From positions 32,001 through 96,000 of the forward strand of contig CAWEXU010000013.1 in NCBI GenBank assembly GCA_963813075.1: a DNA stretch of 64,000 nucleotides, given 5' to 3'. A program made the translations under genes and the position numbers. The notes beneath the pieces are model-generated. The model was not told where the DNA came from and made no database searches. It worked only from the letters and a program-made list of their open reading frames with translations. Position 1 is the first letter of the stretch, and every line of letters begins with the position of its first letter. The stretch is from Methanotrichaceae archaeon. GTDB lineage: Archaea > Halobacteriota > Methanosarcinia > Methanotrichales > Methanotrichaceae. This document shows, one piece after another, positions 1 through 64,000 of the stretch.

Positions 1-206
1 AAATATAACTGTTTTTATCAATATTTCGATGCAAATTTCGCACGTCGATGTGGTGTCCAAAACCCTGGGAGATGCGCGAAAAGCCATTGCATATCGAAAA
101 TCGCTTCGAACAGAGCCCAACTTTCTGAAAGTATTCATCAAAGTTGACGGTATGTGCGAAAATCGGCTTTTTTTCGATAGCAGTAAAGGCCGAAAAACGG
201 CCGCTC
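1..206 (+). promoter_or_regulatory. Putative CRISPR leader (partial, runs off window start)
   Basis: Non-coding, AT-rich start, directly before repeat 1. Repeats end in ATTGAAAC (usual 3' end) on + and internally degenerate repeats are at the far end, consistent with + transcription from here. Confidence 0.6.
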
Positions 207-1429
207 GTATCCATGTCTGAAAAGACGTGGCCCAATTGAAACTTCAAATGCTGAAACGACCGTGAAGAATGATCGATGCATATCCATGTCTGAAAAGACG
301 TGGCCCAATTGAAACTTAAATGGCATGCTCCCCAGCGTTTGCGATGCCTGTTCCTTTCCATGTCTGAAAAGACGTGGCCCAATTGAAACGCTATTGCACC
401 GTGAGCGTTCTGTGACATCGCATTCCATTTCCATGTCTGAAAAGACGTGGCCCAATTGAAACAAGTCAGCATATTGCGCTGTCCATTCTAATTGATTGTC
501 AACTTTCCATGTCTGAAAAGACGTGGCCCAATTGAAACGATCTACGACGATTACAATGTCCAGTCTAACTTGACATCTATCCATGTCTGAAAAGACGTGG
601 CCCAATTGAAACACGCATCTCGATCTAGCGCAGCTCTCGAAATAGCTCATGACACTATCCATGTCTGAAAAGACGTGGCCCAATTGAAACGGCGCTAGCC
701 AGCGCTAAGTCACCTCATCCAAATCCACTATCCATGTCTGAAAAGACGTGGCCCAATTGAAACCTAAGTTGCACACGATAGTTCAGATTTCGCAGACCCT
801 ATTTCCATGTCTGAAAAGACGTGGCCCAATTGAAACCGTGACATCGTTACTAATAGCCTCAGACGTGTCCTCATCTATCCATGTCTGAAAAGACGTGGCC
901 CAATTGAAACATGTATCATTGACAGCTATATCAGATTGCTTCACCAGCATCTATCCATGTCTGAAAAGACGTGGCCCAATTGAAACCTTCACTATCGGCG
1001 TTTCACAATCGTGATTCCGACTATCCATGTCTGAAAAGACGTGGCCCAATTGAAACTGTGGCAACTGCCACTATACATATGCTGATCCAATCCGAACTAT
1101 CCATGTCTGAAAAGACGTGGCCCAATTGAAACACTTTCCGTTCTACGCGGGCGCGAATCAGTACGATCAGCTATCCATGTCTGAAAAGACGTGGCCCAAT
1201 TGAAACAGACAATGTTTTGTGATTCTGATGATCGAGTGTTTACCTCTATCCATGTCTGAAGAGACGTGGCCCAATTGAAACTGCTACTGGATGTTCATCG
1301 GGATTCGGCCGATTGGGCAAGGATCCATGTCTGGAGAGACGTGGCCCAATTGAAACTGGAGAACGGATCCTTTGCCACGATTCGCAAAGCCAACTATCCA
1401 TGTCTGAAAAGACGTGGCCCAATTGAAAT
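207..1429 (+). CRISPR. CRISPR array, 17 repeats of 36 bp (consensus CTATCCATGTCTGAAAAGACGTGGCCCAATTGAAAC), 16 spacers of 34-42 bp
   Basis: Repeats start at 207, 280, 354, 427, 503, 577, 655, 728, 801, 875, 951, 1021, 1097, 1171, 1246, 1321, 1394. Hairpin CCATGTCT-GAAA-AGACGTGG. Repeats 15-17 carry substitutions. Confidence 0.99.
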
Positions 1430-1514
1430 GCAATGATCCCTCCGACGTATTATATTAGCCCTCCCTAAAATCTATGGGAAACTTATTTATTCATTAAGCT
1501 GTTCTTCGTATTGA

Positions 1515-4010
1515 ATGAACGCAGTCCTTCTGGGCGCCCTGCTCCACGATTTAGGCAAAGTCGGCCAGCGGGCTGGCCTTTCTGGGAATTGCCATGAGAT
1601 CGCCTCATCCCTTCTAAAACCACTCCTTTTGCATGGCATGGAGGATGCAATAGATTTAGAATCAGTGCCTGATGCCGGAGCCATTCTCAACTCGCCGGAA
1701 AATGAATCTGCCAGGGTCCTGATTCTGGCTGATTGGATCTCCTCCGGCAGAAGTGATGATACGCAAGCATTTGAAGCTGCATCTCCTCTGCAATCCCTTT
1801 TTCCTCTTGTAGATATTAAAAAAGGTGATCTTCCTGGATCTGCTTTTTACTCACCCAAATCTCTGAGCATTTCCCGTGAGGTGATTTTCCCATCTGACGA
1901 AATGCAGGATATCGCCAAAGCCTACAACCGTTTATGGAATTGCCTGATAAAAGATCTCGCTCTCGTCCAAAGAATCGAGAGATCACAGGCCTTATACTAC
2001 TACTCTGCTCTATCTGCTAAAGCGGCACACCTGGGCCGTTCCCTTTGCGGTCACCAGGGCTGCAGGATATTTCCCTCTATGACCATTCCAGAATTACCTG
2101 CGCTATCGCCGCTTGTTTGATGAAAGAAGATGTGATGATGAAGTCTCACAGGACGATGCTCTCGGAAACGGCTGGAAAGGAGAGATTCCTCCTGGTGGCA
2201 GGCGATGTCTCTGGCATTCAGGACTTTCTTTACACCATCACCTCCAAAGGAGCGGCCAAGGGACTTCGAGGACGCTCCCTCTATCTTCAGCTCCTCTCCG
2301 AGGCCGCAGCCAAGTTTATGCTGCGGGAATTGGGCTATCCTCCGGCTAATCTTATCTATTCCGGCGGCGGCCACTTTTACCTCCTCATAAGCTCTGCTGA
2401 CGAAAAACGACTGCAAGATCTAAAGCTGACACTGGAAAGAGCCCTTCTCAAAATGCATCATGGCGACATGTTTCTGGCCCTAGGCTGGACCAAGATGACC
2501 GCCCGTGATCTGCAGGGAACCTCGGATGGATACACTGTCTGGTCTCTCTACTAAATGGGGCAAAGCCATGAACTCCGGCAGGCATATCCAAGCTGCAACG
2601 ATTCTCCTTGCTGGGTTCGGAGGCCTACCAGGAAATTTTCGGCCTGAATCCTGATGAAAAAGGTGGCAAGCGCTCCCGTCTGCGATGTCTGCAAGCGAGA
2701 GGGAGACTTTGTGGTATCGAGCTGAAGGGGGCTGGTACCGATGGCATTCACCCAACCCGGAGAAGGCCTTCTGCGATCATTGCAAAACCTTCGAGAAAAT
2801 GGGCGAGCGGCTGCCTAAGACGAGAGTATCTGATTGAGGTCCAGGGAGGCCGGAAGGATGATCCTCTGGAAAAACGCCATCTTTGCACCTTCGAGCCCTT
2901 TGGAATTGAATACTACTATTACAGCCGGAACAAGGATGACCTTGATCACCTCATGAAAAACTTCCACGAATCAGAGGTTGACAGTCTATTCCCTGGGGCC
3001 GGACAATTTTATCGACGAAAAGCTAGCTAAGATTGCCGCCGAGAATCACGCCGCTCTCGGATTTCGCCTCATTGCCAGGACCACCCCAAAGACTGGCAGA
3101 TGGGACGATTGCCGACCTGAGCGAGCTTGCCGAACGCTGCTGCGGCGTTCCCAGAATCGGCATTCTTCGCATGGATGTCGACAATTTAGGATTGGTCTTC
3201 TCCGAAGGTCTGGGAAAGAATGCCACGCTCTCGCGCATCTCTACCTTGAGCACTATGCTCTCCATCTTCTTCGACGGATGGATAGATAGGATCTGTCAGG
3301 AATGGCCAGATAAGGCATATCTTGATCTACTCAGGAGGCGATGATCTCTTCATTATCGGTTCATGGGATGTGATTCCGGAGATTGCCATGCGCATCAGAG
3401 AGGACTTCAGGGTTTTCACCTGCAATAACCCCAACTTTTCTTTGTCTGGAGGGATTACAATTGCTGATGAGAAGTATCCTCTTTACAAGTCGGCAGAATC
3501 AGCCAAGAAGGCATTGGACGATGCCAAGTCCAGAGAGAAATATGGTGTGGTGGAGAAGGATGCAATTTCATTCTTAAAAGAGACCATGGACTGGACTGAG
3601 ATGCGCATCTCCTAGTGAAATTGCTGACCTACTTAAATTGTGTTTGAAAGTTGAGCGAAAGGGCAAAACACTACCCAGATCGGTCCTCTGGAATCTTTAC
3701 TCTGCCTGGGATCTATATTGGAAAAAAAGAGACCTTCTGAAGAAAAGGATGCTTTCTCAAGAAGATGTTGAACGTTTAGCCCTCCACGACAGGTGGCGTT
3801 GGAGATTGATTTACTTCTTGGACCGGGCAGGAGGCAGGAGCAAGGGATTCGAGAGAGGATCTTGCCGAGATTAAGATCGCCATCTTGAAGAACGAATGGA
3901 AGGGGACTATCAGCCAGAGGGATTTGATCGAATACTTGGGAGTGCCGGCCAGGTGGGCCGAGCTGCTCACCAGAGAGGTAAGTCATGAATCAAAGCGGAA
4001 GAAGGGATGA
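1515..4010 (+). CDS. cas10: Type III-A Cas10/Csm1, split by multiple frameshifts
   Basis: N-terminal HD motif LLHDLGK; ISLYDHSRITCAIA; LVAGDVSGIQDF; LRGRSLYLQLL; LRMDVDNLG; YSGGDDL palm motif; spread over ORFs 1515-2120, 2045-2554, 3033-3344, 3322-3615, 3638-3874 and others. Confidence 0.93.
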
Positions 4011-4396
4011 GGAAAGGCAGCAAAGGGCCAGCATCGAGGATGAGGTTTCAAGCCATATCTCTAAGGTCGGCTCCTTTAAGGAATACACCGGGGATCTTCT
4101 AGTGAAGAGACGCAGAGAACCTCGCCGGATCGATCCAGGATCTTAAGACCGCTCAATTGCGCCGGATCTACGGTGAGGTCAAGAGAATGGAGATGGACTT
4201 CAACAAGGGCGAGGGCTCTTTTTCCAGAGATAGAGTGGTCATGCTCAAGCCTAGGCTTGCTTATGCCGCCAGCAAAAAGCCGGAGGTCATTCGCATCAAG
4301 AATGTATTCTCTAAATGCATCGATAAGATCCAGGGTCCTGAAGACTTCTCTCGATTCGTCAGCTTCTTTGAGGCCATTTTGGCTTACCATAGGTGA
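3985..4396 (+). CDS. csm2: Type III-A small subunit Csm2 (one frameshift)
   Basis: TAQLRRIYGEVK...LKPRLAYAA...FVSFFEAILAYHR; ATG at 3985 overlaps the cas10 end. Confidence 0.9.
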
Positions 4397-4402
4397 TTAC
4401 AA

Positions 4403-5236
4403 ATGACAAAGCTTTTGGGCAAGATCATCATTGAGGGCAAGATAATCGCTCTTACCGGGCTTCATGTGGGCGGTTCGAGCACGGGCATGGAGATTGGAGG
4501 TGTGGACAGCGTGGTGGTGAGGGATTCCATAACTCGCAGGCCCTACATTCCAGGCTCCTCGCTTAAGGGCAGTCTGAGAAGCCTCATGGAGAGATCCGAA
4601 GACAAATCCATTCAATAACAAAGTTGCAAACTCCTGGATTCACATGTGCAAGGACCTAGCGGACTTTGAAAAGTGCAGCGTCTGCCGGGTTTTTGGTGTC
4701 ACCGCTGACTCCATCAAGACTGCCCGAGTCGACTGAATCTGGCGAGACTGACAATACTATGCCTACCCTTACTCGTCTGATGGTCAGAGATGCCATGATG
4801 ACTGAAGAGACTGCCAAGACACTGGAGAAAGCGGAGACTGATCTTCTCTTTACTGATGTCAAGACCGAAGTGGTCATCGATCGCATCACCTCCCAGGCGA
4901 CGCCTAGGCAGATCGAGCGCGTCCCGGCAGGATCTGAGTTCGGCTTCGGCATGATCTTCAACATCTTCGTGAAGGAGGATTCAAATTTCCTAAAGCATGT
5001 CTTCCAGGCCATGGCACTCTTGGAGGATGACTCTCTGGGTGGTCAGGGATCTCGCGGTTACGGCAAAATAAAATTCGAAATTGAAAACGTGGCCTGGCGT
5101 CCTACAAAATTACTACGCTACAGGCCAGGGCGAGATACCGCATATTAACGCAGATATGAATTCCGTTGCCCTATCCGGGACGAGTTTGCAGACAGATCCA
5201 ACAGCAGATCGATTGCTTGAATCTCGCTGGTGAGCC
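4403..5236 (+). CDS. csm3: Type III-A RAMP Csm3 (frameshifted; 3' end approximate)
   Basis: TGLHVGG, PYIPGSSLKGSLRSL, KTEVVIDRIT..PRQIERVPAG, LGGQGSRGYGKI. Confidence 0.92.
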
Positions 5237-6240
5237 ATGCCTGATTTTAGCTATTATCTTATCAAGCCCAATGCACCGTTCCATATCGGCGAGCGTGGCG
5301 TGGGCTTGGAGGAAACCTCGGCAATGCTCCACTCCGACACTCTCTTCGGAGCGATATGCTGGGCCTGGAGACTGCTTTATGGTGAAGAAGATCTCCTTGA
5401 ACTCCTGGATTTGTACTGTCAGGCCAGACCACCCTTCCTCATATCCTCAACCTTCCCCTTTATTGGCAAGACGATGATTTTACCCAAGCCCTTGCATGGC
5501 CTGGGACAGGCTGGACAGGAGAAGAACTTCCGGCGGGCTTCATTGATCTCGCATTCCATATTTCAGAGCCTGGCTCAAGGAAAAAGCCTTCTGGATTGCA
5601 GTTACAAAATAGTTCGAGGAGATCCTGGAAATGTAATTGTCTCACCTCAAGAAGCCACCCAAATTCAAGATATGGTAGGCACAGGCTCAGCATGGACAGT
5701 AGGCGAGGCTCCCCGAGTAACCTTGGATCGTGACACAAGACGATCGGATATCTACTACGCAGGAGATGTCAGATTCATGAAAGATTGTGGTCTGTACATG
5801 CTGGTAGATTTCCTGGATGCAGCTTATAAATCTAAGTTGGAGGGCGCCTTGCGTCTTTTAGGTGATGAAGGGACTGGGAGGAGAAAGGTCTTCCGGAAGA
5901 GGCTCTTTTCTCTTTATCTTAGACCCAGGTTCACTGTCTTTAGGATCTGATGAGGGTGATGGGGCGATGCTTCTCTCCCTGTGTCGTCCACGAAGAGAAG
6001 AAACCGCTATTCTGCCCAGATCTTATTACGGCTTGATCACAAGAAGAGGCTGGGTGGCAGGCAAATCCGACAAGAGGAAGAGAAGCGTGAGAATGCTCGT
6101 CGAGGGTTCAGTAGTCCCTTGCGGACCGGAGAATTTGCTTGGTTGCATGGAGGACGTAGGTGGCGAAGGAACACGAAAAGGCAAAAAGAATCCTCTCTTA
6201 TGGCCTAGCATTTAAAGCACCCATGAGGATGGGACAATGA
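5237..6240 (+). CDS. csm4: Type III-A RAMP Csm4 (frameshifted)
   Basis: FHIGERG, HSDTLFGAIC, ISSTFPF, PRVTLDR, GLGGERSSGRG. Confidence 0.9.
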
Positions 6241-7334
6241 GATATATTCTTCATTTCATTACGCCTCGTGCATGTGGGCAGCGGACTGAAGCTGGGCAAG
6301 ATGGACTACGTTGTCAGAGGCGATCGGGTAATGATAATAGATCTGCAACGCCTCGTCTCTCTTCCCGAAAGTAGATCCGGAAGAGCTATCCGATGCCATG
6401 GACATGAGGAACTTTGATATTGGCGCTTATTTGCGCGCAAGGGCATCGATCCGGCACAGGTGGCATCATATTCAATACCCTGCGGCGGCCTCCTCAGGGC
6501 GAAATCATTTGCTGCCTGAAGGATGGATTAGGAAGTCCATACGTGCCTGGAAGCTCGCTAAAAGGTGCTCTAGAACAGCAATTCTCTGGGAGAGAATCAA
6601 GAACGATTCAAGCCTGATGAATGAGGCCAGAGATAAGATCGAGTCCGCAATAGAGCGTGCTGGACCGAGGAGTTCGCGGCCTGGGCAGCGCAGCCTCTGG
6701 AGAGATTGTTTTTGGGAAGAGATCCTGTCAAAGGAAATCACCCCAATTATGATCACCTTCGCGCTCTGAAAGTGTCAGACACCGACATCATACCCAAGGA
6801 GCAGCTCCAGTGCTTTGATGCAGCTGTGAGGAATCTGCAGCGGCGACAGACTTGAGACGAAAATGACGTTATGCGCCGAAGCCTTCCGGCCAGGTACAGA
6901 GACCCAGATCTCTTTAGACATAGATCCGTTCCTTCTCAGAGATGATATTCAATCAAAGCTTAATTTAAAGGTGGAAGATCTGAAGGACCTGGAAAAAATC
7001 GCTAGATCTTATTATTCTGATTATATAAAGTCTGAAATTGATTTCTTCTCGGAATATGATGAACCAGTTCCTTGTGATTTTTATAAGAAACTGCAATCCC
7101 TTAATGAAAGAAAGAGGCGGAATGCTCTTAAGGGCTGGATGGGGATCGGGTTGGCATGGGATGACTGTGGCCAGGCTATTTCCGGATCTTCTTGACGATA
7201 TCCGTGATGCATTCCGTCTCGGGAGAGCAAATGTTGCTGAGTTTCCGAAGACCAGAAAGCTGGCGCTTATGGATGATGATCCAAAATACCAGATGCAACC
7301 CTTTGGATGGATCTTGGCAAGGCCGATCAAATAG
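6237..7334 (+). CDS. csm5: Type III-A RAMP Csm5 (frameshifted)
   Basis: VHVGSG, PYVPGSSLKGA, LRAGWGSGWHGMT, FPKTRKL, QPFGW; ATGA overlap with csm4. Confidence 0.87.
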
Positions 7335-7354
7335 AGGTTCTGGGGGCATCACCT

Positions 7355-8543
7355 TTGGAGGAAAGCGATCACGTTTCTCGGCATACAAAATTATGCTGAA
7401 ACCACATATTTTCTGAATGAAAAGAGCTGCAGGACAAATCTCTTTCCAGAGGCTCTCAACAGTTTCTTTAGTCCAGAAGAGATTCTTGTATTCCTCACCA
7501 AAGATGCAGAGAACAAGTATCTGGAAATCCTATCAAATCGCCTAAAGGGAAAAACGTCATTACGTCCAATCTCCATCCCAGACGGAAAGAATGAAGCAGA
7601 GATATGGTCAATCTTCGAAAAATTGACTCAGAATGTGGACAGCGGCGACAGGATCATATTTGACATAACGCATGCCTTTAGGTCAATACCTTTCCTGGCC
7701 ATAATAGCAGTCTCTTATCTTCGGGCTGCAAAAGATATGGAGCTTGAAGCCCTTGTCTATGGAGCATATGAAGCCAGAGTGGATGATAGAAGCCCCGTAT
7801 TTGATCTGACACCATTTATCACGCTATTGGATTGGACAAATGCTACAGATAAATTTGTTAAGACTGATCAGGGTTCAGAAATAGCTCACCTCCTCAGAGA
7901 TGCTCACCAGGTAGCTTATAAAATTCCCGAATCCAGAGATGGCCGACAGCCACCCAGAGAGCTGAAGAACATAGCTGCAGATATTGAAGAAATATCAAGG
8001 GCAATGCTCCTGGCCCGATCCGAGGAGGTTATGAACAAAGCATGGAAGATGTCCAACCGGCCAGACAGCTGCAGAAAGGAAGCAGATGATTGGGCCAAAC
8101 CATTCTCGCTCTTGATAGATCGTATCAATCAGGAATTCAGTCCACTTTCTCTCCAGGATCCAAGGAAGGATATAAATCATCGTCTGGCTATAGAGCTTAA
8201 AATACAGAGGCGGCAGCTGGAAAAAGGCCAGGTCATACAGGCAATATTGCTATCAAGAGAATGGGTAGTGACTTACTACACATCGCTTATGGGCATGAAT
8301 CTGCTGTCTGACCGAGAGAAAGCAGAGGACATGCTTAATAGCATGGCAAGATCTACGATCTCGACAGAGAACAGTTCAGAAGAAGAGTCTGAGCTGATTG
8401 GAATCTGGAGAGATCTGATCCAGTTGAGAAATGATGTCGCCCATTGTGGAATGAGGAGCAATCCTATGCAGTCAGGAAAGCTTGTGACAAAAGCAGAGGA
8501 AGTCGTTTTGAGGTTAAGCAAGATAAAGCAATTGCAGCCATAG
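7355..8543 (+). CDS. csx1: Csx1/TM1812-family CARF-HEPN effector (cOA-activated RNase)
   Basis: Frame is open upstream of the listed ORF (KAITFLG..Y.ETTY, IPDGKNEAEIWSIFE); CARF motif FDITHAFRSIPF; HEPN RNDVAH near C-terminus. Start inferred at TTG 7355 with a 1-nt indel. Confidence 0.85.
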
Positions 8544-8545
8544 CC

Positions 8546-8932
8546 ATGATAATAATAAATTTCGCCCATCCACTTACCAATGACCATCTGGATCAGATTT
8601 CAGTGATAACAGGCGAAAATGTCGAGAAGGTAATTGAGATCAACAGCAACATACGGACCGAAGAGCCATTAGCTCCTCAGGCCATTGCATTAATCGACAA
8701 TGTAGTCCTTTCTAAAAGAGAATGGCAGACTCTTTCCATTCTCATAAATCTGCCTTCACTCAACTACACCACAGCAATTTTGATTTCTGAAATCCATGGG
8801 AGATGTGGATATTTGCCTACCATTATCAGGATGAGGCCGGTAAAGGGAGCATTGCCAACAAGGTTCGAGGTGGCCGAGATCATCGATCTTCAAGCCCTGA
8901 GAGATGCAGCTCGCGCCAAAGGATTAGCCTAA
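8546..8932 (+). CDS. csx15: CRISPR-associated Csx15 (putative ring nuclease / cOA binder)
   Basis: MIIINFAHPLT start, LINLPSL, EIHGRCGYLPTIIRMR, FEVAEIIDLQALRD; directly after csx1. Confidence 0.8.
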   Translation: MIIINFAHPLTNDHLDQISVITGENVEKVIEINSNIRTEEPLAPQAIALIDNVVLSKREWQTLSILINLPSLNYTTAILISEIHGRCGYLPTIIRMRPVKGALPTRFEVAEIIDLQALRDAARAKGLA

Positions 8933-8946
8933 GACCATAAACAATG

Positions 8947-9976
8947 CTATGGGCCTTTTTCCATTCTGAACATTCCATTGCCAATTGAAGCCCCCTTTCC
9001 TACATGAATTATTTGTCCGAGCGAAAGCAGGGCCATGATATCCTTTGAGAAAGATCCTCTGTAGACGATCTCTCCCAAAAAGTGAGGAGGCTGCCAGTGA
9101 GACTCATTTTGCATATCGGTTCTGGCGATGGAGATGAACCTCATCCACAAAGGCTGATACTTGCTCCACCTTTTCAGCCTTTTCCAGCATATCCTGGCAT
9201 TCTTCAGGGCTGTAGAGATATCCTGTTCCATGCGAAGATGATAGCATATTGGCACGCAAGAGCAAATGCCCTAGAAGCATCCCAAAGGACGGGACGAGAC
9301 GAATATCCACTCCCGTCTCCGATATGCGTTGGCGTTAGAAATCTCAAGGTTACAGAGCCATCAAACTTTTCTGCCTGCCCGAGAAGATCCAAATAGCTAA
9401 AAGTGCTTATCTTGCTCTGCAGATTGCCGTTATTGTACACTTGTTTTCTTTCCTGGGGAGACAGACTGTCATGCTGACTCCAGATCGAATCTGCCGCCTC
9501 CAATATGGCGATCTTGTCCTAGACCCGATTTCCCAAGATCTCTTAAGGCCAAAAACAGATATGGCAGACTATCCAAAGCGGACCCGATCACAGCAAAGCC
9601 AACCGTTGCGCAGTCTTCGGGACTGTAAGAGCCAGTAGCCGGCGGCTTGAGAATCAAAGGCAAAGGGGCCTCAAATGACCTGAGAGAATCATTTTGGTCT
9701 TCCAGAGGAAATGATGTAAATAGCCTGCCATAGCTGCAGCATTGAGATAATTGGCAATTTTTTCTGCAATGGCGGCGTTCCATTATCGCCTTTGAAGGCT
9801 CTTCTTGGATTATGGATATAAACGGCACAGACACGGTCTATGAGCTTATTGCCCAAGCCAGCCCTAAAGCCGTTTCCTGCCCATAAAGGAATATGGGCTT
9901 GGGTGAGGAATCTTATTCTCGCCTCCAGCAGACAGATTTGAATATCACCCTTTCTTTGGAAATTTGCACGAGCCAA
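8947..9976 (-). CDS. cas6: Cas6-family endoribonuclease (frameshifted)
   Basis: GNGFRAGLG, Cys cluster C..C..CCSY..LF, GLGQDR..GGGRF, LRFLTPT, C-terminal Gly-rich loop HVGKGASIGNG. Confidence 0.8.
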
Positions 9977-10906
9977 AGGGTCTTCTTTGATGCCTCTTGA
10001 TTATTCCATTTCCATCTGCAACAAACGACCCCATTCCAAAATGCGCCGCGTATCCCAACAGCCAGCGGCCCCTGCACCGGCTCTAGGAAGTGGATGCGAA
10101 ATCCATAGGCTGCTCGGCTGGATGCTTTTATCCCATGGGAGTTATCATTGCGCACGCTCTGGAAGTTGGACCAGAATACCTTGCTCTCGCCCAGATTGCG
10201 TGCAGGGCACTCGCTCCACCATTGCTGGCACTGGAAATCCGCCCAGCTTCAATAGTCTTCTCAGCTCGTGCTCTGGGCTGTCGATCTGCAAGCCTGTGGC
10301 ATCTCGCTTGGCAGCGCCCGCCCGCGTGATCTTGGGGTGGCGGGTGGGAACAAAAGGCAGGCGTGAAATCCATGTTCGGGATTTGGCTAGCAGTGAACAC
10401 CGACCCAGCTCCAGGTCTGTTCCTCCAAAATCCTCTGGCTGGCCCATGCCCAATAGCGAAAGATGAACATCAGGAACACTTCCACCGTAGACATGCTCCA
10501 ACTTTTGCAGAGCTTTCTGATCATGGGAACTGAAACCGGTCGAGGAAGAAACTGTGACATGAGTTATCTCTCCCTCGTTCCCCCTTCCCAGCCCCAGATT
10601 TGATTCGCAGAAGATGTATGCGTGCTCGTGGCCCTTTAAAGGCCGATGTGAGCTATCGCAGCCCGTGAATACACTGGAGCCATTGGAGAGCTCAACTAAA
10701 GCCAGATGAATTCTCTCTGCCAGGAGAAGAGCCATTGTCAGCTTTGGAGGCTGGTCGCCTGATACAAGAAATCTGGCCACAGATGGATCTTTAGCCATAA
10801 GACCCGACCTGACCAAAGATAGGCTACTTGATTTTAAAGTACGATTTGGTGATCTGGAATTAGGTTGCATAACTCTATAGTAGTCTCCTGTTGGGCGAAA
10901 TGGCAT
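9945..10906 (-). CDS. Stand-alone Cas6-like C-terminal half of type I-G Csb2 (frameshifted)
   Basis: GHEHAYIF, SRTWISRLPFVPTRHPK, GFRIHFLEPVQGPLAVGYAAHFGMG (read across two indels); about 300 aa versus roughly 500 aa for full Csb2. Confidence 0.72.
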
Positions 10907-10978
10907 TCAAAGATAAGTACTTTGGGGAGTCGCGGACGGAATTTATGACCCATAAGACATATATATTGACATTATAAA

Positions 10979-11012
10979 TTATCCCTGTCTGAAAAGACGT
11001 GGCTCATTAAGC
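10979..11012 (+). repeat. Solitary degenerate CRISPR repeat
   Basis: TTATCCCTGTCTGAAAAGACGTGGCTCATTAAGC; hairpin largely retained; ends 18 nt before ATG 11031. Confidence 0.85.
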
Positions 11013-11030
11013 TTATTGTGAGATGTATGA

Positions 11031-11680
11031 ATGAACAGGTTAACCCAATACTTCCGCGCCAACTGGGAGAGCATCTTGATTGAAGCCATTCTCCTACAAT
11101 TCTTTATAGCAGGCATTCTCGAGGGTAATCTGATCTTTGCAACGATAGCCGCAGTAGGTGGACTGGCGTTGTTGGCATTAATCTATAAAACGATTGCTAT
11201 ATTCGGTCAATGCCAGAAGCCCTTACGCGGCCAGAATATCGCCTTTCAGGTGCCTCGACGTGGGTATGATTTTCACAGTTGGCCGCCAACCTGACACCAT
11301 CCGAATGGCTCTAAAACATCAGAAAGCGGAGTATGTAGCTTTCTCTGCTCAGCAAGATCGGAGACGTGGCCAATCAGTTGATGGAGGAGTTCGCTCTCGA
11401 TGAAGATCACTGTAAGAAAGAGGTGGTCGACCCGCAGAATATCGAGGAAATCCGACTGAAGACTGGCACTGATCCTTAACTGGCTGAATGCAAAGGGGCT
11501 CAGTCCGATTGAGATATCGCTGCAGATATCACAGGTGGTATGACGACAATGTCTGTAGGAGTCTTTTCTATGACTGAAGAGCGCAATGTAGATAGCCAAT
11601 ACATCTTCTGCCGCCAGTATGAGAACAATAGATGTGTGGATGGCACCCAGGAAGCTGTATTCGTCAGCCGTTACAATTAG
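11031..11680 (+). CDS. Two-TM + CARF domain protein, Cam1-like (frameshifted)
   Basis: Hydrophobic N-terminus ILIEAILLQFFIAGIL / LIFATIAAVGGLALLALIY, then IFTVGRQP, and CARF motif ADITGGMTTMSVG in the frame ending TAG 11680. Confidence 0.72.
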
Positions 11681-11777
11681 GGTAAGTTATTGAGGAGGAT
11701 GATGGATTGATCTCGTTAAGTGTCACAATTGATGCTCCTCTTTTTAAAGGTTCGGATATTCGAGAAGCAATGATGTA

Positions 11778-11810
11778 TTGTCCATGTCTGAAGAGTCATG
11801 ACCATTCAAC
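11778..11810 (+). repeat. Solitary degenerate CRISPR repeat
   Basis: TTGTCCATGTCTGAAGAGTCATGACCATTCAAC aligns along the consensus; stem CATG.CT/AG.CATG kept. Confidence 0.65.
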
Positions 11811-12047
11811 GGCGAGCCTCGATTGTATCCAAGCCACCCCGGCGTTGAGGGGACCAGGGCATTAGCGCGGGAGGCCCGGAGGGCCGACTCGCGGCGTGCA
11901 CAAAAAAAATAGTCTGTGTAAATCAATCTTAGCCTTGATAACAGCCTAAATTCGAGAACTCAACTATGATGACATTCGAGATCTTTCGATCCTCATCAAA
12001 GCAGTTCAAACTTTTCGCCTAGGCCCGCCTGGCGAATTTTCCCTTTA
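11801..12047 (+). repeat. Dispersed ~240-bp element, copy A
   Basis: Shares GGCGTTGAGGGG, GCGTGCACAAAAAAA, TGTGTAAATCAATC, AGCCTTGATAACAGCC, AAAGCAGTTCAA and GGCCCGCCT blocks with copies B-E. Confidence 0.85.
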
Positions 12048-12065
12048 ATATATCTCAATGCCAAA

Positions 12066-12295
12066 ACCATCGACGGCTAATTCCGATCTATCTGGCTTTG
12101 AGGGGCCCCCTTTGCCTGCGTCCCGGTGGGCCGGCTCGCGGCGTGCACAAAAAAACAGTTTGTGTAAATCAATCTCAGCCTTGATAACAGCCCTGGATTC
12201 AAGAAATCGACTATAACGGTAGTCGAAATCCTTTCGAGCGTCATAAAAGCAGTTCAAGACTATGGCCTGGGCCCGCCTTGAGATTTTTCATTTAA
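12066..12295 (+). repeat. Dispersed ~240-bp element, copy B (tandem to A)
   Basis: Same conserved blocks in the same order and orientation as copy A. Confidence 0.85.
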
Positions 12296-12306
12296 TTGCG
12301 TTATGA

Positions 12307-12834
12307 TCAAGGCATCCCCAGGCGTTCCTTTATCGCCCTGATATCGGATTGCATCTGCTGGAAGTTCGAGACGTATCCAGGCTGGATGTCTTCCCTCATG
12401 CCCTTGATCTCCTCAAGGGTCGCATCAGTAGTTTTTCGCACTGCTCTGACCTCATCGAGGGTTGCGTCGGAAGTTTTCCGCACCGCCTTCAGATCATCTC
12501 TCATATCGAGGAGCAGCGGGATGGCCTTATCCAGTTGAACGAATGAGCAGAGCATGGCAACCTCGCTGGTTCGACCAACCTCGCCTTCGTAGGGCTCAGA
12601 GGTCACTTCAGTGACTTGAGCAAGCTCTGGCCTATCATTCTCAATCTTTTTGAGGAATGCTTTGATTCGAGCCTCATCCCCTTCTACCAGGGCAATCACT
12701 TGTTGCCTGCCGTCTCCTTCCCAGTTGTAGGTAGAAAGCCCTGGCAGGGCGGTGTTCATTGCGTTCTTGAGCAAGAACACCCGGTAGCCGACATCATGCA
12801 CCTTTGGACCGGCGAGAGTGATCTTGAGTTTCAT
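12307..12834 (-). CDS. Acylphosphatase-domain protein with C-terminal coiled coil
   Basis: GPKVHDVGYRVF acylphosphatase signature; internal duplication VRKTSDATLDEV / VRKTTDATLEEI. Confidence 0.8.
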   Translation of the reverse strand: MKLKITLAGPKVHDVGYRVFLLKNAMNTALPGLSTYNWEGDGRQQVIALVEGDEARIKAFLKKIENDRPELAQVTEVTSEPYEGEVGRTSEVAMLCSFVQLDKAIPLLLDMRDDLKAVRKTSDATLDEVRAVRKTTDATLEEIKGMREDIQPGYVSNFQQMQSDIRAIKERLGMP

Positions 12835-13069
12835 TTTCGATCCTTATGTCCTCCCTGATATGAAAGGATTTGGGTGTGATCTTCTGTCTCCTGCTGCAAA
12901 AGTACTTACGATTTTTCAGAACTGACATACGCATAAAAAATATGGTGCATCCGGCAAAAAGGTTTATCAACGGCGCATATATTCACCAGGGGGAGGTAAA
13001 TTGAGCTTTCTGCTAGTCGAAAGTGAATTTTGTTCTGATTATTTCTTAAATGTAGTTGGCCAGGCCTTC

Positions 13070-13250
13070 ATCTCTCTGGCGTTGAGGGCCCCCTTTGCCT
13101 GCAGCCCTGTGGGCCGACTGGCGGTGTCCCAAAAAAAGCGGCCTTGTGTAAATCAATTGGCCTTATTACAACATAGTGCTGAAACGCCCATGAGCCGGGG
13201 CAGGGGATCAAACGCGGCGGATAAAAATCGAGATGTTTCGACATCATGAT
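13070..13250 (+). repeat. Dispersed element, copy C (diverged 3' half)
   Basis: TCTGGCGTTGAGGGCCCCCTTTGCCTGC...GGGCCGAC...CAAAAAAA...TGTGTAAATCAAT..GCCTT matches copy B. Confidence 0.75.
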
Positions 13251-13342
13251 CTTGATTTACATGCGAAAAGACGCCGTCCTATTGGATTAAATTTTAAGGG
13301 ATACCAACACTTTAATACTATTGATTGCAGATAAAACTAAAG

Positions 13343-13621
13343 ATGAGTTCCAGGCCCTGGACCATAAAGCTGGATGAAAATGGCAGGATTCAGCTCCCAG
13401 CAGACTTGAGAGCCATGCTTAACATGAATCCCGGCGATGAGTTCATTATAGACGATGCTACAAGCGATATGATACTGCTTAAGAAAATGGATCTATCTGC
13501 TATAATGAAGGGAATAATAGAAGAAGCCAGGAATGTGGATCTCGATAAGCTTGAAGGGGAGATCGAGGAAGAGGGCAATAGGATTGCACGAGAGAAGTAC
13601 AAGATTTTTGCTGGACACTAA
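13343..13621 (+). CDS. AbrB/MazE/SpoVT-family antitoxin
   Basis: IKLDENGRIQLPADLRAMLNMNPGDEF swapped-hairpin motif; overlaps the PIN gene. Confidence 0.85.
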   Translation: MSSRPWTIKLDENGRIQLPADLRAMLNMNPGDEFIIDDATSDMILLKKMDLSAIMKGIIEEARNVDLDKLEGEIEEEGNRIAREKYKIFAGH

Positions 13622-13946
13622 TGTTTTCATCGCTGCCATAAGACGGGGATGGACGAGGTCAAATGATCTGGTTATAGAAAATACGCTAATGAATTTGGCG
13701 GTTTTGGCCAGATCTTGTTTTATCGTCTCCAGCAGAAGGTTGAGGTCTTGGAGTTATTGGATGACGATATCGCCAGATGCCAGCCGTTTTTTCCCAGAAG
13801 GCCAGGAGGCTGATGTCCTTCATGCAGCCACATGTTTGGGCGCAGGTGGAATCCTGATCTCAAACGACAAGCATTTTGAGAGGATTAGCAACGCCGGAAT
13901 TGTTGAAGTATGGACGACTTCCGAAGCAATAAAAAGAATTATCTAG
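13584..13946 (+). CDS. PIN-domain (VapC-like) toxin, centre apparently deleted or frameshifted; start approximate
   Basis: RFLLDTNVFIAA, ADVLHAATCL, LISNDKHF motifs; the central part is short and reads poorly. Confidence 0.7.
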   Translation: MHERSTRFLLDTNVFIAAIRRGWTRSNDLVIENTLMNLAVLARSCFIVSSRRLRSWSYWMTISPDASRFFPEGQEADVLHAATCLGAGGILISNDKHFERISNAGIVEVWTTSEAIKRII

Positions 13947-14000
13947 GATGGGGAAAATAAATCTCGAAATAAGGGAATGACTAAATAAATAATCACAAGA

Positions 14001-14030
14001 ATCCCCATGTCTGAAAAGACGTGCACCATC
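14001..14030 (+). repeat. Solitary partial CRISPR repeat
   Basis: CCATGTCTGAAAAGACGTG is an exact 19-nt match to the array repeat core, about 55 nt after the vapC stop. Confidence 0.85.
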
Positions 14031-14151
14031 CCGCCCGGAGAATTCAATCATGATTATAAAACAGTTGACATTCGGTCTTGCATATGGATATGAATTTTCA
14101 CGCTGACTTTTCATTCCACATACAATTAATATTCATATTGTTACATCTCAT

Positions 14152-14327
14152 ACCATCAACGGCCAGCCTCGTTTGTATCCAAGCCTCCCCGGCGTTGAGG
14201 GGGGCCCAGGGCATTAGCGCGGGAGGGCCGGAGGCCCGACTCGTGACGTACACAAAAAAAAACAATCTGTGCAATTAAAATTAGCCTTGATAACAGCCTG
14301 GATTCAAGAATTCGAATATGATGACAT
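14152..14327 (+). repeat. Dispersed element, copy D (3' truncated)
   Basis: Close match to copy A from ACCATCAACGGC to ATGATGACAT. Confidence 0.85.
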
Positions 14328-14474
14328 GATTGTTATATAAAATACACAGAATATGCGTTTATCACGTCGAGATTTGACAAGCAAAAAAATAAAATGGCCG
14401 GACTTTCAAGGACGCTGCTCTCCATCTCGGCCTCTATTGGGGTCGTAGTTGTCTCCACCAGGCTCCGTTTTTGC

Positions 14475-15968
14475 CTACCCTGCCTGAGTCTTCGGATCAA
14501 ACTTTATGGCTCTATCATACACTATCTCCGAGTAAGATGGCCCGGTCTTTGTAGCCTTTTCCAGGTACATCCTCCAGAAAATCATAAGAGGCTGATCCAG
14601 AGCTATGCCGTAGGCCCCAGGACCGGTGGGAACCTCAAGGCAATTCAGATCGCCATTGCAATTCCTGGCAATCTTGTAGACATAGAGGTATTTCGCGTTG
14701 GGATTGTCAGGGAGGTAATCCTCGGCAGTTCCATTGAAATTCGCATCGTGGACTGTCCCAACACCATTCCAACCAGCTGCGCCGTATATGGTAGCACTTG
14801 AATATGTTGTCTTTTCTGTGGCTACATGGTTGACACCGTAGATGATTATGAACTCATTTGGATCGCTTCCCAAAGTAACTGTGGGATGCGGTTGGAAATC
14901 ATAGTATTTCGAGAGATCAGGGAATGAAGGTGTCGGCGAATAGGTAGTTAGGTTTGATGTCCATAGGTAGCATGCATCGTTGTCTGGCCCCATGGCATTG
15001 ATTCCCCTCTGAATTCCATCTGAAGGGACTAGCATACTTGTTGGAAGTTCTGTAGCACTCAAATTGCTATATGTATTGAGAATCTCCTTCTTCAACTCTT
15101 CTAGATCATCCATAAGGTCAAACTCTGTAGTTCCCGTCCCGCGGACTCTTAGCTTTGGGAAATCATACGGATCCAGTTTCGTAGTTAGGTTGGGAGTAAC
15201 TCGGAAAACAATCGCTGGTGTGTTATTGAGGTAGTCATCGCCCGCCTGTTCGTCTTTGTAGAAAGCTGGACGCATGGCGATAAGAAATTTGTCAGAGTTA
15301 TTTTCTACGCCCAAATTCAGCATTGATGATGGAAGCACCTGGGTGTTGAACAAGTTGTCTGGATATCCTGCTGATATTGCAGCCGCCCGGATGCGTTGAT
15401 CGATGCCCCTGTCGGCCGTAGCGACTATCACCGTGGTTTGATTGAATGGATTTCCGGCCGCTCCATTTGGCGTTCCTTCAGTATTGATAACTAGATTATT
15501 CACAGTGTCGCCTAAGTTGGAGAAAATCCATCTGGTCTCATTTCCATAGGTCCTTTCCACCAGTTGTAGATCGAAGCTGAAGTATCTGCACTCTGGGGGT
15601 GTCCTTCCCACGAATACAACGGCTTCATCAGGACCAAGATTCCAGAAAGCAGATGCGTTCAGGTCTATTCCAAGAGTTGCGGCAATTTTTGCAATCTCTT
15701 CAGGCAACTTCTGGCCAGGTGCCGGTGGGACAAAATATGTCAGGTATTTTGTGCTGGGGTTGTTTCCAAGTGCATTAGGCAGCACTCGCAAATCATATAA
15801 CTTGATGACATCAAAAAAACCTACCGTGCCTTGCTGCACTGTGAATCCATCTTTTTCTAAAGCTTGTTGGAAGGAATTCACATCACCTATTTTCGGATCT
15901 TGTGCGAGGCCAGTTCCTATTAACACGGCCAACACAAATCCAAGAGTCATATAGCGTTTCAGTTTCAT
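14475..15968 (-). CDS. Secreted hypothetical protein (497 aa)
   Basis: Signal peptide MKLKRYMTLGFVLAVLIGTGLA; long intact ORF with several N-x-S/T sequons. Confidence 0.8.
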   Translation of the reverse strand: MKLKRYMTLGFVLAVLIGTGLAQDPKIGDVNSFQQALEKDGFTVQQGTVGFFDVIKLYDLRVLPNALGNNPSTKYLTYFVPPAPGQKLPEEIAKIAATLGIDLNASAFWNLGPDEAVVFVGRTPPECRYFSFDLQLVERTYGNETRWIFSNLGDTVNNLVINTEGTPNGAAGNPFNQTTVIVATADRGIDQRIRAAAISAGYPDNLFNTQVLPSSMLNLGVENNSDKFLIAMRPAFYKDEQAGDDYLNNTPAIVFRVTPNLTTKLDPYDFPKLRVRGTGTTEFDLMDDLEELKKEILNTYSNLSATELPTSMLVPSDGIQRGINAMGPDNDACYLWTSNLTTYSPTPSFPDLSKYYDFQPHPTVTLGSDPNEFIIIYGVNHVATEKTTYSSATIYGAAGWNGVGTVHDANFNGTAEDYLPDNPNAKYLYVYKIARNCNGDLNCLEVPTGPGAYGIALDQPLMIFWRMYLEKATKTGPSYSEIVYDRAIKFDPKTQAG

Positions 15969-16384
15969 ATACTAGAATCCTCCTTACCACAGGTTTGCTA
16001 TAATTATTATCTATGCACTATCTATTAAAAACTTTGGTTAAAATACAGATCTCTTGGGTAGAATAATTTTGGATCGTGAGTTGGAAGGCCAAGCAGATAA
16101 AAGAACTAATAGTGCGTATCATTTGGCAACGGTAGGAGCTGACAACACGGACGGGAGGCGCGGGCTGCGCTTGGAGATCAATAAGGCCGCTTGTTTTAGC
16201 CCGCCGGGCGCATATTTGTCTAATTATTAAACTCTGAGGGCTTCTTCCGAAATCTACCAGTACAACGGATGAGATCCTGCCAGACTCTGATTGGACGAGA
16301 TGTACAAAGTGATAACCTTTGAGCCTCATTCAGATTAGCCGCAAGACCAAGACTCATGCCACCAGTCTACCTCTGCCGCCAAGT

Positions 16385-16516
16385 AGTATCCAGTCCTCCC
16401 CGGCATTGAGGGGGCCCAGGGCATTACCGCAATTTTTCTGATATTCGGCATCCTTCGAGCCTCATAAAAGCAGTCCATCCTTCAGCCGGGCCCGCCTGAC
16501 GAATTTTCGCTTTTAA
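16385..16516 (+). repeat. Dispersed element, copy E (internally deleted)
   Basis: 5' block GTATCC..CCTCCCCGGCATTGAGGGGGCCCAGGGCATTA joined almost directly to 3' block TCATAAAAGCAGT...GGCCCGCCTGACGAATTTTC. Confidence 0.8.
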
Positions 16517-16570
16517 CAAGAAAGAATATATCAAAGAAATGCCGATGTTCTGTGGCGAGGACGGTTAGCG

Positions 16571-17815
16571 TTGGCGGACAAAAGCCAGAAATCAGCGAGC
16601 CCAAGACAGATCCCTGCCACACAGATCCTGGCGGAGATAGAGCAGGGCGTGCCCGCGGAGCACAATGAGGTTCAGATCAAGGGCGACCTGATCATCGGTT
16701 ATGCCAACCTGCCGGTCGTTGAGGGGAAGCTTCGTGTCAGCTCTCCCATAAAGATAACCAACTGCCAATTCGAGGGAAAAGTGATCCTGGCACGGACCAT
16801 ATTCCTGGATTCGGTCGACCTCAGGGGATCGACATTTCATCAGCAGGCCAGTTTTAGCGGTTCCGTCTTCAAGTCGATTGCTGACTTGGGAAATGCCCGC
16901 TTTAGGGGTGAGGTCAGTTTCAACAAAAGCCAGTTTGAGGATGAGGCCAGCTTCAACCGGGCGGTCTTCGAAGAGAAAGCATTCTTCAGCAAATCGCTCT
17001 TCAAAAAGGAGTCCTACTTCAGAAAATCCGTATTCCAGGATGATTTGAGCTTCAACCGCTGCCAGTTTGAGGGGGATGCCTATTTCAAGGGCTCGGAGTT
17101 TCATAAAAAGGCCTTGTTCAGAAAGGCCAATTTCATTCACGATGCCGACTTCAGCCGCTCCCGCTTTATAGGAGAGGCAAACTTCGAATCCGCCCGCCTT
17201 TTGGGCGATGCATTCTTCACCGACGCCTCCTTTGAGGACGGGCTGGTCCTCACCCGGACCAAATATGAGAAGCTGTACATCCGCTGGAAGAGCTTAACCC
17301 GTCCAAAGTATCCATTCCCGTACCTGGAGCGCCTGGAGAGGATAAGCAAGCTGAAATTCGACAATAGCGATGGCGAGACCGCATACTTGCTCTTGATAGA
17401 CAACTTCAAAAAGCTGGGCTTCTTCGAGGACGCCGACGACTGCTACTATCACTACCGAAATGTGCGCCGTCAGAACCTGCCCGCACACTACCGGCCCATC
17501 GACTGGATACTGATGGCCTCCTATGGCTACGGCGTCCGCCCGGTCCGTCCCCTGGTTCTTTCCGCAAGCTTCTTCCTGGCTTTCGCCCTCTTTTATGCCG
17601 CCTTTGGAGGTTTCTTCAGCCCCGCTGGGGCCCCAAGCCCGGCCGAGGCGGCAAACCTCAGCCTTACCCTCCTTCTCTCCGGCTCCAAGCTCATCTCCGA
17701 TCCCAACGCTGCCGCCACAGGGGCTCTATACTTCATCTACACTTCTGAGAAGCTGATCGGCTCGTTCTTCTTTGCCCTGTTTCTGATCTCAGTGGGCAGG
17801 ACGATAATCAGATAA
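16571..17815 (+). CDS. Pentapeptide-repeat protein with C-terminal membrane domain
   Basis: Repeated A-x-F-x-x-S/A-x-F units; ADDCYY and YGYGVRP motifs followed by hydrophobic helices. Confidence 0.85.
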   Translation: MADKSQKSASPRQIPATQILAEIEQGVPAEHNEVQIKGDLIIGYANLPVVEGKLRVSSPIKITNCQFEGKVILARTIFLDSVDLRGSTFHQQASFSGSVFKSIADLGNARFRGEVSFNKSQFEDEASFNRAVFEEKAFFSKSLFKKESYFRKSVFQDDLSFNRCQFEGDAYFKGSEFHKKALFRKANFIHDADFSRSRFIGEANFESARLLGDAFFTDASFEDGLVLTRTKYEKLYIRWKSLTRPKYPFPYLERLERISKLKFDNSDGETAYLLLIDNFKKLGFFEDADDCYYHYRNVRRQNLPAHYRPIDWILMASYGYGVRPVRPLVLSASFFLAFALFYAAFGGFFSPAGAPSPAEAANLSLTLLLSGSKLISDPNAAATGALYFIYTSEKLIGSFFFALFLISVGRTIIR

Positions 17816-17870
17816 GCTCACCAAAATAATCACCCATCAAGATCATCTTTCATTAAGATCATCTCTCATT

Positions 17871-18665
17871 TCACGGCCCGGGATCGGTCAGCCCCTGATG
17901 CTCGGGGCAATAGTAGCTCGTCCGCCCGCCAAGCTTCTCGTGATAGAGAAGTGCTCCGTCTCTGGGGCAGCGACCGCCAGGATGGCGGTGGCGGAGGAGA
18001 TAGGAATCGGGCAGGCGGTCGAAATCCGCCCGGACGGAGATCGAGGTCCTCAGAACCTGCTGGATAATTGAGAAGAGGCGAGCTAGCTGCACCTCATCCA
18101 GGCTCCGGGAGCGGGGATGAATGCCGGCCTGAAACAGGGCCTCATCAGCATAGAGGTTCCCGATGCCAGAGATCAGCCTCTGGTTGAGCAGCAGGGACTT
18201 TATATTTCCCTTCCTTCCGTGCATGATCCTTAAAAATTCATCCCGCTCCACCAGCAGGGCATCGGGCCCCGTCTTTCCCTCTGCGAGGAAGGCGGCGGGG
18301 CTTTCTGTGAGACCCGCCTCCCCAAAGATGCGAAGATCGTCAAAGGCCAAACGGCAGCCGTTCTGAAACCGGATCAGCAGTCTGATGTGAGCGGGCTCTG
18401 CCTCATCCATATCCAGATAGATCAGCTTTCCCGTCATTCCCAGGTGAATTGTGAGCCACAGATCCTCCTCAAGCTCCAAAAAGAGCCTCTTTCCATACCT
18501 GTAAACCGATCGGAAGACCTTTCCTGCCAGGCATCGGCCAAGCTGGGCAGAAGTTGTCCGGCAGAGGATACGCTCGTCCATAACCCGCACCTCTTCTATG
18601 GGCTGAGCAAGAACTGTGGCCTCCAGATACTCTCTGGCCGATTCTACCTCAGGAAGTTCGGGCAT
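17871..18665 (-). CDS. mutM: Formamidopyrimidine-DNA glycosylase (Fpg/Nei family)
   Basis: MPELPEVE start, HLGMTG, GIGNLYADE H2TH motif, C-terminal zinc finger. Confidence 0.93.
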   Translation of the reverse strand: MPELPEVESAREYLEATVLAQPIEEVRVMDERILCRTTSAQLGRCLAGKVFRSVYRYGKRLFLELEEDLWLTIHLGMTGKLIYLDMDEAEPAHIRLLIRFQNGCRLAFDDLRIFGEAGLTESPAAFLAEGKTGPDALLVERDEFLRIMHGRKGNIKSLLLNQRLISGIGNLYADEALFQAGIHPRSRSLDEVQLARLFSIIQQVLRTSISVRADFDRLPDSYLLRHRHPGGRCPRDGALLYHEKLGGRTSYYCPEHQGLTDPGP

Positions 18666-18773
18666 GGAATTCATCCGTTTTTGTGGTGCAATGTGCCTTG
18701 GGCAGGGCAGTATACTTGGAGAAACAACTTAACATAAATACCTCCGCCTGCATATAAGGCAGTGGAAGATTGA

Positions 18774-19658
18774 TTGATTGTGTTGGCAGCAAAAGGCGTG
18801 AGCATGAGCGACACTATGGCCGAAGAGGCATATGTTTTCACGGAGACGGACAAGACCAAATCCAAATGGGTGGCCAGGGTCTACCAGGATTTTCTGCGCA
18901 GTACCGGCCGGCCCAAGACCACGTTGAGGGGGCTCTTTTATCATGCCCTGCAGATGAAGAATTCAGAATATCCGATCTGCGGGGGATTTGTGGGCGAGAT
19001 CAGGATCATGAGGCCCTACCACGAGCAGGATGGACCAAAGCTCTTAAAGTGGGCGCGCAAATCCAAAGCGATGGGATTCGTCCCTCCGGAGGCCATAATC
19101 GAGGAGACCTCTGGCGAGGGCAGCTTTCTGCCGGTGGAGGTGCAGAAGAAAGATCATATGAGTTCGCTCCCGGCCATCGAGGTCTGGCTTAATAAGCCCT
19201 CCCTCTCTACGCTTCTCATCCCCGTATGCAAAAAGCGTGGCATCGCTCTTATCTGGTTTGACCACCGTCCCTCTCAGGAGGCCATAGCCAGTCTATTCGC
19301 CCGCGCCTCTGCCCAGACCACCATTCTCACCCTTTCCGACCTGGACCGGAAGAGCGCCTTCTTCGCCCAGGAGCTGGCGGAGCAGATCGAGGGCTCATGG
19401 CCCGGGGGCTCCGGCGCTAGGATTGAGGTGAAATCGATCGGCCTCGTGCCCGAGCAAATCGGAGATCTCAAGATTCCTCTGGTGCGGGGCGATAGAGGCC
19501 AAAAGGAGGAAGAGGAACGCTACGGAAGATATCTGAAAAAATTCATCATTGATCCGAGAAAGATGGCCGAACTGGATGCCCTTGAGGTCTATTATCCCGG
19601 TGGAGTTGCCGCTTTTCTGAGTGATGCCCTGTCCAAATATCTGCATAGCGATTTCTGA
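18774..19658 (+). CDS. Hypothetical protein with Spo11/TopoVI-A-like WH-TOPRIM features
   Basis: TLRGLFY, IEVWLNK, ILTLSDLD, SIGLVPEQ, AELDAL motifs. Confidence 0.55.
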   Translation: MIVLAAKGVSMSDTMAEEAYVFTETDKTKSKWVARVYQDFLRSTGRPKTTLRGLFYHALQMKNSEYPICGGFVGEIRIMRPYHEQDGPKLLKWARKSKAMGFVPPEAIIEETSGEGSFLPVEVQKKDHMSSLPAIEVWLNKPSLSTLLIPVCKKRGIALIWFDHRPSQEAIASLFARASAQTTILTLSDLDRKSAFFAQELAEQIEGSWPGGSGARIEVKSIGLVPEQIGDLKIPLVRGDRGQKEEEERYGRYLKKFIIDPRKMAELDALEVYYPGGVAAFLSDALSKYLHSDF

Positions 19659-19781
19659 CTTTTTCCCGCCGCACTGAAGCCGCACTAATTGTCCCCCCAT
19701 GCCATCCTCCCTTTGCCTTTCCCTTCCGTTCAGTTCGGGCGCGGAAAGTATTATAATAGTCGGATTCGCTCTTGAACTGAT

Positions 19782-20255
19782 ATGACAGAAGTTCCGGATA
19801 TCCCTCTGGATCAGATCCAGCAGCGAGTGGTGGCCATGTGGATGGGAAGCTTTTATGGCAGCAGCGGCTACGTGGCCCGGAAGCTAGGCAAAAAGGGCCT
19901 GAGGGAGTTTCAGGATATCGGAGCCCGCCAGGTTGCGGCCACCTTCAAGCAGCTGGGTCTGGACGAGCCGGCGAGCGCGGCCATGGCCATGGCCACCAAT
20001 GACAAAAACCTCTTCGGTAGCCAGGTAGAGGTGGCAGAAGGGGACGGCTTTGTGGAGATCAGACGGATTCGCTGCGGCCAGATGGAAGGGGCCAAGTCCT
20101 TTGCCCGGGTGGGGGCGAGCCTTATTGCCAAAGAGCACTGCAAGACCTGCATCGAATCCCACTGGCAGAGGGTGTTCTCTGAACTGAAGATGAAGCTGGA
20201 GGTCGAGCACACCGATGAGGGATGCATAATGAGAATATCAAAGCAGGAAGCTTGA
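19782..20255 (+). CDS. Hypothetical protein (Cys-containing, V4R-like fold possible)
   Basis: Intact 157-aa ORF with spaced Cys residues; TATA-like TATTATAA upstream. Confidence 0.7.
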   Translation: MTEVPDIPLDQIQQRVVAMWMGSFYGSSGYVARKLGKKGLREFQDIGARQVAATFKQLGLDEPASAAMAMATNDKNLFGSQVEVAEGDGFVEIRRIRCGQMEGAKSFARVGASLIAKEHCKTCIESHWQRVFSELKMKLEVEHTDEGCIMRISKQEA

Positions 20256-20327
20256 AAATAGCATGTCGGTTAGAACTCCTGTCTAAGACAGCTTTGAAGA
20301 TGTCTTGATGTGTTATTATCAGGCAGC

Positions 20328-22334
20328 CTATCTGAGTCTGCACTCCCGTCGCTCTTTATTTTTCACATAAGCCGCCGAGCGGGCCAATTCTCTGGTCTCC
20401 TCCTTTGCTTTCATCCGCTCCGACTGGGCCTGAGACCTCAAGGTTGAGGCTGTGGCCTTCGAGTCTGCTGCGGCAACACTGCGATCAGCCCTACTGGCAG
20501 CTATCTTTTCCGACTGCTCCATTCGGCCGCTATTAACTTCCTTGCTAATTGCATAAATTGCCGATCTGGTGCTCTCTTTTGACTCCACTCTCTCCTTTTG
20601 CGCCTCATTGCGGGAGATCATGGCCGAGGCCCTGGATAGGGATGCAGCATTCTTTCCCGCTTGTGCAGGAGGAGTGGATTGGGCAGGTGCCTGGCCCAGG
20701 CCGGCATTGCTGCCCTCACTCGTCTCGGAATCTGATGCTGGTGCGGATGGGGGCACAGCCGCTTTCTTGCTTTCCCCTGACCGGCTCTCTTGCACCTTTT
20801 TGCTCCTCTCCGTAGCTATCTGGCTCGCCTTCCTGGCAGATTCGCTCTTCTTTGCCAGGTCCCTCTCATTGGATGAGGATGACAAAACCCTCTCATTTGC
20901 CGCCTGGTCATAGCGTTCGGTCTTTTCCCTGGCCAGATTCTCAGTTTGCTTTGACCGGCTTTCCTGCCGCTCAAATGCTCTGGCAGATGCTGCTGAGCTT
21001 GCCTCTCCGGTGGCCTTGAGCTGGGTCTCGGTCTTGATTGGCGTTGTCTTGACCGGCGTCACAGCCCCGCTCATCGTCTCGGCTTCTGATGGCATTTCGG
21101 TCTTTGCGGTAGTCTCCGCCTTGACCGATACCTCTGCTTTGACAGGAGTTTCTGTCTTAATTGGAGTCTGCGGCTTGACCTCTGTTTCGGCTCTGGTTTT
21201 GGCTGGCGTTTCAGTCTTAACTGCCATCTCTGCCCCGGCCTGCATCTTGGCCTCAACCGGTTTCTCGACTTTACCTGGCGTCTGCGCCTTGTCCATAGTC
21301 TCGGCTTTTACTGGTGCCCTGGTCTTAACTATTGTCTCTGTTTTGACCGATATCTCTCGGTTGGCTGTCGTATCTATTTCAACTGCCATCCCCGCCGGCG
21401 TCTTCGCCTCGACTGGCGTCTTAGGCTCTGCTGGTGTTTCAATCGTTGTCGGCATCTCTGCATTTGCCTGCACTCCGGCTTTTGGAGCATCGTTTACCTT
21501 TGCAGCATTGTTTGCCTTTGCAGGTACCTCTTTATCTGCCAGCGTCTTCATCCTGGCTGCATCAGTCTCGCTCTTGAGGCGCTCAGATCCTGAGTCTGAA
21601 TCTTTTCCTCCATCTGGATCAATCAGATCTTGTGGACTTTCATTGCGATATACGCCTGCTGGCGACTTGATTGATTGCAGCTTTGCGGTCACAGAATCAA
21701 TTGGGATCGGGAGATTTGCAGAGCTGTTTATTGGCAGTTGAGCGATCGATGTTCCATTTGTGGCGGTTCCATTTGCGCTCTCATTATTGGGGACGGTTGC
21801 GCTCTCTTTATTCGCACTCTCATCTGTCTTATCCGATGAGGACCTCGAGCGGGATGAGCTTGACGAGCCTGATGAGCTATGGCTTTTGCTGCTGCTGGCA
21901 ATTGTGCCGGACTTCTTTGCGGAATTATTGGTGCCTGCAGACAGGCTGGATGCGGAGCTGGTCCCAGACGAATTCGATGAATTCATTTGACTGTCGATGT
22001 CCTCACCTGGGGATGAGTTTCCATTAAGAGCACTATCCTGCACATCCACCGGCTCAGCATCCTTTTGGGCTGAACGATTATTTTCATTCTCGGCCCATTG
22101 AGCAGGCGATACATTGCCTCTCCCTGCTCCCAGAGAACCTATGCTGCCTTGAGTGCTCATATCGTCATAATCGAGCCCGAAAGACAAAATATCCGAAATC
22201 AGAAATGCCGAGGTGCCAGTCAATGACAGCAGAATAATTATCAGAATAAGGTTATATACCCTGGGATGTTTTCCCTTCAATCTCTCTTTTGCCAGACTGT
22301 AATAGGTGGTTCTCGGTCCCATGAAGTCCTTCAT
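20328..22334 (-). CDS. Membrane-anchored low-complexity protein (Ser-rich linker, KTETP-type repeats)
   Basis: N-terminal hydrophobic helix, poly-Ser tracts, 6-aa periodic K-T/A-E-T-P/M repeats. Confidence 0.75.
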   Translation of the reverse strand: MKDFMGPRTTYYSLAKERLKGKHPRVYNLILIIILLSLTGTSAFLISDILSFGLDYDDMSTQGSIGSLGAGRGNVSPAQWAENENNRSAQKDAEPVDVQDSALNGNSSPGEDIDSQMNSSNSSGTSSASSLSAGTNNSAKKSGTIASSSKSHSSSGSSSSSRSRSSSDKTDESANKESATVPNNESANGTATNGTSIAQLPINSSANLPIPIDSVTAKLQSIKSPAGVYRNESPQDLIDPDGGKDSDSGSERLKSETDAARMKTLADKEVPAKANNAAKVNDAPKAGVQANAEMPTTIETPAEPKTPVEAKTPAGMAVEIDTTANREISVKTETIVKTRAPVKAETMDKAQTPGKVEKPVEAKMQAGAEMAVKTETPAKTRAETEVKPQTPIKTETPVKAEVSVKAETTAKTEMPSEAETMSGAVTPVKTTPIKTETQLKATGEASSAASARAFERQESRSKQTENLAREKTERYDQAANERVLSSSSNERDLAKKSESARKASQIATERSKKVQESRSGESKKAAVPPSAPASDSETSEGSNAGLGQAPAQSTPPAQAGKNAASLSRASAMISRNEAQKERVESKESTRSAIYAISKEVNSGRMEQSEKIAASRADRSVAAADSKATASTLRSQAQSERMKAKEETRELARSAAYVKNKERRECRLR

Positions 22335-22489
22335 ACTTAAATAGATATTTTTTAAAGTTTATAACCCTTGCGACTGGGTATTTAAATCCTTTAGGAAACA
22401 ATCAATGAATTCCAATTTTAATAAGAATTCTCTTAGGTAAATTATATATACTGTTATCAACTGAATACCATCGTTGAAGGTGAGGAAAT

Positions 22490-22855
22490 ATGAAGAGGAT
22501 CATCTGCAAAAATTGTGGAGTGGTGAATGAGGTCTCGGATGGAGCTTTGGGGGATGAAGATGACTGGCTGGAATGCACCCTTCCCGAGGGCTTTGAATGG
22601 ATTCTGCCTGCGGGGAAGATAACCCCTGTAATCGGCGATCCGCTGTACATATCTGCCCTGGGTGAGCACCTCTCCTATCATGCCTATCTGGACAAATATG
22701 AAATCGATCCGGAGATTGCCTATCAGCTCATACGGGGGAGCAATCGCGCTCGATCTGCCTACATGGCTTATTCCAGCAAACAAAAGACTGAGGCTCAAGT
22801 TAGCTCAAAGGGAAGGTCGGAAAGCTGGCTTGACGAAGACGACTGGACCTCTTGA
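22490..22855 (+). CDS. Hypothetical protein
   Basis: RIICKNCG N-terminus; SD-like GGTGAGG upstream. Confidence 0.7.
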   Translation: MKRIICKNCGVVNEVSDGALGDEDDWLECTLPEGFEWILPAGKITPVIGDPLYISALGEHLSYHAYLDKYEIDPEIAYQLIRGSNRARSAYMAYSSKQKTEAQVSSKGRSESWLDEDDWTS

Positions 22856-23286
22856 AGAGGCGAGATATTGGGGGCCCGGAATAGCTCTAATGATGCAGCC
22901 ACCCATAAACAGCTACCTATAAAACAGCCACCCATAGGCTGCCAGGAGCCGCATCACAATCGCTCACAATATTATTCGTGTTTGCGGGCTTGAAACCACC
23001 CTTTTATCTGGCAAAAGGAATGACCCCGCCAGCTAGCTTGCTCTTTTCCCTTAAGCCTCGGCCAGTCTGCTATTTGTTAGGCGTTAGGCGAATTATTAAG
23101 GTGTTATTAGGTCATTCAGGCGTATTCGAGGCATAATTCGGAACTATTTCGCCCTTATCCATAGCTGAATAAAGATTGGTTTCTAAAGAGCTGATTTGCT
23201 GAGATAGATTCAAATATAAATGTGAGGCAGTCTCAACCCTGCATTACCTGTGGCCTGGATCTACTGCTCTGGACCATGAAGTTGGG

Positions 23287-23868
23287 ATGCGCCGAGGAAT
23301 GTGCATGAAAGAGACGCTTGAGGAGATAGGGACACGACTTCGTGAGCTGAGAGAGCTGAACCGAGTATCGCCCAAAGAGATGGCAGAGCACCTGAAGGTG
23401 CAGGTGGATACTTACAACTGCTATGAGGACGGAAAGCTGGACATCCCGGCCAGCATTCTCATCGGCATTGCGCGAAGGCTGAACGTGGACACAGGCCTCC
23501 TCTTAACCGGCATGGAGTCCAAGATGAACATCTTCGCCATAACCCGTAAGGGCGAGGGGGTAGAGGTGGAGCGCAGGAAGCAGTATCATTATCAGAGCCT
23601 GGCCAGAAAGTTCGCCAATAAGAAGGCCGAACCTTTTATCGTCACCATCGATCCCAAGAAAGAGAGCCAATCGCATCCAGTCCACTCGCTGTACAGCCAT
23701 CCTGGCCAGGAGTTTGAGTACGTGCTTGAGGGCACCTTGAAGATCACCATCAATGATAACGAGGTCATCCTCAACGAAGGGGACTCTATATTCTTTGATT
23801 CAACATATGATCATGTCATGGAAGCCTTAAATGATATGCCCGTGAAGTTTTTGGCCGTGGTCATGTAA
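23287..23868 (+). CDS. XRE HTH + cupin transcriptional regulator
   Basis: [25 protein letters not shown]...GDSIFFDS..H cupin. Confidence 0.9.
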
Positions 23869-23889
23869 ACCGGTTACAGAGGATTAAAT

Positions 23890-25791
23890 ATGACATCTTT
23901 ATTGCCTAGGTATGTCTCGCGATTGGATTTCAAATCATACGACGACTTCAGAGAGAACCTGAAGATCCTCGTCCCCGAGAACTTCAATTTCGCTTATGAC
24001 GTAGTAGACGTTTATGCTGCTGAATGTCCTGATAAGCGTGCACTGGTCTGGTGCAACGATCACGGAGAGGAGAAGTCCATCAGCTTCAAAGAGCTGAAGA
24101 CATTAAGCGACAAAGCCGCCAACCTCTTTCAAGGGTATGGGATAAAGAAGGGCGATACAGTTATGCTCACCCTCAAGAGCCGCTGGGAGTTCTGGGTGTG
24201 CATGGTGGGCTTGAACAAGCTCGGCGCTATCGCCATACCTTCCACTCATATGCTCAAAGCCAAAGACTTCCTCTATCGCATTAAAAAAGCAGACCTGAAG
24301 CTTATCGTCTGCATCGGTGAGAACGGAGTTCCCTCCGAGTTCGATATTGCTCACAGCGAGGCGGGAAACATCTCGCTGGTCAAAGCCCTGGTGGGAAGCC
24401 GGGATCTGAACCGAGAGGGCTGGATCAACTTCGATCTGGAGCTGGAGCGGGCCAGCGAAAACTTCGTCCGGCCCACTGGGGACCAGGCCACAAAGAACGA
24501 TGACATACTTCTGGCATACTTCACCTCCGGCACCACCGGCTATCCAAAGTTGGTCAAGCACGATCAGACCTATCCCCTGGGCCATATCCTCACTGCCAAG
24601 TTCTGGCAGAATGTGGAGGACGACGGACTGCATTACACGGTTGCCGATACCGGCTGGGCCAAATGCGCCTGGGGTAAGATATTCGGCCAGTGGCTGGCCG
24701 GGTCGGCCGTCTTCGTCTATGACTACGACCGCTTCGACGCCGGGAGGATGATGGACGAGATGGGAAAATACGGCGTGACCACCTTCTGCGCCCCGCCCAC
24801 CATCTTCAGGTTCATGATCAAGAGCGATATGTCCCGCTACGACTTCTCCCGCCTCAAGTATGCAGTCACCGCGGGCGAGCCTCTGAACCCTTCGGTATAC
24901 GAGAGCTTCCTTGAGACCACCGGCCTGCGGCTGATGGAGGGATACGGTCAGACAGAGACCGTGGTCTGCATCTCCAACTATCCCTGGATGGAGGCCAAAC
25001 CGGGCTCCATGGGAAAGCCGGCCGCTGGATACGATATCCTCCTGGTGGGAAAGAACGACAAGGTCTGCGAGGTGGGCGAGGAAGGAGAGATTGTGATCAA
25101 GACGGACAGGGGAAAGCCGGTGGGCCTATTCACCGACTATCACATGGACCCGGACAAGACCAGCACTACCTGGCACGATGATTACTATCATACCGGAGAC
25201 ACTGCCTGGCGGGACGAGGACGGATACTTCTGGTTCATCGGCCGGACGGACGATATGATCAAGAGCTCCGGCTACCGGGTGGGGCCCTTTGAGGTCGAGT
25301 CGGCTCTCATGTCCCATCCCGCCGTCCTGGAGGTGGCAATCACCGGAGTGCCCGATGCCATCCGCGGTCAGGTGGTCAAAGCCACGATAGTCCTCACCCG
25401 GGGATTCAGCCCCTCTGAGGAGCTGAAACGGGAGCTGCAAGATCACGTGAAAAAGGTGACCGCGCCCTACAAGTATCCTCGAATAGTGGAGTTCGTGGAT
25501 GAGCTTCCAAAGACCATCAGCGGCAAGATAAGAAGGGTGGAGATCCGGGATAAGGACAAGCCCTATCCGGTGATCAACTCCCTGGAATGCAAAGCATGCG
25601 AGAGGTGTGTTGAGGCCTGTCCGGAAGGGGTGCTGAAGATGGGCAGTGAGCTGAACATTCGCGGCTACAACTATGTGGTCTACTCAGGAGACGGATGCAT
25701 AGGCTGCGCAGCCTGCTACTACACCTGCCCCGAGCCGCTGGCAATTGAGGTCCATGTGCCTCAGAAAGATAAGTCTGCGCAGGAGAGCTGA
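23890..25791 (+). CDS. AMP-forming acyl-CoA synthetase fused to a C-terminal 2x[4Fe-4S] ferredoxin (VorC-like)
   Basis: [38 protein letters not shown]; then [12 protein letters not shown] and [12 protein letters not shown]. Confidence 0.9.
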
Positions 25792-25793
25792 AA

Positions 25794-26837
25794 ATGGCAT
25801 CTCAGTTAATAGCGGGCAACAGTGCAGTGGTTGTGGGAGCACTTTATGCCGGATGCGACTGCTTTTTCGGCTATCCCATCACTCCGGCCAGCGAGATTCT
25901 GCATGAGGCATCCAGATTCTTCCCAAAGCTCGGGCGCAAGTTTGTCCAGGCTGAATCGGAGGAAGCGGCAATCAACATGGTCTATGGGGCGGCAACCGCC
26001 GGTCATCGGGTGCTGGCTGCCAGCTCCGGGCCGGGAATGAGCCTGAAGCAGGAGGGAATAACCTACATCGCTGGAGCAGAGCTGCCCTGTGTGATTGTGG
26101 ACATCTGCCGGGCGGGTCCGGGCCTGGGCAACATCGGTCCGGAGCAGTCCGACTACAATCAGGCCTGCAAGGGTGGAGGCCACGGCTGCTACCATAACAT
26201 CGTTCTCGCTCCGGCCAGCGTGCAGGAGATGTGCGACTTCACCGGCAAGGGCTTTGAGCTGGCCTTCAAGTACCGAAATCCGGTGGTCATCCTGGCGGAT
26301 GGGGTTTTGGGGCATATGGTCGAGCCCCTGGAGTTTCCCCAGGAGGCAGTAGAGCATACCATCGATACCACCTGGGCGGTGGCAGGCAAAGCGGAGACTA
26401 GAGGAAATCTGGTCACATCCATCTCTTTGGACTTCGGCGACCTGGAAAAGCATAACCTGATGCTGCAGGAGAAGTACCGCCAGGTGGAGGAGAATGAAGT
26501 TCTGTGGGATGGATACCGGCTGGAGGATGCGGATGTGGTCCTGGTCTCTTACGGCATCAGCAGCCGGATCGCCAGATCGGCAGTGGACAGTGCCCGAAAG
26601 GAGGGAATCCGGGCCGGGCTCTTCCGGCCCATAACCCTCTATCCATTCCCCCGGGATGAGATCCGCAGGCTCGCCGACAGGGGCTCGAAGTTCATATCGG
26701 TGGAGATGAGCAACGGCCAGATGAGAGAAGATATTCGACTTGCCAGCGGCTGCCGGCCGGTGGAGCTTGTCTCTCGTTACGGAGGAAATCTGATCAACAT
26801 CGACCAGATCATGGATAAGATCAGGGAGGTGGCATAA
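25794..26837 (+). CDS. vorB: 2-oxoisovalerate:ferredoxin oxidoreductase subunit VorB (alpha-type)
   Basis: [44 protein letters not shown]. Confidence 0.9.
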
Positions 26838-28283
26838 ATGGCGGCAAAAGAGAAGCTGTTTGGCGGCCATCCGGGGATGTACGACGTCTTCCCGAGGAAG
26901 GGTGGGTCTGCCCCTACCGCCACTCATTACTGTCCGGGCTGCGGGCATGGCATTCTGCATAAGCTGATCGGCGAGGCCATGGCCGACCTGGGAATTCAGG
27001 ACCGGTGCGTTGTGATAAGTCCCGTGGGCTGCGCTGTGTTCGCCTACTACTATCTGGATTCGGGACATGTGCAGGCCGCTCACGGCCGGGCTCCGGCCAT
27101 AGCCACGGGCATATCCCGGGCAGAGGACGATGCCATAGTCATCTCCTATCAGGGAGACGGAGATCTGGCCTCCATCGGCCTTAATGAGACCATCCAGGCG
27201 GCCAACCGGGGGGAGAAGCTGGCGGTTTTCTTCGTCAACAATACCGTTTATGGGATGACCGGCGGCCAGATGGCGCCCACCACCCTGATCGGCGAGGTCA
27301 CTCTCACCACCCCCCAGGGCCGAGACCCCCGGGATCAGGGCTATCCGATACACATCTGCGAGATCCTGGATACCCTCAGCGCTCCGGTCTTCATCGAGAG
27401 GGCCAGCCTCTCGGATATCGAGCATATTCGCAAGGCCAGGAGGGCGGTAAGACGGGCGCTGGAGATCCAGCGGGACAAGAAGGGCTATGCTTTTGTGGAG
27501 CTTCTCAGCCCCTGTCCCACCATCCTGAGGATGGATGCCCGGGGATGCGCCCGGTTCATCAACGAACAGATGGAAAAGGAGTTTCCCCTGAAGAGGTTCC
27601 GGGACAGGTCGGCTGAGGCGGAGCCCATCATCCGGGCGAAGAGCGACTATACTCTGCAGTCCCTGGAGAGGATCTTCGGCTGCGAGGACAATATCTGCGT
27701 TCAGTTCGAGAGGGACACGGAGTTCGTGCCCAAAGGGGTTAAGATCGCCGGGTTCGGCGGGCAGGGGGTGCTCAGCATGGGGCTGGCCCTGGCCCAGGCG
27801 GCCTTTGGCTGCGGTCGGTTCGTCTCCTGGTATCCGGATTACGGGCCCGAGCAGAGAGGGGGGACGTCCAACTGTTCGGTGATCATCTCCGGAGTGCCCA
27901 TCGGCTCGCCGGTGGTGGACCATCCCGATGTGCTGGTGGCCTTCAACCGCCCATCCCTGGAGAAGTTCGCCCCCACGGTCAAGAAGGGTGGGGTGATTCT
28001 GTACGACTCACTGGCCGGCCAGTTCCAGGCTCCGGAGGGGGTTAAGGCCATATCCGTGCCTGCGACGGAGATCGCTGCCGACAAGGGAGCCAGTATGGCT
28101 GCCAATACCGCCATGTTCGGGGCCCTGATGCAGGCCGGAAACCTGGGGCTGCCCAGGGATGCTTACGGGAACGCCTTCCGGGTTACCTTCGCCAAGAAGC
28201 CCAAGCTCATCCCCAAGAACCTGGAGATCTTGGAGGCGGGAGCGCAGGCGGTCAAGGTGCTGGAGATGGCGGCGAGAAAGTAG
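26838..28283 (+). CDS. vorA: 2-oxoisovalerate:ferredoxin oxidoreductase subunit VorA (beta-gamma fusion)
   Basis: [12 protein letters not shown] motif [11 protein letters not shown]...NN, gamma domain AGFGGQG and YGPEQRGG. Confidence 0.9.
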
Positions 28284-28425
28284 GGCGGATTTGGGCAAGG
28301 TCGAAGAGATCCACTTAATGGGCTGGTGGATTCTCATTCTCTTTTTTTTGATGGGCAAAAGCCTCTTTCATGATCGTCATATTAATCTCAAAAGAGGTTA
28401 ATGTCATACCAAAGGTGTCATCTCT

Positions 28426-28633
28426 ATGTCTGAGCTGGAAGAAGTAATCAAAGAGCTGCCTTGTGATCTCCATCAAGAGGTTGTAGATTTCGCAAGGTTC
28501 CTGATGGAGAAACGAGGCTCAAAGCGGAAAGGTCGGATGAAGCTGGAGTGGAGGGGTGCTTTGGAGGATATGAAAGAAAAGTACACATCAGTAGAGCTCC
28601 AGCACAAGATCCTGGAGTGGAGAGGTGGATTGA
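28426..28633 (+). CDS. DUF2281-like antitoxin (stop apparently lost through a 1-nt indel)
   Basis: LPCDLHQEVVDFARFL...LEWRGAL...YTSVELQHKILEWR. Confidence 0.7.
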
Positions 28634-28690
28634 TGTACCTGCTGGATACCGGAATATTCTACTGGAACTGCTACTTAGAGTTACTCAATA
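28633..28690 (+). pseudogene. Truncated PIN/VapC toxin remnant
   Basis: ATG TAC CTG CTG GAT ACC = MYLLDT (PIN N-terminal motif) overlapping the antitoxin end; similarity lost within about 20 codons. Confidence 0.55.
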
Positions 28691-28895
28691 GGTCCTATCG
28701 AGGAGGTCGAAGCCGTTCGGATATTTCAAGTCAAATTGCTAAAGATTTTAGTAATTTATTGAACAATGCATTAGGCAGGCCTTGCCACGCGGCATCTGCT
28801 TACCTTAAAGTCTTCCAGCATATTGCTATTCGCTAAATCTTAAATAGCTATACTTGGTATTATTGATTGAAGTACTTCGAAAAAGGATAACAAAT

Positions 28896-29936
28896 ATGCG
28901 TCCAGTCAAAAGCCTCCGGGATTTGAAAGAGTTACTTCAGGCAGGTTTCGAAAGCAATGAAGAATCTCTTGAAGCATTCGGTAAAACCTACTCAACTCAG
29001 CTTAAAGCCTATCTAATAGAGAGCAATAGGCCGAATCCCGGATATTTTAATATCCCACTGAGTTCATGGAAAAATATCGAATCAGTCGGTTGGTATGCAA
29101 GCCAGGATTCCGAATACTCGAATGCTCTCTTCATGGACTGTACGAGAGATCGCGTTTGGATTCTCTATAGTTTGCTGGATGCGTCAGAATCAGACTCGAT
29201 TGTTGAAAAATGGGTCAAAAGCAATGATGGTCTGGATAGCTGCTGGCTGTCGAGAGGACACCTCTTGCACTGGGAAAGGTTGAATGGATGGAGTCGCAGA
29301 GGGATTGGAATCCGTTTCTCCGATGGATTATCTCCAGAAGAGTGCGCGGGGAATTTCAGCCTAAAGGCCTGGCATGGTGCAAACCGTTACGTTGAAGGGC
29401 TCAATGAGATTCTTGATATAGCACAAGATAGATTTGCCATCCACAGTGCAAGATTCCAGAAGAGATCTGGTGGATCTATATCTATATCCGCCGAGTGGTA
29501 CAGTAATGGAAAGATTACCGTTAATCGTGCCACTGATGTGGATGAAGTGCTTATATCAATCGCAGAAATGGCTAATCGCTACGAGGATTCTCTACAAGAA
29601 GCAACCTATTTGCGAGATAAGAGCTTGGCTGCCTTTGAGATAGATTTCAGTCAATGCATTTCCCTTGATGAATTCTCAAGCACTGTCACAAAAGGGCAAG
29701 GCGATATGAATCTCTGGCTGGTCGAAGTTGAAGCAGAGCCAGATTTTCGTCGATTTAAAGGAATTGATCTTCATACGTGGGACAGAGTTCTACTTGACGT
29801 GGGGCCGGATTTTGTCTATCTGACCATACCCGGTAGCGGTTGCGTCAATGGTGCGCCCAGGCTGGCTGTCGTTCAAGGAGAAGATAACTCCGGAAAAGCT
29901 ACCATTTATCATGACGGGGTGGAGGTATTTGCCTGA
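28896..29936 (+). CDS. Hypothetical protein (346 aa from ATG 28896)
   Basis: Intact long ORF, visibly more AT-rich than the vor genes; no family recognised. Confidence 0.8.
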   Translation: MRPVKSLRDLKELLQAGFESNEESLEAFGKTYSTQLKAYLIESNRPNPGYFNIPLSSWKNIESVGWYASQDSEYSNALFMDCTRDRVWILYSLLDASESDSIVEKWVKSNDGLDSCWLSRGHLLHWERLNGWSRRGIGIRFSDGLSPEECAGNFSLKAWHGANRYVEGLNEILDIAQDRFAIHSARFQKRSGGSISISAEWYSNGKITVNRATDVDEVLISIAEMANRYEDSLQEATYLRDKSLAAFEIDFSQCISLDEFSSTVTKGQGDMNLWLVEVEAEPDFRRFKGIDLHTWDRVLLDVGPDFVYLTIPGSGCVNGAPRLAVVQGEDNSGKATIYHDGVEVFA

Positions 29937-30775
29937 ATTACGACGATCGAATCGTTCTATGGCGAAATACCATTCAGCTTTTCCACCAACATAATAGGCC
30001 CAGATTTATAGGTCCTTTCAAAGCCGCAAATATGAGCTACCTGATAGAACCTCGATTTTTGACCAAGAAAGGTGAAGATCGAACTCCTGATATTGTAGCA
30101 AGCGGGAAGGACGACTGGTTGGTTTTGGAGATTACTACTCAACCTGGTTCTAAAGAGCCAAATCTCCGATCTTATCTATCGATAGATCCCAGGTATCTAA
30201 CCCAGCATGGTCTCATTGCCCATGATGGGCAGCCTGATGTTATGAGTAGTAGATTGTCCTTTGTGGATGACGGGCCTTATTGTCAGTTGATCGTAAAGGA
30301 TCATCTTGATGTAATTAAACCGGAGCATATCTATAATCAATCACTTAGGGACGCGCTGATAAATTCTCAAGGAAAAAATCTTACAAGGCTTCCTGGCATA
30401 GCCATTACCTTGCTTCCTGAGATGAGGTCCCTGGAGATCCGCAGAGGTCTCATAGATATCGTTATGCATCTTTTTAAGCCTGGTTCTGAAGGAAAAAGCC
30501 TAATCGATATCGTGGATGTGGGCTTGGAAAGGCTGTCCTTGACGGTGAGTGTTCCTGCAAAGTCCAGGCTAAAGGACAACGTTAACAGAGAGATGAATGG
30601 ATTGATCAAAGGCGCTCTGAATGGATTCCTGATTTATGATAAGGAACTTAACGTCTATAAATCAACGGATAAGTTTAAGCCTCATCCGAAGACGATGGAA
30701 CGAATCTCTTTGGCATTGAAGGAGTGGGCTGGAATTGGCCCACAAAGCACCCTCGATAAATGGCTCATTGAATAA
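29933..30775 (+). CDS. PD-(D/E)xK-like nuclease-domain protein
   Basis: E...PDIVASGKDDWLVLEIT motif; frame open back to CTG 29933, which overlaps the upstream TGA and follows GGAGGT. Confidence 0.65.
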   Translation: MNYDDRIVLWRNTIQLFHQHNRPRFIGPFKAANMSYLIEPRFLTKKGEDRTPDIVASGKDDWLVLEITTQPGSKEPNLRSYLSIDPRYLTQHGLIAHDGQPDVMSSRLSFVDDGPYCQLIVKDHLDVIKPEHIYNQSLRDALINSQGKNLTRLPGIAITLLPEMRSLEIRRGLIDIVMHLFKPGSEGKSLIDIVDVGLERLSLTVSVPAKSRLKDNVNREMNGLIKGALNGFLIYDKELNVYKSTDKFKPHPKTMERISLALKEWAGIGPQSTLDKWLIE

Positions 30776-30830
30776 ATATGCTCACATCAAGCGGTTCTCC
30801 TCTATCAATCATGCCCAATCCGCGGGTCTT

Positions 30831-31889
30831 TTACAGCTTCAGCGGCAGGAAGAAGAATGCCAGGCCCAGTATGCCATAGACCGCCAGGAGCATGGCTCCT
30901 TCCAGCCAGTTGGACTCCCATCCAGTGAGACGAGGGCAGAGATCATGGAGGCGGCGGTGAGGGCGATCAGCTCCAGCTGATTGAACTGCAGGGTCATCGG
31001 GCTGCCTAGAAGCAGTGAGGCAAATACCAGCACCGGGGTAACAAAGAGGGCGATCTGCAGGCTGGAGCCGAGAGCAATGGAAAGCGACAGGTCCATCTTG
31101 TTCTCCATAGCCGCCTGGACGGAGACCAGGTGCTCGGCCACATTTCCGATGATGGGAACGATTATAATGCCTACGAAAAACGGCGTCAGGCCCAGGGTAT
31201 CGGTGACCGCCTCCACCGACGATACCAGCAATTCGCTCATCAGGGCGATGCCGGCCATGGCCAGGCCCATGATGACCAGAGATTTGCCCGAGCTCCAGGC
31301 ATGCACCGGCAGAGCCTCTCTGACCGTTACCGCATCGCACCTTCTCTCGAGTGCAGCTTCTCAGGGTATAGATCACAAAGAGAATGTACAGGATGAGCAT
31401 GGTGGCGGCGGTGGTCAGGCTAAGCTCTTCCACCCTCACAGAGTCTGCGATGTATAGGCTGAACAGAGATGGGACGGTCATGGCGATCAGCGCCAGGATG
31501 GTCATGGTGGCATCGATATCCACATCACGGCGGTCGAACATCTGTCTGCCGTTCTTGAGGCCGCCGAAGAGCATGGCAAAGCCCAGCACCAGGAGGAGAT
31601 TTCCCAGAATCGAGCCGGTGAGTGAGGCCAAGACCAGCTGGATCTGGCCGGCACGGATGGCAGAAAGGGTGATTATCAGCTCGGCGGCATTCCCGAAGGT
31701 GGCATTGAGAAGTCCTCCTATGCGCGGGCCGGACTTGTCGGCCAAAACCTCGGTCGCCTCGCCCAGCAGCTTTGCCAGGGGGATTATGGCCAGGGCTGAG
31801 GTGGCAAAGATGGCAATTCCGCTTATCCCGGCCAGATGAGCCAGCAGGGCGACCGGCAAGAAGATGAGGAGCAGTAGCAGTCCGCGCAT
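30831..31889 (-). CDS. cax: Ca2+/H+ exchanger (CAX family), compensating frameshifts
   Basis: LLNATFGNAAELII, GSILGNLLLVLG, and in the alternate frame PIIGNVAEH / GSSLQIALFVTP; SNWLEG. Confidence 0.9.
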   Translation of the reverse strand: MRGLLLLLIFLPVALLAHLAGISGIAIFATSALAIIPLAKLLGEATEVLADKSGPRIGGLLNATFGNAAELIITLSAIRAGQIQLVLASLTGSILGNLLLVLGFAMLFGGLKNGRQMFDRRDVDIDATMTILALIAMTVPSLFSLYIADSVRVEELSLTTAATMLILYILFVIYTLRSCTREKVRCGNGQRGSAGACLELGQISGHHGPGHGRHRPDERIAGIVGGGGHRYPGPDAVFRRHYNRSHHRKCGRAPGLRPGGYGEQDGPVAFHCSRLQPADRPLCYPGAGICLTASRQPDDPAVQSAGADRPHRRLHDLCPRLTGWESNWLEGAMLLAVYGILGLAFFFLPLKL

Positions 31890-31925
31890 TGGATGGCCTC
31901 TATATTGTGGCTAGGATTTCAGCGT

Positions 31926-32399
31926 TCACTCTTGAGAGATCACAATATCCTGGGACTTACTTGCGTCCATCCTCATTGGAATATCCAGATTGGCTTTGAC
32001 CATCCAGCGTATGGGCTTCTGTCCCGTGGTCATCTCGGCCAGAATCGAGCCCAGGCCTCCCAGCTTCTTCTCCAGCTCCTTATGAATCATTGTTCCGGGC
32101 GTATTCATCTTCAATATGTCCGACTGAATCTTTATCTCAAATGGGTATCTCTCACTGTAATACTCTTTTTCTCCATCAAGCGGCAGCTCGAACTCATAGA
32201 CGGTCTCATCCCGAGTTTCCAGATCCCCATCAATGTCCCTTCTAGTGCTTTTCATCTTTCCAAGGAGGGCTACCACCAGCTTTCGCGCTTTTGTAGGTTT
32301 GTCAAGCTTCAACTGTACCGTTCCCCTGATGACATCATCCGGCCTGTAATTAGCCTCTTCCAGCTCCAATGACATCCTGTCTGGTCCTAACAGCCCCAT
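31926..32399 (-). CDS. Arrestin-N/SpoOM-like beta-sandwich protein
   Basis: YRPDDVIRGTVQL, YPFEIKI, IRWMVKANLDIP. Confidence 0.6.
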   Translation of the reverse strand: MGLLGPDRMSLELEEANYRPDDVIRGTVQLKLDKPTKARKLVVALLGKMKSTRRDIDGDLETRDETVYEFELPLDGEKEYYSERYPFEIKIQSDILKMNTPGTMIHKELEKKLGGLGSILAEMTTGQKPIRWMVKANLDIPMRMDASKSQDIVISQE

Positions 32400-32535
32400 T
32401 GGGCATTCCTCCTGATATTTTCCAGTAATAAATAAGGGCTGCTTTTAGAGTAAAAAAGTTTCTTCGCTTGCAGATCTGCTTTCTGCATACTCTTCTTTTG
32501 ATTCTGATTATTATCTCACCTAAATCGATCCGGCT

Positions 32536-33153
32536 TCATCTATTCAGGGCAAACCGGATCCTCTGCAGGGCAGTGGCATTGGCCAGGAGCGCGGTCAGTA
32601 CAATAATCATCATCAGCCACTGGATATTGAACAGGCCCAGAAACATCCCGAAATATAGCAGCATGAGCCTCTCCAGCCTTTCCAGGAGCCCGCCCATCCT
32701 CTTCAGCTCTCCGGCGTCCTTCACAATCCCCCGGTGGTCGGCATAGGCCCGGACAAAGCTGGTCATGAGGCCGCCGAATACCAGGATCACAATCCAGGCC
32801 TCATTGGGAAGGCCTAAAAACTCCCCCCTGCCCACATAAATGAGCAGCCCCAGGTAGAGCAACAGCTCCACATACCGGTCCACCACCCCATCGATGAACG
32901 CCCCCTTGTCTGTGACCTGATTGGTGACCCGGGCTACCGTCCCGTCCACGATATCGATGAAAGCTGACAGGGCGAACATGGCCAGGCCCAGGGCGAGCTG
33001 GTGCATAACCAGGGCTGCCAGGCCTGCCAGCGCCGGCACGAGGGAGATGAGGGTCCAGGCATTGGGGCTGAGCCCTATTGCTGCCAGGCCTCCTGCCAGG
33101 CGGTCGGTCTTCTCCGATCGAAGGGTGGCTTTGAGCATATCTATTTTCCTCAC
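32536..33153 (-). CDS. CDP-alcohol phosphatidyltransferase
   Basis: DIVDGTVAR...GAFIDGVVD signature. Confidence 0.92.
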   Translation of the reverse strand: MRKIDMLKATLRSEKTDRLAGGLAAIGLSPNAWTLISLVPALAGLAALVMHQLALGLAMFALSAFIDIVDGTVARVTNQVTDKGAFIDGVVDRYVELLLYLGLLIYVGRGEFLGLPNEAWIVILVFGGLMTSFVRAYADHRGIVKDAGELKRMGGLLERLERLMLLYFGMFLGLFNIQWLMMIIVLTALLANATALQRIRFALNR

Positions 33154-34358
33154 AGGCTCTTGATAAATATCTCCATCCGGTCCAAAGCCTCTATCAGCTC
33201 TTCTCTGCTGGTGGCATAGCTGCAGCGAAGGAATCCCTCTCCGCTCTCGCCGAAGACATTGCCCGGGACCACCGCCACCTTCTGCTCGTATAATAGCCTT
33301 TCCGCAAACTCCTCGGAGGAGAGGCCGAACCTCTGGATAGAGGGGAAGGCATAAAACGCTCCCTTGGGCTCGAAGCAGTCCAGGCCTATGCGGTTAAGCC
33401 CCGAGACGAAAAAGCGCCTGCGCAGGTCGTACTCATGCTTCATATGCAGCATCTCATCCTCGCCCTTCTGCATGGCCTCAAGAGCTGCCACCTGGGCCAT
33501 GGTGGGGGCGCAGAGCATGGTGTACTGATGGATCTTGGTCATGGCCCCGACCAGCGCCGGGTCTCCCATCGCATAGCCTATCCGCCAGCCGGTCATGGCA
33601 TGCGACTTGGAAAGGCCATTTAAGATGATGGTCCTCTCCTTCATCCCCTCCAGCTGGGCGAAGCTGGTGTGGCTTCCAGAATAAGATAATTCTGCATAGA
33701 CCTCATCGGATATCACTATCAGGTCGTTTTCCACCACCACATCCGCCAGCTCCTCCAGGTCCGAGCGGGTCATTATCGCCCCGGTGGGATTGTTGGGATA
33801 GCTCAATAGAAGGCTGCGGGTCTTTTCGGTCACCGCCCGGGCGATATCCTCCGGCTGGACCCGGAACTCGTTCTCCAGGCAGGTGGGAACCGTCTTTGGC
33901 ACCCCACCGGTCAGGATGATGTCCGGGGTGTAAGCCACATAGCAGGGCTCGGGCACTATCGCCTCCTCGCCGGGGTTCAGCGTCGCCCGGAAGGCCAGGT
34001 CCACCGCCTCGCTCACCCCGGTGGTGATGAGGATCTCCTCATTGCAGTCGTAGTCGATCCCCATACTCCTGCTGACCTCTTGGCAGATGGCCTCCCTCAG
34101 CTCAGGCATGCCCTTGTTGGAGGTGTAGTGGGTGTTTCCCAGCTCCAGGGAGTAGATGCAGGCCTCCCGTACATGCCAGGGGGTGACAAAGTCGGGCTCG
34201 CCCACCCCCAGGGAGATCGCTCCTTTCATCTCGCTGACCAGGTCGAAGAACTTGCGTATCCCCGAGGGGGGCATATCTCTTACCGACCGATTGATGTGAC
34301 CTTCAGCATTCCAGGGGGGGACATTCTCGAGTCTCTGCTTTTTTGTCTGCTGCTTCAT
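33150..34358 (-). CDS. Class I/II PLP aminotransferase
   Basis: SLGVGEPDF, YPNNPTG, SDEVY, SKSHAMTGWRIG. Confidence 0.95.
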   Translation of the reverse strand: MKQQTKKQRLENVPPWNAEGHINRSVRDMPPSGIRKFFDLVSEMKGAISLGVGEPDFVTPWHVREACIYSLELGNTHYTSNKGMPELREAICQEVSRSMGIDYDCNEEILITTGVSEAVDLAFRATLNPGEEAIVPEPCYVAYTPDIILTGGVPKTVPTCLENEFRVQPEDIARAVTEKTRSLLLSYPNNPTGAIMTRSDLEELADVVVENDLIVISDEVYAELSYSGSHTSFAQLEGMKERTIILNGLSKSHAMTGWRIGYAMGDPALVGAMTKIHQYTMLCAPTMAQVAALEAMQKGEDEMLHMKHEYDLRRRFFVSGLNRIGLDCFEPKGAFYAFPSIQRFGLSSEEFAERLLYEQKVAVVPGNVFGESGEGFLRCSYATSREELIEALDRMEIFIKSL

Positions 34359-34834
34359 GGAGTTATCACCAATCTCTCCGGCTTTGGTTGCTCTGTTAGG
34401 ATGGCCCCATGCTCCTTATAGCTCTTGAGGATGAAATGGGTGCATGTGGACTGGACGCCATCCAGGGGGGCGATCTTTTCCGCCACAAAGTAGGCGATAT
34501 CCTTCATGGATTTGCCCCGCACGGTGACGGATAGGTCATGGCCCCCGGAGATCAGCCGCACCGACTCCACCTCCGAGAACCTGGCGATCCTCTCTGCCAC
34601 GGCATCATAGCCCGTCTTTCTCTGCAGCGCTACCTTCAGCTCCAGGACGGCGAAGACGACGCTCTGGTCGAGCTTCTCCCAGTTGATCAGAGTGATGTAC
34701 TTTCTGATTATGCCGGCATTCTCCATCACTTTGATCTCCCGCGCCACCTCCTCTTCGGATTTGCCCAACAGCGCTGCGATCTCGGAAGGTGTTGCCTTGG
34801 CGTTTTCGTAAAGGATCTCCAAAATCTCGTGCAT
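34355..34834 (-). CDS. Lrp/AsnC transcriptional regulator
   Basis: N-terminal HTH and RAM domain; coupled to the aminotransferase. Confidence 0.9.
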   Translation of the reverse strand: MHEILEILYENAKATPSEIAALLGKSEEEVAREIKVMENAGIIRKYITLINWEKLDQSVVFAVLELKVALQRKTGYDAVAERIARFSEVESVRLISGGHDLSVTVRGKSMKDIAYFVAEKIAPLDGVQSTCTHFILKSYKEHGAILTEQPKPERLVITP

Positions 34835-34947
34835 GAAATTCTTTCTTTACCCTCTCCATTCAATTAAAGGCTTTGCGCTTGTGGCCATAATAGGGATAAT
34901 CATATACAATCGAAAGTTATTAATACTCTTATTACAACTGTATTAAT

Positions 34948-35064
34948 ATGAAACAAATGAAATGCCCCAAGTGCCATTATGCATGGGAGACGAGGGTGAC
35001 CAGACCTAAGGCCTGTCCCAGGTGCAAGACCAGGCTTGATGTGAAGAAGGCGAGGAAGGCCTAA
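34948..35064 (+). CDS. 38-aa zinc-ribbon microprotein (absent from ORF track)
   Basis: MKQMKCPKCHYAWETRVTRPKACPRCKTRLDVKKARKA; two CPxC motifs; TATA-like TTATTAATA upstream. Confidence 0.75.
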   Translation: MKQMKCPKCHYAWETRVTRPKACPRCKTRLDVKKARKA

Positions 35065-35259
35065 ATTATTATTCTGGCCCTAATATCGATATCTTCGGCC
35101 CAAAATGCCGCTCGCAAAACCGGGCCTTTGCCCCTATATTTTTGTCCCGAATGATTGGGTCCTAAGGAATGTGATTGGAAATCTGAATCTTTAGCTTTTC
35201 TTTACCGTTCTAATTATTTTAAGAAAAAGTCCTCTTGACTTCGTAAAATTTTAAAGAAA

Positions 35260-35334
35260 AGCCCCGAGCGTGATTCGAACACGCGACCTATTGATTACAA
35301 GTCAATCGCTCTGGACCAGCTGAGCTACCGAGGC
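35260..35334 (-). tRNA. tRNA-Thr(UGU)
   Basis: Reverse complement GCCTCGGTAGCTCAG...GACTTGTAATC...GTTCGAATC...CGGGGCT cloverleaf. Confidence 0.95.
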
Positions 35335-35345
35335 ACAAGGTCCGG

Positions 35346-36198
35346 TTATTTTTCATCATCACTTAAAGGCTTTGCTCTCGATCTTCCGGATCGATCCGTT
35401 TTCTCTAAATCTAACTTCTCCAGGCTGCGCAGCAGGGAATATTTCGTTCCCGGGTGGCGGGAATCAAAGCGGGACAGCTGCCTATACGCCTCCTTATACA
35501 TCCCGTCCTCCATCTCAATCTCGGTGAAACACAGGCCATGCTGCAGGGCATAAAGCCGAACCTCCTTGCCCGGTATGCGTCGCAGCGGCTGGATGGTGGG
35601 GATTGTCCCCTCTTTTTCCTTTAGCCGCCTCATCTCAGGCAGCCCATCTAGCAGGCCACCTATGTTCCCCTCCAGGTAGCACATGAATATCCTCGTGGCC
35701 TTGTCATCCAGGTCACAACCGGTGGCTATAGCGTCCGCCCCGATCCTTTGCGCGAGGCCGGCGATCATCCACTCTTTTTGAGCCGTTCTGCCTGTATCCG
35801 GAGTAGGACTCGATCGTCTCCCTCCCCGCCACAGGAAATGCAGGCAGGCTCTCTCTTGCCATCCGGATCCCCAGCTGTTCGGCGGCAGTCCTGGCCGCCT
35901 TCGCCCCAGGGCCCTGGTCATCGAGGATCAGGGCGACAAGGTCGATATCCCTTCTGCGCGCGAACAGGTTCTTGATAATGCTGGCCATGACGGCGCTGCC
36001 CTTTCCTCCGTCCATATACAGAGCCAGTCGCAGGCCATGACCAAATAGCCCAGTCTGGCGCATGGTCTCCCTCACCTTGCGCTGGACGTCATCATTAAAG
36101 TGAGCGGGGCATAAGTGCATTCCGGAGTACTTCTGATAGATTACGGCAGGCATGGGGCATTTGCAGCATCTGGTCATTTCATCCACTTCTTTGATCAT
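35346..36198 (-). CDS. TtuA/Ncs6-like tRNA thiolation family protein (frameshifted, diverged)
   Basis: CCKC...YSGMHLCPAH, PP-loop-like DGGKGS, IATGCDLDD, QPLRRIP, HPGTKYSLL. Confidence 0.7.
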
Positions 36199-37232
36199 GC
36201 TATTTTGAACCTGAGCAGTGCCGCCACTCCACCCAAAGATTCCAGCCTGTCTCCGGGCTCGAACTCCGAGCTGAATATGACCACCTTGCCGCGGGCATTT
36301 CCCACCTCGCGCATGATTTCATCCACCCTCCCCCGGCGGGCGAGGTCGTCCAGCACCAGCAGGGTCTCGATGGCTCCATAATTCATCGCCTTCTGGACCT
36401 CGGCGGTGCCGTAGGCCGCTTTGCCGTCCGTGGCGATCTCTCTGAATAGATCCTCGATCAGCTTTGCCTCCCTGGCAATGCGGCTGGACTCAAGGACGCT
36501 CTTGACTGCTCCCCGGCGGAGCACCTCCTGAAAGCCCGATCTGCCGATGGAAGAGGCATCGTCCATGGCGACTCTTTCCCTGAGATCCGGGTAAGAGGAG
36601 TCGATCACTTTTTTCAGGTCGTCTTTGGTAAATCCCGGCCCCGCGAGGATCACGTCCGCTCCCCCCTGGGCGGTTTTGTCGATGGCCTCCGCTACCTCTC
36701 TCATGAATGAGGCCCGTGTGTCCTCGCCGCTCCCTTTGCCGCTGCTCATGCGAATCTCCGCTGCCATCTGCACCCCGAACTGGCGGAGAATGCCGATGGT
36801 GGCCTCGCCCTCCTCCACCAGGGCCAGCACCACCCTGGGCCGTTGCGACTCTTTCACCGCCTCATCGATGCGCGCAAGGAGGTCCGGCCTCCAGTGGTAC
36901 TTGAGTATGGACAGGTCGGTTCCCACCTCGATATTCAGGGTGTGGTATGAGCCCACATCCATGCCCGATATTATGCGTCCGTGTAGCCGCAGCCAGTTGG
37001 AGTACATATGAAACTCGATATCCTCTATCTTGACCCCCAGGCGCACCGTCTTTCTCTCCATCTTCTCCGGCCGGGCCTTGTCAGCAATCGCCGGGACCTT
37101 CCTGTGGCTCAGGGCGAATACCAGGTCCCCCCTTTCCACCAGGTGGCGCAGGTGCCACAGGTCATCCAGGGACTCGGGAAGAAGGGCGACTTCCCCCTCC
37201 TCACCGCGCAGATCTTTCTTCAGGACGCGCAT
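36195..37232 (-). CDS. pelA: mRNA surveillance protein Pelota
   Basis: PESLDDLWHL, LRLHG, GSYHT, ILAGPGF, LGGVAALLRF. Confidence 0.95.
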   Translation of the reverse strand: MRVLKKDLRGEEGEVALLPESLDDLWHLRHLVERGDLVFALSHRKVPAIADKARPEKMERKTVRLGVKIEDIEFHMYSNWLRLHGRIISGMDVGSYHTLNIEVGTDLSILKYHWRPDLLARIDEAVKESQRPRVVLALVEEGEATIGILRQFGVQMAAEIRMSSGKGSGEDTRASFMREVAEAIDKTAQGGADVILAGPGFTKDDLKKVIDSSYPDLRERVAMDDASSIGRSGFQEVLRRGAVKSVLESSRIAREAKLIEDLFREIATDGKAAYGTAEVQKAMNYGAIETLLVLDDLARRGRVDEIMREVGNARGKVVIFSSEFEPGDRLESLGGVAALLRFKIA

Positions 37233-37289
37233 GGAATATGCTTTCAGATCAAAAGGCTTAAATCATTGTGCATCCAGGGTGGTGGTCGA

Positions 37290-37377
37290 GCCGCCATAAC
37301 TCAGTTGGTAGAGTGTCTGGCTGTTAATTGAATAAGCAGCAACCAGAATGTCACAGGTTCGAGCCCTGTTGGCGGCG
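37290..37377 (+). tRNA. tRNA-Asn(GUU) with 15-nt intron at 37/38 (37327-37341)
   Basis: GCCGCCA acceptor stem; TCTGGCTGTTA|ATTGAATAAGCAGCA|ACCAGA; GTTCGAG T-loop. Confidence 0.93.
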
Positions 37378-37386
37378 CATTCCTTC

Positions 37387-37461
37387 GGGCCTGTAGCTTA
37401 GTCCGGTTAGAGCGCTCGGCTCATAACCGAGTGGCCGCCGGTTCAAATCCGGCCAGGCCCA
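37387..37461 (+). tRNA. tRNA with CAU anticodon, probably tRNA-Ile2
   Basis: GGGCCTG acceptor stem resembles archaeal Ile tRNAs; loop CTCATAA; lacks the initiator A1-U72 pair. Confidence 0.88.
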
Positions 37462-37718
37462 TGTGGCAACCCAGATCCATTCTTTATGCTCTTTATTGGC
37501 AGTGTCTGCATGAGCATTTTTCTACTCATAATCCGAACAATAGCTTGCCAAGTTCAACCTGGGTGCACTAAAAGAACGAAAGCAGCTAACGGCAAGCAGG
37601 TAAATTTTCGAATACATGGGGCAGTGGATCAAACACGTAGAGTCACAGAGCGCCCAGAGGACGACAACCGCAGGGGGCTTCTCAAGATTGAATGGATGGA
37701 GAAAAGAAGATGAGCGTC

Positions 37719-40025
37719 TCAGCTCAGGGCTTTGGCTGCGCTCTTCCAGGCGGTGATCTTCTTCTCGGAGAGTCCCGTCTTGGCAGCGAGAGACTTCTCT
37801 TTGGCGCTCAGCAGGTCTTGGGATGTCCTGATCCCTGCCGCCGCCAGCTTCTCCAGGGTCTTGGGGCCTAATCCCGGCAGTCCGGCGAGCCCATCGCTCT
37901 TGCATTGGAGGCCTGCTAGCTTCTTCTTGGCACCTTTTGCTCCCTGCTGCTTTCTTGGCCGTCTTTTTGGCTGGCTTCGGTTTTGCCGCCTTTCCTTCTC
38001 CAGTCTCCTTGCCCTCGGCCAACTCCCGAGCCTTCCTCGCCTGCCACTCCAGGAAGTTGCAGTGGGGGCAGCCCAGGTCCCAGGGCCTCTTGCCCTTGTT
38101 TATGATGCGGATGTGGAACATGCCGTGCTCTTCGCACACCCTGTCCGTCACCAATACTGCTCCTGACCTGGGTAGGGGAAGGGTGAATCGGCATTCCGGA
38201 TAGCCGGAGCAGCCGATGAAGCGCGATCCTCTGTGGCCGCGCCTGATTATCAATTCGGATTTGCATTTCTCGCAGGTTCCCACGATCTTGTCCGTCCTCA
38301 GGCCGTCCTTTAGCGACTGGCCAATCCCCTCCTGGTTGCAGCTCAGCTCGTCAAAGACACTGGTGAGCATGACCCTGGACTCCTCTATCACCTCATCCTC
38401 CTTGATCTTCTGCTCGGAGATCTGGGTCATATCCTTCTCCAGGGTCTGGGTCATCTCCGGCTTGGTGATGGTGGGTGCGTACTTCTGCAATGTGTCCACC
38501 ACGGCATAAGCGGTGTTAGTGGGCCGCATGGGATTGCCCTGCACATAAGCGCGGGCATAGAGCTTGCTGATGATATCGTGGCGGGTGGACTTGGTCCCCA
38601 GGCCTAATTCATCCATCAGCTTGATCAGCTTCCCCTGGCCGTACCTGGCCGGAGGCTGGGTCTCCTTGGCCTCGACGTTGTGGCCTAAAACCCGCAGGCG
38701 TTCGCCCTCTTTCAGTTCAGGCAGGATGCGCTCTTCTGCTTTGCTGTAGGGATAGTAGTACCGCCACCCCGGCTCGACCAGTCGCGCCCCGCTGGCCCGG
38801 AAGGGCTCGGGACCGATGTCCACCTTTATGCTGGTGGCATCCCAGACGCAGGGCTCCGGCCAGGGTGGCGAAGAAGCGGCGCACCACCAGCTCGTAGATC
38901 CTCCACTGCTCTTCTTTCATCTCGCTTTTCTCGGCGAGAGCGGTTGGATAAATGGGAGGATGATCGGTGGTCGACCTCTTGCCCCGGGTGGGGACCATCT
39001 TTCCTCCGAGGAGTTTTTCTGCTTCTTTGGAGAATGGGCCTTTGGAGAAGAGGCGGGTGAGGGCGACCAGGTCGATGGAAGGAGGATAGACGGTATTGTC
39101 CGTCCTGGGGTAGGATATGAATCCGTTGATATAGAGCCATTCGGCTATCCGCATGGCGTTGGCTGCGGAAAAGCCAATGCCGCTGGCGGCGGAGATGAAG
39201 CTGGTGGTGTCAAAGGGAGCGGGCGGCTTTTCGACGCGCGGTTTAGTCTCGATGGAGCGGATGGTTCCCACCGGTCCCAGACGGGCCACAATTCCCTCCA
39301 CCTCATCCTTCTCCCAGATGCGGCCCCGTGGCATGCTGGACGCGCAGGTCCCTTTCCAGGTCGGCGTATATCTCCCAGTAGGGTTTGGGCACGAAGGACT
39401 GAATCTCCCTCTCCCGATCGACGATCAGGGCCAGGGTGGGCGACTGGACCCTGCCAACAGAGAGAAACTCTTTGCCCAGCCGGCCGGAGGTAAGAGATAT
39501 ATACCGGGTTAAGGCCGCCCCCCAGACCAGGTCAATGATCTGCCTGGCCTCTCCTGAGGCCGCCAGGTCGTAGTCCACTTTGCCCGCGTTCTTGAAGGCG
39601 TTGAGGATCTCATCCTTGACGATAGCGCTGTAGCGGACCCTTTCTTCCTTAAGGCGGGGGTTTGCCTCCTTTGCGATCTTCAGGGCTTCCACCCCGATCA
39701 GCTCGCCCTCCCGGTCGTAGTCCGTGGCCACAGTGATGCGATCGGCCTCCTTTCCCAGAGAGCGCAGGGCATTGACGATCTTGTCATTGAGGGGACGGAC
39801 GACTATCTCCGCCCGGATCAGCTCTTTGCAGTCCACCTTTTGCCAGTTGTTGTATCCGGGTGGATAGTCCACTCCCACGATGTGTCCGGAGAGGCCTAAG
39901 ACCACCTTATCACCGAACTTGAAGGCCTCAACACCTCCTATCCGGTAAGATCGGGGCTTGCTGCCCGACAGAATCTGGGCAATCCTCTTTGCAGCATCGT
40001 GCTTCTCTGCTATTATGAGATGCAT
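37719..40025 (-). CDS. topA: DNA topoisomerase I (type IA), frameshifted
   Basis: LIIAEK, ATDYDREGE, SVGRVQSPTL, ISYPRTD, LGTKSTR, zinc fingers and C-terminal HhH (GLGPKT) ending at TGA 37719. Confidence 0.93.
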
Positions 40026-40062
40026 TCCTCAAAGGCAAAACATGGCATCGATTTAAGTTTTT

Positions 40063-40104
40063 CTCTAAAAAGATCGCTCTAAAAAGATCGCTCTAAAAAG
40101 ATCG
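40063..40104. repeat. Perfect tandem repeat (CTCTAAAAAGATCG)x3
   Basis: Three exact 14-bp copies just upstream of the topA start. Confidence 0.95.
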
Positions 40105-40570
40105 CTTCAAAGTAGCTGAGCTACCTTCAGGGACGATTCCGTTTAATTAAATATCGAATTTTCGATGTCCAAGATTATCTACGACTGACATGATTATTCG
40201 ATAAATCCCAATTGTCCGTCTTTTGGCATTGACCAATAAAATCGCTTTTCACAGGACATTTCAATCCTCATAATGATCAATGCGTGTATATATTGAAATC
40301 CTGACTAAAATCAATTATTTTAAAAGTATATATCTATTTATCAATAATCAGAAATATTATCGTTCCTCTTTTAAGATCACTACCAGTCATCGCGATTTCC
40401 GAAAAGAAGAAAGGTTTCCTCCAAAGGGCTCAAGCTGGCCAGATGTCGAGAGGCATAGAATTGCACATTTAAAGGGATATTTTAGAATAAAAATTTATTT
40501 AAAAAATTTTTTGATTAAATCCTCTCAAAGGCCACAGATTCTTATAATATAATATGTAATAATAAACTCA

Positions 40571-40590
40571 CGCAAAACCTTTAAGTATAA
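40571..40590 (+). promoter_or_regulatory. Putative BRE-TATA promoter of the mcr operon
   Basis: CGCAAAAC-CTTTAAGTA about 150 nt before the mcrB GTG; AGGAGG SD just before the start. Confidence 0.55.
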
Positions 40591-40738
40591 ATGATGCATT
40601 GGGGAGGAAGGCGGGAGATTGTAACGAACTGAGATGATGCTGGGTATGATACCTTTTAGACTTGGCTGTCATGCCATCGCTCCAGTGTTATCCTTCGTTT
40701 CGGTCTGGCTGCTAAAAAGGTAAAGGAGGATAAAGAAC

Positions 40739-42043
40739 GTGTCTGATAAGATAGACCTATATAGCGACCGCGGAGTTCTTTTGAAGAGCGACGTCGACCT
40801 GAGCGCCGTCAGCCCTCTCAAGAATGCGGCCATGCAGAGACTTATTTCTCTCACAAAGCGAACTGTAGCCGTCAATCTGGCTGGCATCGAAGGCGCCTTG
40901 AAGACTGGAAAGGTAGCCGGAGGACGCAGGCAGATCAAGGGACGGGAGCTCAACTACGATGTTGTTGCCAATGCAGGTGCCCTGGCTGAAAAGATCAAAT
41001 CCCTGCTCCAGGTTGCCGCCGGCGATGACACCAACGTCCAGATTCTGGGCGGCGGCAAGCAGTTGCTCGTCCAGGTCCCCACCGCAAGGGTCAACGCTGC
41101 ATCTGAGTTCGTTGTCGGATTGACTGGCGCAGCAGCAGCCACAACCGAGGCTCTGATCCAGCAGTTCAAAGCTACACTTATTGAAGCACCCATGATCCAT
41201 GCTTCCGTCTGGGGCGAGTACCCACAGACAGTGGGCATGTCTGGCGGAAACGTTGCATCCGTTCTTAACATCCCCCAGAACGACGAAGGTCTGGGCTTTG
41301 CTCTCAGGAACGTCATGGCTAACCACCTGGCAATGATCACCAAGAGGAACGCCATGAACGCCGCTGCTCTTGCCTCTATCTACGAGCAGATCGGCGAGAT
41401 GGAGATGGGCAATGCTATGGGCATATTCGAGCGCCACCAGCTCCTGGGCATGGCATACCAGGGCCTGAACGCCAACAACATGGTCTATGAGACCGTCAAG
41501 GCTAACGGCAAGACTGGAACCATCGGCACAGTAGTGCAGAGCATTGTTGGAAAGGCCATTGAGGACAAGGTCATCAAGGCCGGCAAGAAGCTGCCCTCTG
41601 GCTACGTCATGTACGAGGCCAACGATGTCTCCAAGTGGAATGCCTACGCCGCTGCAGGCGTCCTGGCAGCCACCATGGTCAACTGCGGCTCTCTCAGAGG
41701 CGCTCAGGCTGTGTCCTCGACACTGCTTTACTTCAACGATATCATTGAGAAAGAGACCGCCTTGCCCGGATGCGACTTCGGCAGGGTAATGGGAACGGCT
41801 GTGGGCTTCTCGTTCTTCAGCCACTCTATCTACGGCGGCGGCGGCCCCGGTGTATTCAACGGCAACCACGTGGTAACCAGGCACTCCAGAGGATTTGCCA
41901 TACCCTGCGTGGCTGCAGCAGTAGCACTGGATGCCGGCACCCAGATGTTCACACCTGAAATGACATCTGGACTGGTTGGTGCTATTTACGGAGAGATCAA
42001 AGAGTTCCGTGAGCCGATCGTATCGGTTGCGGAGGCTGTGTAA
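40739..42043 (+). CDS. mcrB: Methyl-coenzyme M reductase beta subunit
   Basis: SDKIDLYSDRG, GFSFFSHSIYGGGGPGVFNGNHVVTRH. Confidence 0.99.
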   Translation: MSDKIDLYSDRGVLLKSDVDLSAVSPLKNAAMQRLISLTKRTVAVNLAGIEGALKTGKVAGGRRQIKGRELNYDVVANAGALAEKIKSLLQVAAGDDTNVQILGGGKQLLVQVPTARVNAASEFVVGLTGAAAATTEALIQQFKATLIEAPMIHASVWGEYPQTVGMSGGNVASVLNIPQNDEGLGFALRNVMANHLAMITKRNAMNAAALASIYEQIGEMEMGNAMGIFERHQLLGMAYQGLNANNMVYETVKANGKTGTIGTVVQSIVGKAIEDKVIKAGKKLPSGYVMYEANDVSKWNAYAAAGVLAATMVNCGSLRGAQAVSSTLLYFNDIIEKETALPGCDFGRVMGTAVGFSFFSHSIYGGGGPGVFNGNHVVTRHSRGFAIPCVAAAVALDAGTQMFTPEMTSGLVGAIYGEIKEFREPIVSVAEAV

Positions 42044-42054
42044 AGGCGGAAGAA

Positions 42055-42558
42055 ATGGTCACGGAATCAGACACGGAATCGATACAGGTAGAAATAACCC
42101 CCAGCAGATTTCTGATGCCGGCAACGGCTCAGAAGCTGCTGAACGAGATCTATGGAAATGGGGGCATCATCAGGATCACGATCCATGGCCCCAATCTTCC
42201 TAGAAGCGTGCCCTATGGCCCTGGAAAGGGCTCCCCCATAGATGAGAACAGAGATCTTCTCATCGAGGTGGGCGGGCAGGCCTTTGAACTCAGCGTAAAG
42301 GTAGGAAGGATCAGGCTTGAGCTGGAGAGCGAGAAATACTATGAGGGTCTAAAGGCAGCGTGTGAGCGAGCGCTGTCCATATCCTTCCAGATCAGACGCG
42401 GCAAGTTCTTTCATACCAGGCAAACCATCACCGATTATGCCAAGTATGGCACGGTGGAGGACACGCGCATCTTAGGGCTTATCGATCCCAAGGCCAAACA
42501 AGATAGATTGGCCATACTGTCTGAGGAAAACGTGGCCGTTCATGATGAGGAGAGATAA
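42055..42558 (+). CDS. mcrD: MCR operon protein D
   Basis: HGPNLPRSVPYGPGKG, L.VKVGRI, TITDYAKYG. Confidence 0.95.
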   Translation: MVTESDTESIQVEITPSRFLMPATAQKLLNEIYGNGGIIRITIHGPNLPRSVPYGPGKGSPIDENRDLLIEVGGQAFELSVKVGRIRLELESEKYYEGLKAACERALSISFQIRRGKFFHTRQTITDYAKYGTVEDTRILGLIDPKAKQDRLAILSEENVAVHDEER

Positions 42559-42561
42559 AAT

Positions 42562-43329
42562 ATGGCATACACACCACAATATTATCCCGGAAGCACCTCT
42601 GTTGGCATCAACAGAAGGAAGCATATGTCCGGCAACCTCGAGAAGCTCAGAGATATTCCCGAAGCTGATGTCGTAGCAGTTATGGGTCACAGGGCCCCTG
42701 GTGCTGACTACTCAAGCACTCACCCACCTCTCAAAGAGATGGGCGAGCCAGACTGTCCCATAAGACAGATCGTCGCCCCAACAGCAGGCGCTGCTGCAGG
42801 TGACCGTGTACGGTACTCCCAGTGGACCGATTCCATGTATTTCGCACCATCCATCCCATACTGGAGATCCTATTGGGGAGCCATCAACTGCAAGGGCTGC
42901 GATCCAGGCACTCTATCCGGCAGACAGATCATCGAGGCCAGGGAGAGAGATATTGAGGCCTACACCAAGGCTCAGTACGATAGCGAGATGACCGATGTCG
43001 CCCTCTGTTCCATGAGGGGCTGCACTGTGCACGGCCACTCCTTGAGGCTGGAAGAGAACGGAATGCAGTTCGATATGCTGGCCAGGACAGAGATGGGCAA
43101 GGACGGAAACGTCTATGCTGTCAAGGACCAGGTCGGCATTCCATTGGACAGAAAGATCAATCTGGGCAAGCCCATGACCGAGGCTGAGGCCAAGAAGAGA
43201 ACCACTATCTTCAGGGCAGACGGCATTCCCATGTGCGGAAAGGTCGGCGCCAGGAAGTACGATGAGGCAGTTGATGCGCTTCATCATATGTGGGAGCTGC
43301 GCAGCAAGTGGGGATTCAGGCCGGAGTAA
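42562..43329 (+). CDS. mcrG: Methyl-coenzyme M reductase gamma subunit
   Basis: PQYYPG, GHRAPG, DPGTLSGRQIIEARE, VHGHSLRL. Confidence 0.99.
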   Translation: MAYTPQYYPGSTSVGINRRKHMSGNLEKLRDIPEADVVAVMGHRAPGADYSSTHPPLKEMGEPDCPIRQIVAPTAGAAAGDRVRYSQWTDSMYFAPSIPYWRSYWGAINCKGCDPGTLSGRQIIEARERDIEAYTKAQYDSEMTDVALCSMRGCTVHGHSLRLEENGMQFDMLARTEMGKDGNVYAVKDQVGIPLDRKINLGKPMTEAEAKKRTTIFRADGIPMCGKVGARKYDEAVDALHHMWELRSKWGFRPE

Positions 43330-43344
43330 GCTGGGGTGATATAA

Positions 43345-45024
43345 ATGGCAGTTAAACACACAAAGAAACTATTCGTAAGAGCACTTAACAAGAAGTTCGG
43401 AAAGGATTTCGACCTCGCAGGCCAGAAGACCGAGTACAAGAGACTGGGCCCTGAGCAGAACGCCCGCAAGCGGGAATTCATGGAGTACGCCAAGAAGCTA
43501 GAGGGCAAGCGCGGCATGACCGGCTACAACCCCTATGTGCACGCTGGCGGTATTCCCCTGGGACAGAGGCAGCTCGTACCCTACAAGCTCTCCGGAACTG
43601 AGTATGTGGTAGAGGGCGACGACCTGCACTTCGTCAACAATCCAGCCATGCAGCAGATGTGGGATGATGTCAGAAGGACCATTGTGGTCGGTCTGGACAT
43701 GGCCCATGAGGTGCTGCAGAAGAGGTTGGGCAAGGAAGTCACACCTGAGACCATCAACAACTACCTGGAGATCCTCAACCACGCCATGCCCGGCGCAGCC
43801 GTGGTCCAGGAGCACATGGTGGAGACCCACCCCGGCCTGGTAGATGACTGCAACGTCCGTGTCTTCTCTGGAGACGATGCCCTGGCTGACGAGATCGATG
43901 ACCAGTACCTGATCGACATCAACAAGATGTTCCCCGCCGAGCAGGCAGAGGCCCTCAAGGCCGCTATCGGCAAGACATCCTGGCAGGCCATCCACGTCCC
44001 GACCATTGTGGTCAGGTCCTGCGACGGCGGCACCACCTCCAGGTGGAGCGCCATGCAGCTGTGTATGACCTTCATCGATGCCTACAACATGTGCGCCGGT
44101 GAGGCCGCTGTGGCTGACCTGGCCTACGCCGCCAAGCACGCTGCTGTTCTGCAGATGTCCGAGATGCTGCCCGCAAGGCGCGCTCGCGGACCCAACAACC
44201 CCGGCGGACTGTCCTTCGGATTCCTGGCCGATATGGTCCAGACCTCCCGTGTGGCCGCAGCCGATCCAGTGAAGGTCTCCCTGAACGTAGTCGCCGCAGG
44301 CGCTGCGCTCTATGACCAGATCTGGCTGGGAAGCTACATGTCCGGCGGTGTCGGATTCACCCAGTACGCCACTGCAGCCTACACCAACGATGTCCTGGAC
44401 GACTTCTGCTACTACGGCGTCGACTTCGCCAACGACAAGTTCGGCGGATTCGCCAAGGCACCCAAGCTGCTGGATACCGCCAAGGAGCTGGCCACTGAGG
44501 TCAACGCCTACGGTATGGAGCAGTATGAGGCATACCCGACCCTGCTCGAGGATCACTTCGGTGGATCCCAGAGAGCTTCCGTTCTGGCAGCCGCATCCGG
44601 TATCACCTCCGCCATCGCCTCTGGCCACAGCCAGGTAGGCCTTGCCGGCTGGTACCTCTCCATGCTCCTGCACAAGGAAGGCTGGGGACGCCTGGGCTTC
44701 TTCGGCTACGACCTGCAGGATCAGTGCGGTCCAACCAACGTATTCTCCTACCAGTCAGACGAGGGCAATCCACTCGAGCTGAGGGGTGCTAACTACCCCA
44801 ACTACGCCATGAACGTAGGACACCAGGGCGAGTACGCCGGCATCTCCAGCGCCGCACACGCAGGCCGCATGGATGCTTTCGCCGTGAACCCATTGATCAA
44901 GGTAACCTTCTCCAACCCCGGCATGGTATTCGACTGGGCAGATGTCCGCGCTTGCTTCGGCAAGGGTGGAGCCCGCGAGTTCCGCGCTGCAGGCGACAGG
45001 TCCCTGGTCATGCCAGCTGTGTAG
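43345..45024 (+). CDS. mcrA: Methyl-coenzyme M reductase alpha subunit
   Basis: [53 protein letters not shown]. Confidence 0.99.
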
Positions 45025-45040
45025 GTCAAGAGACCTACAA

Positions 45041-45061
45041 CTTTTTTCTCTTTTTTTGGTT
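45041..45061 (+). terminator. Oligo-T terminator after mcrA
   Basis: CTTTTTTCTCTTTTTTTGGTT 16 nt after the stop. Confidence 0.7.
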
Positions 45062-45246
45062 CTTAAAATACTAAAAATGCGCCATTGTTATTGTTAATTC
45101 TTAGAAACAGTATTTGTAGTTCGCCTCAGATACCTCCCTCATATGAGTGGTTGATGCGTTTAAGGAGGGTGGGCCGACACATCTTCTCTCTGAGCGAATC
45201 TCCTCAGGTGGAAATTGTGTCGGCTTTTTTAATGATTTTGGCTGAT

Positions 45247-46138
45247 TTATGCCGTACCCTCGCCCTGCAGTCGAGCCAAAATCGACTTTACGATCTCCTC
45301 GAATGCCTTAGCGGCGGGGGTTTTACTATTGGCGAAGGTCTTTCCCATATCTCCTAAGCTTCCAATCTCTGTATCCAGAGGGATGGCTCCCAGGAACGGC
45401 ACGCCCAGCTCCCTGTGCAGCTGATTGTCCTCCGCCGGTTTTGAAGACATCTATCTTCTGGCCGCAATGGGGGCAGATCAATCCGCTCATGTTCTCCACG
45501 ATTCCCAGCATTGGCACATTCATCATCAGGAACATGTTGACCGCTTTCCGGGAATCCAGAAGCGCGACCTCCTGGGGGGTGGTGACGACGATCGCTCCGT
45601 CAAGGGCGGGTATCAGCTGGGCAATGCTTATGGGCTCATCGCTGGTCCCTGGGGGCAGGTCCACTAACAGAAAGTCCAGGTCGCCCCAGTTGACCTCTCC
45701 TATGAACTGCTTTAAGGCCGCCATCTTCATGGGGCCCCGCCAGACCACGGGCGAGTCCCGGCTCTGCAGGAGAAGGGCCATGGAGATGGCCTTGATCCCA
45801 TCAGCATCCGCCGGCTCAAGGCCCGATGGGCCGGCCATGAGCTTCTGGTCCTCGATTCCCAGGAGCTTGGGTATATCCGGGCCGGTGATATCGCCGTCCA
45901 GGATGCCCACCTTATAGCCCAGGCTTCTTAGGGCGGCTGCCAGGTTCACGGTGACGGTGCTCTTTCCCACGCCGCCTTTTCCGCTTGCGATCACAATCTT
46001 ATGTTTGATCCTTTTCATGCGGCTCTCTGTCTCGACCTGCTGGGCTCTGGGGTCGTCACAGCTTTTCTTCTCCGCGCATGAGCTGCAGACGCCCTCGCAG
46101 CTATCTTTATCGTTTTTATTTGAAGTGGATGGATTCAT
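45247..46138 (-). CDS. Mrp/NBP35 Fe-S cluster carrier ATPase (one frameshift)
   Basis: SGKGGVGKST, VVWRGPMK, DLPPGTSDE, ENMSGLICPHCG; tail continues in ORF 45247-45450. Confidence 0.92.
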
Positions 46139-46266
46139 GTCAACACCATAACATCTATTATTGCCGATTTCTTCTTCTTCTCAGCAGAAATATGAGCCTA
46201 TGAGACCTTCTATTTAATTCTTTTCAGAGATAGCATTAAATCTGATAGGGACAATGATGGCTAAAG

Positions 46267-46717
46267 GTGAGAACTATGATGTATGGCAGAATTCTTCTTC
46301 CCCTGATATGCGCCGCCCTTTTGCTCCTGGTCGGCTCTTCTGCAGCCGACTGGCTGGAAGGGGGATATGTAGGGTCGATCGATCGCAATGAGATATTGCC
46401 CTATTTCTCAGATCCGATATTTTATATGCCCATTCCATCCTACAGTCAGAGCTACCCTTATCGTTCGCAGTATTACAATTACTCCCGGCCTGTAATCCAG
46501 CTTGGCAAGTATCCATATTCGGGATACCTGGGGGACATATCCTGGGGGTGAATATCCTCTCAGCGAGGAGCCTCGCAGCTCTGAGTTCAGGCAGAGTTCG
46601 CTGGCCAGCATGCAGTGGACGCCCTTCCAGAAGAACTGGACTGAGACGGTGAGCTATGCGAAAACCAGCTCCTCTCTCCGGGTGTTTCAGGGTGGAGAAT
46701 GGAAGACCGCTTTATGA
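46267..46717 (+). CDS. Secreted Tyr-rich hypothetical protein (frameshifted)
   Basis: Signal peptide, then PYFSDPIFY; continues in ORF 46502-46717. Confidence 0.6.
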
Positions 46718-46764
46718 TGGGATAATTGATCTATCTACCCACGACAAAAAGGAGCGAGAGAAGC

Positions 46765-47265
46765 TCAGTCCCTTTCCACGAGTGCTGAATCAGATTCAGA
46801 TTGGGACTGGGCTTTCCGGTTTGTTTCAGGCATTTTTTCCCCTTTCAGTGTCTCCAATTTGGTGCTGAGGTATTCCAGCCTTAACCCAAGGAGAGCGATC
46901 TCCCTTTCCATGAGCGTCATCTCCTTCTGGTGCTCCTGGGACTCCGCGGCAGTTGATCCTTCCTCCCCTCGCAGGGCAAAGCTGCCTCCCTCGATTCTCA
47001 GGCCCATCCCGTAGACCAGGGCGGCAGCGATCTTCTTTCTGGCATTCATCAGGTCGTTCCAGAAGGCTTTCCTGGAGATGCCCATATAGAATGCTGCTTC
47101 CTGCTGGTCCAGGTCCAGGAGGTCCACCAGCCGCACCGTCTCCAGCTCCTCTAAGGTTATGGAGACGGCCTCCACTCTGGGGCAGCCATCGGGCAAAAAG
47201 CAGCGCACCGAGGGCACCTCTGATATCCAGCGCCTGCCCCTTCTTCTTCCTCTACAGGGAGACAT
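46765..47265 (-). CDS. DUF134 (UPF0251) HTH protein
   Basis: EELETVRLVDL..LDQQEAA..MGISR..LMNARKKIA.AL. Confidence 0.85.
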   Translation of the reverse strand: MSPCRGRRRGRRWISEVPSVRCFLPDGCPRVEAVSITLEELETVRLVDLLDLDQQEAAFYMGISRKAFWNDLMNARKKIAAALVYGMGLRIEGGSFALRGEEGSTAAESQEHQKEMTLMEREIALLGLRLEYLSTKLETLKGEKMPETNRKAQSQSESDSALVERD

Positions 47266-47585
47266 GGCTCTTGTTATGCAAGGAGCGGTATTTCAACCTT
47301 GCGAACAGAAAGTTTTAAATATATTCTCTCATAGGTTACTATTACTTGGGCTGCATGCATGGTCGGCTCGATGTAAGTCCAAAGGACAATTGAGGTGTAA
47401 AACATATGCCATGGGGAGATTGTACGGGACCCTGGTGGTCGGGCTCCCGCGGGAATCGAGCAGCAGGATATAATCCCTGGTGCCGTCGGGCGGCTGGTTT
47501 CGGCAGAGGCGGCGGCAGGGGATTTGGCCGCTATCCAGGCGAGCCCTTTCGCCAGCTTACGGCCGAAGAGGAGAGAGATTATCTA

Positions 47586-48839
47586 GTGTAGCAGTTCCTA
47601 ATTAACATATCAATACCCCGTCGTCCTTATCGACAACAATCCCTCCCGCCATTTTATCCATTTTGTACTTCCATTTAAATATTGTTGGAGTTTCATTCAT
47701 GTCGTCTATGTATTGACTCATGCGATCCTTCAACTCTTTTTTGGATGATACACGAATCCCCCTCAGCATGCTTCGAGTCATTTTGCTGAATAGGCTCTCG
47801 ATTATATTTAGCCATGAGGCATGTTTTGGTGTAAAGACAAAATGAAAGCGTTGCGGAACTGTTTTGAGATAGCTCTTAGTTTCCTTTGAGGTATGTACAC
47901 TAACATTGTCGAGAATAATAATTATTTTTATATCTTTTGGATAGGCTGAATCGACACATTTTAAGAATTCAACGAACTCCTTACTTCTATGCCTATCGAA
48001 TATCCTATAATGAACTGTGCCTGTCAAAAGATCAATTCCTGCGAGCAGAGATACTGTGCCATGCCTTATATATTCATAATCGCGGGAAAGCGTGGCATAT
48101 TTGCCTAATGCAGGCATTAAATCCAAATATTTATTTTCAATAGCTTGGATTCCCGGCTTCTCATCATATGAAATGATAACCATATCGAGCGGCTTATTTT
48201 CTTTAGACATCTGTTGGAGCAATTCCACCTGCTTATAGGTATGTAGTACAACAACGCTTTTTGACTCAAATTCGGGATCGATTGGAGCAAGGTATGACGA
48301 AATTTTATGGGGCTTAACGTTGCTCGCGCCAAGTATTTTAGAGACTGTGCCACGAGATAACTTTGATAATTCTGGAAAACCATTATCCAAACAATGATTC
48401 CTGATATGTTCTGCTAATAAACGTTGTGTCCATAATTCGTATGGATATCCGTGGTCCTGTGGTTTTGAGCAAGCAAGAGACAGAATCCATGTTCTTGCGC
48501 CTGATGATATTTTTCGCGGTCTGCCGCTTCTTGGTAGATCTTCCAATGCGGCATAAATTCCATAAGCAAAGGCCTTGTCAATCGTACGCTCAACTTTGGG
48601 CCTATTGGTGCCTAAGTCTCGCGCAATTTGCGAAATTGATTTGCGCTCATAGTATTCAAGAAGGATCTTAGCACGCTCAACTGCACTTTCCGGTAGCGTT
48701 CTTGACTTACTAGCTCTATTAACGTACTCAAGATCTTCTTCAGTTAACTGCAAAGCAGGGCGAGCACTCACAAATGGCATGATATCAGATTGGGGTCCTG
48801 GTATTAAAATATTGCTATGTTATTTTGGAAGCTAAGCAC
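47586..48839 (-). mobile_element. IS630-family insertion sequence (1254 bp) with TA duplication
   Basis: TA at 47584-85 and 48840-41; imperfect TIRs GTGTAGCAGTTCCTAATTAACAT / GTGCTTAGCTTCCAAAATAACAT. Confidence 0.93.
47602..48780 (-). CDS. IS630-family transposase
   Basis: RSGRP HTH linker; DDE triad in YDEKP, LDN, WLNIIE. Confidence 0.95.
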   Translation of the reverse strand: MPFVSARPALQLTEEDLEYVNRASKSRTLPESAVERAKILLEYYERKSISQIARDLGTNRPKVERTIDKAFAYGIYAALEDLPRSGRPRKISSGARTWILSLACSKPQDHGYPYELWTQRLLAEHIRNHCLDNGFPELSKLSRGTVSKILGASNVKPHKISSYLAPIDPEFESKSVVVLHTYKQVELLQQMSKENKPLDMVIISYDEKPGIQAIENKYLDLMPALGKYATLSRDYEYIRHGTVSLLAGIDLLTGTVHYRIFDRHRSKEFVEFLKCVDSAYPKDIKIIIILDNVSVHTSKETKSYLKTVPQRFHFVFTPKHASWLNIIESLFSKMTRSMLRGIRVSSKKELKDRMSQYIDDMNETPTIFKWKYKMDKMAGGIVVDKDDGVLIC

Positions 48840-49027
48840 TAGAGACAGTAGCCAGGAATCTGGAGGAAGAGCTAAAATCATTGCGTGCTCAGATCGATAA
48901 GCTGCAGTCCAAGCCTTAATTGGGCTCGGATTGCATTTTATTATAAATTTGATTTTATAGTTTTTTTAATTTTCATTCAGCGGTTTTTATTTGTTATTAT
49001 TATGTGCCTTTGCAGTGGCTATGCAGT

Positions 49028-49381
49028 TTAAGATGACTCCTTATTCGTGGCGTTTTCTGGCACGTAGACCACCTGGCCGCTCTCAAGCTGGTAGGCTGTT
49101 CCCATCCTGGTGCCATGTCCTCCGGCGATCTTCTCGGTCATGTTCAGGACCTGAATCTGGTCCATGTCCTTGATTATGATCTGCATATTGGGGTCGCCCG
49201 GGTTTTTCACAATGGTAACATTGCTTTCGGGCTGGAGAAGCTCAGGGACATTGTAGGAGACCACCAGGGCAAGGAGTAAGGCAACTGCGAAGACCATGGC
49301 CGTATCGAAGAGGTTTGCCACTGCGCTCATGGGATCGCTATCATCTTCTTCCTCCAGCAATCCCAGCCTACGCCTTCTCAT
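49028..49381 (-). CDS. DUF2149 family protein
   Basis: DPMSAVANLFDTAMVFAVALL, VKNPG, G.AYQL..G..VYVPE. Confidence 0.88.
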   Translation of the reverse strand: MRRRRLGLLEEEDDSDPMSAVANLFDTAMVFAVALLLALVVSYNVPELLQPESNVTIVKNPGDPNMQIIIKDMDQIQVLNMTEKIAGGHGTRMGTAYQLESGQVVYVPENATNKESS

Positions 49382-50021
49382 CCCTTCTGCCTCGGATAAG
49401 CTCTATGGCGTACTCCAGGTCGCTGAGATCCTGGCGGTACCACCTGCTTCTGATCACCATCGCTGCATAGCAGATCCCACCCACCACCAGCCCGATAACG
49501 GTGGTGGCAAAGGCGATGACCAGGTTATCTGCCATCGATTTGATATCCCCCTGGGAGAGGCCGATCAGAGCCGGCCCCATGGGAATAAGGGTCCCCATCA
49601 GGCCCAGAATGGGCCCTGCTCGCACTCCGATCCTCAGAGGCTCCAGAGCCCTGGCCATGGACAGCTCGGCATCCTGCAGGATCTTCTCGAACTTGAATTG
49701 AATTAGCCCCTTCTCAATAGATCTGCCCGTCTCTTCCAGCGCCCGGGCGAGCTGAAGGGAGCACTTGCAGCCTCTGAGGGCCATAGAGGCCTCCTTTGGT
49801 CTGCCCTCTCCGATCAGATCAGCCGCTTTCAGGCTGAGCTCCTCCAGCTCCTCTACGGCCCTATGCCGGGTGGTGTATTCATGAATCAGAGAGCCCAAGA
49901 GGGCCAATGACCAGGCGAAAAGGATGATGAGGGCCAGTATGTCCGGGTAGAGAAAGGCGGTAGAGAAGATGTAGAGAATCTGCACGCAGGTCTCATAAAG
50001 GATCAGAAGCTGACCCCCCAT
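49368..50021 (-). CDS. MotA/TolQ/ExbB proton channel family protein
   Basis: GPILGLMGTLIPMGPAL, AFATTVIGL. Confidence 0.9.
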   Translation of the reverse strand: MGGQLLILYETCVQILYIFSTAFLYPDILALIILFAWSLALLGSLIHEYTTRHRAVEELEELSLKAADLIGEGRPKEASMALRGCKCSLQLARALEETGRSIEKGLIQFKFEKILQDAELSMARALEPLRIGVRAGPILGLMGTLIPMGPALIGLSQGDIKSMADNLVIAFATTVIGLVVGGICYAAMVIRSRWYRQDLSDLEYAIELIRGRRDEKA

Positions 50022-50686
50022 CTTCTGGCCAAAAAGCCCATGGCCATTATTGAGAGGATCAGCAGGTATGAGGGGATAGTCTCCGTCAGTTGGCTGCCAG
50101 CGACGAGAAATGAGATCTTCTGGCTCTCAATGTATGCTGGTATGAGCAGGATGGAGAGAATGTAGAACAGGCCGAGAAAGATCATGGCATTCCCCAGGGT
50201 GGAGGGAGAGCCCTGCATCCTTCCCAGAATGGTGGAGAAGGCGGCAATGCTGATGAAAAAGAGCAGGCCCACCAGGGCTCCTGTCTTCCAGGGATCGATA
50301 TCTGCAAGCCCGGCAAGAAAGCTGCAGGAGATGAAGCTGGCTGCCAGGCAGGCGGGACAGGGCATGGACAGTGCCCAGAAGGTCCTGCGGGATATATCAT
50401 GATGATTGCTATTCCATCTCCTGGCGGTCATGACTCCCAGGGCAACGAGCAGCCCCGAGACGATAAGGTGCACCGCCATTCCGGTATTCAAAGCCCCGTC
50501 CAGGGCGTTTTCCGGCATCAGCTCTATGGCCATGCCCATGAAAAGGGAGATCAATAGATACACTGCGGCAATGGAGACCATCTCCCTGCGGCTGAGGCTG
50601 GCCAGGCCACAGCCCAGGCTGACCTTGAGGGCGAATACCATTATTCCGGTCAGCACGCCAGCGATGGTAAGCCAGGTCAGATCCAA
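50003..50686 (-). CDS. DUF2162 family membrane protein
   Basis: Multi-TM protein with PCPAC motif, co-oriented with the ExbB and DUF2149 genes. Confidence 0.8.
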   Translation of the reverse strand: MDLTWLTIAGVLTGIMVFALKVSLGCGLASLSRREMVSIAAVYLLISLFMGMAIELMPENALDGALNTGMAVHLIVSGLLVALGVMTARRWNSNHHDISRRTFWALSMPCPACLAASFISCSFLAGLADIDPWKTGALVGLLFFISIAAFSTILGRMQGSPSTLGNAMIFLGLFYILSILLIPAYIESQKISFLVAGSQLTETIPSYLLILSIMAMGFLARRWGVSF

Positions 50687-50856
50687 TTAAGACACCTGCT
50701 AAAGTTAGCTGATTCGAAGGCAACTTCATTGGATTTAACTCTTGCGCAACTTTAGAGGTTCAATATCAATTCAACTTGATAATGAGCATTGAACGCAGTG
50801 AGGACCTTCCCAGGAAAAGCTTTAATTAAACTTAATTTGTATTAACTAAAAAATCA

Positions 50857-53800
50857 TTGATTAGGGATCTTGGGAGGACTAGATTTGTGAAAACCATAAA
50901 TGCAGTATGTTCAATCCTGCTCGCTGCCCTTCTGGCTTCAATCCTATTCGGTCAGGCAGGGCAGGCAGACGACTTTCCCACCTTTCAGGTAGATAATCAA
51001 AGGTCCGGCAACCTGAGTGGCTCAGGTCCGGATGAGGCCAACCTCCTCTGGAGCGCAAGCATCACCGGCCACGGGTACATCGGCTCGGCGGCGCTAGTCT
51101 CAGGGGAACGGATATTCGTCCCCAACTGGCCGGATATGACCTACAAGGGAGAGCTGGGCCTGGCCTGCCTGGACCGGGCGGACGGAAGGCGGCTGTGGAT
51201 CAACCCCCTGGGGGGCAAGGGCACCGCATCCACCCCAGCGATAGATGATGGCCGGGTTTTCGCTGGTTCCCTTACAGGCGACATCTTCTGCCTGGATGCC
51301 GCCACGGGCAACACTCTCTGGAACCTGAGCCTGGAGACCGAACCCCGATGGTGGGGTGTGGCATCCTCGCCCCTGGTGCAGGATAAGATGGTCTACATCA
51401 TGAGCTTCTCGAACGGAACCCTGCATGCTCTGAGCCTGGATGGTGAAGAGCTCTGGAACCTGTCCACGGGCGAGGTGAGCCCCTATCTTTCCCCTGCCTC
51501 AATTGATGGCAGGATCCTTTTGCCGGGAGGAGACCCGGCACTCTACTGCCTGGATGCGGCCTCGGGAGAGCAGATCTGGAAGCATCCCCTCACCACTACC
51601 ATCGCTGCCACTCCTACCTCCGGGAATGGAATGGTCTTCCTGGTCACAAGGGACGCCATCATTTGCCTGGAGGGCGAGAGCGGGGAAGAGATCTGGACTA
51701 AGGAGCTCAACGGCAGCATATCCTCCCCTGCTCTCTCATCAGGCCGGATCTTTGTGGGCGCGGACGATCAGCCCACGGGCCACGTAAGCTGCTTTGATGC
51801 ATGGAATGGTACCCTTCTATGGAGTGCGGAGGTGGACGGGCCGGTGAAGTCCTCGCCTCTGGTCTTGGGCGACCTGGTCTACTTTGGCACCAGCTCTGCA
51901 GAAGGGATGGTCTATGCTCTGCATGCAGAGAATGGGACTGTCGCTTGGTCATATCCCCTGGGCAGCTTCATCATGTCCTCGGCCTCGGCCTCAGACGGTG
52001 TGGTCTATATAGGCGCCGACGACGGCCGGCTTTACGCCTTCGGTTCACCGTCCGAGAATCTGTTGTGGCAGGGAGAGGTGCTGCTGGAGGAGGGCAGCCT
52101 CAATATCACAGCTGTCAGCGGCAAAAGCTACCAGGTCGACGGCAGATCGGCTCTGGGGGCGCTGCTCTATGCCTGCCAGGAGGAGAGCATCAGCCTAGGC
52201 CTCAATGACTCTCTGTACGATCTATACGGCCTGAGAATCGAGTCCCTGGGCGGGAAGAGCGCCGCCGGGGAGGAATCCTGGCGGTTCTGGATCAATTATC
52301 CTCAGGAGGCCGTGCCCACTTCCGCCCCGGACCTGATCTGTCTGGAGGACGGGGACCGGGTACTGTTTTACTTCGGCGACCGGCGGGCCAGGCCGGAGGA
52401 CTCGCCCCATCTGAATATCACCGCTCGGGTCATCTCCCAGAGGCCCAAGGCTCTTTTTTGGTCGTGGGCAGCCAGCCTCAGATACGAGAGGCGGCGCAAA
52501 GCTCTGTTCTCAATGTGACCATGCTATCACCGCAAAATGCCCTCACATTCGACAACGAACCCTCAACCGATAATGCACTCTTGTCCGATAATATTACCTC
52601 AATCAATGCTCCTTCAATCGAAAATATAACGTACAATGAAAATAAAATATCAAAAGAAAATGCCCTGAACTTATCCTCATATGATCTCATATTTCTGGAA
52701 ATGATCGGCTCTGAGGCGGCCACCCTGCTCCAGCAGCCTATAGCGGAGGCAAAAGCAAGAGGGATTCCGGTGGTAATCCTCAATTCCGAGGGCTACGATA
52801 GCCTGGGCAATGTGAACCTCAGCGATCATCCCTTCATCCAGCAGTACTGGGACTACGGCCGGGTGGAGAACATGAGACGCATGCTCTCTTACCTGGCTGC
52901 TAATTTCTGCGGCCTTGATATCGTGGTGGACGAGCCTCTCCCCGCACCTGGAGAGTACATCTATCATCCTGACTATCCCGATCTCTTCGAGAATCTGAGC
53001 TCATACCTGGATTGGTATGGCAATAAGAGCGGCTACCAGTTCAATCGCTCTCATCCCAGCATCGGCGTAATCAGCTATTATCAGGACCTGGACCATGCTG
53101 ACAGAGCCGCCCTGGTCCGTGCCCTGGAGAGGAGGGGGGCGAATGTGATCGACCTGGGATTCTCCAGCCCCTCCTCGCTACAGGACTTTTTCAGGCAGAA
53201 CAACAGCACAATCGTGGATGCCCTCATCCTCACCAAGTCCTTCCGCATCAGCTATGGCGATCCAGACCAGGGAATAGCGGACCTGGAAGAGCTGAATGTA
53301 CCGGTGCTAAGGGGCATGAGGCTGTACTATCAGACTCCAGAGGAATGGCAGAACGCTACGGGGATCAGCCCCCTGGAGATCTACTTCCAGATCGCCCAGC
53401 CGGAGATGGACGGGGTGATCGAGCCCATTGTGATGGCGAGCAGGACCGACTCCGGATATCAGCCCATTGAAAGCCAGATGGACTGGCTGGCGGAAAGGGC
53501 TAAAGGCTGGGCCAGTTTAGGCCGGGTCAACAATTCGCTGAAAAAGGTGGCGATCATCTACTACAATCATGGCGGGGGCAAGGACAACATCGAGGGCTGC
53601 TACCTCAATGTGCCGCGCAGCCTAGAGAGCATCCTGGACGGATTGCGGGCGGCAGGCTACCGGGTGAACGGTAAAGTGCCGGAGGAGAAAGCCCTGGTCG
53701 ACCTGCTCGCTCACCAGGGAACCAACGTGGGCTCCTGGGCTCCCGGCGAGCTCCAGTCCATGGTGGCCGCGGGCAATGCCACCCTCCTCCCGGCGGAGGT

Positions 53801-56565
53801 CTATGAAGAGTGGTTTGAGACGTTGCCCGGCGACCTGCAATCTGAGGTGATAGAGATCTGGGGGCCGCCGCCGGGAGAGGTCATGGTCTACCAGAATCAG
53901 AGCGGTATGTTCCTGGTGATCCCCAAGCTCTCCTTTGGCAATGTAATCCTCCTCCCCCAGCCGAGCAGAGGATGGTTGGAGAACAGCACCGTTCTGTACC
54001 ATGATAAGTCAGTGCCCCCTCACCATCAGTACATCGCCTTTTATCTGTGGCTGGAGCGGAGTTTTGGAGCGGACGGCATAGTTCACCTGGGAAAGCACGG
54101 CACTCAGGAGTGGCTGCCGGGCAAGGAGTGCGGCATATCCAGGGACGACTGGCCGGCTCTATTGGTCTCTGATCTGCCGGTGGTCTATCCCTATATCGTG
54201 GACAATATCGCCGAGGGCACCCAGGCCAAGCGGCGGGGGGATGCAGAGATGATCACCCATCTGACCCCGCCCATAGTGGCCTCAGGGCTCTATGGCAACC
54301 TGACCAATCTGGCGGAGACGGTCTTCCAGTACAAGAGCGTGCAAAACGACAGCGTGAAGGAGGGCTACAAAAGAGAGATCATCAACATCAGCCGGGATAT
54401 GCATCTGGATGAGGATCTGGAGGCGGACCTGAAAAACATCTCTATTAACCAGACCGACTTCAATCACTTCGCTGACCAGCTGGAGGGATACCTCTATGAG
54501 CTGAAAGGCCAGTTCATGCCCTACGGCCTGCACACCTTCGGCCAGCCGCCGGAAGATGAGCCTTTGGCCGGTCTGGTCGGATCGATGCTGGGCGAGGATC
54601 TCCGGCGAGAGGTGGCCAAAAGAATCTCTTATGATGATTATCCCAACCCCGCCCGCCTGGATATGGAAAATGAGCTGGACAACCGCACCAAAAGGCTTCT
54701 GGAGGAGGTGATAATCAATCAGACCGGCTGCGAGATCGCTCAGCAGACTGTGCTTGGAGGCTCGTCCGCAAACCTGACCAGTCTTTTGAACCTCTCCCTC
54801 CACTACGCCCGGGGAATTGAGAATTGCTCACAGGAGGTGCCAGCTTTGGCAGACGGCCTGAACTCCAGCTACATCCCGCCCTCCCCGGCCGATGATCCCA
54901 TTCGTGATCCCGCTGTCCTTCCCACCGGCAGGAACTTCCGCTCGGTGGACCCGAGGAGGGTTCCCACCAGCGCCGCCTGGGAGGTGGGCTCGGATCTGGC
55001 GGAAAAGCTGATCGATAGCTACAGGCAGGATCATAACGGCACCTACCCCAGGAAGCTGGCGGTGGTTCTCTGGGCCTGGGCCATGACCGACCACGGGGTG
55101 GTGGAGTCCGAGATCCTCCGTCTGGTGGGAGCTGAGCCGGTCTATGATGCCTATGGCGGGGTGAGCGACGTCCGGCTGATACCTATGTCCGAGCTGGGCC
55201 GGCCCAGGATCGATGTGATCATCATCCCCTCCGGCCTGCACCGGGACCTCTTCCCGGAGAAGCTGCAGCTAATCGACCGGGCCGTTCGCCTGGCCTCCAA
55301 TGACTCCAGCACTGAGTATCCCAACTATGTGCGAGAGAATACCCTGCGGATATATCAGAACCTGACCGCCAGCGGAAACATCAGCCAGGAGGACGCGATC
55401 ATCCTCTCCGCCTCCCGCATATTCCTGGAGGAGGCGGGGACATACGGCCCCAACCTGGACAGCCCCATATCGGCCAGCGATACCTGGGAGAACGACACAA
55501 AGCTAGGTAGCCTGTTCATCAAGAGGATGTCCTATGTCTACGGCGATGGCATCTGGAGCAGCAAGCTGTCTGGCGGAAAGGATCTATCTGCACTGCAGGA
55601 TGATCTCATGCGGGCCAATCTGGCAGAGGTGGATGCCGCTGCCCAGCACACCAACTCCAATCTCTATGGGTTCATAGACAATGACGATGTCTTCCAGTAT
55701 CTGGGGGGGGATAGGAATGGCGGTGAGAACGGTGACCGGAAGGACGCCGGACATGTATGTCACCGATGCGGTAGATCCCGATAATAGCGATGTCACATCA
55801 CTGCGATCCTTCTTCAGCCGGGAGTTGCGTTCGCGCTACTACAATCCCCAATGGATGGAGGGGATGATGGAGCAGGGCTACTCCGGGGCCCGAGAGATGG
55901 ACCGATTTGTGGAGTATCTCTGGGGCTGGGAGACCACGGTCCCGGATCTGGTCAGCGAGAACACCTGGAACGAGGTGCATGAGATCTATGTCCAGGATAA
56001 GTACCAGATGGGGCTGGAGGAGTTCTTCGATGAGAACAATCCCTGGGCCTCTCAGGCTCTGGCCGGAAGGCTGCTGGAGACGGCAAGAAAGGATCGCTGG
56101 CATCCCTCCCCGGAGGTGAAAGAGGAGCTGGTAGAGCGTTATCGCCAGTCAGTAGAGATGCGTGGCGTCACCTGCTGCCATCACACCTGCGGAAACCTGG
56201 CCTTAGAGGAGTATATGCAGGGTGTGGCCCCAGCACAGGATAGCGCATCACAGGATAGTGCATCCTCTCCAATCTCAAAGAGCACTTCAAGCTCATCCAG
56301 TTCCAGCTCCTCCTCCTCCCGCCCTGAGCCCCAGCCGGGCAAAGAGGCGGCCAGCTCCAACCTGAGCCGATCGGAGGGATTTGGCAGCGAGTCGTCCCGG
56401 CCGGAGCCATCTGACTCTGGGGGAGTCGAGGTGCAGGGGTTTGTGATGGAGGAGGCAGAGGTGAGCAGCATGCAGCCTGTCTCTTCCTCCGCCCCCTTGA
56501 TTGGGGTAGGTCTGGTGCTTACGGTCTTATTCGCCATCTGGATGGGATTTCGGAGGAAGGGATGA
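50857..56565 (+). CDS. Large extracellular CobN/chelatase-like protein with N-terminal PQQ-type beta-propeller and DUF4430-like domain (two frameshifts)
   Basis: Signal peptide; SSP..G.VY.G repeats; HLGKHGTQEWLPGK, EGTQAKRRG, LPTGRN, RPRIDV, ELRSRYYNPQW, TCCHHTCGN; C-terminal TM helix; breaks at T6 (~52455) and G8 (~55705) runs. Confidence 0.88.
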
Positions 56566-56679
56566 TGGGGAAGTAGATCGGTCTTTTGATTTTATTCAGG
56601 GGATTGTCAATGGGACAGTGTAATTATCCCTGAATTTATCCAGGGGGCATTAATCGGGCAGGCAGGGCCGATCTGCCCT

Positions 56680-57384
56680 CTAAATTTTTATAATCTTCTT
56701 GCCGATATCTCGTTTCAGCTCTTTTGCCCTGATCAGAGCTTCATAGGCTTCTCTTGTGCGACCCAGCAACCGGAGAGCATTGCTTTTGTTATGCCATACA
56801 TCGGGATCATTCGGATTGATCTCGATAGCCCTGTCCAATGCCACAACAGCATCCTCCAGCTTGCCCAGAATGCCCAGAGCTGCACCCATATTGAGCCATG
56901 CATCGGGATCTTTTGGATTTAGCTCAATCGCTTTAGAGTACGCCAAAATGGCTTCTTCCGGTTTGCCCAGCCCAACAAGAGCAACACCTTTGTTGTGCCA
57001 TGCACCAACTGAGTCTGGCCTGATTTCGATGGCTTTGTCCAGCGCTGCAATAGCATCCTCAAACTTTCCCAGCTTTACAAGAGCGTTGCCTTTATTGAGC
57101 CATGCATCCGCAAATTGTGGAGAGATCTCAATCGCCGTATCAAATGCTTTTATAGCGATCTTCAATTTGCCTAAAATGTCGAGAGCATAGCCTTTTTTGT
57201 ACCATACATCGGAGAGCCGAGGATTTATCTTGAGTGCTTTATCATAAGCTTTGGCAGCATCTTTGTACTTGCCCCTGGCCAGGAGAGAGTCTCCTATGGC
57301 TCTCCAGTCACGCTCTTTATTTTCTGTGGTATCCTTAACACTCATGCTTTTTCGCCTTTGAGAGGGGCTTGGACATCTGCCCAC
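56680..57384 (-). CDS. TPR-repeat protein
   Basis: Repeated AW.NKG.AL..LGK.E.A..A.DKAIE.NP units. Confidence 0.9.
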   Translation of the reverse strand: MGRCPSPSQRRKSMSVKDTTENKERDWRAIGDSLLARGKYKDAAKAYDKALKINPRLSDVWYKKGYALDILGKLKIAIKAFDTAIEISPQFADAWLNKGNALVKLGKFEDAIAALDKAIEIRPDSVGAWHNKGVALVGLGKPEEAILAYSKAIELNPKDPDAWLNMGAALGILGKLEDAVVALDRAIEINPNDPDVWHNKSNALRLLGRTREAYEALIRAKELKRDIGKKIIKI

Positions 57385-57572
57385 TCTGAGTCAAACTGCT
57401 GAACCTTGGATCTTCAAGAGATATAAATACGGCGAAGAGCGCCAATATAGGATAGGATCTATGGAGCTTCATCCAGCCGGCTTCAAGCTTAAGCCAAGGG
57501 AGGTATCTCTTCGCCAGGTCTACTCCTTTTCAAAGCTTAACTGCAAAAACTCTCCCGCCTCTATTATTCTCC

Positions 57573-57600
57573 TGTAATACATTGATATACTTGTAATACG
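57573..57600 (+). promoter_or_regulatory. Putative TA operator: two TGTAATAC boxes
   Basis: TGTAATACA at 57573 and TGTAATACG at 57592, directly upstream of the RHH antitoxin. Confidence 0.55.
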
Positions 57601-57612
57601 AATGTTGTCCTG

Positions 57613-57846
57613 GTGATTCAAATTTCCACATCCGCCTCAGTTCGGCTTCCCGATGACATCGCCCGCGGCCTTGAAGACCTCGCCAGTGCGCTCGATCGTC
57701 CCAAGACTTACATCATCCGAAAGGCGATCGAGGCTTATCTGGACGAGTATGCAGATTACTTCATCGCTCTGGAACGAATAAATGACAAGGACGACAGGAT
57801 CGTCTCTGCCGGAGAGATGAGGGAGCTTCTTGGCCTTCAGGATTGA
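57613..57846 (+). CDS. Ribbon-helix-helix antitoxin
   Basis: SVRLPDD...L..LA....RPKTYIIRKAIEAYL. Confidence 0.85.
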   Translation: MIQISTSASVRLPDDIARGLEDLASALDRPKTYIIRKAIEAYLDEYADYFIALERINDKDDRIVSAGEMRELLGLQD

Positions 57847-58084
57847 ATATAAATCTTCGGTCTGGCGAGACCTGAGGCATCTGGATAAAAATATAGCTAA
57901 GCGAATTCTCAATGATACGGAAGGGACACTAGCGTCTGACCCTGCTGCGGGAATCCCCCTTACCGGACAGTTCAAGGGCCTCTTCAAGCTGCGCATTGGT
58001 GATTATCGTGTCATTTACGCAAAAACCAGAGTTGGCGTACTCATTTTAAGAATTGGGCCTCGAAACAAGGTCTACAATAGATGA
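57830..58084 (+). CDS. RelE/ParE-family toxin
   Basis: PLTG..KGLFKLRIGDYRVIY...IGPRNKVY; overlaps the antitoxin. Confidence 0.9.
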   Translation: MAFRIEYKSSVWRDLRHLDKNIAKRILNDTEGTLASDPAAGIPLTGQFKGLFKLRIGDYRVIYAKTRVGVLILRIGPRNKVYNR

Positions 58085-58257
58085 TACCTCGCATCTCTAG
58101 CACCGGACATCAGCGATGCTGAGTGGCGGGCACAGGGCAACGTGAATGGCTCTTATCAGCGCTCGTATGGGGAATTATCCTTATTCACAGGCCGGGTGGC
58201 AGCCGACGAGTGATTGAGCCGGATGAAGTCCTAAAAAAGGGTGTGGATTATCCGAGA

Positions 58258-60240
58258 TCATTTCCCTGATGTGCCCACTGTTCGTGCTACCGTTAGAGCG
58301 ATGATGCTGGCAAAGGCCTCCATCAGCCTGCGCTGCTCCGGCGATAGCAAACGATCAGGGTCGCCCAGGCTCACGCCCATGACCCCGACTGTAACTTCTT
58401 TGGCATGCAATGGCAGATAGAATAGAGATGCAGATGATAGCGTATCCGTTCCCCTCCCCGCCATCTGGCCATTCTCATATACCCATGTCGCCACTCCAAT
58501 CCTGTGCTCATCGAGGATCATATGCTCTCCCATCTCGGCGCGAACCAGGAGCCTTCCGTTCTCATCTGGCAGCAATATCATCACCTCGCAGCGAAAGGCC
58601 TCGGCCACCTTTTTAGCTGCATGGTTCAAAAGTGAAGTCAGATCTTCCTCTGCCATCAGATCTCGGCTGAAGCCATAAAGAGCAGAGATGAAGCGCTCCC
58701 TCTGGCGGGCGTTTTCTCTCTGCCATCTGAGCAGATCCGCCATAAAACTGGTGGCGATTCCGACGATGAAGAAGACGAAGAACATGGGAAGATAGCGCAG
58801 GTCTTCTATCGCCAGAGTCATTGGAGGGGGGACGAAGAAGAAATCCAGGATTGCCACGGCAAATATAGATGCAGCGAGGCCTGCGCGCCTCCCCCAGCTG
58901 ATTCCGCTGTAGACCACAGGCAAGAGAAGCATCATGGCGGTGTTGATCAGTCCTAGCCAGGGGTGCAGCATCCAGCAAAGAGAGGCCATCGCGGCAACGC
59001 TTGCCAGGCCGCCGTAGTAAGGTCTCCAGCTTTTCGATTCCGCCAGCTCAGGCTTCGTCATACTTTCTTTTCTGGCTTCAGCTTCCGTGCTGCCTATGAC
59101 CAGTACATGAATTGGGCCGCTCTTACGGATGATCTGATTGACCACCGAGCCTCTCGGCCATCCATTCCATAATCTGTGCCTCGGCAGGCCGACGACTATT
59201 AGAGTTATGTTTTGCTCCCTGGAAAAGATGAGGATCTCCTCCGCAATTGACCGACTGCTGAGGATCTGTGCCTTTGCGCCCAACTCCTCTGCCAGCCGCA
59301 TGTTACGGGACAGTTGATCTTGATCTGATCGGGTCGCTTGCCTGTCCAGTGGCGATTCAACGTATACTGCGAACCACTCGGCATTAAGATCGGCAGCCAT
59401 GCGCTGGCCTATGCGCACCAGACGCTCGGAAAGAGAGCCAGTGCCGATGCACACCAGGAGCCTGGAGCCTGCTGGCCAGGGGCCGAGAATGCCGTGTAGG
59501 TCCATATAGGAGCGCATGTCCTCGTCCACCTTGCGGGCGGTATAGCGGAGGGCCATCTCCCGCAGCCCCAGCAGGTTTCCCTTGCGAAAGAATTGGCGCA
59601 GGGCTTGCTCGGCCTTTGGGGGCACATAGACCTTTCCCTCATTGAAGCGTGCCAGCAGCTCTTCAGGCGGCAGGTCAACAACTTCCAGCTCGTCGGCCAT
59701 CTGCAGAATTCTATCCGGTACAGTCTCACGGACTCGAATACCGGTGATCTGATAAACGATATCATTAAGGCTCTCGACATGCTGGATGTTCATCGTCGTG
59801 TAGACGTTTATGCCTGCACTTAGAAGCTCTTCCACATCCTGATAGCGTTTGGTATGTCGAGTTCCGGGAGCATTGGTATGGGCCAGCTCGTCCACCAGAG
59901 CAAGAGCAGGACGGCGTGCCAGCACACCGTCCAGGTCCATCTCCTCCAGGGTTATGCCACCGTGTTCAATCCCAATCCGCTGGATCGTCTCCTGGCCTTC
60001 CAGCAAGATATCCGTCTCAAGCCGTCCGTGGGTTTCCACCAGGGCAATGACGACATCAACTCCATCCCTTTTCAGGGATCGAGCCTCTTCCAGCATCTGA
60101 TAAGTCTTCCCTATGCCCGCCGCCGCTCCTACGAAAATTTTGAGCTTGCCTCCTCCTTGCTCTGCTTTATGTTCCTTCTGCTTCAGCCGACGCAGAAGTG
60201 CGTCTGGATCGGGGCGGCTCTCTTGGGGCATTATATTCAC
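58258..60240 (-). CDS. kdpD: KdpD lacking the C-terminal histidine kinase (KdpD-N, USP, 4TM, GAF only)
   Basis: KLKIFVGAAAGIGKTY, LVDELAHTN, RETVPD; ends right after the GAF domain at 660 aa. Confidence 0.9.
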   Translation of the reverse strand: MNIMPQESRPDPDALLRRLKQKEHKAEQGGGKLKIFVGAAAGIGKTYQMLEEARSLKRDGVDVVIALVETHGRLETDILLEGQETIQRIGIEHGGITLEEMDLDGVLARRPALALVDELAHTNAPGTRHTKRYQDVEELLSAGINVYTTMNIQHVESLNDIVYQITGIRVRETVPDRILQMADELEVVDLPPEELLARFNEGKVYVPPKAEQALRQFFRKGNLLGLREMALRYTARKVDEDMRSYMDLHGILGPWPAGSRLLVCIGTGSLSERLVRIGQRMAADLNAEWFAVYVESPLDRQATRSDQDQLSRNMRLAEELGAKAQILSSRSIAEEILIFSREQNITLIVVGLPRHRLWNGWPRGSVVNQIIRKSGPIHVLVIGSTEAEARKESMTKPELAESKSWRPYYGGLASVAAMASLCWMLHPWLGLINTAMMLLLPVVYSGISWGRRAGLAASIFAVAILDFFFVPPPMTLAIEDLRYLPMFFVFFIVGIATSFMADLLRWQRENARQRERFISALYGFSRDLMAEEDLTSLLNHAAKKVAEAFRCEVMILLPDENGRLLVRAEMGEHMILDEHRIGVATWVYENGQMAGRGTDTLSSASLFYLPLHAKEVTVGVMGVSLGDPDRLLSPEQRRLMEAFASIIALTVARTVGTSGK

Positions 60241-60821
60241 ATCCTTTCTGTCAGATCGTCCAATGCCATGTTGAGCTTTAGGACATTCACTCTCTCCTGG
60301 CCTAATATTCCGAATTGAGCCTGCTCTATGGTCTGATAGACGAGCAGCTTTACCTCCGACTGGGAAAGATTTCGGGCTGCCGCAATTCTCGGCACCTGCA
60401 GAATTGCACCCTGCATGCTGATGTGCGGGTCAAGGCCGCTGGCAGAGGCAAGGACCAGCTCTGCCGGAACCGTCACATCGTGCGATAGATTATTCTCTGT
60501 CCTGATCTGTTCAACCCTGCGATCCACTTCATCCATGAGCCGGGAGCTGGTCGGCCCCAGGTTGCTGGCGCCTGAGCTGTTGGCGGCATAGCTCACAGCC
60601 GATGGCCGCCCGTGGAAGTATCCGGGGCTGGTGAAGCTCTGGCCAAGGAGTTCGGAGCCTATGACCTTGGCCTCGGCCAGGATCAGGCTTCCCTCAGCCT
60701 GCTTGGGCATGGTTGTCTGAACTACAATGGTTATCAGCAGCGGGTAGATGAGACCTGTGACCAAGGAAAAGGCCAGGAACAGCAGAACCGGAGTTTTTAA
60801 ATCCCTAATAATATCCTGCAT
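60237..60821 (-). CDS. kdpC: K+-transporting ATPase subunit C
   Basis: YFHGRPSA, SGASNLGP, SASGLDPHIS, VNVLKLN. Confidence 0.97.
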   Translation of the reverse strand: MQDIIRDLKTPVLLFLAFSLVTGLIYPLLITIVVQTTMPKQAEGSLILAEAKVIGSELLGQSFTSPGYFHGRPSAVSYAANSSGASNLGPTSSRLMDEVDRRVEQIRTENNLSHDVTVPAELVLASASGLDPHISMQGAILQVPRIAAARNLSQSEVKLLVYQTIEQAQFGILGQERVNVLKLNMALDDLTERM

Positions 60822-60828
60822 TTTATCC

Positions 60829-62865
60829 TCACCCCAGGTGTAGCATAACTACCATGATGTCGATCAGCTTGATGCCGATGAAAGGAACGATCAATCCGCC
60901 CAGGCCGTAGATGAGCAGGTTGCGACGGAGAAGGACGGCTGCAGTCGTCGGTTGATACCGGACACCCTTCAGTGCCAGAGGAATCAGCATTGGAATAATG
61001 ATGGCATTGAAGATGATGGCAGAGAGAACTGCGCTCGTGGGCGTCTCCAGCCCCATGATGTTCAATATGCCCAGCATTGGATACTGAGCGGCAAATAAGG
61101 CCGGAAGAATGGCAAAGTATTTGGAGAGGTCGTTGGCCACGCTGAAGGTGGTGAGTGCGCCTCGCGTAATGAGTATCTGCTTTCCGATTTCAACGATGTC
61201 CAGCAGCTTGGCAGGGTTGGAGTCCAGATCGACCATGTTGGCCGCTTCTCTTGCCGCTTGAGTGCCTGCATTCATGGCTACGGCCACGTCGGCCTGAGCC
61301 AGGGCGGGGGCATCATTGGTTCCGTCTCCGATCATCGCTACCATGTGTCCCTCTTTCTGATATTTTCGGATGGCTTCCAGCTTGGCCTCAGGACGGGCCT
61401 GGCCTATGAAGTCGTCCAGGCCTGCCTCTGCAGCTATGGCTGCGGCTGTGGTTGGATTGTCGCCGGTGATCATCACGGAACGAATGCCAACCGTGCGCAG
61501 ATGAGATAGTCGTTCCTTGATGTTCTCTTTGAGCACATCCTTCAATCGGATGGCTCCGAGAACCTGGCTGCCCTCAGCAACGACCAGCGGCGTTCCGCCC
61601 TCTCTTGAAATGCTGTCCACTGCCGCTCTGATGCCTTCCGGCATCTTGCCGCCGTTTGCCTTGACATAATCCTCAATGGCGTCATGGGCACCTTTTCGAA
61701 TCTCCCTGCCACTGCAGTTGATTCCACTCATACGAGTCTCAGCACTGAACGGAATGAATGATGACCCTTCAGGTGCTCGAATATCTCTGCCCCTGACACC
61801 CATTTTTTCCTTTGCCAGATCAACTATGCTCCGGCCTTCTGGAGTCTCATCGGCCAGGGAGGAGAGCAAGGCTGCTTCAGCCAGATCCAGGCTCTTACTA
61901 TCTTCAGCAGGGATGAATTCAGTTGCCATTCTGTTTCCCAGGGTGATGGTTCCTGTCTTGTCCATCAGCACAACGTCGACATCCCCTGAAGCCTCAACCG
62001 CTCTGCCGCTAAGAGCGATCACATTATGGGAGAGAAGCCTGTCCATGCCAGCTATGCCGATGGCTGGCAATAGTCCCCCAATGGTGGTTGGCATGAGGCA
62101 GACTAACAGAGCTACAAGAACGGGAATGGTGATGCCAAGGCCCATATGCCCGGCAAAAGCTTCTAGCGTCACCACTACCACAATGAATAGGGCGGTAAGT
62201 CCAATGAGCAGTATCTCCAGAGCTTGTTCGTTGGGGGTCTTCTGACGCCTGGCACTCTCGACCATTCCGATCATTTGATCCAGGAAGGTCTCTCCTGGAT
62301 CAGCAGTGATGAGGACGGTAATCTTTCCGGAGAGGATGCGCGTTCCTCCTGTGACGCCGCACAGGTTTCCCCCAGCCTCTCGAACCACTGGGGATGACTC
62401 GCCGGTGATCGCCGATTCATCCACCAGAGCGACACCCTCTGCGATCTCTCCGTCGCTGGGAATGATCTCACCGTCTGCGACTAGCACTCTGTCGCCCTTG
62501 CACAGTGCCAGGGCAGAGACCGGTTCAATGCTCCCGTCGGAAAGCAGTCGATTAGCTTTGGCCTCGCTCTTAGCCTGGCGAAGAGTCTCCGCCTGCGCTC
62601 GACCCCGGCCCTCAGCCAGTGCTTCGGCGAAGTTGGCGAATAATACAGTGAACCAGAGCCAGATGCTGATTTGTAGATCAAAGGCATAAGCCCTGCCGCG
62701 AAGGATATCGATTGCAGTGATCACAGTGGTCAGGATCGCTCCCAGCTCTACCGCTAACATCACCGGATTTCTCCAAAGCTTTCGGGGATCGAGCTTGGGT
62801 AGGGAATCCTTGGCTGCCTGAAGGATCAGATCGGACTGCCAGAGGCTAGACCTGCTGATTTTCAT
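60829..62865 (-). CDS. kdpB: K+-transporting ATPase subunit B
   Basis: [30 protein letters not shown]. Confidence 0.98.
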
Positions 62866-62878
62866 CTCTTTTCCCTCC

Positions 62879-64000
62879 TCAAAACGTCATACCGGCCTGC
62901 AGCTGCAAATGTTCCAGTATCGGGCCGAGCACATAGATCGGGAAGAATGTCAGACCGCCCACGATTATAATGGTGCCTACTAGCATGATCACAAAGAGCG
63001 GGCTTGCAGCCGGCAAAGTGGCGGAGCTGGCAGGAATGATCCTCTTTTGAGCCAGAGATCCGGCCAGGGCCAAAGCTGGCAGGATAGTGGCAAACCTGCC
63101 CACCAGCATGCCGAAAGCTGTGGCCAAATTATAGAAGATTGTATTCGAATTCAAGCCTGCAAAGGCCGAGCCATTATTGCCGCAAGCCGAGGCAAAGGCA
63201 TAGATGATCTCAGAAAACCCGTGTGCTTCAGCGTCGCCAAGACTGGACTGGCCCTGGGGCAGAACTACAGCTATAGCAGCAAGGGTCAGCAATGCGATAG
63301 ATGGTGCCAGCAGGCCGACGACGGCCATGACCATCTCGAAAGGCTCCAGCTTCTTGCCATAGAGTTCAGGCGTCCTACCAATCATGAGTCCTGCCAGAAA
63401 CATGGTCATGATGGCGTAAAAGAAGATGCCAATCAGGCCTACGCCCACTCCCCCGAATATTACCTCGCCTACGGTCATATTAAATAGCAGCACCAGACCG
63501 GCCAGGGGCATAAGGCTATCATGCATGCTGTCAACGCCGCCACATGAGGTAGCAGTAGTGGATTGAGCAAAGATCACTGAGGGTATTATGCCAAAGCGGG
63601 TTTCTTTTCCCTCCATATTCATCCCATTGGCCACTCCCAGATCCTCTAGCAATGGATTTCCTGAAGTCTCAGCCCAAAGTCCAATGCTGAGGCCCATGAT
63701 GTAAAGGAGCAGCATCGATGCGAATATCGCTCTGCCTTGCTGATAATTCTTGATCATGGATCCGAAAGCAAAGGGGAGCGAGGCCGGAATTAGCAGCATA
63801 CCCAAAACTTGCAGGAAATCCGTCAAAGGTGTTGGGTTCTCAAAGGGGTGAGATGAGTTGGCATTAAAAAAGCCGCCCCCATTGGTTCCCAGGAACTTAA
63901 TGGCCTCCTGGGTGGCTGCTGGACCTAGGGCGATGAGTTGCTCTGCACCATCAAGGCCATGGGATATGACATATGGGCCAAGGGTCTGGACGACCCCCTG
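62879..64000 (-). CDS. kdpA: K+-transporting ATPase subunit A (5' part outside window)
   Basis: [38 protein letters not shown]; frame open to the window edge. Confidence 0.97.

Follow-up and report, generated by a model that had tools for sequence, protein, structure and literature searches.

The window, by which we mean the whole 64,000-nt stretch of DNA that was analysed, opens with a CRISPR array and its leader, which are followed by a type III-A block, a Csb2-Cas6 fusion gene, a Cam1-like TM-CARF gene encoded back-to-back with the fusion gene, an acylphosphatase-family gene and an AbrB-VapC toxin-antitoxin (TA) operon (Table 1). Comparison with an intact ortholog shows that the two Cas6 proteins of the initial annotation are one fusion protein. 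Intact orthologs of the Cam1-like protein have N-terminal hydrophobic helices, visible as hydropathy peaks, and a CARF domain at the C-terminal end, and one of them matches PADLOC CARF_2M (E = 2e-24) and, as the best solved structure, PDB 8T64 (E = 9.6e-7). The 58 nt deleted from vapC include a conserved acidic residue; the AbrB-PIN family assignment holds, and the PIN toxin gene of this operon is not intact. An independent contig bridges this deletion, likewise without the missing letters. A reading of the entire cas locus as a pseudogene was abandoned: frameshifts also occur in housekeeping genes, in the stretch of cas6 the letters of four runs agree with one another and contradict the window, and there are close Cam1-like proteins that are intact.

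Table 1. Features of the locus (positions in the window)
Feature	Position	Strand	Remarks
Array leader	1-206		
CRISPR array, 17 repeats of 36 nt	207-1429	+	full-length last repeat; usual trailer absent
Type III-A block cas10, csm3, csm4, csm5, csx1, csx15	1515-8932	+	frameshifted in present assembly
Csb2-Cas6 fusion gene	8947-10798	-	9 frameshifting indels here; one 617-aa protein in ortholog L044
Solitary terminal-type repeat	10979-11014	+	one stem mismatch, 3' handle decayed; starts 52 nt before Cam1-like ATG
Cam1-like TM-CARF gene	11031-11680	+	broken in present assembly; intact in close homologs L044, P0019, P0022
Truncated terminal repeat remnant	11778-11800	+	trailer unit fused directly behind; position orthologous to terminal repeat of G028 array
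Two tandem copies of ~250-bp trailer unit	11801-12296	+	dispersed palindromic element
Acylphosphatase-family gene	12307-12834	-	behind trailer in G028 as well
Partial trailer unit	13070-13157	+	
Probable decayed 5' half of split repeat	13168-13185	+	weak, by eye
~85-bp MITE in repeat loop	13186-13270	+	both ends common to the genome's IS110 element
3' half of split repeat	13269-13288	+	13/20 letters; whole repeat there in L057, L087, L111
AbrB/MazE-type antitoxin gene	13343-13621	+	own conserved TATA-like box at 13310
vapC (PIN) gene	13602-13946	+	58-nt deletion at ~13680
Truncated terminal repeat	14001-14029	+	hairpin retained, 8-nt handle gone
Conserved array trailer	14030-14327	+	~120-bp proximal part plus trailer unit
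Further partial trailer unit	16386-16513	+	orientation as other units

Solitary copies of the array repeat, all on the strand of the array, were described in the initial annotation at 10979, 11778, about 13255 and 14001. Those at 10979, 11778 and 14001 are real; the remaining one (hereafter 13253) is only the 3' half of a split repeat. They do not bracket toxin genes exclusively, as had been proposed, because the acylphosphatase-family gene lies between the 11778 and 13253 copies. The distances given for the 11778 copy behind the TM-CARF stop (about 100 nt) and for the 14001 copy behind vapC (about 55 nt) agree with our values of 97 nt, from the stop at 11680, and 54 nt, but the gap between the 10979 repeat and the TM-CARF start is 16 nt (ATG at 11031) rather than 18 nt.

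The copies were scored with a profile of 23 repeat variants, using the reversed genome as control, in which no match reached 20 bits and one reached at least 18 bits. Both the 10979 copy (33.7 bits; 25 of its first 28 letters as in the array repeat) and the 14001 copy (27.7 bits; 23/28) are clearly above chance. By score alone the 11778 copy (19.1 bits; 20/28) is borderline, its status being settled by genomic context, and the 13253 copy (4.6 bits; 16/28) is not significant. We also checked the letters against contigs of public DNA runs, one from each of four studies, setting aside contig joints with sides of 20-37 letters as repeat or trailer cross-matches. Letter-by-letter agreement is seen at 13253 (contig X7 record 27, 2 differences in 365) and 14001 (contig X2 record 12, 1 difference and 1 gap in 280), and independent contigs also bridge 10979 and 11778. 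In public RNA runs, at most 0.08 of the words are present. The assembly is error-prone, with 8 frameshifting indels per 6.0 kb of housekeeping genes and 32 per 6.2 kb of cas genes, but profile scores far exceeding the control, concurring independent contigs at 13253 and 14001, and repeats at the same places in relatives make it extremely improbable that the solitary copies are chance matches or assembly artefacts, and on these grounds such an origin is ruled out for 14001 and 13253.

Folding predictions separate the copies further. The array repeat has a predicted hairpin of -11.3 kcal/mol, and the statement that three solitary copies keep this hairpin proved too generous: it is kept at 14001 (-8.2 kcal/mol, 7 bp; 1/200 shuffles equal or better) and, with its mismatch, at 10979 (-6.6 kcal/mol; 16/200 shuffles), but the stem is not kept at 11778 (-5.5 kcal/mol; 95/200 shuffles). 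No repeat-like stem is obtained when 13252-13288 is folded. The 8-nt handle is missing from three of the solitary copies.

The 14001 copy is a truncated repeat joined to the trailer that closes three arrays of the same genome. In alignments it is matched by array ends on C7, C10 and C17, and also by relics on C24, C4 and C7 that have no leader or a single repeat. Positions 14001-14160 are matched in 2 of 58 other genomes of the genus, at seven loci, all of them a truncated repeat plus trailer and five with an array or leader directly upstream. The trailer follows the 14001 and 11778 copies, as at true array ends, and is absent behind 10979 and 13253. The initial annotation had held that equally frequent repeat fragments beside unrelated genes, genome-wide, would count against its proposal; the genome's two other solitary copies of at least 20 bits are both this same terminal-repeat-plus-trailer element. 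The 11778 copy is a repeat remnant fused to the trailer where the array of the relative G028 ends. Gene order in G028 runs from mevalonate genes through a cas1 remnant, cas2, leader, two repeats, truncated repeat and trailer to the acylphosphatase gene, so that its locus equals the window without 1.4-11.8 kb; in G012 the order is leader, one truncated repeat and trailer. The 10.3-kb csm-cas6-Cam1 block is absent from this syntenic locus in both genomes. In L044, compared from csm4 onward, the downstream genes are as in G012, yet the csm block precedes the trailer.

At 13253 an IS110-derived MITE has split the repeat in its loop, so that the hairpin is gone. The MITE shares both ends with an autonomous IS110 element (transposase PF01548), holds no ORF and is multi-copy, and the IS110 element itself has inserted three times directly behind a repeat 3' end. 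The MITE/IS end is present in 32 of 105 genomes of the order; among the 24 non-window loci listed, six directly follow a whole repeat and one (L145) splits a repeat loop. The insertion motif is found twice in each repeat. We rejected the possibility that 13253 is an IS end only, since L057 and L087 show a whole repeat there. Taking the copies before the Cam1-like gene and before abrB together, those of L068, L057, L087 and L111 are near-perfect, and those of L044, L090, L093 (two copies at the place of 13253) and the window's own 13253 are decayed. A whole repeat at -93/-94 before abrB is found in 3 of 27 scoreable orthologs, in three different stem variants, the count leaving out L098, L108 and L109 (upstream not scoreable) and the window's own L086. 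No repeat is clear after vapC in any of 16 scoreable orthologs, the best being that of L093 (1/60 shuffles as good). C4 carries a MITE-split repeat with a 35-nt spacer, a terminal repeat and the trailer behind it; the corresponding slot in the window holds the 0.7-kb TA operon.

We consider it likely, on these comparisons, that the solitary repeats are what is left of tandem arrays, of their ends as well as their inner units. Cas, toxin-antitoxin and other genes between the copies would have come or gone by recombination at repeats and trailer, either through insertion into an array or through deletion between repeat copies, and the route may have been homologous or microhomology-mediated recombination, possibly with help from the IS110 recombinase. 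Most copies would now be functionless, and the 10979 copy was probably inherited from an ancestral Cam1-like gene directly behind an array's terminal repeat. Arrays do stand at the orthologous places in G028 and G012 for 11778 and in L036, L047 and L054 for 10979, L093 has two decayed copies at the place of 13253, and repeats abut truncated genes in L057, L087, L039 and L040, consistent with scars. The comparative data, in particular the lack of the csm-cas6-Cam1 block in G028 and G012, agree with the earlier suggestion of genes inserted into an old array in the manner of giant spacers; gain and loss would explain that lack alike. No recombination event at the locus was caught in the reads of the four DNA runs. 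Read as worn array parts, the copies document a remodelling of immunity in these methanogens: some loci have, and others lack, a type III effector block of 10 kb between the array and the terminal repeat belonging to it, and an IS110 element and its MITE use a motif carried twice by each repeat.

Two copies keep their position in some orthologs while their stem letters follow the repeat type, an observation that sits against a purely relic origin. Such conservation is seen in the three clear cases among 27 TA loci described above and in 4 of 30 Cam1-like loci, where the repeat starts 52 nt (L036, L047, L054; also the window) or 54 nt (L068) before the gene. Against a mere relic there is also the 10979 copy itself, in which 19 of 20 stem-loop letters are kept despite 21 differences from the sister locus L044 at 75 third codon positions, which suggests selection or recent refreshing.

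The initial annotation proposed that Cas6 may process the mRNAs of both toxins. For abrB-vapC this fails because the split repeat lies upstream of the predicted promoter (and thus, judged by eye, outside the predicted transcript), the MITE breaks the hairpin, vapC is broken and none of the 16 scoreable orthologs has a clear downstream repeat; only the 10979 copy before the Cam1-like gene might still be a Cas6 site. This alternative, compatible with a relic origin of the other three copies, appears unlikely: transcription would start at the repeat, the Csb2-Cas6 fusion would bind or cut there, about 24 nt of leader would remain, and the membrane toxin would be tuned to the presence of Cas6. A TATA-like box about 25 nt upstream of the 10979 copy, shared with L044 (by eye), is a predicted promoter that would place the copy inside the Cam1-like transcript. 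The recurring register speaks for a Cas6 site; L039, L040, L069 and L044 have weak matches at this spacing too, albeit non-significant (17-81/100 shuffles as good). Other effector genes likewise stand behind terminal repeats, a CARF-RelE gene starting 5 nt behind one in L047 and a Csm6-type gene about 53 nt from the start of one in L084. However, 22 of the 30 homologs have no repeat before the gene and four have only the non-significant traces; the stem is lost in L044, the closest intact locus, and mismatched in the window. L036, L047 and L054 may simply be array ends (two or three of the four positives), a spacing of -52 arises from a 37-nt repeat plus ribosome site with no regulation needed, and the tree is compatible with a single origin followed by decay. 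The 30 homologs exclude duplicates (L038, L045), partial genes (L048, L049, L051, L057, L058, L060) and distant genes (L061-L067, L079-L085); wider sampling of 401 genomes of the class of G105 gave three matches, of which the two new ones are mid-operon without a repeat. We would entertain with similar doubt a broader version, in which type III CARF effector genes repeatedly stand directly behind terminal-type repeats (Methanothrix-related archaea, Chloroflexi-like loci, Meiothermus). Their mRNA would then begin within the pre-crRNA, and Cas6 would release or gate it; at 10979 the Cas6 site would have outlasted the array, coupling the Cam1-like toxin to the back-to-back cas6. If live, the site would connect crRNA processing with an ancillary toxin at the post-transcriptional level.

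Rather improbable, in our judgement, is the alternative that the ~250-bp trailer unit, and not the repeat, is the working part, as a dispersed site for capture and shuffling of small TA and defence modules in rows resembling cassettes, of which some are tied to array ends, with repeats carried along by one fusion to a terminal repeat. The unit does delimit toxin-antitoxin modules across the genus. It is matched in 33 of 59 genus genomes. The 43 core copies in G000 fall into 37 clusters and often follow one another in the same direction at intervals of 1-3 kb. Of 27 PIN/HicB/nucleotidyltransferase loci, seven have a unit within 1.5 kb, where 1.1 would be expected (0/5000 random placements), and two lie near a CRISPR repeat (323/5000). 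Rows in G010, G028, G012 and G001 hold PIN, ParE/RelE, HicAB, TumE and nucleotidyltransferase genes, although these seven row regions were chosen for holding several units. Consensus folding gives a single covarying hairpin pair (26 C-G and 8 G-C of 37), and a search of 10900-16600 against Rfam returned one match at chance level (E = 0.55) and no family for the unit. Two observations speak against a working site: no recombinase was found next to a unit (G000 has a single tyrosine integrase, on C18, and its Y1 transposase positions do not coincide with unit clusters), and the cargo is of mixed orientation; units and TA genes may also simply share variable islands. This TA-delimiting unit may be a larger unknown than the repeats.

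That the copies yield CreA/CreR-like guide RNAs repressing TA or cas promoters is highly improbable. Type I loci show an enrichment of TA genes near repeat-like sequences, according to the accessible part of Shmakov et al. (bioRxiv 10.1101/2023.03.03.530964), and L036 has a two-repeat mini-array before its Cam1-like gene. Complementarity of pseudo-spacers to cas or TA targets, raised in the initial annotation, was however not found: of the eight pseudo-spacers (the 36 nt on either side of each copy), none is better than shuffles in window 1-17000, save the trailer against its own copy. The 16 array spacers have no self match in the genome, three copies lack the handle, and the effector is type III-A.

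A literature search, with most subscription journals beyond its reach, returned neither a direct precedent for this arrangement nor a Cas6-site link to a type III effector toxin. Integron cassette arrays and REP-type elements are direct-oriented palindromic units that separate small TA modules with their own promoters. The trailer unit resembles them in being direct-oriented and palindromic and in separating such modules, but it is ~250 bp long, with cargo in both orientations and no adjacent integrase; the adjacent tyrosine recombinase and uniform cargo orientation of integron or CALIN arrays are both missing. Cam1 is a TM-CARF, cA4-gated membrane effector, for which the accessible part of its description (PMC11229360) mentions no leader repeat. 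The protein studied here shares the hydrophobic helices, CARF domain and type III setting, but is distant in sequence, its ligand and pore are putative, and its gene is broken in the assembly. In the accessible parts of the respective reports, an IS1000 end is identical to Thermus CRISPR repeats (PMC6352166) and ISPpu9, of the IS110 family, lies in REP sequences (PMC12288879). The present element is similarly tied to repeated targets, behind repeat 3' ends, but it is archaeal, has an ~85-bp MITE derivative and also occupies a repeat loop and non-CRISPR sites bearing the same short motif. CreTA/CreR systems, as far as described by Shmakov et al., likewise combine a toxin with adjoining divergent repeats in a CRISPR locus; here, in contrast, no two repeats enclose a promoter-complementary spacer, handles are lost, the effector is type III-A, and the toxins are proteins with their own antitoxin or cOA switch. 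The closest parallel in the accessible part of the same work is its type III mini-arrays of degraded repeats, with solitary repeats proposed as recombination targets, and an "empty" Francisella V-A locus with a degenerate repeat as a possible target. As there, the present copies lie beside a type III operon, are not conserved across relatives, have no guide targets and have TA cargo nearby. Unlike those loci, so far as they are described, the present copies can be assigned one by one, as terminal repeat with genus-level trailer or as MITE-split repeat, and a whole effector block lies between array and terminal repeat. Taken as relics, they offer a named example of repeats that stay behind and serve, as has been proposed, as sites of exchange between cas loci.

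The solitary repeats of the window are probably relic ends of arrays located at junctions prone to recombination, which is the best explanation for them. A profile built from 23 repeat variants of the window genome, with the reversed genome as control (no matches of at least 20 bits, one of at least 18), gives 33.7 bits for the copy at 10979, 27.7 for 14001, 19.1 for 11778, and 4.6 for 13253. The copies reported in the initial annotation are real in part, with 10979 and 14001 scoring well and 13253 scoring poorly. Other solitary matches of at least 20 bits in this genome are C4:142600, C24:14102, and two C10 repeats severed from their array by an insertion sequence. Three copies had been described as keeping the hairpin. 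Only the 14001 fold clearly beats shuffled sequences (1 of 200 as good); at 10979 a single stem position is mismatched (16 of 200 as good), and the 11778 hairpin is no better than shuffles (95 of 200).

Coordinates of features in the window, in other contigs of its genome (C), and in related loci (L)
Feature	Coordinates	Remark
CRISPR array	207-1429	17 repeats, behind a leader at window start
MITE (~85 bp)	13186-13270	both ends match those of IS110 element (PF01548)
IS110-repeat insertions	C7:403-2068; C7:108322-109980; C10:94893-96550	
Trailer units	11801-12296; 13070-13157; 14150-14327; 16386-16513	also L136-L142
Csb2-Cas6 fusion	8947-10798; L044 3912-5765	also L006
cas1	C13:29509-31834	just upstream of window (C13:32001-96000)
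10-letter leader motif	~1495-1515 (cas10); 11005-11031 (Cam1-like)	
CARF effector genes behind terminal repeats	L047 4048-6001; L054 5944-5986; L084 7924-7977	
Zero-spacer arrays	C24:14066-14275	also L121

Behind the array lie a type III-A block, leftward Csb2-Cas6, rightward TM-CARF (the Cam1-like gene), an acylphosphatase-family gene, and the abrB-vapC (TA) pair. The window assembly is error-prone, with 32 frameshifting indels per 6.2 kb in cas genes relative to L044, a syntenic locus with intact genes, and 8 per 6.0 kb in housekeeping genes relative to the congeneric genome G028. Contigs from four public runs agree with one another over the cas6 stretch and differ from the window, and close intact Cam1-like proteins exist; the living organism may have an unbroken cas block. 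Frameshifts across the whole assembly also hit essential genes (ribosomal S9, isoprenoid enzymes), so that its broken ORFs should not be called pseudogenes without a second source. The "two Cas6 proteins" noted initially correspond to a single 617-aa fusion in L044, a locus whose identity with window 5032-11674 is 84.5%. This fusion of Csb2 (Cas5/6g C-terminal part) and Cas6 serves a type III-A locus. An inverted trailer unit truncates the cas1 gene, and a TnpB-like ORF is inserted into it; G028 has the same truncation without the insert.

Three arrays of this genome (on C7, C10, and C17) close with a repeat that breaks off immediately ahead of the 8-nt handle and runs into a conserved trailer. 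The 14001 copy, like relics on C24, C4, and C7, has a junction and trailer identical in kind, and at 11778 a truncated repeat runs straight into the trailer's second part; as judged from sequence, both copies are array ends. Matches to 14001-14160 occur at seven loci in 2 of 58 other genus genomes, all seven having the truncated repeat and trailer and five an array or leader directly upstream. G028 shows the order mevalonate genes, cas1 remnant, cas2, leader, two repeats, truncated repeat, trailer, and acylphosphatase gene, while a second genus genome, G012, has leader, one truncated repeat, and trailer. Since the window array closes with a full repeat and has no trailer, these layouts place a 10.3-kb csm-cas6-Cam1 block after the array and ahead of the repeat that terminates it. 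On the downstream side, L044 shares genes with G012 and has this block directly before the trailer. The suggestion that the genes resemble giant spacers is thus partly supported; the block may have been gained or lost, and in either direction the change would pass through repeats or trailer.

Zero-spacer arrays, consisting of leader, single truncated repeat, and trailer, were also seen. At L057 394, L039 6658, and L040 875, known coding sequence or a stop codon extends right up to the start of a repeat that has no leader, and the joints have 2-5 letters of microhomology; they could be simple deletions, or chromosomal ends that Cas1-Cas2 ligated at the leader-repeat junction. PolA-like gene fragments recur beside CRISPR ends and TA rows (L068, L057, L077, L141, C17:18-1019).

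The "weak repeat" near 13255 consists of the MITE right end and the 3' half of a repeat (13 of 20 letters), an alignment by which it is a split repeat. In orthologous loci, 27 of which are scoreable, a whole repeat precedes the TA genes in L057 (-94), L087 (-94), and L111 (-93), with three stem types, decayed repeats do so in L090 and L093, and L106 is a probable chance match; a repeat therefore belongs at the 13255 site. On contig C4 a split repeat leads into a 35-nt spacer, then the terminal repeat and the trailer, the window having its 0.7-kb TA operon in the corresponding slot, but the two split repeats need not share descent because their stem types differ. Three copies of the IS110 element lie directly behind a repeat, each before a different spacer, and of 105 genomes from the order, 32 contain the left part of the MITE. 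Among the 24 non-window loci shown with a MITE or IS end, the element follows a whole repeat in six and interrupts a repeat loop in L145, and the remainder are mostly non-CRISPR sites that share the short motif; C4:142450 is a further insertion into a repeat loop. Both element types insert at a TGAAAC-like motif (window MITE; L144-L167), whether in the 3' end or the loop of a repeat or outside CRISPR sequence, and IS110 carries short subterminal inverted repeats.

Intact Cam1-like orthologs have N-terminal hydrophobic helices and a CARF domain, their best solved-structure match being Cam1, as defined in PMC11229360. Across 30 homolog loci, a significant Methanothrix-type repeat lies upstream in L068 (-54, after an inverted IS110 fragment) and L036 (-52, in a two-repeat mini-array), with 0 of 100 shuffles as good for each. 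In L047 and L054 the gene starts 15 nt behind its own array's terminal repeat (-52); L039, L040, L069, and L044 have weak same-register matches, none significant, and the upstream repeat is absent from 22 of the 30. A tree of the homologs would be compatible with one origin of this repeat. Of 20 loci inspected at the 3' side, several of them short, L039 and L040 have a truncated repeat as well, 4 and 1 nt past the stop codon, respectively, which brackets the gene in a second lineage; their sister L069 has a leader and array there instead.

That 10979 is a live Cas6 site acting on the Cam1-like gene is a prediction we regard as unlikely. The copy retains 19 of 20 stem-loop letters, even though the window and L044 disagree at 21 of 75 third codon positions, and a TATA-like box lies ~25 nt upstream; however, the stem is lost in L044, the closest intact locus, and a -52 spacing is what a repeat plus ribosome site yields anyway. 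Processing of the abrB-vapC mRNA by Cas6, also proposed initially, is not supported: the conserved TATA-like box at 13310 is downstream of the repeat, which is therefore predicted to lie outside the mRNA, and the repeat no longer has its hairpin. A 58-nt stretch that covers a conserved acidic residue is missing from vapC (and from an independent contig spanning that point), and no clear repeat follows vapC in any of the 16 orthologs that could be scored. Pseudo-spacers matched promoters no better than shuffles.

CARF effector genes elsewhere start 5-18 nt behind a terminal repeat, leaving no promoter room, and are of CARF-RelE (L047, 5 nt), Cam1-like, and Csm6 type (L084). The cas10 and Cam1-like leaders share a motif just before the start that may be a promoter element. 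TA genes also precede the Cam1-like gene, behind an array or repeat, in two other Methanothrix-related loci: hicBA in L043 (69-1363) and, in L036 (400-768), an antitoxin plus a truncated pemK-like start (the L036 pair by eye).

Array trailers are formed by a palindromic ~250-bp trailer unit, the core of which has 43 copies in 37 clusters in the window genome and occurs in 33 of 59 genus genomes, about ten with multiple copies. Seven of this genome's 27 PIN/HicB/nucleotidyltransferase loci have a unit no more than 1.5 kb away, where chance would give 1.1 (0 of 5000 random placements did as well), as against two near a CRISPR repeat, which argues that the unit, more than the repeat, brackets toxins. 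Seven regions from four genomes were picked by hand; in five of them, same-direction units lie between PIN, ParE/RelE, HicAB, TumE, and nucleotidyltransferase modules, and in a sixth they terminate tandem arrays. The unit hairpin, with one compensatory pair, has a G-N-A loop, a type typical of single-stranded DNA hairpins; neither an Rfam match to the unit nor an adjoining recombinase was found. The unit merits separate study.

Compared with known systems, the window copies differ from CreTA/CreR in having no complementarity to a target above that of shuffles. For an IS110 element with an end that equals CRISPR repeats there is a precedent in Thermus (PMC6352166). According to Shmakov et al. 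(bioRxiv 10.1101/2023.03.03.530964), surplus repeats flank type III operons, type III mini-arrays are judged degraded, and solitary repeats are suggested as recombination targets; the window locus behaves in this way and provides a well-resolved case.
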